This document shows positions 1 to 64,000 of a stretch of 64,000 bases of DNA, piece after piece. The position numbers and the translations under genes were made by a program. How positions within the stretch are numbered: the stretch's first letter is position 1; each line of letters opens with the position of its first letter. Origin of the DNA: an uncultured Bdellovibrionales bacterium (GTDB taxonomy: Bacteria > Bdellovibrionota_C > UBA2361 > J135); NCBI GenBank assembly GCA_964523015.1, contig CAZFXN010000003.1:22117-86116 (forward strand), written 5' to 3'. Below the pieces are notes generated by a model. That model made no database searches and had not been told where the DNA came from. It worked only from the letters and a program-made list of their open reading frames with translations.

Positions 1-1123
1 CTTCCAAATCTCTAACATACTGTGGATATAAAACAGCTGAATCAAGCTCAAGTACTAATACTTTAGTTGCTTGGTCACTACCAGACCATCGAATTGACTT
101 TATTTCATTCTTAGATGGCCCATCTAATAAGGAAAGACTAGATGAGGATCTTCCCGCAGGAGCAATTTGTAGTCCGGCAACAATTCGTGGAGCAAAATGA
201 GCAATCAATAAAAAGAGAGTACCTCCCAAAGCAAATGGCAAAAATGGTGGGCCTGGTAATAGTGCAATTGCAAACATTATTAGTCCACTCAAAGTCCATG
301 CTTCAGGTCGCTTTAACAACTGATTTCCCAAATCCATTCCAAGGGTGAACTCAGTTCCAGAAGCAACTCTTGTCACAACAATTCCTGAACAGATAGCAAT
401 TAGCAAAGCAGGTATTTGACTCACCAATCCATCGCCAACTGTAAGGATAGTATAAGTTTGAACTGCTTCAGAGATGGACAGACCATCTCTTATTCCAACA
501 TAAAGACCACCAAATATATTTGTAAATATGATAACAATTCCAGCGATCACATCTCCCTGTACAAACTTCATAGCTCCATCCATAGAACCATAAAGCTGAG
601 ATTCTTTTCGTAAATCTTCTCTTTTTTGAACGGCTTCTTGGGCAGTTAAAATTCCAGCTCTCATATCACTTTCAATGGCCATCTGCTTCACTGGCAATGC
701 ATCAAGGGTAAATCGAGCAGCAACTTCAGCAACACGGCTAGCCCCACGAGCTACGACGATATAGTTAACGATCGTAATAATGGAGAAGATTACAACTCCA
801 ACAACAACCTCTCCTCGAATCAGAAACTGTCCAAAAGATTGAATTACCTCTCCGGCATATCCGTTAAGTAAAATCAGACGGGTAGTTGCAACGTTCAGCC
901 CAAGCCTAAACAATGTAGAGAGCAATAATACTGCAGGAAATGCGTATAGCTTAGCTGGATCAGGAACATATAATGCTACAAGAAGTAAAAGTATTGCCGA
1001 TGCTAAGTTTACTACGATCAATAAATCTACTGCAAATGGAGGTACATAAAGAAGGAACATCGCGGTAACAGACACGACAAACAGAGCTACTATAGTATCG
1101 CTACGACGCCCAAGTTTAATCAT
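1..1123 (-). CDS. FHIPEP-family export gate protein (FlhA / SctV type), N-terminal ~374 aa; C-terminus runs off the left edge
   Basis: Reverse translation from ATG 1123-1121 gives MIKLGRRSDTIVALFVV... It contains the conserved FHIPEP blocks IVNYIVVARGASRVAEVAARFTLDALPVKQMAIESD and YGSMDGAMKFVQGD plus several TM helices. The frame stays open to position 1, and it is absent from the ORF track because no stop lies in the window. Confidence 0.85.
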   Translation of the reverse strand, partial: MIKLGRRSDTIVALFVVSVTAMFLLYVPPFAVDLLIVVNLASAILLLLVALYVPDPAKLYAFPAVLLLSTLFRLGLNVATTRLILLNGYAGEVIQSFGQFLIRGEVVVGVVIFSIITIVNYIVVARGASRVAEVAARFTLDALPVKQMAIESDMRAGILTAQEAVQKREDLRKESQLYGSMDGAMKFVQGDVIAGIVIIFTNIFGGLYVGIRDGLSISEAVQTYTILTVGDGLVSQIPALLIAICSGIVVTRVASGTEFTLGMDLGNQLLKRPEAWTLSGLIMFAIALLPGPPFLPFALGGTLFLLIAHFAPRIVAGLQIAPAGRSSSSLSLLDGPSKNEIKSIRWSGSDQATKVLVLELDSAVLYPQYVRDLE

Positions 1124-1152
1124 CTAGTCAAGTTATCTCTGTATAAAATATT

Positions 1153-2073
1153 TTAGAATGCATTCTTAAGCTGGACTCCAAATCCTATCAGCAAGATTAC
1201 AAGGAATCCTAAAAACACTAAGCTCACTGGGCCGGTTGCAAGAAGTTCTAACTTCTTAATTCGTCCCTCAATATAAGCTTGTCTTTGAGCACTTACAGAA
1301 TCCGCTAGCTCTTGTAACTGACGGGTGATTTCACCACCATGTTTGGCTACTTGGGCAAGATACATAAAAGCATGCTTTAGTTCAGTTTGACCGGAGGCTT
1401 TTCCTGTCTCTACCATTGCTTCTTCGAAAGGCACGCCTGACCTAATGTAATTTTGAGCATACTTTACAAGCTCTGTTACTACATTGTGAGTATCCCGTTC
1501 GTCGGCCATCTGAACTACTCTTTGTAGACATGGTCCAATGTCGAGAGAGCTACTTACTCCGATTGAGATCTGCTCGATAACGAGTGGGAGGTAAAACATG
1601 ATCTCTTCGTTACGCCATAGGATTCTACGATTTAGTATTGAAAAAGGAACTTGATAACCAACTACAGCTCCCATAATTATTCCCATAAGCCCAAACTGTG
1701 CTCCGGCCAAACTCCATAAACCCGCCCCTAAGACTGGAATTAAAACGACAGGGCAAAATATTCTTAATCTATAAAAATCGGCCTTTTCTCGCTCTGAAAA
1801 AATTCCTGCTCTAAAAATTTTCTGTTCTAAAGTGAGCTTTTCCTTAGTTTTTCGCCGCTTAGCTTTGGCTGCGTCCTTAATCTTACTCAACTCCTCATCA
1901 GAATGCCCTGCTCTAGATTTAGCAGCTCCTCCTTCCCGAGTTCCTATAGCTGAGGGCATCATCCCCCGAATTCCTTGAGATTGATTTCCGCGGAAGAAAT
2001 AGAAGAATAGGGCAATACCACTGATAACAGCGAGGCCTAATAAGACTATCCCAAAAATCATTTTCGTATCCAC
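1153..2073 (-). CDS. tadC: TadC-like Flp pilus assembly inner-membrane protein (T2SS-F family)
   Basis: 306 aa with an N-terminal TM helix, a helical soluble core and C-terminal TM helices. It lies directly after the tadB-like gene. GTG start preceded by AGGAGG. Confidence 0.7.
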   Translation of the reverse strand: MDTKMIFGIVLLGLAVISGIALFFYFFRGNQSQGIRGMMPSAIGTREGGAAKSRAGHSDEELSKIKDAAKAKRRKTKEKLTLEQKIFRAGIFSEREKADFYRLRIFCPVVLIPVLGAGLWSLAGAQFGLMGIIMGAVVGYQVPFSILNRRILWRNEEIMFYLPLVIEQISIGVSSSLDIGPCLQRVVQMADERDTHNVVTELVKYAQNYIRSGVPFEEAMVETGKASGQTELKHAFMYLAQVAKHGGEITRQLQELADSVSAQRQAYIEGRIKKLELLATGPVSLVFLGFLVILLIGFGVQLKNAF

Positions 2074-2112
2074 TAATCCTCCTTGATCATGGCCGTGTGT
2101 ATAAATTCCTCT

Positions 2113-3075
2113 TTATACTCGGATCTTCGTAACCTGCCTGATCCAAAATATACCTAAAAGAATTACCACAATACCTACTTGCCAAACCTGCCACCCTAAT
2201 TCATCTTTCCAAGCACCAACAATCAGATCTGGTGCAATAAAATACATATAGACCATAATAAGAAGTAGGATGACTATAATAATCCAGATAGATCCTCGCT
2301 GCATGCCAACTGCATGATAAGCCGAATACCTAAAGTATTGTCTCTTTCGAACCTGTTTAGCTAATCGATCTATAGTATCAGAAAGATTTCCACCTACCCT
2401 TCGACTAAGCAGCAAAGCTTGTACAAAGAGCTCTATCTCTTCATGAAAGATATCTTCACCAAATGCTCCGATAGATTGATCTTCAGAAACCCCCATCCTA
2501 AGTCGTTCAAGCATTAATTCAGTCTCTTGTTTAACCATGGAATCTCCTTCTAGTCCTTCCGCCGCAGCTTGAAGAGCTTGAATTGTATTCATTCCGGTTT
2601 TTAGCAATCCCACTAACGAAAGTAAGAAAGATGGATAATCTTTATCAAAAGCATTAAACCGCTTATGTACGGCAGTTGCTAACATCCAAGACATAAAAAT
2701 TGGGCCAGCTGTTAGGGACAATAACTGCAAAAGGAAATTAAACCTTGTTCTTACGATCAGAAAAAATACAAGGCTAATTATCGCAATAAACACATAAAAA
2801 AGGGTCGGTGAAATAGTCCATTGTGCATACCGTAACTTCTTTTCAAGAGTTAATCGTGAGTCTGTTACTTTTTTAACTCTGTTCTCTTCAGAGATAAGAT
2901 CAACAATTGATTTTTGTGGCCCTCCCTTTTGAACTGCATAAGAGTTAGTTGTCCTTTGGGCTTGAACAAGCGTTTTTACGGAATCGCCACTCGAGCCGAA
3001 AGGAGAGATCCCTAAGAAGAATGCAATCCCTCCTAAAAGGGTAACTCCGGCTAAGACAAATAAAACTATCGCCAT
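2113..3075 (-). CDS. tadB: TadB-like Flp pilus assembly inner-membrane protein (T2SS-F family)
   Basis: 320 aa with the same TM / helical core / TM layout as TadB. It sits between the tadA and tadC homologues. Confidence 0.7.
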   Translation of the reverse strand: MAIVLFVLAGVTLLGGIAFFLGISPFGSSGDSVKTLVQAQRTTNSYAVQKGGPQKSIVDLISEENRVKKVTDSRLTLEKKLRYAQWTISPTLFYVFIAIISLVFFLIVRTRFNFLLQLLSLTAGPIFMSWMLATAVHKRFNAFDKDYPSFLLSLVGLLKTGMNTIQALQAAAEGLEGDSMVKQETELMLERLRMGVSEDQSIGAFGEDIFHEEIELFVQALLLSRRVGGNLSDTIDRLAKQVRKRQYFRYSAYHAVGMQRGSIWIIIVILLLIMVYMYFIAPDLIVGAWKDELGWQVWQVGIVVILLGIFWIRQVTKIRV

Positions 3076-3136
3076 AAACTGATACTCTAATCACACTACC
3101 CAAAATTTATCGCCTAAAAATCCAACAAGGCGTGTT

Positions 3137-4606
3137 CTATCCATTGTTTCCCATAGGAACATTACTAAACGTCAACTCTGGGGGAGCTTGGTTTAAGTAA
3201 ATTCCATCACGAGCTAAATCTTCATCAAAAGAGCTATTCCAAGAATGTACTCTCCAGATAGGTCTATCCCCCATCTGTTCTAAACTAAACATCGGCTTAA
3301 CCTGGATCATGCCCTCGACATAACGGCCTACTTCTATGATCTCTCCTATCCGAACTTTACCGGATCCCTTTTCTCTTATCATCCAAACAATAGAATCGAC
3401 GGCAAGAGCGATCTGCTGTCGGATAATCTCTACTGATACAGATTTTTGAGCTCGCCCAAGCAAACTTTCTAATCTAACTAAGGTCTCTTTTGCGTTTCGA
3501 GCATGGATAGTTGACATTCCGATATGACCAGTTTGAGCACTTTCAAGAAATGCCTCTCCGGCTAATGGACTTCTCATTTCTCCTAAGATTACTCTAGTTG
3601 GAGTAAGACGTAATGTCGTAATAATATGCTCTTGTAGGGTCACCTGACCAACACCTTCTGTATTAGCTGGACGTGAGATCAAACTTCTAAAATATGGATG
3701 TTGGAAATTAAGTTCGGGGGTATCTTCAACTGCGATAATTGATTCATCAGATCCAAATTGAGTTCCTAAACAACGAAGCAATGTTGTTTTACCAGTTCCA
3801 GTTTCACCAGCTATAATCATCGTGGCTTTTCCAGACCTAATTAAACTCGCCATATAATTTACAATCAGTGGCGGAGCTACCTGATAGGCTAAAAGAGTCT
3901 CTAAGGATGCATCTATAACTCTGGGAACACGAATAGTAAGAAGTGGTCCACGCATTCCACATACGCTTTCATGCACGGCGCAAATACGTATTCCATTCGG
4001 AAAAGAGGCATCTACAGTATGTTGCTGAGTAGAAAGAGATTTCCCTAATCGCATTAAGATACGATCAATAAAAGCTACGTAAGCTTCCTTACTAGGCCAA
4101 TGTATCCCTGTAGTTTCACTTTTTTTACCACGCTGCAAAACTACAGTCTGATAATCGTAAGCGTGAATATCTGTCACTTCTCTGTTATCAATAAGAGGTT
4201 GCAGCACACCCCAACCAACAAGATCTTTTTGTAAGTGGATAATGACATTTGCTCTTTCAATGTCATCAAGTGACATTGCTCGTCTCTTTATAACCCTATC
4301 AACAGCCTGTACAATCTGATTCTCTGAGACAACGCGACTTGGATCGTCACTATGAGTGGAATAGTCAGCTCCTAATTCACGTCTTGCTTCTCGCAAAACC
4401 ATACTAGCCTGCGGGGACAACTGTCCCTTTGCAGCTCCAGAATGAGATTCAATAGGTGAAACAGTTGTTGTTGATGTCCCTCTGTGCGAGGTTTGATTTC
4501 TCTGTTTATTGATCGCATCGCCACTTCCGTCAGTACGCAATGCATCTGGTCGAGTAGAGAATAGCCCTATTAGATTCTCACCATCTTTCTTATCGCCATC
4601 TGACAT
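3137..4606 (-). CDS. tadA: TadA/CpaF-type secretion ATPase (T2SS-E / VirB11 superfamily)
   Basis: 489 aa with Walker A in IIAGETGTGKTTLL, an Asp box (IIAVEDTPEL) and a His box (GHIGMSTIHA). The N-terminal extension is S/T-rich and looks disordered. Confidence 0.9.
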   Translation of the reverse strand: MSDGDKKDGENLIGLFSTRPDALRTDGSGDAINKQRNQTSHRGTSTTTVSPIESHSGAAKGQLSPQASMVLREARRELGADYSTHSDDPSRVVSENQIVQAVDRVIKRRAMSLDDIERANVIIHLQKDLVGWGVLQPLIDNREVTDIHAYDYQTVVLQRGKKSETTGIHWPSKEAYVAFIDRILMRLGKSLSTQQHTVDASFPNGIRICAVHESVCGMRGPLLTIRVPRVIDASLETLLAYQVAPPLIVNYMASLIRSGKATMIIAGETGTGKTTLLRCLGTQFGSDESIIAVEDTPELNFQHPYFRSLISRPANTEGVGQVTLQEHIITTLRLTPTRVILGEMRSPLAGEAFLESAQTGHIGMSTIHARNAKETLVRLESLLGRAQKSVSVEIIRQQIALAVDSIVWMIREKGSGKVRIGEIIEVGRYVEGMIQVKPMFSLEQMGDRPIWRVHSWNSSFDEDLARDGIYLNQAPPELTFSNVPMGNNG

Positions 4607-4658
4607 AAAAATCCCCTATGTAAAAACCTATAAAAATACATAAATACAACCTAAAAAC

Positions 4659-5564
4659 TTATCGTGGCTTCTTCGAATTTAATTCCGAAGCAGGAACCAT
4701 CTTGCCGTCAATCAACTTGTACTCAACCCCACCGATCTTAATAGTACCTTGGATATTAGGGTTCTCATCAACAGTTCTTTCAGTAGTTCCAAGTAGATCA
4801 TCAAAAGTGATAGTACCGCCCATCTCACTCTTCCCTAAATCGTTATCTCCGCGAAGGGTCAGACTTAGTGTTCCTGAAGTTCTAGCTAACTGTATTTTTT
4901 TAGCATCTTGGGCTGTAACTAACATAGTAACCGTACTTGGGATCGCTATTGATTTTCCTGTCTGCTCAACTTGACTCTGGGTCAACGACTCCGCAGAAAG
5001 AATTTTCGCATTCTGAACTATAGTTATCACAGCTTGCTTGCCGCGATTCTGGGTCGTCCAAACAATATCAACTCTTGCACCTGGCCTTGCCCATCCCTCA
5101 ACAGCACTAGTCGCATCCACACGAATAGTAACAGCACGATACCCATCTGGAATTTCAGGGGTAATAACACTACTAGGTCTTACAGTTGTTATATAATCAG
5201 ATAGGAGTGGTGCATCAGCAGCAATAAGAGATCTGGCAAAGGTACCCTTTATCTCTTCATAATCACGGACAACGCGTCTTGGAAGCCCCTGCTTAGGTCG
5301 CGATTCCTTACGGAACATTGACGGCTCAAGTCTTACCCCAGGCTCTAAAGACTGCACTGGAACAAGAACCTCAACCATCGCAACCTGAACAGGGACCTCC
5401 TTGATCTGAGGATCAGCTACTGTAGCAGTAGTGGAATCATTACTTAGAACCAGGAACCCTACAAAAGTAAAGACCAACACTAAACCAACACCAACGGCAA
5501 GGCCTAATGCCCTCGTCCTTTGTTGATTCCTTCCTGGATGTACTCCACCAAAATACCCGCTCAT
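4659..5564 (-). CDS. cpaB: CpaB/RcpC-type Flp pilus assembly protein
   Basis: 301 aa with an N-terminal TM anchor. The SAF-like and RcpC-like blocks are IPDGYRAVTIRVDATSAVEGWARPGARVDIV and QNAKILSAE. Confidence 0.8.
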   Translation of the reverse strand: MSGYFGGVHPGRNQQRTRALGLAVGVGLVLVFTFVGFLVLSNDSTTATVADPQIKEVPVQVAMVEVLVPVQSLEPGVRLEPSMFRKESRPKQGLPRRVVRDYEEIKGTFARSLIAADAPLLSDYITTVRPSSVITPEIPDGYRAVTIRVDATSAVEGWARPGARVDIVWTTQNRGKQAVITIVQNAKILSAESLTQSQVEQTGKSIAIPSTVTMLVTAQDAKKIQLARTSGTLSLTLRGDNDLGKSEMGGTITFDDLLGTTERTVDENPNIQGTIKIGGVEYKLIDGKMVPASELNSKKPR

Positions 5565-5670
5565 AACCTATTCCTTTATGAACTAAAAAACTATCAAAAC
5601 CTAAATATCCATCATGACAAAACTGCCATGACATACTTCTAACAAAAACCGATCAGACTCAAACAACCAA

Positions 5671-5832
5671 CTATATGCTGGCCGCTATTTTGCTGAACTG
5701 CTGACTAACCTTAGTTCCAACTAACTGAATCGCAGCCATAGCTACAATTACTATCAACGCGGCTAACACAGCGTACTCAATAAGAGTAGCGCCCTTTTGC
5801 CTGTTACTATTTTTAACTTGTTCCTTAACCAT
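5671..5832 (-). CDS. flp: Flp/Fap-family type IVb pilin precursor
   Basis: 53 aa read from the internal ATG at 5832, with GGAGG 8 nt upstream. The Flp processing motif G/ATLIEYAVLAALIVIV is present. The longer 79-aa ORF in the track is probably an over-extension. Confidence 0.85.
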   Translation of the reverse strand: MVKEQVKNSNRQKGATLIEYAVLAALIVIVAMAAIQLVGTKVSQQFSKIAASI

Positions 5833-5985
5833 CCTTTGTTTCCTCCAACGAGAGTATACTATTATTATTACAGAAATTGGCGTATTAGGCCTCATTTCAC
5901 TAACATACAATCCTATACCGAATTACGTTTTAAAGCGCCAGTCATTATGTTTTACTAAAAAGTCTCCTATTTTCAACATGTTAGA

Positions 5986-7293
5986 CTAGTCAGTTTCAGC
6001 TTGCCTTCTCAACTGCTCAATTCCTCCAAAGTTTTCATCCTGCCCATCCTTTCCTTTCTTTCCAAATATCTTCTGCAAAAAGCCTCCGCTATTCTGAGTA
6101 GGGCCTCCACTACCTGGTTCTCTTTTATGTTCCAAATCCACAAGGCCTAGCTCTTTTGCTATGTGTTCAAGAGCAACACGGGTAGATCTCTGACCCATAC
6201 TATATAATGTCCTACCACTACCTGGCCAAAGTGCTGCTTTTGGATCATTTGGCACAGGTGGCAATCGCCAAGGAAGCTCCCCCAAATTATGAGCTGGTTC
6301 AAGTTCTGCAGCAATCTGCGGAACCCCAAGCAATGCGCCAGAGTAAGGATTAACTAAAAATACTATTCGATCTGTGTCACCAACAAGTGACTTAACATAA
6401 GAAAGATAAAGATCGACTGCTGTTAATCCTAAGATTGTATCATCAATCACGATTAGCACAACATCGGCGATGCGCATTAGGGCGCCTGTTGCTGGTCCCA
6501 TTCTACCACCAGTGTCGATGACAATAGCATCGTGCATTACTCTGGCTAGTTCAACAATGCGCTGAGCAATTCCCATTCCATCGGTATGACAAACTAGATC
6601 CATGGACTCAGCCATACTGTCAGGAGGCATCAACACGGATACGTCACTACTAATTGGGATCAATGCTTCTTTAAGACTATCTCTAGTTAATTCCCTAGTT
6701 CCATTAACCCATGCACTTACAACTTTTGCTTCTATCCCGTTAACAGTTAACGATCTACATAGGTCCCGAGTTTCTACATCTAAATCCCATAGCATGGTCC
6801 GTCTATGGTAAACGCTGCAAACTTCGGATAATGCTGCGGCCACAGAAGTAGCTCCGGTACCTCCCTTGGCATGAGTAACAACTACTACCCGACCCTCTCT
6901 AGTACGACCCTCTCTTCTAAACTCAGCATGAATCGCAACTAGCTCTTGTAAGAAATCTAGAGGTGACGCGCTATCAGGAAGAACTTTTCTAACTCCGACA
7001 AAGTGAGCTGCTCTAAAAGCACCACCAGAGTAGGCTTCATTCGTTACAAACATCACGATATGAATCCAAGGCACTAGAGCTTTAGAACTCCGGGCAATGG
7101 CAGTTGCCTTTTCACCAAGCCCAGATCCCAATACCAAAACATCGGCTTCGTGGAGTCGCTCAGTAAAATCTTTATCATTCACGAGCTTAACTCTCAGATC
7201 GAGAGTTTCAACATCACTCTGATTGAATGCTTCGATTCTCCGGGCAACGACCGCTTGGGCCTCTGTAGAGCTATCGACTATCAGCAATCTCAT
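5986..7293 (-). CDS. tadZ: TadZ/CpaE-type protein: receiver-like N-domain + ParA/MinD-like ATPase
   Basis: 435 aa. MRLLIVDSS... forms the receiver-like fold, followed by a deviant Walker A, VVVVTHAKGGTGATSVAAAL. It sits immediately upstream of flp. Confidence 0.75.
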   Translation of the reverse strand: MRLLIVDSSTEAQAVVARRIEAFNQSDVETLDLRVKLVNDKDFTERLHEADVLVLGSGLGEKATAIARSSKALVPWIHIVMFVTNEAYSGGAFRAAHFVGVRKVLPDSASPLDFLQELVAIHAEFRREGRTREGRVVVVTHAKGGTGATSVAAALSEVCSVYHRRTMLWDLDVETRDLCRSLTVNGIEAKVVSAWVNGTRELTRDSLKEALIPISSDVSVLMPPDSMAESMDLVCHTDGMGIAQRIVELARVMHDAIVIDTGGRMGPATGALMRIADVVLIVIDDTILGLTAVDLYLSYVKSLVGDTDRIVFLVNPYSGALLGVPQIAAELEPAHNLGELPWRLPPVPNDPKAALWPGSGRTLYSMGQRSTRVALEHIAKELGLVDLEHKREPGSGGPTQNSGGFLQKIFGKKGKDGQDENFGGIEQLRRQAETD

Positions 7294-7362
7294 AGTTCCC
7301 TTCCCTGAACTACTTTCGTAAAATAGTTACAAAATTATTAAACATCTTATTCAACATCAACA

Positions 7363-8772
7363 TCAACGAAAATCTCCTCCAATCTCACCTATTCTATAAC
7401 CATCAACAATGCCAGATTTCCGATCGAAGAAATTAGGCCAGATATACTTTAATGCAGCTAATCCAACAAATACACCTACTAGGATAGCGATAATAAAAAT
7501 TGTGGCATTTAACCAAAATCCAGTGCGTCTAGATCTATCTACAGCCTGGGAAAGCGTTCTAATTCGACCTCGATCAATCCGCTGCATCCCAACATTCACT
7601 TTAGATGACTTTCTAAGGATACTTTTTGCTTCCTCAACTGGATCGTTATCAAGCAATCGTTCAAGCTGAGCACCATTTTCAGAATACATATTTTCAGCAA
7701 TCTCATTCATTGCTGGTCGTGAAATTATAATATCTGCAGTTTCTTCAATACTGCCTCGTTTTGGCAAAATATAAGTATCCTCTCTTGGAGCAATCTGAAC
7801 TCTTGGAAACTTAATATCATCCTCAACAACTGTAGTTTGTTCTTGAGCTACTGCATGAGACCTTGGAACAGCATGACTCTTAGTTCTGGCAGGGGAAGAA
7901 GCTGATGATGACGAAGAGCCTGCCGTCTCGGCAAGGAGCTCCTGTACATCATGATATATCTCCATGGTCGTTTGGTAGCGAAGCTCTGGATTTCGCTCCA
8001 TAGCATGTAAGATAATCTCATTGAGCCTTGGTAAACAATCTGGTCGATGTTGAATTGGTGGAACTGGATCAGATCTAAGTCTAAGGGTCATCGTTGCTAT
8101 AACACTATCCCCCTTAAAAGGTGATTGTCCGGCTACCATTTCATAACCTAAAACACCAATTGCATAGATATCTGAACGTGTATCGACTTGGCCCTTCTCT
8201 AAATATTCTGGGCTAACATAATCAATAGTGCCGACTACCCCCCCATGCTCAGTTAACTTCGGACCATGTCCGGTACGGGCGATACCAAAATCTGTAATTT
8301 TGACATCTCCCTCTTGAGTTAGAAGTATGTTCTCAGGCTTTAAATCTCGATGAACTATCCCAGCATCATGAATTGCTTGAACCCCTGATGTAATTTGACT
8401 TAAAAGACGCAGAATAACTTGTATTGGCATCGGTTCCCCAGTCGCCAATCGATCAGCTAAGTCTCCTCCAGCCACATACTCCATTGTATAAGCAACAAGA
8501 TCTCCATCCCTAAAATATTCATATGCTCTTACAACGTTTGGATGAGACACCCCATAGGATGCGACTATTTCATTTCTAAACCTTGCCGCAGCAACATTAT
8601 CTTTGGCAACTTCAGGAAATAAAACTTTTACTGCAACAAGATGCCCTGCCAGCTCTCTATGTCTACAGGCATAAACTAATCCCATGCTGCCAGCACCAAG
8701 GCATTTCACGACCTCATACCTGCCGGCAACGACAGTTCCTGGTTGTAATGTGATCAAACTTTGATCAGACAT
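7363..8772 (-). CDS. Hanks-type Ser/Thr protein kinase, C-terminally membrane anchored
   Basis: Motifs seen are G-loop LGAGSMGLV, VAVK, HRDLKPENILL, DFGIAR and GTIDYVSPE. A single TM helix (ATIFIIAILVGVFVGLAAL) lies near the C-terminus. Confidence 0.9.
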   Translation of the reverse strand: MSDQSLITLQPGTVVAGRYEVVKCLGAGSMGLVYACRHRELAGHLVAVKVLFPEVAKDNVAAARFRNEIVASYGVSHPNVVRAYEYFRDGDLVAYTMEYVAGGDLADRLATGEPMPIQVILRLLSQITSGVQAIHDAGIVHRDLKPENILLTQEGDVKITDFGIARTGHGPKLTEHGGVVGTIDYVSPEYLEKGQVDTRSDIYAIGVLGYEMVAGQSPFKGDSVIATMTLRLRSDPVPPIQHRPDCLPRLNEIILHAMERNPELRYQTTMEIYHDVQELLAETAGSSSSSASSPARTKSHAVPRSHAVAQEQTTVVEDDIKFPRVQIAPREDTYILPKRGSIEETADIIISRPAMNEIAENMYSENGAQLERLLDNDPVEEAKSILRKSSKVNVGMQRIDRGRIRTLSQAVDRSRRTGFWLNATIFIIAILVGVFVGLAALKYIWPNFFDRKSGIVDGYRIGEIGGDFR

Positions 8773-8801
8773 CTTATCTCATTAACTAAAGCTTTTTAAC
8801 T

Positions 8802-9548
8802 CTATCCTTTCACTACTAAACAAACGTGAAAGCAACGTTTACCAAAAGTTATCTTGTCTCCATTTTCAATGCTTCCCATGGAGCCAGAGAGTTTTTCCTC
8901 CTCTCCTTCAATATGACAGATCGATGTTCCATTCTCAGAGAGCTGATCCAACACCTGAATCGCTCCAACTTCAGAGATTTTTAATATCGCATGCAAGGGA
9001 GAAACTGAAGCGTCCTTAACAATTAAAAAATTCCCATCTGATGTTCTTTCAGAGCTAACAATCCATCTCCCTGATCTTAATTCTAAAACCTCACCGGCAG
9101 GGTTACTGTCATAAGAGACTAGAAACCCAACTATTGGAGTTAATTTTTCAGTAACAACGCCAACGGTATTGTTACGTGCAGCTTGAACTACTGATTGATT
9201 AATCGGGGACCCTGTTGCGGCAGCTGACCTTGCTTCGACTGGAGAAGGATTTCCAGTACCACTACTCCCACCACGAGATGGCTGTGGTTCTTTTGACCCA
9301 TCACGTGTAATTAAACCAGTCATTGCACTTGAAATGTTATTAACTGGAGAAAATGAATCACCGCCTTTCTGACTCTCTTTGCCAAAAATATCACTTTGAC
9401 GATCTTGGTTTAATAAAGCACGAACTTGTCCCGTCACCTCTGGTGTTAACATGACTGTTCTGTTTCGTGCACGATTAGCAGCATCTGAGGTAGTCTCATC
9501 TTTTCGTTCCTTACCGAGAGTTTTCTCAATGTTCTTTTCGTTATCCAT
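8802..9548 (-). CDS. FHA-domain protein with low-complexity S/T/G/Q-rich N-terminal half
   Basis: The C-terminal FHA signature is LRSGRWIVSSERTSDG...VSPLHAILK...LSENGTSI. I prefer the ATG at 9548, which has a GGGGA SD-like motif, over the TTG at 9566. Confidence 0.8.
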   Translation of the reverse strand: MDNEKNIEKTLGKERKDETTSDAANRARNRTVMLTPEVTGQVRALLNQDRQSDIFGKESQKGGDSFSPVNNISSAMTGLITRDGSKEPQPSRGGSSGTGNPSPVEARSAAATGSPINQSVVQAARNNTVGVVTEKLTPIVGFLVSYDSNPAGEVLELRSGRWIVSSERTSDGNFLIVKDASVSPLHAILKISEVGAIQVLDQLSENGTSICHIEGEEEKLSGSMGSIENGDKITFGKRCFHVCLVVKG

Positions 9549-9578
9549 AACCTTATCCCCTATCAATAAAATCTACCG

Positions 9579-10541
9579 TTAACCTAAAACTCCAATTAAG
9601 ATCATTACTGCAATTAAAATTCCTAGAAAACTCATACCGATTAACAATGCACCAAATTTAAAATTTCGTGGAGCACGCGATTTCTTGGCTGACTGACTAA
9701 CATTGATCTCTTTCTTACTTAAGAACCCAACAGGAAGTTCATTTTTAAGCTGTCCTCCAATCGGAATGATTGAAACTGTAATATTGTCATAGCCTCCTCG
9801 TGACTTTGCTAGCTCAACGAGTTGAACGCACGCTCTTTGAGGTGAACTACTAGATACGATATTAGCCATCTCGCCATCACTGACCAAACTGTAAAGCCCA
9901 TCAGAACAGAGAAGGATATAATCAATCGGATCAGCACCTACAGCGTCCCAGATCCATAACTTATCAACATCAATTTCTAGCCCTGGCTCTGAACCAATAC
10001 ATCGAGTCAAGACATGAGCTTGTGGATGAGACATTGCATCTTCAGCTCCTATTTTACCTTTATCAACTAAATCTTGAACGTATGTGTGATCGGTGGTTAG
10101 CTGTTGAATCGCAGCATCTCTGATTAGATAAGCTCTAGAATCTCCAGCGTGTGCAATTGAAACTTCAGATCCATTAAACATCACCGCAACCACAGTTGTA
10201 CCCATTCCTGAGAAAGCTGGATTTTGTCTTCGTAAAACAATAACTCGATTAGCTTCAAGAATTGCGGCTTTAAGTGCAACTTCAACTGGACGTGCCGGAA
10301 GATTTTCTAGATCACGACGGATAGCATCAATTGCTAATTGAGCAGCTAGCTCTCCACCCATTGCGCCGCCCATGCCATCACAGACAATCCAAGCAAGACC
10401 TGAGGAACTTTCGATCACTGCATAGCGATCTTCATTCAACTCACGTTCACAACCTGTGTCAGTAATAGCAGCAGGAACAAGCGGATCCCCTCCGGTATTC
10501 TCGCTGTCTCCTTCACCTTTTTTAAATCCTTGCAGTAACAT
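9579..10541 (-). CDS. PP2C-family Ser/Thr phosphatase with C-terminal TM anchor
   Basis: Motifs seen are EDRY, CDGMGGAMGGELAA, AHAGDSRAY, CSDGLYS and GGYDNITV. The C-terminal hydrophobic helix is LLIGMSFLGILIAVMILIGVL. Confidence 0.9.
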   Translation of the reverse strand: MLLQGFKKGEGDSENTGGDPLVPAAITDTGCERELNEDRYAVIESSSGLAWIVCDGMGGAMGGELAAQLAIDAIRRDLENLPARPVEVALKAAILEANRVIVLRRQNPAFSGMGTTVVAVMFNGSEVSIAHAGDSRAYLIRDAAIQQLTTDHTYVQDLVDKGKIGAEDAMSHPQAHVLTRCIGSEPGLEIDVDKLWIWDAVGADPIDYILLCSDGLYSLVSDGEMANIVSSSSPQRACVQLVELAKSRGGYDNITVSIIPIGGQLKNELPVGFLSKKEINVSQSAKKSRAPRNFKFGALLIGMSFLGILIAVMILIGVLG

Positions 10542-10809
10542 GAAAACCTTTCAAAGTTATTGCGTTTGCACCTTGTAAAAGTACAAACCAAAATTACCAA
10601 TGTGTTGAGATCACTCTAGTGGTGTACTCTCCCTTCTTCGCTTTCCCAAACGGAGGGTAAAACTTTACCCTGTGTCATATAATCGGCTGATATGTGCTTT
10701 ATCTATAATATATTACAGAGATTTTTAGTTGGGAAATAATCATATCGCTGTTCTGCTAGTCAGAACAGAATAAATCTGGGAAATTTCATAACCTACTTAT
10801 TTCATTAGA

Positions 10810-11268
10810 CTAATTTTTCAAGATCTCAAATACGCAATTTTCTTTATCTGGTCTACACCGTGCAAGGTACCCCTGCTTCGCTATCCAACTTTCAAGCTCC
10901 ACCCATCCGGCATCATTTACCTGGTAATCCGAGATCTTATCTCCTTTTTTACGCTTAAGAGGAAATCCTGCCCCCTGCCACCGTGCTTTTAAGCTCTCAA
11001 AGCGTCCCCCAACTAAGGCTCGCAATTTAGAAAGTGAGTCTATCACAATCCATTCACTCTCCGCATTAACATCTCCCTCTGCCGAGCTCGCAGGTTGTCC
11101 TGACAAACTAAATCGAAGTGCTAATTGATGAACTAAGAAATCTTTATTTTTCTTAAACGCCTCATTAAAGACTTGGCTAAGAAGATCTTCAGAATCTCTT
11201 ACAATAGTATTTGGAAATCTTTTTTGTTCTTGTTCAGTCATAACTAATAATAAATGTACCTGTTTCAA
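10810..11268 (-). CDS. hypothetical protein (152 aa)
   Basis: Intact ORF in the same orientation as the upstream sensor gene, separated from it by a 24-nt gap. No motif recognised. Confidence 0.45.
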   Translation of the reverse strand: MKQVHLLLVMTEQEQKRFPNTIVRDSEDLLSQVFNEAFKKNKDFLVHQLALRFSLSGQPASSAEGDVNAESEWIVIDSLSKLRALVGGRFESLKARWQGAGFPLKRKKGDKISDYQVNDAGWVELESWIAKQGYLARCRPDKENCVFEILKN

Positions 11269-11292
11269 TGGTAAAGTATCCTCTAAGTTTGA

Positions 11293-14106
11293 TTAGATAC
11301 TCTTTCCCCCATGTCCATCAAGCAACTCTTTAATCTCAAAAAAAAGTTTTCTCCTTCCTACTGGTTTGGTTAAATATTTACTCGCTCCAGCAGAGAATAT
11401 CTGATCCTTTAAATTATCCTCAATGTTTCCACTGACTACTATAATTGGTATCCCAGTACCATACTGAGTACGGATCTCTCGAACTAAATCTAATCCATTT
11501 TCTTGATCTAACTGCAAGTCGGTCACCACTAAAGATGGGGGCTCTCCTTTTTCAAGCAATAGCTCTCTAGCTTTTGCAAGATTAGTAGCACTGCCACATG
11601 TTAACCCCAAAGCTTCCGCCACACTACTATAAAACGTAACGATCTCTGCTTTGTCATCTACTAAAAGTACCCAACCTCCGCTCATCACCTCTCTTTGCTC
11701 AACCTTAGCAACCTTAAAAGTAATTTTAACGATATTATGATTTTCCCCTAGTCCCTTTGAAAAATCGATCCTCGCTTGACTTAAGGCAAAGAAATTTTTA
11801 ATTGATCTAAGAGAATCGGTATCTCTCCCCTGTATAAAATAATCATCTATTTTAGACTTTCGCTCAGAGGAATCTGTAATTTGGACTACTACTAGGCCCT
11901 CCTCAGTCCAAGCTTTTAGCTTAATGACATCATCACAACCAAAATTACGTGTCGCCGCCTTAAGCAAAGTCCTAAGTGATGCTTCTAAAAATTCACGACT
12001 TACTACCAGTATCCCTAATGATGCCTCAAGGTTTAAATCAACACTTTGCTTAGCGCCGCTTCTTCTAATTTTAAACTCAACAAATGCTGCGGCTTCCTCA
12101 AGAGCAGACACTATATTTACACGCTCAAGAGCTCCCGCCTTTTTCATCGAAGCAATTTCTCGCAACCATTTTACATCAGAAACACTTGCCGATAAGCTTC
12201 TAAGTGCGCCATCTAGATAAGAGATCTGCCCATTAAACCTCTCCTTAATTTCTTTGTAATTATCACTTTTCTCTTTCTCTACGACGATTCCTTCGAGTTG
12301 TTCAAGTACCGATCTACAATTATCTACCACAATGGATAAATCCTGAGCAGAATTGTTCACTAGATGAATGAGATGATTAAGATCCTCTTCCTTTGAATCA
12401 ATCCCACCACCACCAGTAACAATGACTTGCGAAACTCTTTGATTAAGCTTTTGAGGGCTGCGGCGAATTCCAATATTCTGAAGTAGTCCTGATGCATATT
12501 CTTGAAACTCGCGGGCTCCTATTAGCTTTACGGTGTAGGACACTGGCAAAAAGACATAAAAGATCTCGCTTTTATCTTCTGATGGTAGAATAACCCTACA
12601 AAAGTATATACTGCTTGGAATCTCCCCAAACCAGTAGAATAGTGCTGGATCAAACTGTCGACCCATATGTTTTTTAAAAAGAAGTCCTACGGCATTATCT
12701 TGATCTCTGGCAAGGCTAACTAAACCTTGAACAAATAGTGGATCAATATCACGAGTGCCGATCTGGCCTCCTCCCAAAATTATACTCTCAGATTTTCCAT
12801 AGGTAACTAGTATTCGCTTGGCATCTCCGAGTAATCTCAAGCTCTCAGATAAGCTTTCGATCAAATTTTTGGGATCTAGAATCTCTCTCGTTGTTGTCAA
12901 TAATCGAGGGAGTAAAACTGCACTGGAAAATCTTACATAATGTCGAGCATTCCTATACATAGTGTAAACTATTACAAATCCATCTAGCATAAACATAAAT
13001 ATAGGAGTACTGGATGCGATCACATGAATAGCTGCAAAAACAGAGAATAGGATAGTTATTGCTATATTAAATTCTTTAATCCAAGGAACAGTAGAGAGCC
13101 CTAACATGATCAACAACAATCCAGTTTCAGAAGTCGATAAATCGATCACCCCGTAAACAAAGGCATTCATCCACCAGATAAAAAAGCTACATCCAGCAAG
13201 AAGCCAGAGTGACTGAAGCTCATATAAATTATCCCTTCTCGAGCTTTGAAAAAATATTATTACCTGAATCAAAAGTATTATTACCCAAGAGACATAGTAG
13301 GGTACGTCTCTACAATTTTCAGAAATTGCAAAAAAGAGAACGGCTGCGCCGACAATGATTGCAAGGGGAACAAACCGCCAACGAAATTCTTTATCCATAC
13401 TCTCAGCAAGAAATGTTGCTGAAGAGGAGAGCTTGCTATAGGTCTGAGAACCTGATTTTTCTCTCTCATTAATGCTCTCTTCTGATCTTGCTCCCTCAGC
13501 ATCCTTTAATGATTCATCGAGATCAAAATTTCCCTGGGTATTCTGTTCATCGATCTTTTTTGCTGACAAAGCGATAAGCGTTGATACGATTATCGATCCC
13601 GCACCTATCAACCAGGACTGATTTTCTGCAAAAACAATGTCATAAAGAAATAAAAGAACAGAGAAGATAATTACCGGAGCGATCACGTAGATAATTGATC
13701 TGACTTTTAATCTCATCACAGAAAGCAATGAGATCGCTATTGCTGTCGGTACAAAAAAAGTAGCGACCAGCGGTAGCTTAAATCCGATCACACCGACAAA
13801 TAAAATTATACTAATCCAAAAAAATTCAGCTCTAAGAATATTGAGGGTTAAGTATAAAGCTCGTTTTTGATAGAGCAGATTGAGCAAAAAAAGGGCAATA
13901 ATTACTGATAATTTGATTGCCAAAGACTCAGTTGTTAATAATGGTGAGAAGATATCCTCCCAGGGCAGAATATTTGGACGGATAGCGGAAAAAACAATCA
14001 ATGCCACAAAGGCAATAAATTGTGGAACGATTACATGACTGTAAAAGATCCGAATCTCCCCGATCGGAAGACTGATCCAAGTTGGTGATTTTTTAACCTC
14101 TAACAT
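11293..14106 (-). CDS. polytopic membrane sensor with histidine-kinase-like core (ATP-lid motifs not recognisable) and C-terminal receiver domain
   Basis: 937 aa. The first ~400 aa contain about 10 or more TM helices interrupted by an acidic loop. A candidate H-box is EEDLNHLIHLVNNSAQDLS. The receiver is VLLVDDK...VVTDLQL...IIVVSG...LTKP. I could not find the usual DxGxG / GxGLGL ATP-lid motifs. Confidence 0.7.
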   Translation of the reverse strand: MLEVKKSPTWISLPIGEIRIFYSHVIVPQFIAFVALIVFSAIRPNILPWEDIFSPLLTTESLAIKLSVIIALFLLNLLYQKRALYLTLNILRAEFFWISIILFVGVIGFKLPLVATFFVPTAIAISLLSVMRLKVRSIIYVIAPVIIFSVLLFLYDIVFAENQSWLIGAGSIIVSTLIALSAKKIDEQNTQGNFDLDESLKDAEGARSEESINEREKSGSQTYSKLSSSATFLAESMDKEFRWRFVPLAIIVGAAVLFFAISENCRDVPYYVSWVIILLIQVIIFFQSSRRDNLYELQSLWLLAGCSFFIWWMNAFVYGVIDLSTSETGLLLIMLGLSTVPWIKEFNIAITILFSVFAAIHVIASSTPIFMFMLDGFVIVYTMYRNARHYVRFSSAVLLPRLLTTTREILDPKNLIESLSESLRLLGDAKRILVTYGKSESIILGGGQIGTRDIDPLFVQGLVSLARDQDNAVGLLFKKHMGRQFDPALFYWFGEIPSSIYFCRVILPSEDKSEIFYVFLPVSYTVKLIGAREFQEYASGLLQNIGIRRSPQKLNQRVSQVIVTGGGGIDSKEEDLNHLIHLVNNSAQDLSIVVDNCRSVLEQLEGIVVEKEKSDNYKEIKERFNGQISYLDGALRSLSASVSDVKWLREIASMKKAGALERVNIVSALEEAAAFVEFKIRRSGAKQSVDLNLEASLGILVVSREFLEASLRTLLKAATRNFGCDDVIKLKAWTEEGLVVVQITDSSERKSKIDDYFIQGRDTDSLRSIKNFFALSQARIDFSKGLGENHNIVKITFKVAKVEQREVMSGGWVLLVDDKAEIVTFYSSVAEALGLTCGSATNLAKARELLLEKGEPPSLVVTDLQLDQENGLDLVREIRTQYGTGIPIIVVSGNIEDNLKDQIFSAGASKYLTKPVGRRKLFFEIKELLDGHGGKSI

Positions 14107-14144
14107 GAACCTAGTTAAAACCTTATTGCCTATTAATAAATTCT

Positions 14145-14744
14145 CTAAGAAACTTCAGGATCCAGCTCCTGTGAACACTTAGCGCATTTAACCTTTCCAA
14201 TAACCTCAGGTGGTAATTGTGGAACACCATGAAAAGTTACAATGTATATTACATTACCGCATGATTTACATGGTGGCAGAGTCCCATCCATATTCTGAAA
14301 TAACTTTCGACTACTTGAATCAACATAATTGAGTAAAAATTCCTCAAGAGGGATTCCATCAACAGAATTGCCTAGGGAGGCACCAATAATCTCTTTAATA
14401 CGAGCAAGAAACTTATCATTTTGGGCTTGCGGAGAGCCTTTGACAATATAGTCTGCCGCTCCTTCAGTAATAAATCTTTGCTTAAGATGGACCGAGGGGT
14501 TCCCGGTAAAGATTACAATATAGGACACCTTGCCTAATCTTCTTAGATCATGAAACAAGTGAGATCCAGATTTGTCACCTAATCCAATATCTAAAATGGC
14601 CAGTCGAAATTGAGAAGCTAGAATCGCTTGCTCTGCCTGTCCCACGCTTTCACAAGACTCAACTGAATAACCACTATCAGAAAAAAGTTTTGTTAACCGT
14701 TCTCGTTCACCAATCTGATCTTCTACAACTAAAATATCTTTCAC
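14145..14744 (-). CDS. response-regulator receiver protein with C-terminal CxxC...CxxC zinc-ribbon-like tail
   Basis: Receiver motifs seen are ILVVEDQ, LAILDIGL, IVIFTG and IVKG. The tail is PPCKSCG...KCAKCSQ. GTG start preceded by a GGGGG SD-like run. Confidence 0.8.
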   Translation of the reverse strand: MKDILVVEDQIGERERLTKLFSDSGYSVESCESVGQAEQAILASQFRLAILDIGLGDKSGSHLFHDLRRLGKVSYIVIFTGNPSVHLKQRFITEGAADYIVKGSPQAQNDKFLARIKEIIGASLGNSVDGIPLEEFLLNYVDSSSRKLFQNMDGTLPPCKSCGNVIYIVTFHGVPQLPPEVIGKVKCAKCSQELDPEVS

Positions 14745-14998
14745 TAATTACCCCCAAGGTAAATCATTTAACGGATCTATATTTAGCCATAGCAGGCTTA
14801 TGGTATCCTTATTGTAAAATCGTACTTAATTGACCGTTATCCTAAGATAAAGTCGGCATAAAAAAAGCTGCCATTAACACTCAATTTCATGCATCAAATC
14901 TTTAAGGCTTGGTGTTTAATTTTTATAACAATGTTACTCCCTAGAGAGTCTCTGTTTGCTCTCTAAAACCTATTTAGTGACTGTTATGTAAGGATAAT

Positions 14999-16306
14999 AT
15001 GGCATCTGAGGATGTCTGCATACTTCTTAATGAGAGAGAGTCAGCAAAAGCAAAAGCTGCCGAGTCGCTACTCCTGAAATTTAAGGAGCATAATATAACA
15101 GCGTCTCGAATTACAGCAGATGCTAAGATTGAAAAAACTCTAAAACAGAGGTCTCCAAAGATAGTCATCTTAGACTACGTTATCGGAGACTTTACTACCG
15201 GTCTCGACCTCCTTAGCAGCTTTGCAGATCTAGATGATCGACCAGAATTTATATTTCTAACTGATGAGCCTAGTGTACCTGTAGCAGTGGATGCTCTACG
15301 ACTTGGGGCAAAAAATTATATTGAGCTACATAATCCTGAAGCCACTAATATTATCCTTGAGGAAACAAAAGCAATCTTAAAACAGAGAACTCCCCGACTT
15401 CGTGCAGCTCCAGTAAAAGAGCGATTAAAATTTAAAAATTTTATAGCTCAATCCAAAAGCACAATAAGCTTAATTAATCAGGCCCGAGCTCATTTACTTA
15501 GCAAATCTCCTCTTACGATCATATTGGGACCAAAAGGTGCTGGAAGATCTGCTTTAGCTGAAGCTATGCAGCTTGAGCGAAATTCGACTGCATTTTGCCG
15601 ATCCTTAAACTGGGACTTATATCATCGAGACATAAATGAACTGACTGGTATAAAGACAGTAGATAATAAATCCCTAAAGCTTGGATTAAATCTCTCCTTG
15701 ATATTAGATCATGTTTCCTCAGGATACACTAATTTACTTGAATTTATTGAAGGTAATCTCAAAGACTATTGGTCTTCAAGAGACCTAACCGCAAATGATT
15801 CCTTTCTTACAATCTGCACTGAGGATGAAGGCTGTGCAAAGGCTTGGCACAATATATTTGAAGTTCCTATTCTTACTATGCCATCACTTAGTGAGAGGAA
15901 AGAGGATCTACCAGCCCTAGCCAGACATTTTCAATCTGAGGCAAGTTCACTTTCCGGCTCAAAAATGACAGCACTAAATAATGACATACTAGGAAAACTT
16001 TCTGATTTTAATTGGATCGGTAATGTAAAGCAGTTACGAGCGGTAACTATTGATGCTTGTCTCATCTCTCATACTTCTGAACAGGAGATAGAGGATATGG
16101 TGCGTGAAAGTTATGAAAGGTCACTAGAATATTTCAAAGAGCCAACTTCAAATTCACTAGAGCCGTACACTATTGCTTCTATGATTGAGCATTGTGACGG
16201 AGATATCAGGGTAGCTGCCGCATCCCTTGGAATTTCAATTACTCAGGTTAAATCGATCCTAAAGCTACCTTCATCAGTTGATTCATCACAACCAAGGAGC
16301 AGTTAA
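14999..16306 (+). CDS. NtrC-family-like protein: receiver-like domain + degenerate AAA+ sigma-54-interaction domain + Fis-type HTH
   Basis: A Walker-A-like ILGPKGAGRSALAEAM is present. Walker B is altered (LILDHV instead of hhhDE). No GAFTGA-type loop was seen. NWIGNVKQLRAV resembles WPGNVRELEN. C-terminal HTH is DIRVAAASLGISITQVKSIL. Confidence 0.65.
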   Translation: MASEDVCILLNERESAKAKAAESLLLKFKEHNITASRITADAKIEKTLKQRSPKIVILDYVIGDFTTGLDLLSSFADLDDRPEFIFLTDEPSVPVAVDALRLGAKNYIELHNPEATNIILEETKAILKQRTPRLRAAPVKERLKFKNFIAQSKSTISLINQARAHLLSKSPLTIILGPKGAGRSALAEAMQLERNSTAFCRSLNWDLYHRDINELTGIKTVDNKSLKLGLNLSLILDHVSSGYTNLLEFIEGNLKDYWSSRDLTANDSFLTICTEDEGCAKAWHNIFEVPILTMPSLSERKEDLPALARHFQSEASSLSGSKMTALNNDILGKLSDFNWIGNVKQLRAVTIDACLISHTSEQEIEDMVRESYERSLEYFKEPTSNSLEPYTIASMIEHCDGDIRVAAASLGISITQVKSILKLPSSVDSSQPRSS

Positions 16307-17850
16307 TGAATCAATACGCTCAAAAAAAACGAAATGTGACAGCCGGAATTATCGGTGGAATTGATTTTCAACGTCGCTTTCATTCATCACTTTCTAGCCA
16401 TAGCTCTGTGGTCAGCTCTTTTGCTTGCTCCCCAATTGAAGCCTGGGGAGAAACATTAGGTCACAAACCTAACTGCTTAATCATTGAGGTTGGAATTAAC
16501 TATTCTCAAAGAGATCATATCTGGCTTAGAGACTTTTTAAATCAAGTCAGAGATCGTTTCGACAAAGATGTTTATATTATCTTAACATTACTTGCTCCAG
16601 AAAAACTTTTTTATGCCGGGGATCTGTTATTTACCTCTGAAAATTCACTTGAGGCTTCCGGTTATATCGATACATTTCTGGCTCAAGCTCCAGCTGGTTT
16701 CACTAACGTTCCTAGCCTTGAAACTCAAATTGTCCAAGCCATCTCTTTATTAAGCCACGAATTTGAACGGCGAGAAGGTGGGTTACCACCAACTCCGGCG
16801 CTTGCTGCAGATGGTTGGGTGCATTCTTTAGCTGACCCACAAAGCCGAGAACTCTGGATGCTCTGGTTACCAAAGTATGCTTCTTATACAAATGAAAACC
16901 CGATTATTACCGGCCCAACTGGTGCAGGAAAAACACGACTTGCTCAAGCATTGCATATTCTATCAGGACGTACCGGGCCATTTATCAGTATTACACCAAG
17001 AGACTTTTCCTCATCTGAACTAATTCAAGCTGAGTTATTTGGGGCTGTAGCTGGCGCCTATACCGGTGCCGTCGATAAGTGGGGGCTCGTTAAAAGCGCA
17101 GAAAATGGAACTCTTTTTATAGATGAATTACAAAGTATCGATAAAGATCTTCAAGGTAAGCTAATTACCTTTATTGAAAACAAAAGTTACCGCCGAGTCG
17201 GTAGCGCAGATACGGTCGAAGCAAACGTACGATTTGTATTCGCAACTAATCGAGCAATTCCGGAGTTAGTAAGTAACGAGACTTTGCGAGATGACTTCGC
17301 CTATAGACTAGAACGGGTACAATTAAACTTACCAGCCCTATCGCAACGTCGGCTTGATATTGCGGCAGGGTTAGCTTTTGCCTTAGCAAAGATCCGACGT
17401 CAGCGTCCCCAAACTAATCCGGTTATTGGAGTCTCGAGTCAAGCTTATAGACTTCTTTTTGGATACAGTTGGCCAGGAAATTTAAGGCAGCTAGAGAACA
17501 TCGTGGCAAAACTATGTGAACGCTCTGAGATCTCTGGACTCTCTTTAATCTCTGATGAGGTTGTGCATAGTGTATTTGATTCAAAACTAGATATGGTTCC
17601 AGCAAATCCAGCAGAGCTGGTAGCTACGGCTGCTCAAAGATTAACGAAATCAGCCATTAGTGCAGGGATAGAAAATCTTGAGGATGGAGTAATCGCACTT
17701 AAAAATGAAGCCAGGGCCGTTGCTCTAGAACTCGCTAATGGAGATTCCGCAAAAGCTGCAGAGCTTTTAGGTGAGAATTCTAATGTGCTAGATATATTTC
17801 TAAGTGCTAGAGTAGCAAAAGAGATGATATCCTCTCTAAGTGAGTCTTAG
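16306..17850 (+). CDS. sigma-54-dependent enhancer-binding protein (no receiver domain; novel ~190-aa N-domain)
   Basis: Motifs seen are Walker A ITGPTGAGKTRLAQAL, the loop ELFGAVAGAYTGAV (a GAYTGA variant of GAFTGA), Walker B LFIDELQ and YSWPGNLRQLENIV. A C-terminal HTH-like region is present. The ATG overlaps the upstream stop (TAATG), and GGAG lies upstream. Confidence 0.85.
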   Translation: MNQYAQKKRNVTAGIIGGIDFQRRFHSSLSSHSSVVSSFACSPIEAWGETLGHKPNCLIIEVGINYSQRDHIWLRDFLNQVRDRFDKDVYIILTLLAPEKLFYAGDLLFTSENSLEASGYIDTFLAQAPAGFTNVPSLETQIVQAISLLSHEFERREGGLPPTPALAADGWVHSLADPQSRELWMLWLPKYASYTNENPIITGPTGAGKTRLAQALHILSGRTGPFISITPRDFSSSELIQAELFGAVAGAYTGAVDKWGLVKSAENGTLFIDELQSIDKDLQGKLITFIENKSYRRVGSADTVEANVRFVFATNRAIPELVSNETLRDDFAYRLERVQLNLPALSQRRLDIAAGLAFALAKIRRQRPQTNPVIGVSSQAYRLLFGYSWPGNLRQLENIVAKLCERSEISGLSLISDEVVHSVFDSKLDMVPANPAELVATAAQRLTKSAISAGIENLEDGVIALKNEARAVALELANGDSAKAAELLGENSNVLDIFLSARVAKEMISSLSES

Positions 17851-17883
17851 CCAAATTTTTGAGTGGAAATTTAAAACAGTAAA

Positions 17884-18174
17884 ATGAAACCGGTAACCCT
17901 AAAAGAATTTCGTTCAGTGTCTCTTATCTCTGAAGAAGCCCTAGTTTGGCTTTTAGAGAGAAATGCTCTGCCGATTTCCATGGATGCTGAAAAAGGGATA
18001 ATGGTCGACATGGCAGCTGTAGAGACTGAGAAATTAATTCAGGCGTTAGTTAGAGAGCGAAAATCTGAAGATGCTGCTAATTTTAATCTAATGACTGAAC
18101 AAGCTGGAAAGATTATTCGCGATAATTTTGATACGATTATAGAAGCAGCAATTACTCGATTAAACCAAAAATAA
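17884..18174 (+). CDS. hypothetical small protein (96 aa)
   Basis: Intact ORF, co-directional with its neighbours and 13 nt upstream of the adenosyltransferase gene. No motif recognised. Confidence 0.4.
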   Translation: MKPVTLKEFRSVSLISEEALVWLLERNALPISMDAEKGIMVDMAAVETEKLIQALVRERKSEDAANFNLMTEQAGKIIRDNFDTIIEAAITRLNQK

Positions 18175-18187
18175 TTTAGGAAGATCA

Positions 18188-18781
18188 ATGGTTCGTATTA
18201 ACAAAATCTATACAAAAACTGGAGATGATGGCACTACTGCATTAGTAGACGGTTCCCGTGTAAGCAAATCCGATCCTAGAGTTTGCGCATACGGAGATGT
18301 TGATGAATTAAATTCTCTTTTGGGTATCATAAGAACATTTTCAGACATTGAGTGTGCTGAAAAAAAAGAGGCCTCTATCCTTTCAATGCGTCTAGCTATA
18401 ATCCAAAACGATCTATTTGATATCGGCGGAAATCTGGCTACTCCAAAAGGATTTGATAAATACCCTGTTTTTAGGGTTACTGATGCCACAATCCAAAAAC
18501 TTGAATCCTGGATTGATGAAGCTACTGCAGTACTACCACCTCTAACCTCTTTTGTTTTACCAGGCGGGACTAAGATAAATGCGTTTCTCCATCTTGCTCG
18601 TACAGTTTGCCGCAGGACAGAGAGAATCCTAATCCCTTTGATGGATAAAGGTGAGGTAGATAAAGAGATTATTATTTACTTTAATAGATTAAGTGATCTT
18701 TTATTTGCGCTCTGTCGTATAGAATCTCAACAGAAAGGAGATAAAGAATATCTTTGGAAACCTTCAAAGGTTACTGACTAG
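18188..18781 (+). CDS. PduO-type ATP:cob(I)alamin adenosyltransferase
   Basis: The N-terminal signature is IYTKTGDDGTTALVDGSRVSK. The length (197 aa) and the helical remainder are typical of the PduO/MMAB family. Confidence 0.85.
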   Translation: MVRINKIYTKTGDDGTTALVDGSRVSKSDPRVCAYGDVDELNSLLGIIRTFSDIECAEKKEASILSMRLAIIQNDLFDIGGNLATPKGFDKYPVFRVTDATIQKLESWIDEATAVLPPLTSFVLPGGTKINAFLHLARTVCRRTERILIPLMDKGEVDKEIIIYFNRLSDLLFALCRIESQQKGDKEYLWKPSKVTD

Positions 18782-18789
18782 GAAAGTGA

Positions 18790-19263
18790 CTACTTAGAAA
18801 CCTCAGCCCTCACCTCAGCCCTCACACCAGCACCGTGGTCAAATACGAGTGAGCCTCCTAGCCAACCGGTGTAAGAAACTAGAGCTGCCGAGGCGATTAA
18901 AAGCAATAAGAAGATCCATTTAAAAAGTTTTTTATTATATTTTGCAGCATCACTGATAAATTTAGTAGCTACACACGGGGTAAGAGTAAACAAAGATACC
19001 CTAGCCCAAAAAAAATGATCTCCGACTGCTGAATCAGGCACTATAAAAGATTTATTCATAAACTCACTTGCTTCATGACCAGAGAAATAGGCAACCGTAG
19101 CGAATAGCAGGGCAGCTAATAGAGTTACCCGAGAAAACACTGAAACTTGATTAGAGTTCGGCACGATCACTACCCATATCTCACAGGTGATCGCTACAAA
19201 AATCAAAACAAGTGGAAACGCAACGAGTGGTGGATGCAATGACGCAAATATTTCTGCTACCAT
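18790..19263 (-). CDS. small polytopic membrane protein, DUF2231-like
   Basis: 157 aa with 4 TM helices. The N-terminal HPPLVAFPLVLIF resembles the HP-x-x-V-H-x-P motif of DUF2231. The ATG overlaps the upstream stop (TAATG at 19261-19265). Confidence 0.55.
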   Translation of the reverse strand: MVAEIFASLHPPLVAFPLVLIFVAITCEIWVVIVPNSNQVSVFSRVTLLAALLFATVAYFSGHEASEFMNKSFIVPDSAVGDHFFWARVSLFTLTPCVATKFISDAAKYNKKLFKWIFLLLLIASAALVSYTGWLGGSLVFDHGAGVRAEVRAEVSK

Positions 19264-20420
19264 TACTTAGTCCGCTTAAGCACGATAACTGTTACGTCAT
19301 CTTTTAATATTCGACCTTCTGTAAACTCTAAGAATGAATTTATTAAAGCAGTCATGATACTCTTAGCACTATCCTCTGGGGATGTGGCTAATAAAACTTC
19401 AGAAACACGCTTATGTCCGTATTGATCTAGGGTTCGACTCTGTCCCTCAGATATCCCATCAGTTATTAGAACAAAAAGATCATCCTTTTGAAGCTGGCAC
19501 TTCTCCATCGCATAGTCCCCTTCTTCAAAGAATCCGATTGCTAAACCACCAGCCATTAGCTCTGTAACCTTTCCTTCTGAACGAGACAAAACAAATCCAG
19601 GAGGATGACCTGCTCGACAAAAAACTACCTCGCCACTTGCTGGATAATAAAGTCCAGCACCCATCGTTACAAATCGCCCCTGTGGAATCTGTGGGGTCAT
19701 TAACCGATTCATTCCATCTAAAAGCTCATTTGGGAGCGATTTATTTGTGGCAACCATGGCCATCTTAGTCATCGCACCAATAAAAGCTGCTGGTAATCCG
19801 TGTCCTGTTACATCGGCAATCATAAGGCGAATATTGCCACCATCAATCTCTTGAGTATAAAACCAGTCCCCGCCAAGCTCTTCAAGTGGAATATAGCAGG
19901 TCTCAATTTCAAATAGATCGCTCTTTGGAAGATCTTTAGGCAACAGGCTGGCTTGAATACTTTTTGCATCTTCAAGCTCACGAGTATGCTTCTCTGTAAG
20001 ATCTCTTAGATGAGCATTTACTTCTGCTAAACTTGGATTATTATCCCTATCTGCCCCTGCCATCTTTCTTAATCTCAGCAGAGTTGCCACTTTACTGACA
20101 ACAATTCCTAAACCAGCATTAGGAGCAAGGATTTCTATATTTTCAAAGGGAAGCTCCTTTAATTCATCAAGCAGGTGCTCCTCATTAGAAAAGAAAAGCA
20201 CAGGAAGTTTCCGAGTCGAAATCCCCTCACGAAGCTTTTTAAGAATCAAGATTGGATCTTCACATCCATCTGCAGCTAGAAACAATAAATCAATAAAATT
20301 CCTCTCAATATATGGAATAATATCTAGATCTCCAGAGCCAGGATGAACCTCATACCCCATCTTACGTAGAGCCCCATCTATTTTCTGATCAATATTTCCA
20401 AATAATAGTATTGAATCCAT
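19263..20420 (-). CDS. response-regulator receiver + SpoIIE/RsbU-type PP2C phosphatase
   Basis: A receiver-like N-domain is followed by the SpoIIE blocks GDWFYT...MIADVTGHGLPAAFIGAM and VLITDGISE. Confidence 0.85.
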   Translation of the reverse strand: MDSILLFGNIDQKIDGALRKMGYEVHPGSGDLDIIPYIERNFIDLLFLAADGCEDPILILKKLREGISTRKLPVLFFSNEEHLLDELKELPFENIEILAPNAGLGIVVSKVATLLRLRKMAGADRDNNPSLAEVNAHLRDLTEKHTRELEDAKSIQASLLPKDLPKSDLFEIETCYIPLEELGGDWFYTQEIDGGNIRLMIADVTGHGLPAAFIGAMTKMAMVATNKSLPNELLDGMNRLMTPQIPQGRFVTMGAGLYYPASGEVVFCRAGHPPGFVLSRSEGKVTELMAGGLAIGFFEEGDYAMEKCQLQKDDLFVLITDGISEGQSRTLDQYGHKRVSEVLLATSPEDSAKSIMTALINSFLEFTEGRILKDDVTVIVLKRTK

Positions 20421-20514
20421 ATCTTAATTTCTAAAAACATTATCTATGTGTAGCATCTGGCCATATGGCGACACTATCGCTACAATAAGTGCTTAACTCC
20501 GGAATCTCTCCATA

Positions 20515-21816
20515 ATGACAATCGACGACAATAACAAGAAACTGAACTTATCATCCCACCAATCATCCCAAAAGACAGCTAAAACAGAAAGCTTAAAAAC
20601 AATTGCTTCCCTGGCTGCCTCAATTATCGTTTATAACGGTTCATTTATAGGGCGAGCTGCTCTAATACTGCTAATCCCTCATCTCTCAGTACTATGGCTA
20701 AGCACTAATAATGAGATCCCTATCGCTCCTCTTTTACTACTTAATCATGCCTGCTTTCTTGGCTATACTTTGATTTTAACACAAAAATCTTTAGTTAGCT
20801 TTGGGTTAAAAATTTCTCTTAGTCCTAAAGTTATCTTATCATTTTTAGCTATCGGATTATTTCAATGGTTGCTCTATGCATTGCCAATTCAAATTGTCCT
20901 CCCCCTTTTAGTTACCTCTCAATCGCTTCAAATAATCGCTCTGCCGATAACATTATTCCTTTCAATCCCTCTGATGTTTCTCTCTCTAAGATTATTTCTA
21001 TTTCCTGTACCTGCTCTTTTGATGAAAGGCTTCTCTCTTTCTGAATTCCGCCTATGCATCTACAATACTTTAAACTTATCAACTAAGGATAAAGCACTCC
21101 CTCTTAGATTACTTATAGCACCTACTGCAATCAGTATTTTTCTCTCCTCTTTACCCCTAGCAATATCCCCTGATGGTCGACTAATTGAGATCTACTATAT
21201 TGCTGCAGCACTTGAAACATCCTTATGGATACTAGCTTCGGCCTTATCAATTGCCGCTGGGCTTACTTGCCTCCCTGATAAAGATTGGAAGAGTGCAAAT
21301 CTCGATCCTTACAGAGACGACCGCTTTAAAACCATTCTTTTAAAAGCACCTAAGGCATTAACGAAAATGCTTTCTCCAGCTTTCGGATGGAAATTACTAG
21401 CTGTTGCTTTACTTATTTGGACAGGGAATTTCTTACGTTTACAATCAATGGCACCAGCAGCTGAAATTAGCATATTGCAAACTATTGTAGCTGATAAGGA
21501 ACTAACACTGGTCGTTGAACTAAAGGATCCTAGTTATAGCTTTAGAGGCTTTGTGCCGGCTGCCTTTAAGATAGCTGGAGAGACCGGAACAATCATTGCT
21601 CCAATTCCTAAAAAAGTTACCGAAAACTTATCAGAGAAGGATCTTTTTTTAGGGATTCCGACAACCTCAGAACCAATAACACTGAAACTGATATTCGAAA
21701 CGGATCGTACTGCGGAGAATTTAATTCGTCTTCAGGATCTTTACCTATACTATAGGGCGTATCAAGCACTTCCTCTGACATTTAAAGATGCAACTATTAT
21801 AAAATCAGAGCCTTAA
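20515..21816 (+). CDS. hypothetical polytopic membrane protein (433 aa)
   Basis: Long ORF with about 8 hydrophobic helices in the first 300 aa and a soluble C-terminal ~120 aa. No motif recognised. Confidence 0.55.
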   Translation: MTIDDNNKKLNLSSHQSSQKTAKTESLKTIASLAASIIVYNGSFIGRAALILLIPHLSVLWLSTNNEIPIAPLLLLNHACFLGYTLILTQKSLVSFGLKISLSPKVILSFLAIGLFQWLLYALPIQIVLPLLVTSQSLQIIALPITLFLSIPLMFLSLRLFLFPVPALLMKGFSLSEFRLCIYNTLNLSTKDKALPLRLLIAPTAISIFLSSLPLAISPDGRLIEIYYIAAALETSLWILASALSIAAGLTCLPDKDWKSANLDPYRDDRFKTILLKAPKALTKMLSPAFGWKLLAVALLIWTGNFLRLQSMAPAAEISILQTIVADKELTLVVELKDPSYSFRGFVPAAFKIAGETGTIIAPIPKKVTENLSEKDLFLGIPTTSEPITLKLIFETDRTAENLIRLQDLYLYYRAYQALPLTFKDATIIKSEP

Positions 21817-21980
21817 TTAATCTGTTAAAAAATGTGACGGCTATGAAGTTTATCTTAACTCCAGCTCCCCGCGGTCTCCAGTGTGTTTATTCCTAAGGCG
21901 ACTCGCCGTTGTCTTTAGGTCTGTGGTGATTCTATTTTTAATTTACAAGGAGAGCGCGGAATACGCGGAGAAGTCAGAGA

Positions 21981-22017
21981 TAATCCCAAGTTATTTTGGA
22001 GCCAAGCTATACTCTTT
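21981..22017. repeat. direct repeat, left copy (attL-like); duplicates the last 9 codons + stop + 10 nt of the gene at 23135-23647
   Basis: TAATcCCAAGTTATTTTGGAGCCAAGCTATACTCTTT. On the minus strand it reads KEYSLAPK-stop, identical to the C-terminus of the Rieske-like gene 1.1 kb away. Confidence 0.85.
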
Positions 22018-22253
22018 TGAAGATTCTGACATTGTTTGCGATATTCATTACAAACGTTACTGTGGGAGCAGCCTCGGGCAAGACACCCTTGAGCGCCTTA
22101 TCATTTCCAAGGTAAAGCAATTCTATACTAGAAAATGATCCGATCAAAGAAAATTTTTGCGCGTGATTTTTTTCGACAGAATAATGCCAAAAAACGCCGA
22201 CCAAGAATCAAAATTCAATTCACCAAGAATTAGATCAAGAATCCAATTATCAA

Positions 22254-22487
22254 CTATCTATTTTTTGATTCCGGCGCAAAGCGCGGCGCGAGACCAACAT
22301 CGTTGCCACCACCAGCATCGCAGAGGTCGCTGACAATAACGTAGATACCGCCGACATGGTAGATACCGCCGACATGCGAGCCGACCACCACACCCCCCTG
22401 ATCAGTAAAGGTCCATCTGTTTTGGAATCCTGGCATCTGCTCTCCTGTTGTAAGGTTATTATATCCAAGCATCAGGACGGTATCCAT
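22254..22487 (-). CDS. small hypothetical ORF (77 aa), Gly-rich, with in-frame 18-bp tandem duplication (HVGGIY x2); coding status uncertain
   Basis: ATG at 22487. Third codon positions are strikingly G/C-rich compared with neighbouring genes. A 72-aa ORF overlaps it in another frame. No SD recognised. Confidence 0.25.
   Translation of the reverse strand: MDTVLMLGYNNLTTGEQMPGFQNRWTFTDQGGVVVGSHVGGIYHVGGIYVIVSDLCDAGGGNDVGLAPRFAPESKNR
22341..22376. repeat. perfect 18-bp tandem duplication GTAGATACCGCCGACATG x2
   Basis: Read directly from the sequence. Confidence 0.95.
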
Positions 22488-22592
22488 CGGATCGCAAGTT
22501 TCGCTTCCTGGGATGTGTTTTAAGGCATTACGTTTTGATTTATCAAGTGTATCTTCTCTGACAGTATATTGAAATAGCTGTCTCTTGAGTCA

Positions 22593-22775
22593 TTATACTG
22601 CCTCCTGCCTATCGCCATAAATGACTTTCAATATTTCTTTAGAGAGAGCTTGTTTTTCTTCGTCAGAAAGAGTGGTTCCAAGCAGAAGGTTTTCAAAGCG
22701 TCTATACAAAGCTTCGTGTTCTGGGCTCTTTTCGTTACTGCTCTTTTCCCTACTGCTTTCTGACATAAAAGACAC
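22593..22775 (-). CDS. small hypothetical acidic/helical ORF (60 aa)
   Basis: ORF MSFMSESSREKSSNEKSPEHEALYRRFENLL... It ends in TAATGA, immediately upstream of the frame that contains the 77-aa ORF. Confidence 0.3.
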   Translation of the reverse strand: MSFMSESSREKSSNEKSPEHEALYRRFENLLLGTTLSDEEKQALSKEILKVIYGDRQEAV

Positions 22776-23012
22776 TTTATTATTAAATTCAACTCAGGCG
22801 ACTATCTTTGCATGTTAATAAGAGCCTGGGTAACCTACACCATGTTATAAAGGATTGGGATTAATGGGTATCATTTATCTGGCAGGCGATATGAATCACA
22901 TTAAATGTTATCGCAAGGTGTTGAAAACTAATAGGAATATGATTCAATGACTCATAATTCATGTGTGACAAACTATACTACGCCCTATACTATGCCTGTG
23001 CAACTGCATCTC

Positions 23013-23084
23013 CATAGTTTTTCAAGAGGGCTTCTTGAGGCTTTAAATGTCCCCAGCCTCGAGAAGCCCTCTTGAAAAACTATG
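23013..23084 (+). other. long near-perfect inverted repeat / hairpin (28-nt arms, 16-nt spacer)
   Basis: Left arm CATAGTTTTTCAAGAGGGCTTCTTGAGG at 23013-23040. Right arm CCTCGAGAAGCCCTCTTGAAAAACTATG at 23057-23084. There is one T/G opposition, which is a G-U wobble only in a plus-strand RNA. CT/AG in the spacer can extend the stem to 30 bp. A T6 run follows at 23091-23096. Confidence 0.9.
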
Positions 23085-23111
23085 ACAGGGATTTTTTGAT
23101 GGAGGCACTCT

Positions 23112-23161
23112 TAATGCCAAGTTATTTTGGAGCTTTATTTTGGAGCCAAGCTATACTCTTT
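23112..23161. repeat. direct repeat, right copy (attR-like) with internal 13-nt tandem duplication
   Basis: TAATgCCAAG-TTATTTTGGAGC-t-TTATTTTGGAGC-CAAGCTATACTCTTT. It overlaps the stop codon and last codons of the gene at 23135-23647. Confidence 0.85.
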
Positions 23162-23647
23162 CGGAAATGACAACCTCCAGGTCTCATTCACTTCAACTCC
23201 AATCCTGGCATAAAGTGTATCTTTAGGACCACCGGCCAACCCTTCTCCGAGAAAAAGATTAAAATATGGTAAGGGGCTTATTGCTGGTTCTTTCAGAACC
23301 TTCCCTGATCCGTCAAACTCGCTATTACACACATCACAGAAAAGTATCGGGCCAGATTCATTCTTTTTCACCTTTAGCCTTCTAAGATCGTGTGAACATA
23401 AAGTACTCATGGCATAAAGCCCTCGCTCGTCTTGGCGGACAAGGACGGCGTATTCATAGATCTCTCTAACTGGAACGTCACGATATGCTGATATGACTCC
23501 TAACTTAGCAAACCCAAGTGGCCTTTTTTTTATTTGATTTTTACAACCAACAATAAAAATAGCACTGGATAATATTGTTATCAAAAAAAACAGGGCTGGT
23601 CGTCTATTAAATACGCGGGAACAAAGTCGACTTCTGGATTTTTCCAT
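23135..23647 (-). CDS. Rieske-fold-like lipoprotein with atypical ligand pattern (C-x-H ... C-x-x-C)
   Basis: Signal peptide with lipobox IFIVGC. TLCSHDL ... LFCDVCNSEFDGSGKV aligns with the Rieske pattern CxH...CxxHGxxF, but Cys occupies the second His position. I prefer the ATG at 23647, which overlaps the upstream stop (TAATG). The track start at 23659 is TTG. Confidence 0.55.
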   Translation of the reverse strand: MEKSRSRLCSRVFNRRPALFFLITILSSAIFIVGCKNQIKKRPLGFAKLGVISAYRDVPVREIYEYAVLVRQDERGLYAMSTLCSHDLRRLKVKKNESGPILFCDVCNSEFDGSGKVLKEPAISPLPYFNLFLGEGLAGGPKDTLYARIGVEVNETWRLSFPKEYSLAPK

Positions 23648-23937
23648 TAATGGATCCAAGGCAACTGCTGAGAAAGACTATCAACAACATCTTCAATTTT
23701 GACATTTAACGGAGCTACAACAACTCCCCCGCCAACTGATTTAGCTAACCGATGCATTGTATTAATCTGCTCTTCCTCTGTTTCTCCAATAACGATTGCT
23801 TCTATACCATCGGCTCCGATTTTTTCTAGTCCGACCTGCAGTGCTTCTTCGTCATGTGAAAGGATAAGCATACGGTGTCCCTTGACCGTCACCGCCATTG
23901 GCATGTTGTTAGATATAGGTAGGTATAAAATTTCCAT
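23647..23937 (-). CDS. hypothetical small cytoplasmic protein (96 aa)
   Basis: Intact ORF translationally coupled to the downstream Rieske-like gene. No motif recognised. Confidence 0.5.
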   Translation of the reverse strand: MEILYLPISNNMPMAVTVKGHRMLILSHDEEALQVGLEKIGADGIEAIVIGETEEEQINTMHRLAKSVGGGVVVAPLNVKIEDVVDSLSQQLPWIH

Positions 23938-24059
23938 CTCTATTCGCTTCTTTGTAGTACCTTATTTGAACCTATAATCACGAATTTGGGGAGAGGCAAC
24001 TATTATTAAATATTCTTTTTTACCACCTCCGGCAATTACCTATAATTGCTGGGAAAATA

Positions 24060-24854
24060 CTACTGTAGTCTCTCTTTCTCTTCTTTTAAAATATCAGACT
24101 GACCGGGATGGGTAGAGATAATTTGATCTATTATTGAAAGAGCGTCCTGCTTCTCCTCGTCGGTAGCTGAGACCCTTGCTAAAGTTTGGGCAGCCGAGCT
24201 GTGCACAAACTTCCCTTCTGTTGCCAATGTTTTTAATTGATCACGACCTTCGATGTAAGTATCAGCGTTATCCAAAAGAGAGCGAGCGAGCATTAGGGTA
24301 GCCAACTCTTGTACTAAAACACTTCCATCATCATTACTATCTGACAACTGATCATTCACTGCACCAACCGCAGACTTAAGTGACGCAATATCTCCAGACT
24401 TAGAAGCATTAAGACCTCGATAAAGATTAGCAAGATTACCATAAGGCTCTCGTGCATCTGACAAGGCAGCTAATCTCTGAGAGAATTTTTCTTTAGTTTC
24501 ATCAACCTGTTTTTGAAGTGCTTCTTTCTCTTTAGCTAAATCAGTTCCTTTCTTTACGTCTTCTTTTTCCCCCACTTGTGGCTGATTCAAAGTTATTAAC
24601 TTTGACTGAAGTTCAGTTAATTCCTTTGAGGTTTCCTGTACTTTTACCAATAAATCGGCTGCAGCTATAAAGCTTAGGTTTTGTGCCTGCTGATACCGTG
24701 TGTAAATGTAATAACCCCCAAAAATGACCACTGCAGTTACAAGTAGCTGTCGCCAGTTATTAGCTATGTATCCAAAAAATGGATCCTCCTCCTTTGCTTG
24801 AGCAAGCGCAGGATCTGTATAGATATCATGAGGGGTTTCTTGTTGGTTGTTCAT
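24060..24854 (-). CDS. membrane-anchored coiled-coil / TPR-like protein (YfgM-like architecture)
   Basis: An acidic N-terminus is followed by a single TM helix (LLVTAVVIFGGYYIY) and a long helical region. It starts immediately after the upstream gene's stop codon, with no intergenic spacer. Confidence 0.5.
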   Translation of the reverse strand: MNNQQETPHDIYTDPALAQAKEEDPFFGYIANNWRQLLVTAVVIFGGYYIYTRYQQAQNLSFIAAADLLVKVQETSKELTELQSKLITLNQPQVGEKEDVKKGTDLAKEKEALQKQVDETKEKFSQRLAALSDAREPYGNLANLYRGLNASKSGDIASLKSAVGAVNDQLSDSNDDGSVLVQELATLMLARSLLDNADTYIEGRDQLKTLATEGKFVHSSAAQTLARVSATDEEKQDALSIIDQIISTHPGQSDILKEEKERLQ

Positions 24855-25436
24855 TTACATCTTATATTTAAAGTCATCAGGATCTAGATCAGTTAAGATC
24901 TCATTCCATTTATTTTTATCGATTGTATTAAAATCTTTGTGATCCGCATTTTTCTCAAGCACCATCTCTTCTACAGATCCACCAACTTTATCTTTCTTTT
25001 CCTCTAGGGAGGCTGGATCCGTCACTACTGCTACTTTTGCCTGCTCTAATACATCCTTAGATACAAAGATAGGAGCTGAGGCCCTAAGTGCCATTGCAAT
25101 AGCATCACTTGGTCTTGAATCAAGGATAATGACTCTATCCCCATGACTTAAAACAAGATCTGCAAAATATGTTGCTTCTTTTAGCTCAGTAATCATTACG
25201 CGCTGCACGGTCATGTTTGCTTGCTGCATCGCCTCGTACATCAGGTCATGGGTCATCGGTCGAGCGAGCTTAATATCCTTAAGAATTGTCGCAATGGAAG
25301 TGGCTTCTGCCATCCCGATCCAAATAGGGAGGCAAAATTGATTCTGCTCATCTTTTAGAACCACAATTGGTGCTTGGGTACCCGGATCTAGAACAAGGCC
25401 ACCTACAAACATCTCAATCGCATCATCCTCTGCCAT
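24855..25436 (-). CDS. bifunctional nuclease (BFN / DUF151) family protein
   Basis: Conserved blocks seen are PIVVLKDE, LPIWIG..EA..IA, RPMTHDL and DSRPSDAIALA-like (DSRPSDAIAMALRA). Confidence 0.8.
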   Translation of the reverse strand: MAEDDAIEMFVGGLVLDPGTQAPIVVLKDEQNQFCLPIWIGMAEATSIATILKDIKLARPMTHDLMYEAMQQANMTVQRVMITELKEATYFADLVLSHGDRVIILDSRPSDAIAMALRASAPIFVSKDVLEQAKVAVVTDPASLEEKKDKVGGSVEEMVLEKNADHKDFNTIDKNKWNEILTDLDPDDFKYKM

Positions 25437-25553
25437 AGCTAAAGAAATCCTAAAAATCTAAAGTGATTAGTTATATCCTATATTTCTAATCTGTACCATT
25501 ATACTCTTTCTTATAGTCTTTCTACAGTCTTTCAATTGCCAACTATCTCAGTC

Positions 25554-26924
25554 CTAACTCATCCCTAAGAGCTGGCCTTTTAAGGTAAATTTAGCAGCCT
25601 CGGTAATCTTAACCTTAACAATATCCCCTGTCGATAATGTTGGGGCAATATCTGTTAAATTTACTACTATATTTTGTGGGGTTCTTCCCTTTAAATACCG
25701 GGCATCTAAGGCAGAAGTTCCATCAATTAAAATCTCGATCTCTCTATTAACCCAATATGCTAATCTCTCTTTTGTGATCTGATCCTGTAGCTCTATCAAC
25801 TTATATATCCTGGCAAGTTTCTCATTCTGAGTGACAAGATCTTCCATCTCAGCGGCTTTAGTACCCGGGCGCGGTGAGAAGATATAAGGAAAACTGCCGT
25901 CAAACTGAACTCTCTTTACGATATCAAGGGTATCATTAAACTCATCTTCGGTCTCACCAGGAAAACCAACTATAATATCAGTTGTAACAGCCATGTCAGG
26001 AACTCGGGTTTTTATTGCTTCGATTATCGAAAGATATCTTTCTCGTCTATAATTCCTATTCATTAATTTTAAGATCCGATCATTCCCTGACTGAAGTGGC
26101 ATATGAATATGGTGAGCAATCTTTGGGTTCGAGCACACTAGATCAATAAAATCGTCCCTGATCTCTTGAGGATGAGGACTAATAAATCTAATTCTCTTTA
26201 CTTCTTTAATATCGGCGACTTGCTCAAGCAGCCAAACAAATGACCGTCGGGGATTAAAATCAAGACCATAAGAATTTACAGTCTGTCCAAGTAACATGAT
26301 CTCCCTAGCACCTCTATGGGTCAGTAATTTAATCTCTCTTAAAATTTCATCAGGAGATCTTGAGACCTCAGGGCCCCTAGTTGTTGGCACGATACAGTAA
26401 GAGCAATTTTTATTGCAGCCACGACTAATAGAGACAAAAGCTGAGGTTCGGTTCTCCTCAGTAAAACCAAGTGGCAACTCCTCCCACTCATCTCTATAGT
26501 TTACAGCTACCTGTGGCCCTGCTCCTTCTTTTCTCAATTTTACTAATGATGGCACTAACGACAAATTATGGGTGCCAAAAACAAAGTCAACATCTCGACT
26601 TCGTTTTATGATATTCTCCCCCTCTTGCTGAGCAACACAACCACCTACCCCTATCATAAGGTTAGGGTTAATCTTTTTAATTTCCTGTACTTCACCAAGT
26701 AGGCTGTATAATTTCTGCTCCGGCTTCCCCCTAACACTACAGGTATTAATAACGACTAGATCAGCATCCTCTGGTCGATCCACAGTGTTATATTTAGGTT
26801 CTAAGATCTTGGCCAACTTTAAAGAGTCATACTGATTCATTTGGCAGCCAAAGGTGCGAATAAATACTCGCCCTTTTTTTGGGGTCTCTACTAATGGCTG
26901 TTTATCATTCAGACTTGTATTCAT
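25554..26924 (-). CDS. miaB: tRNA-i6A37 methylthiotransferase MiaB (radical SAM)
   Basis: UPF0004 N-domain (FIRTFGCQMNQYDS), radical-SAM cluster motif CNKNCSYCIVP, and a TRAM-like C-terminus. I prefer the ATG at 26924 (MNTSLND...). The track ORF extends to 26951. Confidence 0.9.
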   Translation of the reverse strand: MNTSLNDKQPLVETPKKGRVFIRTFGCQMNQYDSLKLAKILEPKYNTVDRPEDADLVVINTCSVRGKPEQKLYSLLGEVQEIKKINPNLMIGVGGCVAQQEGENIIKRSRDVDFVFGTHNLSLVPSLVKLRKEGAGPQVAVNYRDEWEELPLGFTEENRTSAFVSISRGCNKNCSYCIVPTTRGPEVSRSPDEILREIKLLTHRGAREIMLLGQTVNSYGLDFNPRRSFVWLLEQVADIKEVKRIRFISPHPQEIRDDFIDLVCSNPKIAHHIHMPLQSGNDRILKLMNRNYRRERYLSIIEAIKTRVPDMAVTTDIIVGFPGETEDEFNDTLDIVKRVQFDGSFPYIFSPRPGTKAAEMEDLVTQNEKLARIYKLIELQDQITKERLAYWVNREIEILIDGTSALDARYLKGRTPQNIVVNLTDIAPTLSTGDIVKVKITEAAKFTLKGQLLGMS

Positions 26925-27837
26925 GTGAAAGTATACGCAAACTTGGAACAATCCTGGCCAGCATTTCGCGTGGAACAGATTGTTCTAATACAATCTCTAT
27001 AGTTTTACTCGAGTTGGCACTTAAGTAAAGTTCTGGAAGTGGTATTTCATCCTCTTTTTCAGGTATTTTAGAATAATCCCTATCATTTGAAGCTTTCTCA
27101 TCCAAAATAAATCCAGCTCCTAGGGTAATAGATTTTAAAATAGCTGGTGATTTATTCACCAACGTTGCTGTTAAACCATATGAGGCCGAGCAGATAGATT
27201 TTTCACAGCTAGATAGTCGATCTCCAACTTTAAAATCAACGAGCTCTGGTAGTTGTAGATCCATGGGGGCTGAGACCCCTGGGAGCTTCGATCTAAAATT
27301 ACCTGCCTCCTCTCCCCATAATAGATCAACAACATAGTCAGTCATCGCTTGAGACGGGACTGTTAGAGTAAGATCTATCGGGGCATTTCTTTTCAGAATG
27401 GTGCTTTCTGAAACGGACTTCTCTAGAGCAGGCGCATTCAGATGATTCGACTCTCCACAAATCCCTGTTATACAGTGCGCACTCTCAGATATCACGACAC
27501 CATTTTGTAGAGCAGAAAGGAGAACAACTACTTTCTCAGTTGGCCAATCAACCAAAGGGGTTACCCGAACCTTTATTTGTAGCAATACTCCATCATTTGA
27601 TTCTCCTAATATCTGGAGCTGTAAAGGGGGGCGATTCTCATGATAGCCAACAATTCTATCTTTACTTTCTACGAAATTACTCACAATTTCTTTACTCCCT
27701 AAAGAGGCCATTTCCCCTGAAGGAGATTTATACTTAGCAGTTTCATTCTGAGCAGGAGTTGAAATCGTGTTAGTACAACCAACGAAGTAGGCAGTGCAGA
27801 CTAAAATTAATATTCGTCCTAAATGATTTATCATCAA
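26905..27837 (-). CDS. hypothetical lipoprotein (310 aa)
   Basis: Signal peptide with lipobox YFVGC. No other motif recognised. Confidence 0.55.
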   Translation of the reverse strand: MMINHLGRILILVCTAYFVGCTNTISTPAQNETAKYKSPSGEMASLGSKEIVSNFVESKDRIVGYHENRPPLQLQILGESNDGVLLQIKVRVTPLVDWPTEKVVVLLSALQNGVVISESAHCITGICGESNHLNAPALEKSVSESTILKRNAPIDLTLTVPSQAMTDYVVDLLWGEEAGNFRSKLPGVSAPMDLQLPELVDFKVGDRLSSCEKSICSASYGLTATLVNKSPAILKSITLGAGFILDEKASNDRDYSKIPEKEDEIPLPELYLSANSSKTIEIVLEQSVPREMLARIVPSLRILSHEYKSE

Positions 27838-27843
27838 TAAGCA

Positions 27844-28290
27844 TTAGGTCAGCTTTTCGCCAAAGGTTGCTAACTTCCAACCATTATAAATCGAAAAGGT
27901 CCAGATCTGCTTCTCTATCTGGGGATTAACTAAATTCGTAGAAGCGCTCTGTATCTTCTGTAACACATCAACCTCTGCTTTGTATGCGTCATCATAGAAA
28001 GAGACATTCTCAACCTTAGACTCTACTATTCTTCCCTCAGTTCGTTTTTCCTGAAGTACCACCTTCAGTGTTTCCATGTTTTCATCAGCGGCATAAGTAT
28101 TGGCTAGCGGATAATTCTCCCAGAATCTCGCCGTATTGAATCCCTTAACAGCATGATCTAACGTTCCCTTCCGTCCAGACTCAGTAATGCCAGCTTTATT
28201 TACAGAATCAATTGATGGAGCAAAGATGCAACCAGAAAATGTGAGGGAGGTAACGGCCAAGACAATTATAACTACTAGTCTTTTTTTCAT
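27844..28290 (-). CDS. hypothetical lipoprotein (~148 aa)
   Basis: The internal start MKKRLVVIIVLAVTSLTFSGC gives a canonical lipoprotein signal. The upstream extension to 28356 is unlikely to be translated. Confidence 0.55.
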   Translation of the reverse strand: MKKRLVVIIVLAVTSLTFSGCIFAPSIDSVNKAGITESGRKGTLDHAVKGFNTARFWENYPLANTYAADENMETLKVVLQEKRTEGRIVESKVENVSFYDDAYKAEVDVLQKIQSASTNLVNPQIEKQIWTFSIYNGWKLATFGEKLT

Positions 28291-28476
28291 AAAGAGATTA
28301 TTCCGTAAATTTAACAAACAATAGGTTACCAATTTACACTCATGGCACCAACCCATGTATACTAAATGTTAAATGCATAAAGAAACAAGAGTTTTGTTTA
28401 AGTTACTTAAAATAACTGCTATGAATATGACTGGCTACTTGTTGAAAACTTTCATAACCCACTAAGAGTATTTGAT

Positions 28477-29280
28477 ATGTCTAAAATAGCCTTAATAACT
28501 GGAGGATCCTCTGGGATAGGACTTTCATTAGCAAATCTATTACATGCCGATGGTTTTAAGCTCGTCCTCATTGCTCGTCGAGAAGATTTACTAAAAAAAA
28601 TAGTAGATAGATTTAATTCTGAAAGACTCAATTCTGCAAAATACCTCGTGGCCGATCTTAGTTGCCTTCAAAGTCCTGATCGAATGGGCATTAAAGACAT
28701 AGAATCTTTTATCCAAAACAATGAAGTGCATCTTTTAGTTAACAATGCCGGATTTGGATCTTTTGGAAGATTTGAGTCTCTTGATGTCGATCACGAAGAG
28801 AGAATGATAATTTTAAATTGCCTGGCCCCGATGAGACTTTCACATGCTGTAATTCCGCAGATGAGAATCCGGAGGGAAGGCTCTATTGTTACTATCTCAT
28901 CATTAGCTGGGTTTCAGCCTCTTTCATATATGGCTACTTACGGGGCAACGAAAGCTTTTGATCTATTTTTCGCTAGTGCACTCCATCATGAACTCAAACA
29001 TTTCGGAATTAATTCATTAGCCGTCTGTCCAGGCCCTGTTGATACAGAATTTGCAGGGGTTGCTAGAGTGCCGGGACAAGTAACCGGTATGCAGAGAGAC
29101 TCCGTTGATGCAGTAGCAAAAGAGATAATGAGCTGTATTAAATTAAGAAAGGAGATCTGTGTACCTGGATTTAAGGCTAAACTTTACCTGCCATTTTTAA
29201 AGCTACTCCCGCTTAGACTAAAAAATAAAATAGTGGAGCGGGCACTTCGTATGACCCTCAACGCAACAGGCAAAAAATAA
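28477..29280 (+). CDS. short-chain dehydrogenase/reductase (SDR) family oxidoreductase
   Basis: Motifs seen are TGGSSGIG (cofactor binding), NNAG, and the catalytic YGATK (YxxxK). Confidence 0.85.
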   Translation: MSKIALITGGSSGIGLSLANLLHADGFKLVLIARREDLLKKIVDRFNSERLNSAKYLVADLSCLQSPDRMGIKDIESFIQNNEVHLLVNNAGFGSFGRFESLDVDHEERMIILNCLAPMRLSHAVIPQMRIRREGSIVTISSLAGFQPLSYMATYGATKAFDLFFASALHHELKHFGINSLAVCPGPVDTEFAGVARVPGQVTGMQRDSVDAVAKEIMSCIKLRKEICVPGFKAKLYLPFLKLLPLRLKNKIVERALRMTLNATGKK

Positions 29281-29295
29281 ACACACAGCACAAAA

Positions 29296-29328
29296 TAAAA
29301 AAGGCGACCCTCTCGGATCGCCTTTTTC
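29296..29328. terminator. bidirectional intrinsic terminator between convergent genes
   Basis: AAAAAAGGCGAcccucucggaUCGCCUUUUU. The GC-rich stem is flanked by an A-run and a T-run. Confidence 0.7.
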
Positions 29329-29376
29329 AATAAGGTAATAAGCTAAGCCTATTACCTTACTATACTACTAGTTCAA

Positions 29377-29775
29377 CTATTTCTTTCTTGAACTCTTTTT
29401 AGCAGTGCTTTTTTTAGCAGTGCTTTTATTTGTAGTTGTCTTTTTAGTAGACTTCTTCTTAGCAGCAGTATTTAAAGGGGCTTTGTTGTTCTTAGCTGCA
29501 TTCTTATTCATCTTAGATCCTTTAGCCTTGTATGGCATATATTGATCAAGAACTGATTGGAATTCTTTTATGTTTCTAGCAGCTGGGGAGAACTCAACAG
29601 CTCTAGCAACACCTTTAACACGACGGCGACGAAGAATCTGATCTCTTGCATAACGCATGATCAGTGGCTTAAGAGTAGAATTACTAACGCGAAGCTTATT
29701 TTGAAGCTCTCTAACAGTGAACCATGATCCAACACGCTTGGTTATCTCAGTATCAATTTTTGAACGTACAGTCAT
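29377..29775 (-). CDS. basic DNA-binding-like protein with histone-H1-like Lys/Ala/Thr-rich tail
   Basis: 132 aa. The C-terminal 45 aa read NKNAAKNNKAPLNTAAKKKSTKKTTTNKSTAKKSTAKKSSRKK. This region contains a 15-bp tandem repeat at 29401-29430. Confidence 0.6.
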   Translation of the reverse strand: MTVRSKIDTEITKRVGSWFTVRELQNKLRVSNSTLKPLIMRYARDQILRRRRVKGVARAVEFSPAARNIKEFQSVLDQYMPYKAKGSKMNKNAAKNNKAPLNTAAKKKSTKKTTTNKSTAKKSTAKKSSRKK

Positions 29776-30022
29776 TTGTATTACCTCATTAATTAATTAG
29801 ATTTAGAGGCGAAAATGATTAAAATCAGCTTCGCTTTCTAAAATATCCCGGTCTAAAGTCTCCCGGGCTAAAATGTCACAGTCGGTTGCTACACCAACTT
29901 CTGTAACAACTTAGTCAATTGAAGATATACAAGAAATAAAACCAAGATGCAAGGTTGCGGTCACTTAGTTGAATAAAAACTACACTACCTAGATGTACGA
30001 ATGTACCTCTTCAGCAAACTCC

Positions 30023-30050
30023 CTACCTAACTGGTGCTACCTAACTGGTG
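30023..30050. repeat. perfect 14-bp tandem duplication CTACCTAACTGGTG x2 spanning the stop codon of the mutase small subunit
   Basis: Read directly from the sequence. Confidence 0.95.
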
Positions 30051-30459
30051 GTATATTTGCTCTTACCCAGTCAATTATCTCAGTAGTCTTTGCACCTGGG
30101 GTAAAGATCTCTTTAACACCGATCTCTTTCAGTTTTGCAACATCATCTTTAGGGATAATGCCACCACCAAATAAGATTATGTCGTCAGCCTTTTCCTTCT
30201 TTAAAAGCTCGATAATTGCTGGGAAAAGTGTCATATGGGCGCCTGACAAGATACTTAAGCCAATTGCACCAACGTCCTCTTGAAGAGCACTTCTAACAAT
30301 CATCTCAGGTGTCTGATGAAGTCCAGTATAGATAACCTCCATCCCAGCATCTCTTAGTGCACGAGCAATAACTTTTGCTCCTCGATCATGACCATCTAGG
30401 CCAGGCTTGCCGATAAGAATACGGATCTTTTCATTTGAATTTTGTGCTGGTGCATTCAT
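30037..30459 (-). CDS. B12-binding subunit of a split methylmalonyl-CoA-mutase-family enzyme
   Basis: [30 protein letters not shown] contains the DxHxxG cobalamin-binding motif. Length 140 aa. Confidence 0.9.
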
Positions 30460-30537
30460 AATTACTCTTTACTCTCTAGATCATCTAAAAATGTTCATTT
30501 TAAAACTGTATTTCTAAAGCGGCAGTTAAATCATCAG

Positions 30538-32208
30538 CTAAATCATTCCTGGATCGGTGTAAACTCCGTATACCTCACGGTAAATATCGGATACCTCACC
30601 TAATGTGATCCCTACATCAGCTCCTAAAATAAGGTCCGGCATAACATTTCTATTCTCTTTGCAAGCAGTCCTAACTGCATTAAGTGATGCTTCAACCTTT
30701 GTTTTGTTCCTAGCAGCTTTAAAATTTACAGTATGCTGGATCTGCTTCTGCTCAGCTTGATGATCAACCTGAAGGAGTGGAATAGGGATCTCATCATTTT
30801 CATCTTTATAAGTGTTCACTCCAACAATTCCGTACTCACTCTCATCAAAACGTCTTTGAAATTGATAGGCTGCTTCAGCTATCTCTTTTTGAGGGTATCC
30901 AAGCTCTACCGCCTTTAACATGCCACCCATGGCATCAATTTTATTGATATAGTCGAGCGCTTCTGCCTCTATCTCATCAGTCAGCTGCTCAACATGATAA
31001 GATCCTCCAAGTGGATCAATAGTATTAGTTACCCCTGTTTCCTCAGCGATAATCTGCTGAGTCCTTAGAGCAACCTTCGCAGCCGCCTCCGTTGGAAGGG
31101 CCAGAGTTTCGTCCATCGAGTTGGTATGAAGAGATTGAACTCCACCTAATACAGCGGCTAAAGCTTGCATTGCTACTCTAGCAACATTATTGACAGGCTG
31201 TTGAGCTGTTAGACTTACTCCGGCAGTCTGGGCATGAGTTCTCAGCATGAGGGATTTTGGATTTTTAGCTCCAAACCGATCTCTCATTACTTTAGACCAG
31301 ATCCGTCTAGCTGCCCTAAACTTTGCAATCTCTTCAAAAAAGTCGTTATGAACATCGAAAAAGAAAGAGAGTCTTGGAGCAAAATCATCAACCTTCATCC
31401 CCCTCTCTACACAATGCTCAACGTATCCGATCCCATCAGCTAAGGTAAAAGCCAACTCCTGAACGGCTGTCGAGCCTGCCTCTCTAATATGGTAGCCACT
31501 GATACTAATTCCATTAAATCTCGGTGCTTCTTTACTACAAAACTCAACGATATCGCAGGCTAATTTCACTGACGGCGCAGGTGGGCAGATCCATTCTTTC
31601 TGAGCGATAAATTCCTTAAACATATCGTTTTGGATCGTTCCTCCGATCTTATCAAACGAAATGCCCTGTCTCTTCGCTAAAGCAAAGTAAAAAGCCATGA
31701 CAATAGTGGCAGAACAATTAATTGTCATTGAGGTTGTAACTTGATCAAGTGGAATTCCGGCAAACAGCCGATCCATATCATCAATTGTAGAGACACTTAC
31801 ACCCTCTCGTCCGACCTCTCCTAACGATTTTGGATGGTCAGGATCGTACCCCATTAAGGATGGCATATCGAAAGCTGTGGATAATCCTGTCTGGCCATGC
31901 TCAAGAAGGTACTTAAACCGTCTATTTGTATCTTCAGGAGAGCCAAAACCGGAGAACTGCCGCATTGTCCAAAGACGGCCACGATACATCGTTGGCTGGA
32001 CACCTCGCGTATATGGATATTCTCCTGGATTCCCTAGTTTCTCTTCATAGTTAAAATCTGAAAGGTCCTCTGGGGTAGCAAGTGGGGACTGATCTCTAAA
32101 ACTTATCGACTCAAATCTATTCTTTCTCTCTTTTTGAGTGCGATACTGATCTTTAAGCCAGATATCTTTCTTAGTTGGGTTAGCTTTTTTAGGTATTGTT
32201 TTTGTCAT
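30538..32208 (-). CDS. methylmalonyl-CoA mutase family, catalytic (TIM-barrel) subunit
   Basis: Blocks typical of MCM/ICM large subunits are seen: [26 protein letters not shown] and [20 protein letters not shown]. Confidence 0.9.
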
Positions 32209-32250
32209 ATCTTTTAAATTGAATTCTGACTAATAGCGCAGCGAGACAGA

Positions 32251-33411
32251 CTACTCTTTAAGTAAAGCACCTGCAACAACTTGCCGTTGGATTTCACTTG
32301 TTCCCTCATATATTTCAGTAATCTTAGCGTCACGCATATGTCTCTCGGCTGGATAATCCTTTACAAATCCGTAACCACCATGGATCTGCACCCCTTTTGT
32401 TCCGCACATATTAGCAACCTCGGATGCGTATAATTTAGCCATCGCGGCCTGTCTAATGTATGACTTTTTTTGATCTTTTAACTTCGCTGCTCCAAGGGTT
32501 AGATACCTTGCCGAATCTATCCCGATTAACATATCAGCCAAGTAGTTCTGAATTGATTGATGCTCACAGATAACCTTTCCAAAAGCCTTCCTTTCTTTAG
32601 CATAGGCAAGAGCATCTCTGAGAGCAGCGCGACCTATCCCTACTGCTTGAGCTCCTATACCAACTCTGCCACCATTAAGGGTGTTCATCGCCACACGGAA
32701 ACCACCTAGCTCCTCTCCTAAAAGATTTTCCTTTGTAAGCTCTAAGTTATCATAAGTAAGGCCACAGGTTGGCGATCCGCAGATTCCCAATTTGTTCTCC
32801 TTTTTACCGCGCGACATCGCAGGGGTATCCATATCATGAACAAACGCAGTTACTCCACGATACCCTTTGCTAGGATCTTGCATTGCAAACAAAACACATA
32901 CGTCTGCTACTGGGCCGTTGGTAATCCAGTTCTTAGCACCATTAATAATATATTTATCCCCTACCTTTTTAACCATGCAGGTCAAATTCGCAGCATCGCT
33001 CCCTGTGCCTGGCTCAGAGAGAGCAAAGCATCCAACTGATTTTCCAGTAGCAAGTCGGGTTAGATAATTTTTCTTTTGCTCCTCTGTTCCAAACTCTAAG
33101 ATCGGAGAGATACAAAGTGAATTATGGGCACTAACTATTACAGAGGTTGAGGCGCAGGCTGCTGCTAATTCTTCGATAATCAAACAGTAGGCCATCATTG
33201 ACATCCCTGATCCACCGTATTGTTCAGGCACACAGACCCCCATAAATCCAAGATCGCCCATCTTAGGAATCAGTTCACTTGGGTAGTAATGTTCTTGATC
33301 TATCTTTTCTGCTAACGGTAGAACTTCCTGAGTAGCAAAATCCCTAGCAGCCTCCTGCACCATCCGTTCTTCTTCGGTAAGCTCAAAGTCAAAACCATCT
33401 ATCCAAGACAT
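32251..33411 (-). CDS. acyl-CoA dehydrogenase (short/medium-chain type)
   Basis: Blocks seen are GCFALSEPGTGSDA, WITNG, the QIHGGYGF-type motif QIHGGYGFVKDYPAERHMRDAKITEIYEGTSEIQ. Confidence 0.9.
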   Translation of the reverse strand: MSWIDGFDFELTEEERMVQEAARDFATQEVLPLAEKIDQEHYYPSELIPKMGDLGFMGVCVPEQYGGSGMSMMAYCLIIEELAAACASTSVIVSAHNSLCISPILEFGTEEQKKNYLTRLATGKSVGCFALSEPGTGSDAANLTCMVKKVGDKYIINGAKNWITNGPVADVCVLFAMQDPSKGYRGVTAFVHDMDTPAMSRGKKENKLGICGSPTCGLTYDNLELTKENLLGEELGGFRVAMNTLNGGRVGIGAQAVGIGRAALRDALAYAKERKAFGKVICEHQSIQNYLADMLIGIDSARYLTLGAAKLKDQKKSYIRQAAMAKLYASEVANMCGTKGVQIHGGYGFVKDYPAERHMRDAKITEIYEGTSEIQRQVVAGALLKE

Positions 33412-33435
33412 GGAAACTCCATAAGAAATCTTAAA

Positions 33436-34218
33436 CTATCTACCTGTGAATTTAGCTTTACGCTTCTGCATAAAGGCAAGCATGCCCTCTTCTCGATCTA
33501 CCGTTTCAAATGTTCTAAGAAAGGCTTCGACCTCTTGTTGAAGTCCTGAGAGAAGGATCTGCTCCTGGGATCTTCTTAATAACCCCTTTGCTTCTCGTAC
33601 TGCAATAGGCCCTTTACTGGCAATCGTTTGGGCCATCTTCCAGGCAGTTTCCTGTAATGATCCTTCTGCCGCAACCACATCGGCTAGTCCAATTGATTTT
33701 GCTTCGGCTGCGTCAATAATATCACCGGTTAAAACTAATCTTCTTGCTGCTCCTATGCCACATCGATGAATTAATCTCTGCGTTCCTCCAAAGCCAGGGA
33801 TAATTCCTAAATTAACTTCAGGAGCTCCAAATTTCGCACTCTGTGATGCTAAGATAATATCACAAGCTAAGGCTAACTCTAATCCACCACCAAGAGCATA
33901 TCCATTAACTGCTGCCAGAACTGGGAACGGCGCAGTCTCTATTGCTCGCATAGCCCGTTGTCCTAATTCTATGTAATCCGCAGCGGCTCTCTTTCCAAGT
34001 TGTTGTAATAAAGGAATGTCAGCACCAGCAACAAAAGCTTTCTCACCAGCACCAGTGATTACTACTGCCTTAATAGAATATTCTTTCTTAAGTTTATCAA
34101 AGGTTAAGATGATACTTGATAGGACATCTATATTAAGAGCATTCAGATTATCGGGCCGATTAACTATAAGCTCAGCAATATCGCCATCAATTCTAGTTGA
34201 GAGTACCTCTTCATTCAT
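33436..34218 (-). CDS. enoyl-CoA hydratase (crotonase family)
   Basis: Blocks seen are VITGAGEKAFVAGADI and AAVNGYALGGGLELALACDI. Confidence 0.9.
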   Translation of the reverse strand: MNEEVLSTRIDGDIAELIVNRPDNLNALNIDVLSSIILTFDKLKKEYSIKAVVITGAGEKAFVAGADIPLLQQLGKRAAADYIELGQRAMRAIETAPFPVLAAVNGYALGGGLELALACDIILASQSAKFGAPEVNLGIIPGFGGTQRLIHRCGIGAARRLVLTGDIIDAAEAKSIGLADVVAAEGSLQETAWKMAQTIASKGPIAVREAKGLLRRSQEQILLSGLQQEVEAFLRTFETVDREEGMLAFMQKRKAKFTGR

Positions 34219-34272
34219 AACAACTCCGTAAGATTATCATAGTTACTTTTATACTGATCTTTATCCTGATCT

Positions 34273-34623
34273 TTATCCGGGTGGCCACTCCATTTCTCGC
34301 CCACCTAAGATATGAACGTGAAGATGATCAACTGCCTGGCCAGCATCTTTTCCATCATTAACTACCAGCCGATACCCACTCTTATCAATTCCCTCTTTAG
34401 TTGCAAGTTCAGCAGCCACTAAAAGCAGCTCTCCTAAAAGCTCTTTATCCTCTGGCCTTGCAGAACTAACGCCTGAAATAACTTTTTTGGGGATCACTAA
34501 TATATGAACAGGTGCCTTTGGATAGATATCTCTAAAAGCAAGCACTTTATCACTTTCATATACAATGGTTGCTGGAATTTCTTTTCGGATGATCTTTGAA
34601 AAAATCGTCTCTTCAACTGTCAT
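34273..34623 (-). CDS. HIT-family (histidine triad) nucleotide hydrolase
   Basis: Blocks seen are IFSKIIRKEIPA and the histidine triad HLHVHILGG. Confidence 0.9.
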   Translation of the reverse strand: MTVEETIFSKIIRKEIPATIVYESDKVLAFRDIYPKAPVHILVIPKKVISGVSSARPEDKELLGELLLVAAELATKEGIDKSGYRLVVNDGKDAGQAVDHLHVHILGGREMEWPPG

Positions 34624-34691
34624 ATTAACCTCCCTCTTTATAAAAACAGAACAGGGAGGACTATATTATATTTTTCTCAATATAGGGATAG

Positions 34692-36221
34692 CTAAGTAGC
34701 AGCTGGAAACAAGATCTCTACCTTTGTTCCTTCACCTGAAGAGCTCTGAAGGCTAATATCTCCGCCTAGCATCTTTACAAGATTATATACATTCCAAAGA
34801 CCCAAACCGTTACCAACGGTACTAATACCGTTTACATGATCCATATGTTTAGTACTAAAAAATGGCTCGTGCACTCTTCTTAGAACCTCTTCTGTCATGC
34901 CGCATCCATTGTCAACTATCTCAAGTGCCACCTTTGCTGAAGTAGGCATATGTTTTGCCTCTACAGAGATCGTTCCCTCTTCAGAGATTGATTCAATAGA
35001 ATTTTTTATAATACTAGTAATAATATCGATTACATTTTGTGTATCGGCCGAAATAACTGGTAATGTTTTTGGTAAATTTAAATAAAAATTTATCCTCTCT
35101 CCTACTAGCTGTCTTTGAACATCAACTATCGATGTCAGCAATTGACTCAAATCCTCCTTTGTAGTGCGCCGCTTTCTAGCGTCTTGCGAAGTCAAGCAGG
35201 ACATCTTCTTAGTCAACTGCTCTCCCTGATGTAGGGCGTGATCCAAAACCTTGAAGCATCGATCAACCACCGGCACATCCCGAGCATATTTCTTTAAGAC
35301 ATCAGTTGAACCTTTTACTGCACCAAGTATATTATTAAAGTTGTGGGCAACTCCTGTTGCAAAGACACTGACAGTTTTTAACTTTATCTGTTCTGTCATC
35401 TTCCGTTCAAGGTTTCGAAGATGGCTAATGTCTCTAAATAACCACAATCTCAATCCGGAACCAGCACCATCATTCGCTACCGGCCTAGAAACTATGCGGA
35501 TGATTCTCTGTGACTCAATACCTCGCTTAAACTCCATCTCTTTATTAATAAAGTGGGTGGAATCCTCTCTTATCTTTTCAACTAACTGTTTAAGATCTTC
35601 CTCCAGCATTCCTGCAAAAAGAACCTTAGGCAGTTCTGCCATTAAGCTAGGAATCCTCTCATCACAGAAGCTGCAAAATTCCTGATTTGTATAGACAATG
35701 GCTCCTGATTTATCTACGACTGCTAATCCTTCAGGTAAAACATCCCCTACTGCACGTTGCACTGAAACTGATCTTTCTAAACTCTCGCGGTCTAAATTTA
35801 ATCGTCTATAAAGATTTGAAAATGCAAGTTGATTCTGTATCCGTGCTCTTAAAATTCGAGGATCTATTGGCTTTGATATAAAATCATTAGCCCCTGCTTT
35901 TAATGCTGCCTCTAAGTTTTCCCCTTCCGTATTTCCAGTCACCATTACTATAGGTAAATCTTCTTTAGAATATTTTTGTCGCACTAATTTACAGACTTCA
36001 ATTCCATCGATATCAGGCATGGAGATATCAAGGATAACTAAGAGAGGATCTTCTTTATCACATTTTTCAACACACTGCTTTCCACCTTCAGCTTCGATTA
36101 CTTCATAACTCCAGCCCTCGAGCATAGATCTAACCATCCTTCTATCTAAAGGATTGTCATCGACCACAAGAACTGGCGATGCACTTGTCACATGACGAGC
36201 TTTTACCTTAGACATTAGCAA
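34692..36221 (-). CDS. hybrid sensor: receiver + PAS-like + HisKA + HATPase histidine kinase
   Basis: Motifs seen are the receiver (VLVVDDNPLDR...ILDISMPD...TKP-like SKP), the H-box ATGVAHNFNNILGAV, an N-box-like NSIES, G1 DNGCGM, and the G2-like GNGLGL. Confidence 0.85.
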   Translation of the reverse strand: MLMSKVKARHVTSASPVLVVDDNPLDRRMVRSMLEGWSYEVIEAEGGKQCVEKCDKEDPLLVILDISMPDIDGIEVCKLVRQKYSKEDLPIVMVTGNTEGENLEAALKAGANDFISKPIDPRILRARIQNQLAFSNLYRRLNLDRESLERSVSVQRAVGDVLPEGLAVVDKSGAIVYTNQEFCSFCDERIPSLMAELPKVLFAGMLEEDLKQLVEKIREDSTHFINKEMEFKRGIESQRIIRIVSRPVANDGAGSGLRLWLFRDISHLRNLERKMTEQIKLKTVSVFATGVAHNFNNILGAVKGSTDVLKKYARDVPVVDRCFKVLDHALHQGEQLTKKMSCLTSQDARKRRTTKEDLSQLLTSIVDVQRQLVGERINFYLNLPKTLPVISADTQNVIDIITSIIKNSIESISEEGTISVEAKHMPTSAKVALEIVDNGCGMTEEVLRRVHEPFFSTKHMDHVNGISTVGNGLGLWNVYNLVKMLGGDISLQSSSGEGTKVEILFPAAT

Positions 36222-36363
36222 TGACTCATTAAGTTATTCTGAAATCGAACATTAATTTCCCTCTAGAGTATCGGCAGATTCAGATAATAAATTTAAATGG
36301 ATCATTTATTGCTTATATCAACTTGCCTGTTTTCGGACTTTTAACATAACTTAATAATATTAA

Positions 36364-36933
36364 GTGGTTACTTTGGCCGATCTATTTCAAAACACTGACT
36401 TACTGAACATTTCTGAACGAACCTTGAACAATGCTCCGCAGATTGCTTCACAGGTAATTCCAGAATCTGGCCTTTTAATGTCTTACATGAAGAAGTTTGA
36501 GAACACCTTAACTCATCGTGGGTTATTGCCTGCACTTCATACTAACACCTTTAATCCGATCTGGTTTCTAGCAGAGATGGAGCAGAACATTTATTTATGG
36601 AGGAAAGGTTTATCCATAGATAATTTAAATGATTATTATTTTTGGCTCGATCCAAAGATACTGATCTCAAAAAGACTTACCCAATTAGAGAATAAAGACA
36701 TAACAAATCCGTTTCTAAATCCGCTTTGGGGATCTGGTACTACAAATGATGAGATTACTGGCCAGGAGCAGCGATACTTGGAAAGATTTCTTGAGCTATA
36801 TAAACATGCAGAAATTCACTTAGGCGCAATTAGCTTAATTCAATTACTTTTAACTGCGGTTGATAATACTGATTCTGTTTTTAGATTAAATAAGCCGCTA
36901 GTAATTTTACCAGCTTATTTTAAGCAACACTAA
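36364..36933 (+). CDS. hypothetical protein (189 aa, GTG start)
   Basis: Intact ORF. No motif recognised. Confidence 0.4.
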   Translation: MVTLADLFQNTDLLNISERTLNNAPQIASQVIPESGLLMSYMKKFENTLTHRGLLPALHTNTFNPIWFLAEMEQNIYLWRKGLSIDNLNDYYFWLDPKILISKRLTQLENKDITNPFLNPLWGSGTTNDEITGQEQRYLERFLELYKHAEIHLGAISLIQLLLTAVDNTDSVFRLNKPLVILPAYFKQH

Positions 36934-36938
36934 AAAAG

Positions 36939-37499
36939 TTAAAACTCTTTAAGCCAATTTTCCTCACCAGACTCGGCGACCTTGCCGCTACTTTTTCGAG
37001 TGCCACCTTTTTGCTTATTCTGAAGACGCTCTAATTTAGCCTTATCCTTTTCAATCTTTTTAGATCTATCTTCGTGCCAGGCTGGTCTAGATCGGTAAGG
37101 GATCCTACCTAATAGTTTACTCTCACATTTAAGACCGACCTCAGCTTTTTTTAGCTTAGCGCAGTCTTTATCCGGAGCCACTTTTTTGCCAGCTTTGTTC
37201 CGTTTATGGGGACATCCTACTACTGCTCGAGGAAGTTCTTTCTCAATACAAAACTCGATCTCAGCTTTTACACGACTAAACAATTTATCCTGCTCTGCAC
37301 TCTCCTGCCTCTCTTTGGCTGTACGGGAGTCCGGCAATATCTTTTCTAAAAATCCGCCACTTCTACCAGGAGCTGATGATTTAGATGAGGGAGGGGTATC
37401 ATCTGCAAATATAAATATCTCGCTATCTTGGAAGAGCATTTGGCCAAGACCGACTAAGATCAGCACTATCAATATTATGCGTCCGGCAGAGTGTTTCAT
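36939..37499 (-). CDS. hypothetical secreted Lys-rich protein (186 aa)
   Basis: N-terminal signal-like helix IILIVLILVGLGQMLF followed by a charged K/E/R-rich body containing four Cys residues. Confidence 0.5.
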   Translation of the reverse strand: MKHSAGRIILIVLILVGLGQMLFQDSEIFIFADDTPPSSKSSAPGRSGGFLEKILPDSRTAKERQESAEQDKLFSRVKAEIEFCIEKELPRAVVGCPHKRNKAGKKVAPDKDCAKLKKAEVGLKCESKLLGRIPYRSRPAWHEDRSKKIEKDKAKLERLQNKQKGGTRKSSGKVAESGEENWLKEF

Positions 37500-37565
37500 A
37501 ATTATTGAGAGATATTACTTGGTTTTTCATCCCTAAACAAACGCTTATTTGGCTTGGGGCGCTGC

Positions 37566-37598
37566 CAAATAAAAAGGGCACCTCTTTCGAAGTGCCCT
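37566..37598 (-). terminator. intrinsic terminator downstream of the porin gene
   Basis: The minus strand reads GGGCACuucgaaagagGUGCCC followed by UUUUUAUUU. Confidence 0.75.
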
Positions 37599-37638
37599 CT
37601 CGGATTGCATCAATTAGATGCCGACTACATCCGATTCA

Positions 37639-38766
37639 TTAGAACCAGCTAACAAGCTGGAGAATGAATCTGTCGGTATCTGTCTCTGCTCCGCCTCTTG
37701 CCTCATCAGTTGACTGAGAGTAGTTAAGCTGAGCTTTAAGCTGATGCTTCCACCAGTAGTAGTTAAGACCAAGGTCCCAACCAGTGGTCTGATCACGTGC
37801 ATCAGAATCATCATAACTGACCATAGAATACCGACCGGCTACTTCTAGCTCGCTCGGAATAATGAAGTATCCAGCCTGAGCATACCAGCCATCCTCATCT
37901 CTATCATCACCGCCGTCCTCTTCTGCAGTGTACCATTCACCAGCAAGGCTCCAACCTTGGAATTTCCACATAGCATCAAGGTTAAGTACTGTGACGTCCT
38001 CTCCTGCAGCGAAAGTGTCGAAAGTGACTGAGTCGCTATCAGACATTGCATATGCAGCACCAACTGTGAATCCATGATCTGCTGAATTGTCAACATCACC
38101 TTCAGCATAAGCATTAATATCACCCATTGAGTATCGAGCATTTGCTATCCACAGATGATCTGTGTTCTCTGCATCACTAGCATCGTTGAATGCAGCTAAG
38201 CCCCAGCTGAATCCTTCCATACCGCCACCAACTGAAAGGCCTTCACTTCTTCCGAAGTTATATCTTTCAGAAGCAATGGATCTATCAGCAAACTGAAGCT
38301 TAGTGTCATGGTTATTCCACTGACGTGATACTCCAGTCTTGTATCGACCCATCTTAGCCCATACCCAGTCACAAGCATTCCACTTTAACCAAGCATCTTT
38401 GATGGAAGGTGAATCAACGAAATCACCGGATACCATGTACTCAAATTCCTTGTTCAATGCTGAACCAGAAACCACAACTCGTGCACTCTCAACTGAGAAT
38501 TCAGATATTTCGTCGGCTGCGCCGTCGACATCTGTATAGTCATATCGAGTGATAAATTGTGTGTTAATGCCGAATGTAAAGCCATTATCTGGGAACTCTA
38601 CACGTGTACCATTATCATAATACACACGCCCAGCTGACATTCCACCAGCCGCATATCCGTCTTTTGCAACAACACCACGTTCAACCAATAGCTCATCAAG
38701 CGTCTTTGCCTGAGAAACTGCTGGAAGAAGGAGCAATGCTGCCACTAAAATTCCTGCCTTATGCAT
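37639..38766 (-). CDS. outer-membrane beta-barrel porin (phosphate-selective porin O/P-like)
   Basis: The internal start MHKAGILVAALLLLPAVSQA gives a signal peptide. The body shows an alternating beta-strand pattern rich in aromatic residues and Gly, and ends in the OMP-type C-terminus LQLVSWF. Confidence 0.7.
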   Translation of the reverse strand: MHKAGILVAALLLLPAVSQAKTLDELLVERGVVAKDGYAAGGMSAGRVYYDNGTRVEFPDNGFTFGINTQFITRYDYTDVDGAADEISEFSVESARVVVSGSALNKEFEYMVSGDFVDSPSIKDAWLKWNACDWVWAKMGRYKTGVSRQWNNHDTKLQFADRSIASERYNFGRSEGLSVGGGMEGFSWGLAAFNDASDAENTDHLWIANARYSMGDINAYAEGDVDNSADHGFTVGAAYAMSDSDSVTFDTFAAGEDVTVLNLDAMWKFQGWSLAGEWYTAEEDGGDDRDEDGWYAQAGYFIIPSELEVAGRYSMVSYDDSDARDQTTGWDLGLNYYWWKHQLKAQLNYSQSTDEARGGAETDTDRFILQLVSWF

Positions 38767-38865
38767 AAGCTTTCGCCTCCTGCCTTTAACGTTAAAAACT
38801 CTATATCGATCCTCACAGGGGAAAATTCCCAAACGAGAATATATGCAATAGCTACATATGATCGC

Positions 38866-39053
38866 TAGAGCTCACGTATTAGATCACATTGAGAGCAAAA
38901 ATCGTCAAGATTCTAAATTGCGGGTCCCTCTAATACTTACGATAGAGCTCCCGTATAATTAGCGAAAAGGTAGGAATTGAGAATTTTAACTAGGTTATAT
39001 ATGTTTAGGGGGGTTTTAATCAGATTTAGTTTACCATTAAAAATTAGCGAAAA
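38866..39053. promoter_or_regulatory. divergent promoter region with two pairs of direct repeats (operator-like)
   Basis: TAGAGCTC[A/C]CGTAT[T/A]A occurs at 38866-38881 and 38943-38958. AATTAGCGAAAA occurs at 38957-38968 and 39042-39053. A TATAAT hexamer lies at 38954-38959. Confidence 0.3.
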
Positions 39054-39083
39054 TTATAAACATCGTTCTAGGAAAAGGGGTCA

Positions 39084-40235
39084 ATGAGTATAAATACCGA
39101 TAATATAGAAATTATAGAGAGTGTAAAAAAACTTTGCTTAAATGAGATCCCCAAATATCAAACCGAAAAGTATTACGGGACAGTCCCACTACCTCTATTT
39201 AAATCATTCTCTGCACTTGGTCTAACTGGGCTATCTATAAGTGAAGAAGGAGGCGGTATTGGAGGGTCTGCTTCTCTAATCGCCTCAATCCTAGAAGAAA
39301 TATCAAAGGTAGATCTTGGCCCTGCTATATTTCTCTCTGTCCATCTTATGGTCTCAAGGATAATTCAAAACTTTGGGGACGCTGCCCAAAAACAACGGTA
39401 CCTGCCATTACTAGCTGACGGTAAGTTACTTGGCGCATTTGCCCTTACTGAACCCTCTGCGGGTAGTGATGCTAAAGCGCTTAAGTCAACGGCCATTCAA
39501 TCCGGTGGCGATTTTATACTAAATGGATCTAAGACATATATTACAAGTGCTGGATGGGCTAACCTTTATATAGTCTTCGCTAAAATTCCTTCAACAGATC
39601 AAAAAGATTCGTCTATCGCTGCATTCTTAGTTCCAGCTGACTCAAAGGGGCTTATTGTAGGAACCCCTGAAAAGAAGATGGGGTGCGAGCTCTCCCCCAT
39701 ATCAACTCTAACTTTTGAAGATATTAAACTTCCAAAGGAGGCACTTTTAGGATCTTTAACCTCAGGATACAAAATTGCTCTTAGTGGACTGGCATCTGGA
39801 AGAGTTAACATTGCTGCCTGTGCTAACGGTCTCTCACAAGCAGCACTGGAGCGCGCCGTAGCTCACCTTAACGATCGAGAGCAGTTCGGAAAACCCTTAA
39901 TAGAGATGCAAGGGCTTCAATTTATGTTAGCCGATATGAAAACAAAACTTGAGGCGGCTAGGCTTTTAACTAGAGAGGCCGCGAATCATATAGATCAACA
40001 CTCCCCAGTTGAGACTCAGCGAAGCTTCTCCTCAATGGCCAAACTTTTTGCAACAGATTCTGCGATGGAGATCACAACCGATGCCGTTCAACTATTAGGG
40101 GGTGCCGGATATATTAGAGAGTACCAGGTCGAAAGATACATGAGGGATGCAAAAATGCTTCAGATAGTTGAGGGGACAAATCAGATACAACGTGGAATTA
40201 TTGCTAGAGATTTTCTAGCGGTATGGGTTGCCTAG
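39084..40235 (+). CDS. acyl-CoA dehydrogenase
   Basis: Blocks seen are GAFALTEPSAGSDA, YITSAG, and LLGGAGYIREYQVERYMRDAKMLQIVEGTNQIQ. Confidence 0.9.
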   Translation: MSINTDNIEIIESVKKLCLNEIPKYQTEKYYGTVPLPLFKSFSALGLTGLSISEEGGGIGGSASLIASILEEISKVDLGPAIFLSVHLMVSRIIQNFGDAAQKQRYLPLLADGKLLGAFALTEPSAGSDAKALKSTAIQSGGDFILNGSKTYITSAGWANLYIVFAKIPSTDQKDSSIAAFLVPADSKGLIVGTPEKKMGCELSPISTLTFEDIKLPKEALLGSLTSGYKIALSGLASGRVNIAACANGLSQAALERAVAHLNDREQFGKPLIEMQGLQFMLADMKTKLEAARLLTREAANHIDQHSPVETQRSFSSMAKLFATDSAMEITTDAVQLLGGAGYIREYQVERYMRDAKMLQIVEGTNQIQRGIIARDFLAVWVA

Positions 40236-40643
40236 AGTTGGCCCATCATATAACCGCTCATACATAGAATCGTTTGGCTCTGCTCTTTGAGATCCATCTA
40301 GGTTTCTTTGATGCAGAGCATCAATCTCTTTTTGTCGAGCATCAATTTCAAATTGAGTAGTTTGAATCTCTTGATTAATCCGTCTAACTTCGGCTTTCTC
40401 CATTTCATCTCTAACGTATCCAACTACAATACCTGTCGCTGCTCCTAGCCCAGCACCAAGCGCAGCACTCATGCCAAGATCTCCATTTGAAATTACAGCA
40501 CCTACTAGTGCTCCAGCTCCCGCACCTACAGCAGCTCCTCCGATACCAAGAGAGACAGGTCGCGGGACAGGTTGCACAGATCCGCAACCTGTAACACCGA
40601 TCAAGATAACCCCTAGGGTTACTATAAAATTTGTAATCTTCAT
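40215..40643 (-). CDS. glycine-zipper lipoprotein with C-terminal coiled coil
   Basis: The start at 40643 is preceded by GAGGAAG. The signal MKITNFIVTLGVILIGVTGC carries a lipobox. The Gly-zipper is GIGGAAVGAGAGALVGAV...GAGLGAATGIVVG. Confidence 0.65.
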   Translation of the reverse strand: MKITNFIVTLGVILIGVTGCGSVQPVPRPVSLGIGGAAVGAGAGALVGAVISNGDLGMSAALGAGLGAATGIVVGYVRDEMEKAEVRRINQEIQTTQFEIDARQKEIDALHQRNLDGSQRAEPNDSMYERLYDGPTLGNPYR

Positions 40644-40924
40644 TAACTTCCTCATTAAGAGCCTACGAAGCCTACGCACCTAAAAAGTGCGGTCATTCAA
40701 AACTGTTATGAGCTGTAATCATAGTTCAGTAGCTTTGAAATTTTGTCACTAATTACTAAAAAAGCAATATAAAGACTAAGAATTTCAGATGGTTAACAAG
40801 CCGTATGACGAGGAAAATCACAAATCAGGAATCCGCACTATATATATTAGTAAAAGAACCTGGAACCGCTAATGAAGCCACTGCACAAACCGTTTGCTAG
40901 GTGCCTCAAATTACAGGTAACCTT

Positions 40925-40941
40925 TGGTGCGAGTTCGGCAT
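40925..40941 (+). promoter_or_regulatory. weak candidate sigma-54 (-24/-12) promoter upstream of the CheY-like gene
   Basis: TGGTGCGAGTTCGGCAT has the correct GG-N10-GC spacing relative to the consensus TGGCACG-N4-TTGCW. It has 4 mismatches in flanking positions. It lies ~55 nt upstream of the ATG at 40996. Confidence 0.25.
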
Positions 40942-40995
40942 CAAATTCAAACTGCCAAGCTCCATATTAACTTATAACTTACAGTTACCTAGCTT

Positions 40996-41367
40996 ATGGG
41001 TGAGAATAAAATAAAAATCCTAGTCGTTGATGATGATGTAACATCACTAGACCTTATCGATCTCCTCTTTGAGGACAAAGGGTACGAGGTAGTCCGTAGA
41101 GCTGATGGAACTTCTGCAGTTGCCTGCGTAGATGAAGTTAAACCTGATATAATCTTAGTCGATCTAATGATGCCTGGCATAACTGGACAAGAGGCAGTTC
41201 AACAGATAAGGGCAAAAGGAATTAAGATACCGATCGTTGCTTTTACCGCGCTTGATGATTCTGATGTACACGATGCTGCTAGAGAGGCAGGATGTAATCT
41301 TGTACTTACAAAACCATGTAAGCCATCAGATCTTGTAAAACACATAGAGAATCTGGTTAGAAATTAG
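40996..41367 (+). CDS. single-domain CheY-like response regulator
   Basis: Receiver motifs seen are ILVVDDD, ILVDLMMPG, IVAFTA and LTKP. Confidence 0.85.
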   Translation: MGENKIKILVVDDDVTSLDLIDLLFEDKGYEVVRRADGTSAVACVDEVKPDIILVDLMMPGITGQEAVQQIRAKGIKIPIVAFTALDDSDVHDAAREAGCNLVLTKPCKPSDLVKHIENLVRN

Positions 41368-41430
41368 TCTTTGGGTTAGTCTTTAAAATCGCACTCTACG
41401 ATAACTACGGTACTGAAACTACTGTACTGA

Positions 41431-42021
41431 ATGAATTTACCACTGATGAAAACTGAACCTGTCGATTTAGAATCACCTCAATCAAGATTTAATCTCTCTG
41501 CTCCTGGATCACATGCCGATCACATGCTGCGCCAAACTAGGACTCAACTAATGCAACTTAGTCAGATGGCTGATGCTAAAGCTGGGATGTTAATTACAAT
41601 CTCTTCAATAGTTACCTCCTTGACTGTCCCCCTTCTACTTAGGCCAGAATTTCATATCGCTGCAGCAATCTTAATCACAACTTCTGTACTAACTATCTTA
41701 CTTGCAGCCTATGCTACTATGCCGAAAATATTTGCGGAGAAAAACAAGCGTCCGAACCTAAGCTCTCCCAACTTTAATATTCTATTCTTTACTGACTTTG
41801 TAAAACTTGATTACAACGACTTTCATACTGAGATAGAGCGGATTGTGGCAGATCCAGGACTGGCCTACTCCACACAAACTAAGGAAGTGTACTTAATGGG
41901 CCAATATTTAGCCAACCGAAAATTTAAATTCCTAACCCTTAGCTATGTTTCTTTTATTAGTGGACTTATACTAAGTGTTGGATTTGCCTTTTATACTACC
42001 TCGCTTAGTAATCTTTTTTAA
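41431..42021 (+). CDS. membrane protein resembling the Pycsar-effector TM domain family (PycTM / former DUF5706)
   Basis: 196 aa. An N-terminal amphipathic helix (HADHMLRQTRTQLMQLSQMADAKAGML) is followed by two TM helices, then NILFFTDF...YNDF...EVYLMGQYLANRKFKFL and a final TM helix. The call comes from my memory of the family pattern, not from a search. Confidence 0.45.
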   Translation: MNLPLMKTEPVDLESPQSRFNLSAPGSHADHMLRQTRTQLMQLSQMADAKAGMLITISSIVTSLTVPLLLRPEFHIAAAILITTSVLTILLAAYATMPKIFAEKNKRPNLSSPNFNILFFTDFVKLDYNDFHTEIERIVADPGLAYSTQTKEVYLMGQYLANRKFKFLTLSYVSFISGLILSVGFAFYTTSLSNLF

Positions 42022-42046
42022 GCAATTCCTTACTAAACCAAGTTGA

Positions 42047-42601
42047 CTAGCGAACCTTCATTGCTAATACTTTTTGCCTTAAGGCTGATTTATATTTTTT
42101 AATTCGACTAAAAATCTTTTCCCCTTCTTTTCCTCCAGCAACTCCTAACATCTGAGCTGCTAATATCCCGGCATTCCATGCTCCACCAATCGCAACAGTA
42201 GCAACCGGCACCCCTCGTGGCATCTGAACAATTGAGTAGAGTGCATCTTTTCCTTTCAGCTCTCCAACTGGGACCGGAACTCCAATAACAGGTAATTCAG
42301 TCAAAGAGGCAACCATTCCTGGCAGGTGAGCAGCTCCTCCAGCTCCGGCGATAATTATCCGAACTCCCCTACTGCGTGCTTCCTCTGCAAAACGAACCAT
42401 CTCTTTAGGAGTACGATGAGCTGAGACAACCGAGATCTCAAAAGGAATTAAAAGCTCTTTAAGTGCACTCGCTGCATCCTTCATCACAGAAAGATCCGAA
42501 GAACTCCCCATAATAATGGAAACCTGTGGCGACGCCTTTTTTTTATTGGTAGATTTCATAATTATTTTCTTTACTCTTTTCTTTTTAGCCTTAGCCATCA
42601 A
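42047..42601 (-). CDS. purE: N5-carboxyaminoimidazole ribonucleotide mutase PurE (Lys-rich N-terminal extension; true start uncertain)
   Basis: Blocks seen are [22 protein letters not shown], and [17 protein letters not shown]. Confidence 0.9.
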
Positions 42602-42638
42602 CGGCTCCTAATTTTTATAATTATATTTATGTTAAAAC

Positions 42639-43916
42639 TTACACATCAGGGGCAAGCGAACCATACCAGCTCTTTTCAGACTTATAAACCTGTTCAAGTT
42701 TTTCTATAAGCTGATCATGATCATTGGCGATAACATTTACATGTCCCATCTTCCGACGAGGCATCATGACATCCTTACCATACCAGTGAATAAAGATATC
42801 AGGATCAACTATTTGAGGTGGGGGAAAAGGCGGAATAAAAGGTTGGGTAAGGGGAGAAATAAAAGGGGCGATAAAATCAGTATTGGATAAATTTCTTTCG
42901 CATTTTGGATCTGTGGGGCCTAGCAGATTATACATTCCAAAAAATGGTGTTGTTGAAACCTCACCTAGCGGCATACCGAGAGCGGCGTGTAAATGATTCT
43001 CAAACTGACTCGTCTTACAGCAGTCCTGACTATAATGCCCACTATTATGCACCCGCGGAGCAATCTCATTAACTAAAATCCTACCATCAACTGTCTCAAA
43101 TAATTCAACGGCAAAGGTTCCAACAATTTTAAGCCCCTCCGCTAACTTTCTTACGTACTCTATCGCTTTTACTTCATGCTGTGGATCCACTCCTAGCTTA
43201 CTCGCTGGCCCAGTGACTACTGAACAGATCCCATTTTTCTGTTCTGAAACAACAAGAGGGTAATTTGCAAACTCACCATTTTTCGAGACACACCCTAAAA
43301 TAGCAAGCTCTCGCTTAAACGGAATTTTTTCCTCAGCATAAACTCTCCCTCCATGAGAGATCGTTTCACGGGCAAAAGAGAGGATTGCTGCCTGCTCTGT
43401 TTTCTTTGGCGATATCAGTAATCCTTTACCGTCATATCCTCGACTACCCCATTTAAAAACTACATCTTCACCAAATCTTTTTAAGGCATCTCCGACCCAT
43501 TCATTAAGATTCTTTTCATCTGAGCAGACCGTGAACTTTGCTGTCTCAATATTTAATTCCGATAACACCTCTTTCTGTTTAGCCTTATCGGAGAGAGTTT
43601 TCATCACATTCAGATTTGGACAGAATTCTACATTCAACCCAATTGCAGCTTTTTGATACTGATCGAACGGCGAGAACTCATTTTCAAAAAGAACTGTATC
43701 AACAGTTGAAAAAAATTTCTTAATAAGATCTAAATCGTCGGGGGATCCAATAACGCGATCGCCGCAAATTTTTGCAGCTGGATCGGTTTCTTTTTGACAG
43801 TATATTTTTGTAGGGAGTTGAAGTATTTGAGCTGCTTCAACCAACATAAGAGCGAGCTGTCCGCCACCCATTATACCGATACGTTTTTTGCTCAAAGAAT
43901 CCGTCATAATCGCCAT
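42639..43916 (-). CDS. purK: N5-carboxyaminoimidazole ribonucleotide synthase PurK (ATP-grasp)
   Basis: Blocks seen are IGIMGGGQLALML, ATP-grasp blocks (GYDGKG, VNEIAPRVHNSGH), and the C-terminal HWYGK...RKMGHV. Confidence 0.85.
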   Translation of the reverse strand: MAIMTDSLSKKRIGIMGGGQLALMLVEAAQILQLPTKIYCQKETDPAAKICGDRVIGSPDDLDLIKKFFSTVDTVLFENEFSPFDQYQKAAIGLNVEFCPNLNVMKTLSDKAKQKEVLSELNIETAKFTVCSDEKNLNEWVGDALKRFGEDVVFKWGSRGYDGKGLLISPKKTEQAAILSFARETISHGGRVYAEEKIPFKRELAILGCVSKNGEFANYPLVVSEQKNGICSVVTGPASKLGVDPQHEVKAIEYVRKLAEGLKIVGTFAVELFETVDGRILVNEIAPRVHNSGHYSQDCCKTSQFENHLHAALGMPLGEVSTTPFFGMYNLLGPTDPKCERNLSNTDFIAPFISPLTQPFIPPFPPPQIVDPDIFIHWYGKDVMMPRRKMGHVNVIANDHDQLIEKLEQVYKSEKSWYGSLAPDV

Positions 43917-44012
43917 ATTCTTTGAGAAGGTATATTATTATATGCAGCAGGGGCAAACCTATTCTATGAGATACTATTAGAATGTCCTGTAATAAGAACG
44001 AAGAGGATTCTC

Positions 44013-44330
44013 CTATCCTTCAACCACTAAAGCGGTTTTACCAATGATGACCTGGTCACCTTCTTTTAAGTGACACTGCTCGCCAGTCTCCAATCGATCC
44101 CCCCTATTAACGAAGGTTCCGTTTAGACTACCAAGGTCCCAGATAATTACAGTCTCTCCACTCTTTTCAATCATGGCATGTTTTCGAGAAACTTTTGCTT
44201 CCAAATCTTCGTTGGTAAGGTCGAGAATATTGCAATCTTTAGTATCGCAGGCACGCCCAAGGAGATTCATTCCATCAACAATTTCAAATACCTTGCCGGG
44301 AGTACCCCCTTTAATCACTCGAAGCTTCAT
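44013..44330 (-). CDS. stand-alone FHA-domain protein (105 aa)
   Basis: The FHA signature is LLGR...VSRKHAMI...IWDLGSLNGTFVN. Confidence 0.8.
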   Translation of the reverse strand: MKLRVIKGGTPGKVFEIVDGMNLLGRACDTKDCNILDLTNEDLEAKVSRKHAMIEKSGETVIIWDLGSLNGTFVNRGDRLETGEQCHLKEGDQVIIGKTALVVEG

Positions 44331-45017
44331 TTGTTGTTCCCCTATAATGTTGTGGCTAGTGCACCTATCGATATTGTACTCTGGATATCGTCAAGATTCC
44401 CATTTTAGTAAAGTTATTACTTGTACATAACTACCTTAAATACTTAGATTAAGTGTCTGTTTATAATGTCTTTTTATAGATTTATGGCTCAATTTGAATC
44501 TACTGATTCAAAATCTTAATCTTTAATGGTATCATATGCAGTTGGGGCCAGGTTAGCACAGAGATAAGGACCTCTGAAGATTTGTTAACCAACCTCACTC
44601 AGAGATATCAATCCTCTCTGAATTTAACTTATTTAAAGGATTGAAAAAATTTTCGCTCGTACCGAGATGTTGTGATCTTGGGACATTAAAACTTTTAACA
44701 TTTATTTGGTTTGGTTCGGATTTATAAGTCAGATTACACAGTCACCATATAATGAGTAAGTCAATTTTAGAGAGCATAGATATATATAGCCTTATTGTTG
44801 GACGTAGTTATTGTCCTGCCTGGGCGACTGTCGGCGATCATAACGCAAGACAAGTCGTACCATGCATTAATGCTTTTGCTCCTCTCTACTTAAACTCACC
44901 AGAGACACAGTGTAGAAATGCGGTATCTTGGAATACGCTGTGCTGGAATGTGTGCAGGCACAAAATGGAACTACTGACTCATACAAGTCTGATCCACACC
45001 TTCTTAAGGCGGATCAC
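44331..45017 (+). promoter_or_regulatory. ~690-nt non-coding region: divergent promoters plus long leader of the RNase E/G gene
   Basis: No convincing ORF. The 118-aa track ORF has no SD and overlaps the RNase gene start. A possible sigma-70 promoter is TTGAAT-17 nt-TAATCT near 44495-44523. Confidence 0.4.
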
Positions 45018-46721
45018 ATGGAAAAATTTATGCTTATTAACGCAATCCATCACGAGGAATGTCGGATTGCGATCGTTGAAAATAAAAAACTCGTCGAGCT
45101 TGAGGTAGAATCTACCTCCGGACAGAATACTAAAGGGAATATCTATAAAGCCAAGATCTCTCGGATAGAGCCGAGCTTGCAAGCTGCATTTTTAGATCTG
45201 GGAACTAAACGAAATGGGTTTTTACAGATCAATGATATTCATCCAGCATATTTTAAAAACTACGATCCAACACTTCGGCGTGGACGTCCGCGCATTCAAG
45301 ATGTTTTGGAGGCAGGCCAGGAATTAATTGTTCAAATTGTCAAAGAAGAGCGGGAGATAAAGGGCGCGACCCTGACAACATACCTTTCTCTTCCTGGTAG
45401 ATATATTGTACTTATGCCCGGCAGTGATAAGGGCGGAATCTCTAGAAAGATTATTGATGAGGAACAACGTGTGCGCCTCAGAAAACTATCTCAAGAACTT
45501 GAGATTCCTAAAGGTGTTGGAATTATTGTTAGAACAGCTGGTCTTGATAGATCACAGAGCGAATTAAGTCGAGATCTCAGCATCCAGCTAAAAGTTTGGG
45601 AAGATATTTTAATGGATGGGCAATCGGTAGGATGTCCGTCACTGCTTTATGAGGACAACCATCTGCCAACTCGGGTTATGCGCGATTATTTTACGCCAGA
45701 TATTCGAGAAGTTCTAATTGACGATCCTAATACCTATGAGCAGGTAAAAAATTTCGTATCTAGGGTTATGCCAAGATATAGATCTCGTATCAGGCTGTAT
45801 GCTGATCAAACCCCGCTTTTTTCATCGTTTAATATTGACCGTCAGGTTGATACGACTCTAACTCCAATGGTGAAACTCCCCTCAGGCGGATCGATAGTAA
45901 TTGAACCTCTTGAGGCTCTAGTTGCAATTGATGTTAACTCTGGCAAAGCAACACAAGGCGGAAGCATTGAAGATACTGCTTTTCAGACAAACTTGGAAGC
46001 AGCTGAAGAGGTAGCTCGTCAACTACGGTTAAGAGATCTTGGTGGCCTTGTAGTAGTAGATTTTATTGACATGCTAGATAAGCGTCACAAAAACTCATTA
46101 GAGAAAAAGATGATGGACTCTGTTAAGGAGGATCGAGCCCGTGTGGAGATCGGCACTCTATCAAAGTTTGGACTTCTTGAAATGTCGAGACAACGGCTAA
46201 GAGCCCCGCTCAGTAGCCAAAGTCATCAAAACTGTCCAACCTGTGGTGGGGCTGGCCAAATCAAAGATTCTAACCTAGTCGCACTAGAGGCATTAAGAAA
46301 AATACAGGCGGCAGTTATTGTTGGTGGAGTTTCAGGAGTCAGAGCAAGACTTCATTCTTCAGCTGCTCTGATATTACTTAATAACAAACGAGCAGAGATC
46401 GCAAAATTAGAATCTGAAAAAGATGTAAGGATCCTAATCCTTGCTGATGGCCGACTCCGTCCGGATGAATACCAGTTTGAAATGGAAACTTTAAAAGGTG
46501 AGGTTCGCGCTGTAGAGCAGCAAGCTCCAGTTCGCGCCGCAATTGCTCCAATCGAAGTTGACGATGAGGACGAGGTTGATGATGATGCTCACCCATCTCA
46601 CAGACATGGTGGCGCTGATGACGAGGAGGGGGACGACGTAGCCGCTACCGAGGATCCTAAAACTTTAGCAGTTGAAGATGACTCTGAAGAGACTCCGCCA
46701 AAGTCTGCTGTTAAGGCTTAA
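45018..46721 (+). CDS. ribonuclease E/G family endoribonuclease with acidic C-terminal tail
   Basis: Start MEKFMLINAIHHEECRIAIVE. S1 domain GNIYKAKISRIEPSLQAAFLDLG. DNase-I-like block AIDVNSGK. Zn-link CPTCGGAG. The tail is rich in D/E. Confidence 0.9.
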   Translation: MEKFMLINAIHHEECRIAIVENKKLVELEVESTSGQNTKGNIYKAKISRIEPSLQAAFLDLGTKRNGFLQINDIHPAYFKNYDPTLRRGRPRIQDVLEAGQELIVQIVKEEREIKGATLTTYLSLPGRYIVLMPGSDKGGISRKIIDEEQRVRLRKLSQELEIPKGVGIIVRTAGLDRSQSELSRDLSIQLKVWEDILMDGQSVGCPSLLYEDNHLPTRVMRDYFTPDIREVLIDDPNTYEQVKNFVSRVMPRYRSRIRLYADQTPLFSSFNIDRQVDTTLTPMVKLPSGGSIVIEPLEALVAIDVNSGKATQGGSIEDTAFQTNLEAAEEVARQLRLRDLGGLVVVDFIDMLDKRHKNSLEKKMMDSVKEDRARVEIGTLSKFGLLEMSRQRLRAPLSSQSHQNCPTCGGAGQIKDSNLVALEALRKIQAAVIVGGVSGVRARLHSSAALILLNNKRAEIAKLESEKDVRILILADGRLRPDEYQFEMETLKGEVRAVEQQAPVRAAIAPIEVDDEDEVDDDAHPSHRHGGADDEEGDDVAATEDPKTLAVEDDSEETPPKSAVKA

Positions 46722-46727
46722 CTTAGA

Positions 46728-48182
46728 TTAAACTAAGAGTGCCTTTACTGGCTTTCCTAGTCCATCTTCAGTCACATAAAATGGACGTTTTTCAATTTCA
46801 AAGCTGAGATCTGCTGGAATGCCGAGTGCCCGAAATATTGTGGCGTGCAAATCCTTCATTGAGACGGGATCTTCAATTGTTTTGCAAGGTGGCTCTTCCC
46901 CTGTTTTGCCATAAACTAACCCTTTTTTTGCTCCGCCCCCAAACATCAGGACACAACCAGCTCCAGTATAATGCCTATGTAATCCAAAATGTTTAATCTG
47001 ATGAATAATAAAAGATTTGTTTCCCGGATCTTGCTTTTCATCCTCTTTAATTCCAGCGCGACTAAACTCACTAGCAACAACTATCAAAGTTCGATCTAGA
47101 AGTCCTTTTTCTTCCAAATCCAAAATTAGTTGGGCAACTGGAGCATCAATCCATCTCTTCATCTCTTTAGTTCTTCTGTGTCCGTCAGCATGAGTATCCC
47201 AATTTCCAAATGGAACATGCTCTGTCGTCACTTCAACAAATCGCACCCCTGCCTCTACTAACCTTCGAGCTAATAAACAACCTAAGCCGAACCGGCCAGT
47301 ATTATATGTGTCATAAACTTCCTTGGGCTCCTCAGTTAGATCAAATGATTTTGCATAACGGGAATTGATTATGCGGTATCCGTTATCAAAGGATCGAAGT
47401 AAGGATTCTCTTTGATAATCACTCCCGTATTCACCTACCGGAGTTTTTTTAAGGAGATCGTTGTATAGTTTATAACGGTTCTGAAATTTTGAAATTGCCA
47501 TCCCCTCTGGTGGACTCATCTTATCCATTGCTTGATCAGGATACGGGATTAAAAGTGGAGCATACTCTCCACCTAGAAACCCTGAGGTTAAAAATGCTTG
47601 AACCTCTGGAGCCCCATCAATATCTAGTCGTTGTCCAATATGAACAAAAGCAGGGACATCAGGATTCTTAGGTCCTAAAACTTTAGTTATCATAGATCCA
47701 AGATGAGGCACCTCAATAGTTTGAGGTGGAACATATCCCGTGTGCCAATGAAATTGATGTCTTGAATGTAAGATATGCCCCAAATCTGGAGGGGAAAAAG
47801 AGCGAATAATAGTTCCGCGATCTGCCACCTTAGCAAGATTCTCAAGACCAGCACTAAAGTTAACACCATCTAAGGAAGTTGGAATTGATGGAAAGGTAGA
47901 GATCAATCTATACTGCCTAGTTCCTCGTTCATACGGAGTGTAAGTTTTAGGATCAAACGTTTCAGTGTGGGCTTGACCACCGGCCATCCATAAAAAGATC
48001 ACTTGGTCGGCAGTTGGTGTTATCTTTTGTTTAGTGCTCTCCTTATCCCCATCTTTACCACTTTCTTCTTTTAAGCCCCAAGAAACAGCTGGGCAGCCCG
48101 CCCCCATAGTCGCTAAAGTAGCCTGACTGGCCGTCTTTAAAAAATCTCTGCGATTCCATTTTTTATTTAAGATATCAAACAC
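46728..48182 (-). CDS. DUF1501-family (sulfatase-fold) protein with Tat-type signal
   Basis: N-terminal twin-arginine-like RRDFLKTASQATLATMGAG. Conserved DUF1501 blocks WDTH and VVASEFSR-like are present. Confidence 0.85.
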   Translation of the reverse strand: MFDILNKKWNRRDFLKTASQATLATMGAGCPAVSWGLKEESGKDGDKESTKQKITPTADQVIFLWMAGGQAHTETFDPKTYTPYERGTRQYRLISTFPSIPTSLDGVNFSAGLENLAKVADRGTIIRSFSPPDLGHILHSRHQFHWHTGYVPPQTIEVPHLGSMITKVLGPKNPDVPAFVHIGQRLDIDGAPEVQAFLTSGFLGGEYAPLLIPYPDQAMDKMSPPEGMAISKFQNRYKLYNDLLKKTPVGEYGSDYQRESLLRSFDNGYRIINSRYAKSFDLTEEPKEVYDTYNTGRFGLGCLLARRLVEAGVRFVEVTTEHVPFGNWDTHADGHRRTKEMKRWIDAPVAQLILDLEEKGLLDRTLIVVASEFSRAGIKEDEKQDPGNKSFIIHQIKHFGLHRHYTGAGCVLMFGGGAKKGLVYGKTGEEPPCKTIEDPVSMKDLHATIFRALGIPADLSFEIEKRPFYVTEDGLGKPVKALLV

Positions 48183-48205
48183 ACTGTCCCATTAAACACT
48201 GACAC

Positions 48206-51196
48206 CTAAGTTATTAATTGAAATTCCGGTAATAAAACAAGACTCCACAGAAGATCCTCTACTGAAGATCCATTTTCATACGACCCATCGATCACCTTTA
48301 CTGCTAAGCTAATCTCATCTTCGTTTGGAGATCTTCCTAAAAGGCTTACATACAATTTTTCAGCTATCAACTTTGGATCTGCTAAGCTTTCTAATCGTAG
48401 CGAATTAGCACTCCTAGATAAAAGATCATCGAATTCCTCACCACTTAATAATTCAAGTCCTTGCATCGTTGAGGTAAATCGTGCTCGTCGGGTAGTAATT
48501 TGCTCCCTTCTTGGCCTCCCCATAGCCAAAGTCAATGGCGAAGCCTCAAGAAACACAGAACGCACAGGGAGATCCGACACTATCCAATATTGAACCCTAA
48601 TTCCTTTTGCTCTTGGATCCTTAGGCACTAACCTTGCTTTTGCTTTAAGCTTTTTAAGCCCCATCCCTTCAACGTTATAACTAACAGCTGAAAAGGCACG
48701 GGTGTGTATTATGTTATTATCAAAGGAAACTTCTGTGAGCCGATCCTCCATTTGACCTATCTCTTTATCATCATCAGCACCTTCTTCATCAATGTAGACA
48801 TCCCTAACAATGTTGCTCTGGTTTACTAAAGAGATCTCCTGACCTTTACCGTTTAATAAGATTGGGTTAATCCACTGGGCTTCATAGGATGGAACCCTGC
48901 CAGGTTTAAATTTAAACTTCCTATTATGATCTTTTGAGTCACGCCTTGCTTGCAGCGATTGATCTAATACATCTAATGCACCAGAATCTTGCTTAGCTAC
49001 TAGATCAAACTGTGCTCTCTGGGCATCAAGTTTGTTAGCTTTTTTATAACTTCTAAGCACAACCATCCAAATTGAAGACGCTCCATCTATATTAGCTTCA
49101 ATATCAACTGTGCCATCTTCAGAACTGACCGTTCCGCTCTGATACAAAATCCTAGGTTCCCTTGAGATACTGGGACTCGATTCTGAGAGATTAGAGCTCG
49201 CTAATGTAACACTCATTATACGTTCAATGTCTCCTGGTTTTGCTGGAGGTACTACCTCGGTTGCTAAAGATACTGAATCTAAAAGCTGCTCTACCGTAAG
49301 TCTCCTAACAGTGGGTCCCCGAAATACATACTCTTTTTCAAACGTCTCCTTAGCCGGCACGGAAGGCAACTGATATGTTTGGGACGTTAAAATAATCCTT
49401 AGTATTTTTTTAAGATCATATTTTTGACTTACTAGCTCTGAGGAAAGCCAATCAAGCATATCTTGATTCCAGGCAGGGTTATCTAATTCATCAATCGGCT
49501 CAACTAGTCCTACTCCAAACAATCTCTCCCAAATTCGATTAACGATCGTACGAGCAAATCGACCATTTTCATCACTTGTCACAAGTGCAGCCAACTCTCC
49601 TCGTCTTTTAACCCGTCCTCTTGATTTAATTTCACCTAATTCAGGGTATAAAAATCTCGGCGCTACTGTTTCGCCTGTAGGGATATTGCATTCATTTGTT
49701 CCAAGTGCCTTGCCTCCAATTGCGTTTGCAAATCCGTAAGCGTCAGTCAAACTCCACTCATCAGTAAAGCTACTGTGACAGGATGCGCATTTTAAATTTA
49801 CCCCCATAAATACCTGAGCAATATTCTGTGCCGCTTGCATTGAGGGTTCTTCATTAGCGTTAACTACGCCACTTTTCCACCATTTAATCCCTCTAACAAA
49901 ACCAACAGTTTCAGGTGTCGGATTTATCAGCAAAGAAACAAATTCATCATAAGGCATATTCTTAAGTAGCGCTTCAAAAAGCCACGGGGTGATCTCTTTT
50001 CGATTACCCAATAAAAAGCCAGGCCCTGAATAATCATTTCTTAAAGCGTCATTCCAAAATGTCATCCAATGAGCTGCGTATCGATAATTATATCCTAAGA
50101 TCTTATCAACAAGCATCTCTCTCTTATTATGAGATGTATCATTTAGAAATTTAGTGAGATCCTCTGCAGATGGAATCACCCCTAGAACATCAAGATACAC
50201 CCTTCTAACAAAAGTTCGATCATCCACAATACTTGGCGGTGAAATCTCCTGCTTTTTAAAGTAAGCTGCTGCTATCTTATCAATTGGATTTACTAGGTTA
50301 GATTCCGGTAACTCTGGACGTCGCGGCTCCGTTCCAACCTTAGCAATCCGATGAGCAACCTGGTGAACATTACTACTCCATGGAGCCCCCTGATCGATCC
50401 ACGCTCTTAAAATACCGATCTGATCATTTGTAAGCCTCTTGCCCTTAGAGGGCATAATTTTTTTAGGAATAATTCCAGAGACCAGCTCTATTAGATGACT
50501 CTCTTCACTTTTTCCAACCTCTATCGCTACCTTTAAAGACTTTCCACCCTTAATTAAATCGTCACGGGAATCGATACTGTAATCACCTTTACGCTTACCC
50601 TCACCATGACATTTATAACAACTTCCCTTTAAGATCGGATGAATATCCTCATCAAAAGTAACTTTTCTTAGAGCTGCTGGAGGGATTGTTTTTTGAGCTA
50701 CTATATCTTGAGCACTACTATCTGCTCCGTTATGTGATCCGCCTAAAAAAACTTCATCATAGTAATCAGTACCGTGTACTAACAATCCGCCAAAATGTGC
50801 GACAAACCCGATACCACCCGCACTAACAATAGCCAAAGCTCTATAGAGAAATGAGAATGCGCCTTTCTGCTTTAGCGCCTTTAATCCAAGGAATGATATT
50901 CCAAGCAGTAGCCCAGCGACAACGAGACCACCTAATCGATGTGTCTCTAGAATCTCTCCTAATTCTCCATTAAAGTCCTGAGTATCAGCATTGATCCAAC
51001 CAAACACAGCAGCGACAACAGAGAAGAGTGCTCCTAGAGTATACGGGTAAACGCTTCGCTCAAGTGAGTAGTCTCTATTTCTTTTTAAAAAATAATAGAG
51101 CTCAAATATGGCAACATAGATTATAAGTCCAATAGGCAGATGAACCGCCACAGGATGGAGTTTACCTAAAAGTATGTATAGACTGGAAAGAGTCAT
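48206..51196 (-). CDS. membrane-anchored PSCyt1 (haem-c) - DUF1549 (PSCyt2) - DUF1553 (PSD1) protein
   Basis: An N-terminal ~140 aa region with 4 TM helices starts HPVAVHLPIGL (DUF2231-like). Then come the haem motif CYKCHGEGKRKGD, the DUF1549 block FVRRVYLDVLGVIPS and the DUF1553 block CASCHSSFTDEWSLTDAYGF. Confidence 0.85.
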   Translation of the reverse strand: MTLSSLYILLGKLHPVAVHLPIGLIIYVAIFELYYFLKRNRDYSLERSVYPYTLGALFSVVAAVFGWINADTQDFNGELGEILETHRLGGLVVAGLLLGISFLGLKALKQKGAFSFLYRALAIVSAGGIGFVAHFGGLLVHGTDYYDEVFLGGSHNGADSSAQDIVAQKTIPPAALRKVTFDEDIHPILKGSCYKCHGEGKRKGDYSIDSRDDLIKGGKSLKVAIEVGKSEESHLIELVSGIIPKKIMPSKGKRLTNDQIGILRAWIDQGAPWSSNVHQVAHRIAKVGTEPRRPELPESNLVNPIDKIAAAYFKKQEISPPSIVDDRTFVRRVYLDVLGVIPSAEDLTKFLNDTSHNKREMLVDKILGYNYRYAAHWMTFWNDALRNDYSGPGFLLGNRKEITPWLFEALLKNMPYDEFVSLLINPTPETVGFVRGIKWWKSGVVNANEEPSMQAAQNIAQVFMGVNLKCASCHSSFTDEWSLTDAYGFANAIGGKALGTNECNIPTGETVAPRFLYPELGEIKSRGRVKRRGELAALVTSDENGRFARTIVNRIWERLFGVGLVEPIDELDNPAWNQDMLDWLSSELVSQKYDLKKILRIILTSQTYQLPSVPAKETFEKEYVFRGPTVRRLTVEQLLDSVSLATEVVPPAKPGDIERIMSVTLASSNLSESSPSISREPRILYQSGTVSSEDGTVDIEANIDGASSIWMVVLRSYKKANKLDAQRAQFDLVAKQDSGALDVLDQSLQARRDSKDHNRKFKFKPGRVPSYEAQWINPILLNGKGQEISLVNQSNIVRDVYIDEEGADDDKEIGQMEDRLTEVSFDNNIIHTRAFSAVSYNVEGMGLKKLKAKARLVPKDPRAKGIRVQYWIVSDLPVRSVFLEASPLTLAMGRPRREQITTRRARFTSTMQGLELLSGEEFDDLLSRSANSLRLESLADPKLIAEKLYVSLLGRSPNEDEISLAVKVIDGSYENGSSVEDLLWSLVLLPEFQLIT

Positions 51197-51291
51197 TTAA
51201 CTAAAGGGGTTGGTCAGGCTTAAAGTAGGCTAAATATTACATGTGAACTGCTTGAGACACAACTCCCAGGACAAAGACTACTGCTAAAATC

Positions 51292-53619
51292 ATGAGCATT
51301 GTATTAAAGAACAAAACATTTCTAGCTATACTCCTCTTTGTATTGAGTGCGGCCATCCGACTTCATGGAATAGGAAGTTTCCCCCTACAATCGGATGAAT
51401 CACATTGGTTAAGTAGAAGTGATAAGGTTATTCATCAACTAAGAAAAAACCCGACCCATGCAACAGATCACTTGGGGCATCCGGGAGTCCCTCCCGCCGT
51501 TATTATGGCGTTTGGTCAGTGGAGCGCTGAGAAGTATAATAATTTTAGAAACCTTACCGCTAAGGATCCTAATTTTATTGATGGTTATTCAGCTTGTAGA
51601 ATTGCAAATGCTCTCTTTTCATCTCTAATTGGTCCAATATTAATATTCGGGCTGACTCCTTTTATAGGTCTCCTTCCAACATTACTAGCTGCGATCCTGT
51701 TTTCGCTTGATCCTAATTCTCTTTTTCTCACTCGCTTAGCACATATTGATGGTATTTTAACGGTGCTTGTTTCATTAACTATAATTTTCTATCTAAAGGC
51801 CCTGCAAAAGCAGAGCACCTATCTAAAGATCTTAGCAGGTATGATCTGGGGGCTCTGTATCGCAACTAAACCAACTGCCCTAGCGTTAATTCCTGCCTTT
51901 CTTTTTATAAAAGCAATTCTTATAACCACTAATTTAAAAGGAGAGAAATCTACCAGAGAGAAAATACTTGACTGGGGAGATCTATGGGCTGTGGTCTCTG
52001 GCCACATTATGCTAGCCGCCATATATACAAGGTTTTGGCATCATCCAAGTGAGTATGTTTTTCTGTTACACATCTCAAATAGTTTTGCTGATCTAATTTA
52101 CAATTTCGGAATATCACTATCTAAAAGACCCATTGTATCTATATTGGGACTAATGAGTTTTATAACTTCCACTTTTATATTTTGGAAACGATATAAAAAC
52201 CGTAATCAACAAAGAGATTATCACCTGGCTCAAGCAAGCCTACTTTTATCAATAATTCTCATTCCACTTATTTTTGCACCTCGGATTCTAGAAAATATTG
52301 TCTTTTATTGGATCCGAGTATTCTCATTATCTAGCATTGAACATGATGGATTTACTGGTAACACACTCCCACATCCGGCTGGATATCTCGGTCTATTATT
52401 CTCGCTACTTCCTCCGATTATTATAATAGGACTTGTTTTTTACCTTTTCTTTTTACTTAAAAATTTTAAACTAGAGATTCTATCTGCTCAAACGCCAATT
52501 CATATTCTTTTACTAGGGATAATCCTTGTATGGATCTTTCCTCTTGCTATCTCTGCAAAACAATCATTTAGATATATTTTGCCGATTTTACCATTTATTT
52601 ACGTACTCTCATCTATCGGACTTTTATATTTTGCAAATTGGGTTACTTCCATATTTTTAAATTTCTCAAAATCAAATCCTAAAACTATTAAAGCAACTAT
52701 TTTTACAATCTGTATCTTAACGGCAAGCTATAATGCTTACTCACTAGCCCCACACTATGAACTATATTTAAACTCACTTGGTGGCTCCTATAAGGAGGCC
52801 ATTAATAGAGGCCAGATACGACCCTTACTTGGCATTCATGAGACTCTAAGATTCCTTAAAGAAAATGCACCCACTAAAAATGGCAAAATCACCATATCTG
52901 TAATCGGAGATGGAGATGTCTTAAATGAAATGATGAAGAGAGAGCATCCTGAAGTCGCCAGTAGATTTACTTTTGGATATTTTCCACCCTTTGTTGCCGA
53001 CTATCTTTTTACAATGTTTGGAATCCCTCTACCTAGTGGAAGCTTTTGGAATGCTACAATAAAAAACGATCCAGTATTTAACTATAAACATAATAACCTA
53101 ACCGTTACCCAAGTTCTTAAGGTCCCAATCTTTGATTTCTCTGATAAAGTTACTATCTTAGTTTCATCACAACCAAGAGAAACTGGAAAAGTTCGCTCAA
53201 GCAAAAATAGATCTATCTATGTATCAACAAAGAAACATAGTAAGGGACATCTACTCTATGCATTATACCCATATAAAATGCCTTCAGGAACCTACGTCTT
53301 ATCTTTCCCTTTATCTATCTTCTCTAAAAAAGAAGATTCGAAAAAAGGAGACATAGTTTCTGACTATGGCGACAAAACTGCTGCTACAATCTCTTTTGGT
53401 AAGGAATGTAGTAAAATTGTTCGGGCAAATGAACTGAGTGTTAACGCGCCAACTGATATTATTCTTAAATGTACTTTCTTAAAACAAGCTGGGGCGATCC
53501 CTCGTGTTTATTGGCACGGCGCGGTGCCTATTACCCTTGGTGATTTTACAATTAAAAAGATCCCTAGCAATAAAAATAGTATAATGACTGACCAAAGAGT
53601 GACACTGCTCTCAAGATAG
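51292..53619 (+). CDS. GT-C fold glycosyltransferase (ArnT / PMT, GT39/GT83-like) with large C-terminal soluble domain
   Basis: About 12 or more TM helices. The first periplasmic loop carries an acidic motif, LQSDESHW. The C-terminal ~280 aa form a soluble domain. Confidence 0.75.
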   Translation: MSIVLKNKTFLAILLFVLSAAIRLHGIGSFPLQSDESHWLSRSDKVIHQLRKNPTHATDHLGHPGVPPAVIMAFGQWSAEKYNNFRNLTAKDPNFIDGYSACRIANALFSSLIGPILIFGLTPFIGLLPTLLAAILFSLDPNSLFLTRLAHIDGILTVLVSLTIIFYLKALQKQSTYLKILAGMIWGLCIATKPTALALIPAFLFIKAILITTNLKGEKSTREKILDWGDLWAVVSGHIMLAAIYTRFWHHPSEYVFLLHISNSFADLIYNFGISLSKRPIVSILGLMSFITSTFIFWKRYKNRNQQRDYHLAQASLLLSIILIPLIFAPRILENIVFYWIRVFSLSSIEHDGFTGNTLPHPAGYLGLLFSLLPPIIIIGLVFYLFFLLKNFKLEILSAQTPIHILLLGIILVWIFPLAISAKQSFRYILPILPFIYVLSSIGLLYFANWVTSIFLNFSKSNPKTIKATIFTICILTASYNAYSLAPHYELYLNSLGGSYKEAINRGQIRPLLGIHETLRFLKENAPTKNGKITISVIGDGDVLNEMMKREHPEVASRFTFGYFPPFVADYLFTMFGIPLPSGSFWNATIKNDPVFNYKHNNLTVTQVLKVPIFDFSDKVTILVSSQPRETGKVRSSKNRSIYVSTKKHSKGHLLYALYPYKMPSGTYVLSFPLSIFSKKEDSKKGDIVSDYGDKTAATISFGKECSKIVRANELSVNAPTDIILKCTFLKQAGAIPRVYWHGAVPITLGDFTIKKIPSNKNSIMTDQRVTLLSR

Positions 53620-55055
53620 ATTAATGGGGCACTAGCAACATATCTTACAAAGTCTCTCTGCCATAAAAGGATCTCTGATATTCCTCTAAGAATTAATCCT
53701 TCATCATCAATTCTTAAATAGTACAGTGCCCAACCAAAGATCACCCCTTTACAACCGATAAAGGAGAGAAGTGGCGCAAAGATTGGATTTAGTAGCAACG
53801 AGCCAAATGAAAATCCTCCAAACCATGATAATGAAACCATTGAAGCCAAAAATGATGCGATCATTGAGCTATAAAGATACTTACTTAACGGCTTTTGACC
53901 TAACCTTTCCCCAATCATAAGTCCGATTAATGCTGCATAACTTAATTCAACTCCAGGATCTAAATAAGCTGCTGGGGATAAAATTGTTAAAATAAAAAGG
54001 GAATTAAGTAGTAAATTAACAGCAAAACTTATTCCACCTCCATCACCACGTTCAAGTAACTTTGAAAGTGCATAAATTGTTAATGCTACACCTGCTCTTA
54101 ATACTGGCCCGTCAGCTCCTACCAATAGGATGAAAAGATAAGCGACAAGCAATGCTCCTATGTTTGCAACTATTTTGATTGGAATAAAAAAAGCTAACCG
54201 GTATAGATAACCAGTTAAGGAAGTTAAGAGAAATAGAGTAGCCGCGTAAATAATTGTTACTTGATACCCAGAAACAACTAAAAGATGAGCTAGGCCAGCT
54301 TTTTTAAATGCATCTTCAGTTTTTGTTGTTAGAATATCTTTTGTGCCTATTGACATTGAAAGGACGATCCCCGAGGGCTCTCCTTGTCCAAGGAGTTTTT
54401 CAGTAGATCTAACAATTTTTTCTCTTACCTTTGAAAATACTCCCCGATCCCTTTTAATTATCTCTGATGAATATTGTGATGAATATTGAATAGTACAGGT
54501 GCCTGCCAACCCTTGCCGTTTTAAATATCCGTCAAACGACAGTATTGAATGTTTTTGATTTATAGGTTTGAATTTCCCCTTAATAAAAAACTGATCCCCC
54601 TTTTTACTTTGACTTATATTTTTCCAGGGCAGATGCACTCCTTTACATAAGTACCGGCTAGGCATTGTATTTGAAACATACTCAGCACCAGAGCTATTCC
54701 TCTTAATTTTACCGAGAATACTAACTGGAAAACTTATCTCCCCAACACGTCTATATCTTGGCTCCTCAATCACCTCTATTAAATAGCTATCGACACTTGA
54801 TGGCCCGTCTATCTTTAGAGTGGTGCAAGATATGAAATTTCCGATAATCCCGATCGCAATTCCATAATAGAATCCATTTAGCTTTTTTTGATCTAAAATT
54901 AGCCAGATCAGTACTTGAATAAAAAGTACAGCAGTGGAAATATGGGTTGAATAGAGGGCAAGGAGCTGCCCTCCCATAACTCCAACAACAATTAAGAACG
55001 AGGGATATAGATTGCGCAGTTTACAAAGTTTTCTTTTCCCAAATAAGAGCCCCAT
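53508..55055 (-). CDS. comEC: ComEC/Rec2-family DNA uptake channel (no metallo-beta-lactamase domain)
   Basis: An OB-like DUF4131 region is followed by the competence domain with FKKAGLAHLLVVSGYQVTIIY. The protein is polytopic. The start may instead be the internal ATG at 54977. Confidence 0.8.
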   Translation of the reverse strand: MGLLFGKRKLCKLRNLYPSFLIVVGVMGGQLLALYSTHISTAVLFIQVLIWLILDQKKLNGFYYGIAIGIIGNFISCTTLKIDGPSSVDSYLIEVIEEPRYRRVGEISFPVSILGKIKRNSSGAEYVSNTMPSRYLCKGVHLPWKNISQSKKGDQFFIKGKFKPINQKHSILSFDGYLKRQGLAGTCTIQYSSQYSSEIIKRDRGVFSKVREKIVRSTEKLLGQGEPSGIVLSMSIGTKDILTTKTEDAFKKAGLAHLLVVSGYQVTIIYAATLFLLTSLTGYLYRLAFFIPIKIVANIGALLVAYLFILLVGADGPVLRAGVALTIYALSKLLERGDGGGISFAVNLLLNSLFILTILSPAAYLDPGVELSYAALIGLMIGERLGQKPLSKYLYSSMIASFLASMVSLSWFGGFSFGSLLLNPIFAPLLSFIGCKGVIFGWALYYLRIDDEGLILRGISEILLWQRDFVRYVASAPLIYLESSVTLWSVIILFLLLGIFLIVKSPRVIGTAPCQ

Positions 55056-55797
55056 ACAGTATAACTCATTTGATATCTCACATTATCTCTCACCTTATAT
55101 CTCCCTTATTTTTTCTATTTGTTGCCTCTTTTTTTGCTCGTGTGCAGAAAAAAATCTAGAGAAAAATCTCAATTTGTCTGTTTCTAACGAAACAATTAAT
55201 AGGGATAGACTATATTTAGTTTCTCGCTATGGGGTCTTTCAAAATAAAGAAGCTGATGATTTTTTAGTATCTCTTTGCGTCCGTATTAGTACTACTATTA
55301 GCACTGCTTCATCTAACCCTAAGAGATTCGTATTAAGATCGACGATTTTAGATACTGAGACTCCACTCGCTCTATCTATTGGTTCAGGAGAGATTTTTCT
55401 TTCCCGTGGAATTTTAAAGTTACTAAAGAGCGAGGGGGAAGTTGCCTTTGTTATAAGCCATGAGTTTGGTCATGATATTCTTAATCATCATGTTAATGGT
55501 CCTGATACTGAGACTGCTGAACTAGAGGCAGATCTATTTGCCCTTAGTGTAATAACCAATGCTGGATTTCCGGCTATGTCCAGTATCTCTTCTCTTATAG
55601 GTACTTACGGGTCAGAAAAATTCCTTGAAGACGGTGCGGTTATCTCATTCATAGCTCAAGATGAATTAACTCATCCGTCACTAAGGATGAGATTAAAAGT
55701 ACTTAGAGAATCAATCGCGATACGGACAACATTTACAGAAGATAAAACCCCCACTTTTCAATCTAGAAGATTCCTCTCCTTCAAAAAAACCTTTTAA
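55012..55797 (+). CDS. M48-family Zn metallopeptidase lipoprotein
   Basis: HExxH is present in VISHEFGHDILNHH, with a downstream E (ELEADLFA). The signal/lipobox-like segment is CCLFFCSC. Confidence 0.7.
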   Translation: MRSLQSFLFPNKSPIQYNSFDISHYLSPYISLIFSICCLFFCSCAEKNLEKNLNLSVSNETINRDRLYLVSRYGVFQNKEADDFLVSLCVRISTTISTASSNPKRFVLRSTILDTETPLALSIGSGEIFLSRGILKLLKSEGEVAFVISHEFGHDILNHHVNGPDTETAELEADLFALSVITNAGFPAMSSISSLIGTYGSEKFLEDGAVISFIAQDELTHPSLRMRLKVLRESIAIRTTFTEDKTPTFQSRRFLSFKKTF

Positions 55798-55802
55798 AAG
55801 TT

Positions 55803-57644
55803 TTATTTTTCTAAAGCTTCCTTTATCCTTTGGGCCAATGATAGAGGAAGCTTTCCTAGTTTTGATATCTCTTCTATCGATGAGGATCTGACCCGATCTA
55901 CACTTCCAAATTCTTTTAATAGTTTTTTCCTACGCTCTTCTCCTATACCAGGAATTTCATCAAGAATTGATTTAAAAACTCTTTTAGCACGTTGTGTTCG
56001 ATGAAAGGTAATTACAAATCTATGAGTCTCATCACGAACTCTTTCTAAAAATTGGGTTGTGGGATCAGTACTTACTAGGGGTATTGAGTCCTCTTTATAC
56101 GGCAAAAATACCCGCTCTGGCTTAAGGACACTCTCTCCATCTTCATTGTTTACAGCACGACTTTTGGCCAGTGAGATCATATCTATATTATACCCGATTT
56201 CATCTCGCGCCTTTAGCGCAGCATTTAATTGCCCCATCCCCCCATCAATGATTAATAGGTCAGGGAGATTTTCATCCTCAATGCCGCGCACTAATCGTCT
56301 TAGTACAACTTCATACATCGCCTTAAAATCATCGGGCTTTTCAGAAAACGGTAATTTAAATTTTTTGTAAGATCCTTTATCTGGAAAGCCATCTTGAAAT
56401 GTAACGATTGCAGCTACGATATTAGATCCTTGAAGGTTAGAGATATCTAAACACTCAATTCTACGCGGCACTTGCGATAAAGAAAATTTCTTATACAGAT
56501 CTTTTGCAATAGCACTATATCGATCTTCGGCGTTAAATTTCTCTTTAAATGCCTGACGTGCATTGAGCTCAGAGATTCCTAAGAGTCTTCGTTTAATGCC
56601 ACGTTTCGCTGAGATAATCTTGGGTCGCGCCTCACGAGCCTTTTCAATTTGATCAATTAGAACCTTCTCAGATTCGATCTCTAACGGAATAATTATCTCA
56701 TTAGGAACATCAGCTCTCTCATAATATTGTTGAAGCACACTTTCTAAGATCTCTTCATCTGATCCTATGACTTCATTTAAAGGGAAATTCTCGTTGTTTA
56801 AAATTCTACCATCTCTTACATGAAGAATTGAAATAGCCGCTAAGCTTCCCTCTCGATAGAGTCCAAACACATCTCGATTCTCTGAGCGGTAAGAGATGAT
56901 ATCCTTACCCGCTTTAAAATTTTCTAAAACTTCAACTCTATCCCTATATAGAGCGGCTTCCTCAAAGCGAAGCTCTTCTGAAGCTTGGTTCATCTTTGAA
57001 ACGATCTCTTCTTTGACCTCTTGGGATCTGCCCTCTAAGATCCGCTCAGCCTGCCTGATCCATCTTTGGTACTCCCCCTTATCAACTGGCAAACAGCACG
57101 GACCTGCGCAACGCTTAATCTCATACTCTAAGCAGGGACGTTGTCTGTTTAAAAAAACAGTATCCGAGCAACTTCTTAGTGGGATTACTGTTTTAATTAA
57201 TTCTAAAACAGCTCTTAATTCTGAACTTGACGAATAGGGCCCAAAATATTTTGCTCCATCGTTTTCAATGCGACGCACTAGATCTAATCTTGGCCATTCA
57301 ACCTCATGATTTACTCGTACACTTAGATAAGCTTTATCGTCTTTTAATTTTATATTATAACGCGGCTGATATTTTTTAATTAAATCACTTTCTAAAACAA
57401 AGGCTTGCTCTTCGTTTTCAGTAATAATTGTATCAATAAAATAAAGCCGATCTAATAAAAAAGCGATCTGAGCTCTTGTATCTTGAAAATTAAAGTAACT
57501 CCTTACCCGTTCCTTTAGATTCTTAGCTTTACCAATATAGATAACCTTCCCCTCTTTATCCTTCATTAGATAAACTCCTGGGGATTCGGGTAGGGATTGT
57601 ACCCGTAAAGCTATCGGATGTTTATCTTCACTATCAGCACTCAC
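55803..57644 (-). CDS. uvrC: excinuclease ABC subunit C
   Basis: GIY-YIG motif (PGVYLMKDKEGKVIYIGKAKNLKERV), a UVR domain, an Endo-V-like domain, and a C-terminal (HhH)2, IPGIGEERRKKLLKEFGS. GTG start. Confidence 0.95.
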   Translation of the reverse strand: MSADSEDKHPIALRVQSLPESPGVYLMKDKEGKVIYIGKAKNLKERVRSYFNFQDTRAQIAFLLDRLYFIDTIITENEEQAFVLESDLIKKYQPRYNIKLKDDKAYLSVRVNHEVEWPRLDLVRRIENDGAKYFGPYSSSSELRAVLELIKTVIPLRSCSDTVFLNRQRPCLEYEIKRCAGPCCLPVDKGEYQRWIRQAERILEGRSQEVKEEIVSKMNQASEELRFEEAALYRDRVEVLENFKAGKDIISYRSENRDVFGLYREGSLAAISILHVRDGRILNNENFPLNEVIGSDEEILESVLQQYYERADVPNEIIIPLEIESEKVLIDQIEKAREARPKIISAKRGIKRRLLGISELNARQAFKEKFNAEDRYSAIAKDLYKKFSLSQVPRRIECLDISNLQGSNIVAAIVTFQDGFPDKGSYKKFKLPFSEKPDDFKAMYEVVLRRLVRGIEDENLPDLLIIDGGMGQLNAALKARDEIGYNIDMISLAKSRAVNNEDGESVLKPERVFLPYKEDSIPLVSTDPTTQFLERVRDETHRFVITFHRTQRAKRVFKSILDEIPGIGEERRKKLLKEFGSVDRVRSSSIEEISKLGKLPLSLAQRIKEALEK

Positions 57645-57667
57645 AAAGTATTCCAGATAAAAAAGTA

Positions 57668-58468
57668 CTAGGTTTTAGCCTGAATAAGACTTCCTGACTC
57701 ATACCGCCTAAGACCATAGTAAAAAAACCAAACAGCTATGGTAAAAATAGACACCATATAAAGCACTGAGTACAGAAGATCAGTAAGACTTAAGTTTTGA
57801 ATCATAGAGTGCGGCACTCCATAGATAAACACTGCAGGTACTAAAGTGCATATTATAACCTTAAGTCCTCCATAAAATGAAGTAAGGGGATAAATACAAA
57901 AAGTAATTAAACTCCAAAGCATATTAGCAGCAGCATCCTCAAAATTGCCTACAAAAAATGAGACTGATTGAGTAATAACTACAAACGAGAGAACTGCTAT
58001 AGCAGAAATAAACCCTCCCACAATAAAGAGGGCAAATCTTTCGATACTAAAATCAGCAAATACTATAAATCCGATAATTCCATAAATAATATCACCGATA
58101 CCACTAAAGTACATTTTACTCATACTAACATGCCAAAGCACATTTTTTGGAAATGTTAGGTAATAATCAAGCTCCCCTCTATATATAGTACGAGATAATT
58201 CAAATGCTCCGGCAAAAAAGGTACCAAAAAGCCCGAAAGAGAAACATCCAAGGGCAAACAAAACCATACTGTCATTAAATTGCCAGCCCTGAATTGATGG
58301 AAATTTTTGAAAATAGATCCACCAGCAAATTACCCAGCAGATATTATTAAAGATCATCCCTAAAACTTGAGTGATAAATGATGCTCGGTACTCTAATGCC
58401 GACATTAATCCATGACTAAATAGGATCCAAGTAAGTTTTAAATATTTAGCCGCCGTTTTGAGCAACAC
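57668..58468 (-). CDS. ABC-2-type transporter permease (uncharacterised ABC system, second permease)
   Basis: 266 aa with 6 TM helices. It overlaps the upstream permease by 23 nt. Confidence 0.7.
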   Translation of the reverse strand: MLLKTAAKYLKLTWILFSHGLMSALEYRASFITQVLGMIFNNICWVICWWIYFQKFPSIQGWQFNDSMVLFALGCFSFGLFGTFFAGAFELSRTIYRGELDYYLTFPKNVLWHVSMSKMYFSGIGDIIYGIIGFIVFADFSIERFALFIVGGFISAIAVLSFVVITQSVSFFVGNFEDAAANMLWSLITFCIYPLTSFYGGLKVIICTLVPAVFIYGVPHSMIQNLSLTDLLYSVLYMVSIFTIAVWFFYYGLRRYESGSLIQAKT

Positions 58469-59243
58469 GTCTGACTCCTTTTTGATACAAAAAATATGAA
58501 ACTATACTAAGCAAAATTACCCATCCGACTTGAACACATAAGTGCTGCATCATTCTTGTGTAATCAAATAATACTATTACCTCTGAGGCAGAATAAAAAA
58601 GATGCGCAAAAGGTAACCGTTCAACAATCCATTGAAGCCTTTCTGGAAAAATTGCAGGGGGTAAAATCATACCTCCCAACATTATATAGAGCTTTTGATA
58701 GATCCATCTAAAGGCTGAAACATCCTCTGTCCAAAATGCAAGCAGTCCTATTGATAACGAGATTAAAAAATGAAGAGTTAATCCTAGTATTAAAAGTATA
58801 CTGCCAAAAAAAAGTGCTTTAAGATGAAGTTCAAATCCACCAACTAAAAGAAATGCGACAATAACACTTAGTGTCGTTCCCAAAATTAATGATGGTGCAC
58901 TTCGTCCCCAAAACCCTGCAAATTGTTGCATTGGATAAGATATTGGGCGTAGGAGAGAATATGCAATTTCTCCTTTCCTTACATCTTCACTAATTAACGT
59001 TCCAACATCTGGACTTGTCACAATTCCAAAAGCTTGAGTTAAAGTAACCATCCAAATAATCATGGCTGGAGTTATCCCTTCAATTTGACCAACTACTCCT
59101 GAGCTAAAACTCGCTTCATATAACTGGGCAATTATCCAGATTCTAAGCGCAATAATTGCGCCCTTAGAAAAAAGGTTAAACAGATAGGTCTTTTCAGTTT
59201 TTGCCTGAATAGAAGCAATTGAGATGTACTTTCTTAAAAACAT
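58446..59243 (-). CDS. ABC-2-type transporter permease (first permease)
   Basis: 265 aa with 6 TM helices, downstream of the ATPase gene. Confidence 0.7.
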   Translation of the reverse strand: MFLRKYISIASIQAKTEKTYLFNLFSKGAIIALRIWIIAQLYEASFSSGVVGQIEGITPAMIIWMVTLTQAFGIVTSPDVGTLISEDVRKGEIAYSLLRPISYPMQQFAGFWGRSAPSLILGTTLSVIVAFLLVGGFELHLKALFFGSILLILGLTLHFLISLSIGLLAFWTEDVSAFRWIYQKLYIMLGGMILPPAIFPERLQWIVERLPFAHLFYSASEVIVLFDYTRMMQHLCVQVGWVILLSIVSYFLYQKGVRRVAQNGG

Positions 59244-59260
59244 ATAGCACGAGTTGCCCT

Positions 59261-59319
59261 TTAATTATCTTTTAATTTCTCTCTTAATTTCTCCTTTAAT
59301 TTCTCTCTTAATTTCTTTT
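59261..59319. repeat. five tandem copies of a 12-bp unit TTAATTTCTC(T/C)(C/T)
   Basis: The units are TTAATTATCTT, TTAATTTCTCTC, TTAATTTCTCCT, TTAATTTCTCTC and TTAATTTCTTTT. The last copy contains the stop codon of the ABC ATPase. On the minus strand each unit reads (A/G)GAGAAATTAA. Confidence 0.9.
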
Positions 59320-60288
59320 TTCTTTATAAATACCAGCTATTACTTCCTCTAATTCTGGCTCACTAATGTTTATATCTGATAATTTAAAATTTGAAGTTGC
59401 ATAACTTAAAAGCTTCTCAATCGCTCTACCATTATTTTCAACTTCAATCTTTAAATTAAATTTTCCAGACTCAATAACCTTCCCCTCAGGATATTTGAAT
59501 CTCTCTGTGCTCTCCTCAAGAACAAGCTCGATGGTTTTAGTTTTAAGATACTCTCGCCCAAACAGTGCGGTGCTTCCATCATAAACAATTCGTCCATGAT
59601 TAATTACAATTGTTCTCTTTGCCAGTGCTTCAATATCACCTGCGTCATGAGAGGTTAAAAATATAGTCACCTTTTCTGTTTCATTTATGTGCCTGATCAC
59701 CTCTCTTATCTGCTGCTTTGCTACTACATCTAATCCAATAGTTGGCTCATCCAAAAAAACAACTTTTGGGCCATGTAAAAGAGATGCCACAATTTCACAG
59801 CGCATCCTTTCTCCTAGTGAAAGTTTCCTTACCGGGGTTTTTAGATATTTTCCAATTTCAAACGCTTCTACTAAAAAATTAAGCCGTTTTTTATAGCTCT
59901 CAGTATCTAACTCATACATTTCAGAAAATAGCTTATAGCTATCTAGTGCTGGCAAATGAAACCAAAGCTGAGCCTTTTGGCCAAAAACTGCCCCAATTTG
60001 AAAAGCCAACTCTATTCTCTGTTTTTCTGGATCGAGTCCTAAAACTGAAACTTCTCCACTAGATCTAAAAAGAATTCCAGTCATAATCTTGATGGTAGTA
60101 CTTTTCCCCGCACCATTAGGTCCGATAAACGCAACTATCTCTCCTTCGTTGACACTAAAGGTAATGTCATCAACTGCGACCACTTCTCTACTCTGTTTAG
60201 ATAAAAGTCTTTTAAAGCCAGAAGTTAATCCAGCTTCTTTTTCTCTCACAGAGAATGTTTTTCTAAGATTTTTTACTTCTATTGTCAT
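59308..60288 (-). CDS. ABC transporter ATP-binding protein
   Basis: Motifs seen are Walker A GPNGAGKST, signature LSLGERMR, Walker B VVFLDEPTIGLD, and a C-terminal extra domain of ~90 aa. Confidence 0.9.
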   Translation of the reverse strand: MTIEVKNLRKTFSVREKEAGLTSGFKRLLSKQSREVVAVDDITFSVNEGEIVAFIGPNGAGKSTTIKIMTGILFRSSGEVSVLGLDPEKQRIELAFQIGAVFGQKAQLWFHLPALDSYKLFSEMYELDTESYKKRLNFLVEAFEIGKYLKTPVRKLSLGERMRCEIVASLLHGPKVVFLDEPTIGLDVVAKQQIREVIRHINETEKVTIFLTSHDAGDIEALAKRTIVINHGRIVYDGSTALFGREYLKTKTIELVLEESTERFKYPEGKVIESGKFNLKIEVENNGRAIEKLLSYATSNFKLSDINISEPELEEVIAGIYKEKRN

Positions 60289-60388
60289 ATACAGTTATCC
60301 ACTTTAATTTCGTACCTAATTTTCCTTATACATAAGTATAAGCACCTGGCCAAAAAAACCCTGTAAAAAGGAGCCTAAAAGGGGTCCT

Positions 60389-60424
60389 AAAAAAGAGGGG
60401 CGATCTTGAATCACCCCTCTTTTT
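60389..60424 (-). terminator. intrinsic terminator downstream of the MFS gene (hairpin usable on both strands)
   Basis: AAAAGAGGGG-cgatcttgaatca-CCCCTCTTTT. It starts 5 nt after the stop at 60429. Confidence 0.75.
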
Positions 60425-60428
60425 AGAA

Positions 60429-61625
60429 CTAACCTTCAAGCACACCACTAACTCTCCTCTCTCTTACTAGGATCAAAGCGACACCGATTGCGAGTACTGA
60501 AAGAATCGCAAAAGGAGCACCAAATCCAAACGCATCACCCAGGATCCCAATCGGCAGTAGCATCGCTACCCGAGAAAGGGAATCAAGTGTATTACGTATC
60601 GAGAGGACAGTTGCCTTATTGTCTTTACTACATTCATCATCTACAGCGGCAGAGAACGCAGTCTCAGTGTATCCGCGAGCGACGTGAAAGAGAAAGGCAA
60701 AAAGTGCACATCCTATCGTAGCGCTAAGCGACATCATCCCGTAGCCAATTGCAATAAGGACGCTTGCAATTGTCAAAAGCTGTCGCTCACTAACACGTCC
60801 GTTAAGCCTGACACAGAATTGGCAAGAACCAATAGCCGTCAGATGAAACATCCCTGCTAGCATTCCAATTCCAGATTCTGTAAGGCCACTAGCCTTAAAG
60901 TATCCTGGAATAAGAACAACACCACCGTGGTAAAGACCAGCAAACATCCCTGAAAGAAGCAGTATCTCTTTGAGCCTGCCGTTTTCCTTAAAGGAAAAGC
61001 GAAAGGCTTTTAAAAACTGCTCTTTCAGGGCCACAGTTGCAACATCGCTCTTAATGGACGTTTCTTTAAGACAAAGGGCAACCAAAATGGCACCCAATGC
61101 AAAAACAAACGCAACACTAAGAGGCAACTCACGGTTAACCTCAAACAGAAAACCGCCCACAAATGAGCCACACATCCAAGCACCAAAGGAGACTGTCCTT
61201 AAGTTTCCAACAGTCTTTAACTTTTTATGCGCCCCCTCGCCCACCTCCTCTACTGAGTCAGTAACGAGAGCCTGTGTTGCTCCTGACAAACTGGCTAGTG
61301 CTGCTGCCAACACCACCTCTGCAAAAAGAAACCCCCAGAACTCTTTCGCTAGGATGTATCCACCTAGTGCCAGAGCAAAGAGGCAGCTTCCTACAACAAT
61401 TGCTACCTTTCTTCCTTTCCGATCGGCAAGCATGCCGTTTGGAATTGAGAGAAGAGCAATTACCAAGAAAAAAGCTCCTTCAATCACACTTGCCTCAGCA
61501 AGTGTTACACCGTGCTCTTGCCAGTAAAGGACAAGTGTTGGTGCAATAATCGCAATCCCGCTTATAAGTGCCACATGCACATAGCTAAGAGCGATGTTGC
61601 GCCTTAAAAGATCTCTTCGTGTCAC
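60429..61625 (-). CDS. MFS transporter
   Basis: 398 aa with 12 predicted TM helices. The loop 2-3 motif is MLADRKGRK. Confidence 0.85.
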   Translation of the reverse strand: MTRRDLLRRNIALSYVHVALISGIAIIAPTLVLYWQEHGVTLAEASVIEGAFFLVIALLSIPNGMLADRKGRKVAIVVGSCLFALALGGYILAKEFWGFLFAEVVLAAALASLSGATQALVTDSVEEVGEGAHKKLKTVGNLRTVSFGAWMCGSFVGGFLFEVNRELPLSVAFVFALGAILVALCLKETSIKSDVATVALKEQFLKAFRFSFKENGRLKEILLLSGMFAGLYHGGVVLIPGYFKASGLTESGIGMLAGMFHLTAIGSCQFCVRLNGRVSERQLLTIASVLIAIGYGMMSLSATIGCALFAFLFHVARGYTETAFSAAVDDECSKDNKATVLSIRNTLDSLSRVAMLLPIGILGDAFGFGAPFAILSVLAIGVALILVRERRVSGVLEG

Positions 61626-61792
61626 AAAACCTCCGTTTCTTCTAGTTTCCTAGTTGTTTTGTTCAACCCTTAAACTTTAGGTACAGCTTTAGATACAACT
61701 CAAGCGTGTGCTCTGTAAGCTTTCGGGTCAGTTATGTTTGCTTGTCGGTAACAAAAACTCTCAAGCCAGGTGCATTACACCTGGGTAAGAAG

Positions 61793-62143
61793 TTAATTTA
61801 AGGAGGGAATCATGGCAGAGGATTGCTGCGGGAATTTACTCAATAAGGCTAACTTATTAAACAGATGAAACGTTTCTAATTCTACCCATATATTCAATTT
61901 TTTTGTGGCCTTTGCAGTAACCTTAACCTTAACCTTAACCTTAACCTTAACCTTTATCGCGGCCGGCCCTTGAGCTGTATATCCTTGATCGGCATACCAC
62001 GAATCCAGATCCACATAACCCTGTTCCACGTACGCCGGATTGGTATGCGACGTAATTCTAGCCGCACCAATACCGCAACCCGGCTTATGAGAAGGCTGCC
62101 TGGAGGTCATGCTAAAAATATTTAAGTTATGTTCTAAACGCAT
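61793..62143 (-). CDS. small hypothetical ORF (116 aa, or 105 aa from the second ATG) with in-frame (KV)6 repeat; coding status uncertain
   Basis: It lies in the intergenic space between uvrB and the MFS gene. The central part is G/C-rich at third codon positions. No clear SD. Confidence 0.25.
   Translation of the reverse strand: MRLEHNLNIFSMTSRQPSHKPGCGIGAARITSHTNPAYVEQGYVDLDSWYADQGYTAQGPAAIKVKVKVKVKVKVTAKATKKLNIWVELETFHLFNKLALLSKFPQQSSAMIPSLN
61919..61954. repeat. perfect hexanucleotide microsatellite (AACCTT)6
   Basis: Read directly from the sequence. On the minus strand it is (AAGGTT)6, encoding (KV)6 in the ORF frame. Confidence 0.95.
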
Positions 62144-62318
62144 CTGTAAAAACTTTCTTTAAATCTTAAAATTGTTAAGGCTTATTCAAAAAACGCATAA
62201 AATAAGCCAAAAACAACAAAAATGCCGCAAGAATCAAATCTTTACGGTACTATCTTTAATCAAATTACCACAAAGGTGGCAGTTGTCAATCTAAACTTTT
62301 GAGATCTGTTAAATATTT

Positions 62319-64000
62319 TTAAATTTTCAACAATTCGTTTTGAACCTCCACCAAAACATCTCTAATTTCAGCCGCGTGCTCGAACTCTCTCTTCTTTGCT
62401 GCATCAAGCATCTCATGGCGAAGCCGTTCAAGTAACTTTTGCTGCTCAGCCTTAGTTGTCGGAAGTTCAAATTTTCGGCTCTTTAGTGTAAACTCTGTTT
62501 TTGCGCCGTCAATATGCGCGCCGTCTTTATAGGTATCAGTAAGGCCTGATTCTAGTTCACGGGTAGTGCTTTTTGGAACAATATTGTGCTCCTTATTATA
62601 CTTCTCCTGTTTTGCCCGTCTCTTTGTTGTCTCATCTACGGCTGCTTTAATAGAATTAGTCATAATATCAGCATAAATAATGGCTCTGCCGCGAATGTTT
62701 CTTGCTGCTCGTCCGATAGTTTGGATCAAAGAACGTCGCGATCGTAAAAATCCCTCTTTGTCACCATCAAGGATCGCAACCAGACTTACTTCAGGGAGAT
62801 CTAGCCCTTCCCTAAGTAAATTTATGCCGATTAGAACATCAAAATCTTTTCTTCTTAAACCTCTTAAAATTTCAACACGCTCAAGAGTATCAATATCAGA
62901 ATGAAGATATCTTGACTTAACTCCGATCTCTCTTAGATATAAAGAGAGATCCTCAGACATCTTTTTAGTAAGTGTGGTAACTAAAACGCGATCCCCCTTT
63001 GCTACAGTCTCCCGGATCTCTTTTAAAAGATCGTCAACTTGATTTGTAGCTGGCCTGATAATTACCTCTGGATCTAAAAGACCGGTCGGCCTAATTAGTT
63101 GTTCAATCACAATGTTATTACATTTTTCAACCTCAGCATCTCCAGGTGTAGCTGATACAAAGATCGTCTGTCCAGCGCGCTGCCAAAATTCCTCCGCGTT
63201 AAGCGGTCGATTATCAAGAGCAGAAGGCAATCTAAATCCGTGTTCAACAAGGGTTGTTTTTCTAGAACGATCCCCTTTATACATCCCTTCAATTTGAGAA
63301 ATAGTGACATGGCTTTCGTCAATTACGAGGAGATAATCCTCAGGGAAATAATCGATCAATGTTGCGGGTGGTTGACCAGCACTACGACCCGTTAAGTGTC
63401 GCGAATAATTTTCAATACCAGAGCAAAATCCAACCTCTTTAATAAGTTCTAGATCGTAAAGAACGCGCTGCTCAAGCCGATCAGCTTCTAAATTTTTCTG
63501 CGCCGCTCGAAGCTCCTTTAGATGCGGTTTTAATTCAGTCCTGATAGTTTCCCGCGCTTTTAACATTACCTCTCGTGGCACTACATAGTGGCTAGCTGGG
63601 AAAAGATCACAAACTTCTAGCTCTCTTAAAACTGCATGAGTAATAAAATCAATAAACTTTATCTCTTCAATCAGATCACCAAAAAAGATTAATCGAATAG
63701 CTCTTTCATCTTCATTAGCCGGGAATATGTCAATTACTTCACCATTAACCCTAAATGTGCCTCGCTTAAAATCCATCTCGGTGCGCTCATACTGAAGATA
63801 GACTAGTTTTTTTAAAAGATCTTCACGAGGTAAATTTTCGCCCCGTCGAAAAGTTACCATCATGTTCATGTACTCTTCCGGCGCACCTATACCGTAAATA
63901 CAACTTACGCTCGCCACAATAATCACATCACGCGATCGAAGCAGTGCCGTAGTAGCGCTATGTCTCATCTTATCGATCTGATCATTGATCATCGAATCTT
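62319..64000 (-). CDS. uvrB: excinuclease ABC subunit B, C-terminal ~560 aa (N-terminus beyond the right edge)
   Basis: Blocks seen are RHSATTALLRSRDVIIVASVSCIYGIG, helicase motifs (LVIDESH, VSATPG, GINLLREGLDLPEVSLVAILDGDKEGFLRS, QTIGRAARN), and the C-terminal UVR domain FEHAAEIRD. The frame stays open to 64000. Confidence 0.95.
   Translation of the reverse strand, partial: DSMINDQIDKMRHSATTALLRSRDVIIVASVSCIYGIGAPEEYMNMMVTFRRGENLPREDLLKKLVYLQYERTEMDFKRGTFRVNGEVIDIFPANEDERAIRLIFFGDLIEEIKFIDFITHAVLRELEVCDLFPASHYVVPREVMLKARETIRTELKPHLKELRAAQKNLEADRLEQRVLYDLELIKEVGFCSGIENYSRHLTGRSAGQPPATLIDYFPEDYLLVIDESHVTISQIEGMYKGDRSRKTTLVEHGFRLPSALDNRPLNAEEFWQRAGQTIFVSATPGDAEVEKCNNIVIEQLIRPTGLLDPEVIIRPATNQVDDLLKEIRETVAKGDRVLVTTLTKKMSEDLSLYLREIGVKSRYLHSDIDTLERVEILRGLRRKDFDVLIGINLLREGLDLPEVSLVAILDGDKEGFLRSRRSLIQTIGRAARNIRGRAIIYADIMTNSIKAAVDETTKRRAKQEKYNKEHNIVPKSTTRELESGLTDTYKDGAHIDGAKTEFTLKSRKFELPTTKAEQQKLLERLRHEMLDAAKKREFEHAAEIRDVLVEVQNELLKI

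Follow-up and report, generated by a model that had tools for sequence, protein, structure and literature searches.

What is a set of Ser/Thr phospho-signalling genes doing at the head of a string of pilus genes? The question is raised by a stretch of 64,000 nt (the window) from an uncultured Bdellovibrionales bacterium (GCA_964523015.1, CAZFXN010000003.1:22,117-86,116, forward strand); all coordinates are positions within this window. On its minus strand, genes for a PP2C phosphatase, an FHA protein and a Hanks kinase (together the triad) are followed by tadZ-flp-cpaB-tadA-tadB-tadC. The PP2C and FHA genes are separated by 12 or 30 nt, because the FHA gene may start with TTG at 9566 or with ATG at 9548; the gaps between the FHA and kinase genes and between the kinase gene and tadZ are 29 nt and 69 nt, respectively. 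Coordinates, spacings and motifs given for the triad in the original prediction were all reproduced, and the 268-nt non-coding leader upstream of the PP2C gene (10542-10809, minus strand) is present as claimed. The leader contains one sigma-70-like site (10735-10707), which is a consensus match only, in a region where the site count did not exceed the shuffled expectation.

The PP2C Ser/Thr phosphatase (9579-10541, minus strand; 320 aa; Pfam PP2C/PP2C_2) carries the motifs DGMGG, CSDGL and GGYDNITV and scored above the NCBIfam cut-off of the Stp1/IreP equivalog (NF033484; 231.6 vs 230 bits). Its single C-terminal TM helix (residues 298-316 of 320, nt 9594-9650) was found in 23/23 orthologues; the protein is C-terminally tail-anchored and its catalytic domain is cytoplasmic. 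The Hanks-type kinase (7363-8772, minus strand; 469 aa; Pfam Pkinase, E = 2e-53) consists of a kinase domain (nt 7966-8718) with VAVK, HRDLKPEN and DFG, a variable juxtamembrane region, a single TM helix (residues 423-441 of 469, nt 7450-7506) and a 28-aa tail. The catalytic motifs are kept in all orthologues and the tail anchor in 24/24, so that the C-terminal helices originally predicted for both enzymes were borne out across the family. Beyond the kinase helix there are only these 28 residues and no extracellular part; Pfam revealed no vWA match, and neither PASTA repeats nor another sensor domain are present.

The kinase domain is PknB/Stk1-like according to NCBIfam, although NF033483 covers the kinase domain only (297 bits vs a cut-off of 450). 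Together with the Stp1/IreP assignment of the phosphatase this resembles a general-purpose Stk1/Stp1-type (PknB/PstP-type) pair, which, on the model of PknB/PstP/FhaA-B of actinobacteria, would serve envelope or cell-cycle functions through an FHA adaptor and would lie beside the Tad genes through inherited synteny only. The missing extracellular PASTA repeats set the kinase apart from such pairs, and the gene neighbourhoods described below make this explanation very unlikely. The kinase domain also gave strong PADLOC matches to the PD-T4-6 and mad6 models and a partial NCBIfam match to MAD6, as would be expected of an anti-phage defence kinase of the PD-T4-6 / MADS type with accessory genes. 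However, these matches span the generic Hanks domain only, the NCBIfam score of 151 bits stays below the cut-off of 460, no defence-family match was obtained for the FHA protein or TadZ, and the conserved context consists of Tad genes, not of defence islands. A defence role is therefore disfavoured and appears scarcely credible.

Downstream of the triad, tadZ (5986-7293, minus strand) encodes a TadZ/CpaE-like protein (Pfam AAA_31/CbiA; partial NCBIfam matches to CpaE_hom and MinD, CpaE_hom below cut-off). In the alignment it comprises an N-terminal receiver-like domain and a ParA/MinD-type domain with KGGTGATS, and its C-terminal GGFLQKIFGKKGK (nt 6049-6087) is similar to the membrane-targeting helix of MinD. 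The remaining genes, all on the minus strand, encode a 53-aa Flp pilin (5671-5832; Pfam Flp_Fap, E = 1.3e-9; ...RQKG/ATLIEYAV...), in which the G/XXXXEY processing motif is present as G/ATLIEY, CpaB/RcpC (4659-5564; Pfam RcpC and SAF; NCBIfam pilus_cpaB, 133 bits vs a cut-off of 71), a TadA/CpaF ATPase with an N-terminal IDR of ~100 aa (3137-4606; Pfam T2SSE; best PDB match CpaF, E = 1e-40; only ~30% identity to plasmid-borne CpaF genes) and the TadB-like (2113-3075) and TadC-like (1153-2073) platform proteins (both Pfam T2SSF). The hallmarks of a Tad/Flp system, i.e. Flp pilin, CpaF/TadA-type ATPase, two T2SSF platform proteins and TadZ/CpaE, are all there. No outer-membrane secretin (RcpA/CpaC), prepilin peptidase (TadV/CpaA) or minor pilin TadE/F was found among the 31 Pfam-scanned ORFs of the window, a scan that beyond 29 kb covered only part of the ORFs, all of them of at least 120 aa. 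These components may be encoded elsewhere in the genome, as is the case in Bdellovibrio (bioRxiv 10.64898/2026.07.08.737194).

The original prediction had proposed to survey gene neighbourhoods for this linkage. In 87 related loci from Bdellovibrionota MAGs and metagenomes (39 genome and 48 metagenome loci), gathered by two independent queries, TadA and the FHA protein, the gene order recurred and the linkage was conserved in both directions: wherever there was room, tadZ came directly after the kinase gene (47/47 loci), and tadZ was preceded by the kinase gene in 48/49. The PP2C gene preceded the FHA gene in 48/48 loci. Protein identities reached down to ~59% for TadA (genome loci), 48% for the kinase, 43% for PP2C and 30% for the FHA protein, and ~70 related genomes share the triad-Tad arrangement. 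On an 895-kb contig the same order emerged from independent gene calls and Pfam annotation, and in four loci (L021, L026, L027 and L037) the kinase stop and the tadZ start overlap by 4 nt (ATGA). A terminator decoupling the triad from the Tad genes had been named as evidence against the prediction; no terminator-like site or significant hairpin was predicted between the kinase gene and tadZ.

Flanking genes varied across the loci while the core was constant. Upstream of the leader, the window contains an accessory regulatory block (10810-17850; Pfam) that was found in only part of the clade, composed of orf152 (10810-11268, minus strand), a 937-aa multi-TM protein with a C-terminal receiver (11293-14106, minus strand), a receiver protein (14145-14744, minus strand) and two divergent EBP-like genes on the plus strand (14999-16306 and 16306-17850). 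Only 15/41 loci had an orf152 homologue upstream, and locus L092 lacks the RR/sensor/EBP block entirely. Wider synteny exists, with Cob_adeno_trans-DUF2231-SpoIIE lying upstream in both the window and L092, and because much of the surveyed clade is syntenic around the locus, some of the linkage conservation reflects shared ancestry. This would suit a general-purpose signalling pair. Against it stand the stop/start overlaps of kinase gene and tadZ and the most divergent loci, in which the block stays with TadZ while its other neighbours differ; in L086 and L089 PP2C-FHA-kinase-TadZ is intact although the genes after it are unrelated. Moreover, the 48 loci found via the FHA protein alone had identical partners in all cases, and the FHA family was seen only in the triad/TadZ context. 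The linkage of triad and Tad genes, which extends over a wide Bdellovibrionota clade, is not due to chance, and the triad goes with TadZ rather than with the whole pilus string, the structural genes sometimes being located elsewhere. In several relatives sigma-54-like sites were detected just upstream of flp; therefore, the structural genes may have their own promoter, and only the triad and tadZ need to share a transcript.

The FHA protein (8802-9548, 248 aa from ATG, or 8802-9566 from TTG; minus strand; Pfam FHA and Yop-YscD_cpl) is built from an N-terminal motif, a variable disordered linker and a C-terminal FHA domain (nt 8805-9146). AF2 modelled residues ~135-248 with pLDDT >90, and the best Foldseek matches were the FHA domains of MDC1, OdhI/GarA, CT664, FhaA and DgcB, the matched structures including PDB 6i2p, 7rj3, 4qcj and 8p5x (GarA/OdhI) and the ArnA FHA domain 5a8i. 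G160, R161, S183 and H186 were invariant in 119 homologues; the fold is canonical, with phosphate-binding Arg, Ser and His, while the Asn position in the S-x-N-G-T loop varies across the family (N/F/H/S/Y). The N-terminal half had been described simply as S/T-rich. This is correct, yet it also contains a strictly conserved motif, RARNRTVML (residues 26-34, nt 9447-9473, minus strand), separated from the FHA domain by a linker of ~60 to >300 aa across the family. R26, A27, R28, N29, T31, V32 and L34 were invariant in the 119 homologues, and the motif was recognized in 251/257 FHA-family proteins. It offers a candidate phospho-acceptor, Thr31, with a hydrophobic residue (L/I) at +3, here Leu. 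In two AF2 models the N-terminal tail stayed disordered and the motif was not docked on the FHA domain (motif pLDDT ~47-62), a neutral result given that AF2 cannot model phosphate. Structural neighbours of the FHA model (OdhI/GarA, MDC1 and DgcB) bind their own phosphorylated N-terminal tail, which supports self-binding here as well. Judged from sequence, Thr31 of the FHA protein itself is the best candidate phospho-site found.

The original prediction had instead placed the phospho-site in the pilus machinery, in TadZ or TadA. In this version, modelled on T6SS TssL/Fha, the kinase would phosphorylate a Tad component, be it TadZ or, in TadA, the N-terminal LFSTR motif or the S/T-rich IDR, and the FHA protein would dock there and license motor assembly. 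TadA contains (L/M)FSTR at residues 15-19 (nt 4550-4564), kept in >50 loci; in the IDR behind it, S+T residues are twice as frequent as in the core (fraction 0.29 vs 0.14), and the CpaF IDR affects pilus extension and retraction (PMC12019362). The two loci with LFGS or LFGA come from a lineage without the triad (L034) or without the FHIPEP gene (L035), a contrast that amounts to n = 2. However, another residue takes the place of the Thr in L069 (IFSAR), where the triad is present, and in L029 (MFSSR); the residue at +3 from the LFSTR Thr varies, which is not typical of FHA ligands; and in L033 LFSTR is kept although the surrounding 10 kb contain no triad. Docking on TadA or TadZ is thus possible but doubtful, although both sites could be used, since it is compatible with a switch at Thr31. 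Of the earlier interpretation, the functional tie between triad and Tad genes stands, given the conserved linkage, short gaps, overlaps, lack of a predicted terminator and variable flanks, whereas docking of the FHA protein at a phosphorylated Thr in TadZ or TadA is hypothetical, Thr31 being the better candidate and the LFSTR Thr being replaced in L069.

We consider it reasonably probable that the triad acts as a phospho-threonine switch, tethered to the membrane and dedicated to the downstream Tad-like machine, and that it is co-transcribed at least with tadZ. The host organisms are uncultured and we infer the biochemistry. Once clustering or dimerisation, at the membrane or where the pilus is assembled, has activated the kinase, it would phosphorylate Thr31 of the FHA protein. 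The resulting pT-x-x-L peptide would be bound by the FHA domain, either in cis, as in the closure of GarA/OdhI, or in trans, as in DgcB/MDC1-type pairing, and this would change the range of partners open to the FHA surface or the N-terminal peptide. The most likely partner would be TadZ, a localisation/assembly ATPase-like protein that is always inherited with the triad; it is co-inheritance only that points to TadZ as the target. Through TadZ, the switch would govern whether the TadA motor is recruited or active, and the tail-anchored PP2C would reset it.

The other end of the string raises the possibility that the triad controls more than a pilus. A gene of the FHIPEP (SctV/FlhA) family begins 29 nt past tadC and runs beyond the window edge (5' part, 1-1123, minus strand; translation and Pfam FHIPEP, E = 1.6e-125); its product cannot be assigned clearly to either FlhA or SctV, the NCBIfam scores of 576 and 534 bits, respectively, falling short of the cut-offs. 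FHIPEP follows TadC in 43/47 related loci, and next in the string, in 28/30, comes a Pkinase-like+HEAT protein, which is a pseudokinase because it lacks HRD and DFG. In L032 the string extends to a protein with two FHA domains. A larger composite apparatus of Tad-like motor, FHIPEP export gate, pseudokinase-HEAT and double-FHA proteins could therefore be what the triad controls, with the FHA protein as a scaffold like the cytoplasmic FHA domains of T3SS SctD/YscD or T7SSb EssC-EssB, and the FHA domain in the window does score better in Pfam for Yop-YscD_cpl than for FHA. Yet the triad lies next to TadZ, at the opposite end of the string from FHIPEP, L086 and L089 have the triad and TadZ with no FHIPEP nearby, and FHIPEP may simply be the flagellar FlhA of the cell. 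We regard control of such an apparatus through an FHA scaffold as unlikely.

A bolder version, to which we would give only a little more than slight credence, is an unrecognised composite nanomachine of uncultured Bdellovibrionota in which a Tad-type motor is coupled, physically or functionally, to a stand-alone SctV/FlhA-like export gate, the whole being under the control of a two-layer phospho-threonine network. In the first layer, the active tail-anchored kinase/PP2C pair would toggle a self-binding FHA adaptor at TadZ; at the FHIPEP end, multi-FHA scaffolds and the pseudokinase-HEAT protein would make up the second. If true, it might serve contact-triggered attack on prey and would parallel Kil and the needle-less T3SS*, which are separate systems in Myxococcus, in one operon.

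The proposed switch acting through Thr31 and TadZ can be compared with several known systems. In the H1-T6SS of Pseudomonas aeruginosa, the PpkA / PppA / Fha1 threonine-phosphorylation pathway gates the machine post-translationally. As there, a Hanks kinase, a PP2C and an FHA protein (writer, eraser and reader) lie inside a nanomachine cluster, but the resemblance is functional only. In PpkA there is a periplasmic vWA domain, with TagQRST sensors acting upstream, whereas neither of the two tail-anchored enzymes here has a domain outside; the FHA domain of Fha1 is N-terminal, in contrast to the C-terminal FHA domain and N-terminal Thr motif found here; and the T6SS pathway acts on TssM/TssL/Fha1, while the machine here is Tad-like. 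No T6SS family was found among the neighbours of the triad in the Pfam scan of the window ORFs. In GarA/OdhI, once a Hanks kinase has phosphorylated the protein, the FHA domain engages the protein's own tail and lets go of its targets, TCA-cycle enzymes. The FHA protein of the triad shares their layout: a conserved Thr motif at the N-terminus, joined by a flexible linker to a C-terminal FHA domain that has the phosphate-binding Arg/Ser. Their motif, however, is ETTS instead of RARNRTVML, their genes are unlinked to a pilus operon whereas the genomic context here is Tad and not TCA, the FHA domain is only ~20-27% identical to the GarA/OdhI fold matches, and the FHA protein gave no NCBIfam match. 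In Sulfolobus, the archaellum is under the control of ArnA (FHA) / ArnB, the kinases ArnC/D and a phosphatase. There too, Ser/Thr phosphorylation and an FHA protein control a type IV filament machine, but this archaeal system acts on archaellum gene expression, its proteins differ in architecture (ArnA has a zinc ribbon), and the genes are not co-operonic with motor genes in this way.

Within the same phylum, the FHA domain of Bdellovibrio bacteriovorus DgcB recognises its own pT14 tail, the hydrophobic +3 residue being critical (PMC6733907; PDB 6hc0/6hc1), and DgcB was proposed to couple prey contact to invasion using type IV pili (PMC6733907). The FHA protein of the triad likewise combines an N-terminal Thr tail with an FHA domain. 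In DgcB, this domain is fused to GGDEF, with c-di-GMP as output, and kinase and phosphatase are not encoded alongside; here the output domain is missing and both enzymes are adjacent. Myxococcus xanthus Kil and class III FHA-CpaF are Tad-type machines with FHA domains, for which the Kil authors speculate on a T6SS-like phospho-signalling cascade (PMC8460266, PMC12428579, PMC12019362). Kil has FHA fused to the ATPase KilF and more FHA proteins scattered in its clusters, with no kinase or phosphatase reported there. In contrast, TadA here consists of T2SSE and the N-terminal IDR only (class II), with no FHA, and is accompanied by a full writer-reader-eraser set.

In line with the original view that this mode of control is undescribed for Tad pili, our literature search found no description of a kinase, PP2C and FHA cassette with Tad genes; already noted for Tad-type systems are only the FHA enrichment in Kil clusters and the FHA-CpaF fusions (PMC8460266, PMC12019362), and context for the T6SS threonine-phosphorylation pathway is given in PMC3224232 and PMC8460266. 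Altogether, since kinase, phosphatase and reader are packed before the Tad genes and kept in this position in ~70 genomes, reversible phosphorylation of proteins is the probable switch of pilus assembly. For Tad pili this would be a control mode not yet described and, if true, it would allow fast, reversible and transcription-independent gating of pilus assembly, analogous to the threonine-phosphorylation pathway of the T6SS.

An uninterrupted string of minus-strand genes lies between positions 10541 and 1 of the window. It starts with the genes for a PP2C phosphatase (9579-10541), an FHA protein (8802-9548, with a TTG at 9566 as alternative start) and a Hanks kinase (7363-8772), and this triad is followed by genes encoding a TadZ/CpaE-like protein (5986-7293), a Flp pilin with G/ATLIEY (5671-5832), CpaB/RcpC (4659-5564), TadA/CpaF (3137-4606), TadB (2113-3075) and TadC (1153-2073). 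A FHIPEP (SctV/FlhA-family) gene begins 29 nt past tadC, with its start at 1123, and leaves the window after its first 374 codons (1-1123). All gene assignments of the string were backed by Pfam and NCBIfam: both databases for PP2C, kinase, TadZ and CpaB/RcpC, Pfam for the others and, for FHIPEP, Pfam together with translation. The gaps of 12-30, 29, 69 and 268 nt and the sequence motifs were all as given in the original prediction. The remaining window is of housekeeping character (uvrB, uvrC, RNase E/G, methylmalonyl-CoA mutase, comEC), and neither a secretin nor a prepilin peptidase was found among the ORFs scanned in it. At 46728-51196 (-), a PSCyt1-PSCyt2(DUF1549)-PSD1(DUF1553) protein with a fused DUF2231 domain adjoins a DUF1501 protein, a pair that we take to be typical of Planctomycetes and odd for Bdellovibrionota.

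Conservation of this gene order was surveyed from two independent starting points. When one genome per GTDB species was scanned with TadA, 39 loci with 59-87% TadA identity were returned, all from MAGs labelled Bdellovibrionota, Oligoflexia, Bdellovibrionales or 'Deltaproteobacteria'. The order PP2C-FHA-kinase-TadZ-(Flp)-CpaB-TadA-TadB-TadC was present in every locus with enough upstream DNA except L033, which has a split operon and also no TadZ, and L034, where TadZ is present and the triad absent. Scanning metagenome contigs with the FHA-family alignment gave the same neighbours in 48/48 recovered loci, as far as the DNA reaches, and on an 895-kb contig independent gene calls with precomputed Pfam annotation revealed an identical order. 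In the pooled surveys the kinase was followed by TadZ in 47/47 loci, PP2C preceded FHA in 48/48 and the kinase lay before TadZ in 48/49. Intergenic gaps were short, and four loci have an ATGA shared by the kinase stop and the tadZ start codon, a classic sign of co-translation. The flanks varied, upstream orf152 being retained in 15/41 loci only. In the most divergent loci, L086 and L089, the PP2C-FHA-kinase-TadZ block persists and the following genes are unrelated; thus, the triad is tied most closely to TadZ. In another relative, L092, no CpaB/RcpC gene occurs between flp and tadA (L092:14261-14623), so CpaB is not fixed in the conserved string. Altogether, comparative genomics strongly supports the proposed functional coupling of triad and Tad genes, the linkage being kept in both surveys, and the findings taken together suggest that the cassette is a writer-reader-eraser module devoted to this Tad-like machine. 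That the kinase and phosphatase are a housekeeping Stk1/Stp1 pair, kept at the locus by synteny alone, is unlikely, as operon structure and conservation speak against it.

A terminator decoupling the triad from the Tad genes was not seen: terminator/promoter scanning and RNA folding of the window revealed no terminator-like site or significant hairpin between kinase and tadZ, and the linkage is kept in related genomes. Neither the kinase-tadZ nor the flp-cpaB spacer folded into a significant structure (z = -0.4 and -1.0), and counts of terminator and promoter sites were not above shuffled expectation. The 268-nt leader contains one weak sigma-70-like site; Rfam had no match in the whole window, and therefore no riboswitch is expected in this leader.

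Upstream of the triad, an accessory regulatory block (10810-17850) comprises orf152 without any family match, a 937-aa multi-TM protein with a single Pfam match, to a receiver at its C-terminus, a further receiver protein with CxxC...CxxC at its end, and, in divergent orientation, two genes resembling sigma-54 activators (EBP). The first EBP-like gene encodes only REC and AAA_lid, with the P-loop GPKGAGRS, and the second Sigma54_activat. The block occurs in a subset of loci and is cleanly absent, as a whole, from L092. Because the EBP-like genes lie divergently upstream, a sigma-54 site was sought before the PP2C gene, and no conserved one was found in about 50 loci. GG-N10-GC sigma-54-like elements (e.g. 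TGGCGTGACTTTTGCT) were detected before flp only, in some relatives (L008, L010, L012, L040 and L051, 24-73 nt past tadZ); the window has none. An extra promoter may thus serve the structural genes of these relatives; in part of the clade this may be an EBP-dependent promoter of the pilin gene's own.

The FHA protein carries the near-invariant N-terminal motif RARNRTVML(T/S)PE. Among 119 homologues R26, A27, R28, N29, T31, V32 and L34 (numbered from the ATG start) were invariant, and the RARNRTVML pattern was found in 251/257 sampled family proteins, the other six retaining the Thr and the +3 Leu. After the motif follow a predicted short helix, a linker whose length varies between about 60 and over 300 residues, and the C-terminal FHA domain, in which the phosphate-binding Gly-Arg and Ser-x-x-His were invariant in alignments. 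At E <= 1e-30 the family comprises about 311 clusters (50% clustering), none of which has a functional annotation. AF2 predicted the FHA domain with pLDDT >90 and the remainder as disordered; when docking of the tail on the FHA cleft was sought in models of the window protein and of the short-linker homologue P0046, the tail was of low confidence in both. Foldseek neighbours of the domain were MDC1, OdhI/GarA, Chlamydia CT664, FhaA and the Bdellovibrio FHA-GGDEF protein DgcB. Several of these FHA proteins are known to recognise their own N-terminal tail once it is phosphorylated. In DgcB the hydrophobic residue at +3 was shown to be decisive (PMC6733907), and the T-V-M-L of the motif agrees with this rule.

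The kinase retains the VAVK lysine, HRDLKPEN, DFG and SPE, and the PP2C retains the metal-binding aspartates and scores above the Stp1/IreP equivalog cut-off of NCBIfam. Both proteins have a single hydrophobic helix at the extreme C-terminus, which places their catalytic domains in the cytoplasm, and in membrane-helix analysis an extracytoplasmic sensor was absent from both. The exact kinase was found on metagenome contigs only. The PADLOC models PD-T4-6/mad6 match it and would favour a role in defence; such a role is unlikely, as these matches reflect generic kinase-domain similarity only, and operon structure and conservation also argue against it. A second PP2C of the SpoIIE/RsbU type (385 aa, 19263-20420, -) adjoins DUF2231 and cobalamin adenosyltransferase genes elsewhere in the window; in L092 the same trio directly abuts the triad.

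We next consider where a phosphorylation signal might act. TadA belongs to the 'class II' CpaF proteins with an N-terminal IDR in the scheme of PMC12019362, and the Ser and Thr content of this IDR is twice that of the core. At its start, residues 15-19 (4550-4564, -) form a (L/M)FSTR motif that was conserved in more than 50 loci. LFGS/LFGA stands in its place in L034 and L035, of which the former lacks the triad and the latter the FHIPEP gene, and IFSAR is found in L069, where the triad is present; the motif Thr is thus not invariant. Plasmid tblastn for canonical CpaF N-termini gave matches of <=30% identity, too distant for alignment of the IDR. The motif and the IDR features lend some support to the docking of the FHA protein on phosphorylated TadA or TadZ, as originally suggested. 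This reading is less probable than self-recognition by the FHA protein, because neither the TadA Thr nor its +3 position is conserved. Comparing triad-linked TadZ with the TadZ of the triad-less L034 revealed nothing decisive about phospho-sites. The C-terminal tail of TadZ, GGFLQKIFGKKGK (residues 403-415, 6049-6087, -), follows the conserved pattern hLxKhFG(R/K)K across orthologues. The tail is very similar to the amphipathic membrane-targeting helix of MinD, KGFLKRLFGG, and this likeness suggests direct membrane binding by TadZ. RARNRT might also act as a ParA/MinD-type ATPase-activating peptide for TadZ, but the absence of the canonical P-loop Lys from TadZ (KGGTGATS) speaks against this.

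The most likely mechanism, we infer, is an FHA self-recognition switch at TadZ, which probably differs in detail from the mechanism originally predicted. The tail-anchored kinase would phosphorylate Thr31 of the FHA protein and, having no sensor domain, probably becomes active through local concentration or dimerisation. pT31-x-x-L would then be captured by an FHA domain, either in cis (GarA/OdhI-like) or in trans (DgcB/MDC1-like), which would change how well the FHA protein can act on TadZ and, through it, on the TadA motor. The tail-anchored PP2C would reverse the switch.

A third reading concerns the genes downstream of tadC: the cassette may govern a larger assembly made up of Tad, FHIPEP and pseudokinase components. 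FHIPEP follows TadC in 43/47 related loci (e.g. L008:13634-15730; L092:18346-20454). Its scores, 576 bits against SctV and 534 against FlhA, were both under the curated NCBIfam cut-offs, and its neighbours included no further gene of a T3SS or flagellum; this stand-alone export-gate homologue is a conserved and puzzling companion of the Tad operon. The next gene, at a position beyond the window start, codes in 28/30 loci for a protein of about 800 aa that combines a degenerate kinase domain (CGD for HRD, no DFG) with C-terminal HEAT repeats (L008:15759-18200; L032:15498-17873), followed in L032 by a protein with two FHA domains (L032:17989-19066). Judged by their domains, these proteins would form a second, probably non-catalytic layer of pThr type at the locus.

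Functionally, the module resembles the T6SS threonine-phosphorylation pathway, but it is not a member of it, since T6SS genes are missing, its kinase lacks a vWA sensor and its FHA protein has the opposite domain order. Likewise, the FHA protein shares its layout with GarA/OdhI and with the tail-FHA unit of DgcB, whereas its motif and partners differ from theirs. Kil clusters are enriched in FHA proteins, with KilF being an FHA-ATPase fusion (PMC8460266), and FHA-CpaF fusions constitute 'class III' (PMC12019362); in Bdellovibrio, FHA genes are found close to the tad genes (bioRxiv 10.64898/2026.07.08.737194). A 2025 review treats the Kil FHA proteins as still untested candidates (PMC12428579). 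Studies of Kil and of Bdellovibrio regard FHA proteins as likely signal relays, with no kinase, phosphatase or phospho-site in hand (PMC8460266, PMC12428579, PMC6733907), and a Ser/Thr kinase or PP2C with Tad genes is not reported in PMC8460266, PMC12428579, PMC12019362 or bioRxiv 10.64898/2026.07.08.737194. A full-text literature search also returned no description of such a linkage, its coverage being incomplete and absence from it no proof.

Tad pili serve in adhesion and biofilm formation and, in predatory bacteria, in contact-dependent killing and prey invasion. To our knowledge, what triggers their assembly within seconds is an open question in the field. The clade studied here offers writer, reader and eraser beside TadZ, one near-invariant candidate Thr and a conserved motif in the motor ATPase, and the compact cassette with its nine-residue motif turns the vague idea of an FHA relay into a directly testable one. 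As read from sequence, the cassette brings an established regulatory principle to a new class of machine, with a concrete candidate phospho-site, and the logic of the T6SS "threonine phosphorylation pathway" would thereby be extended to the type IV filament superfamily.
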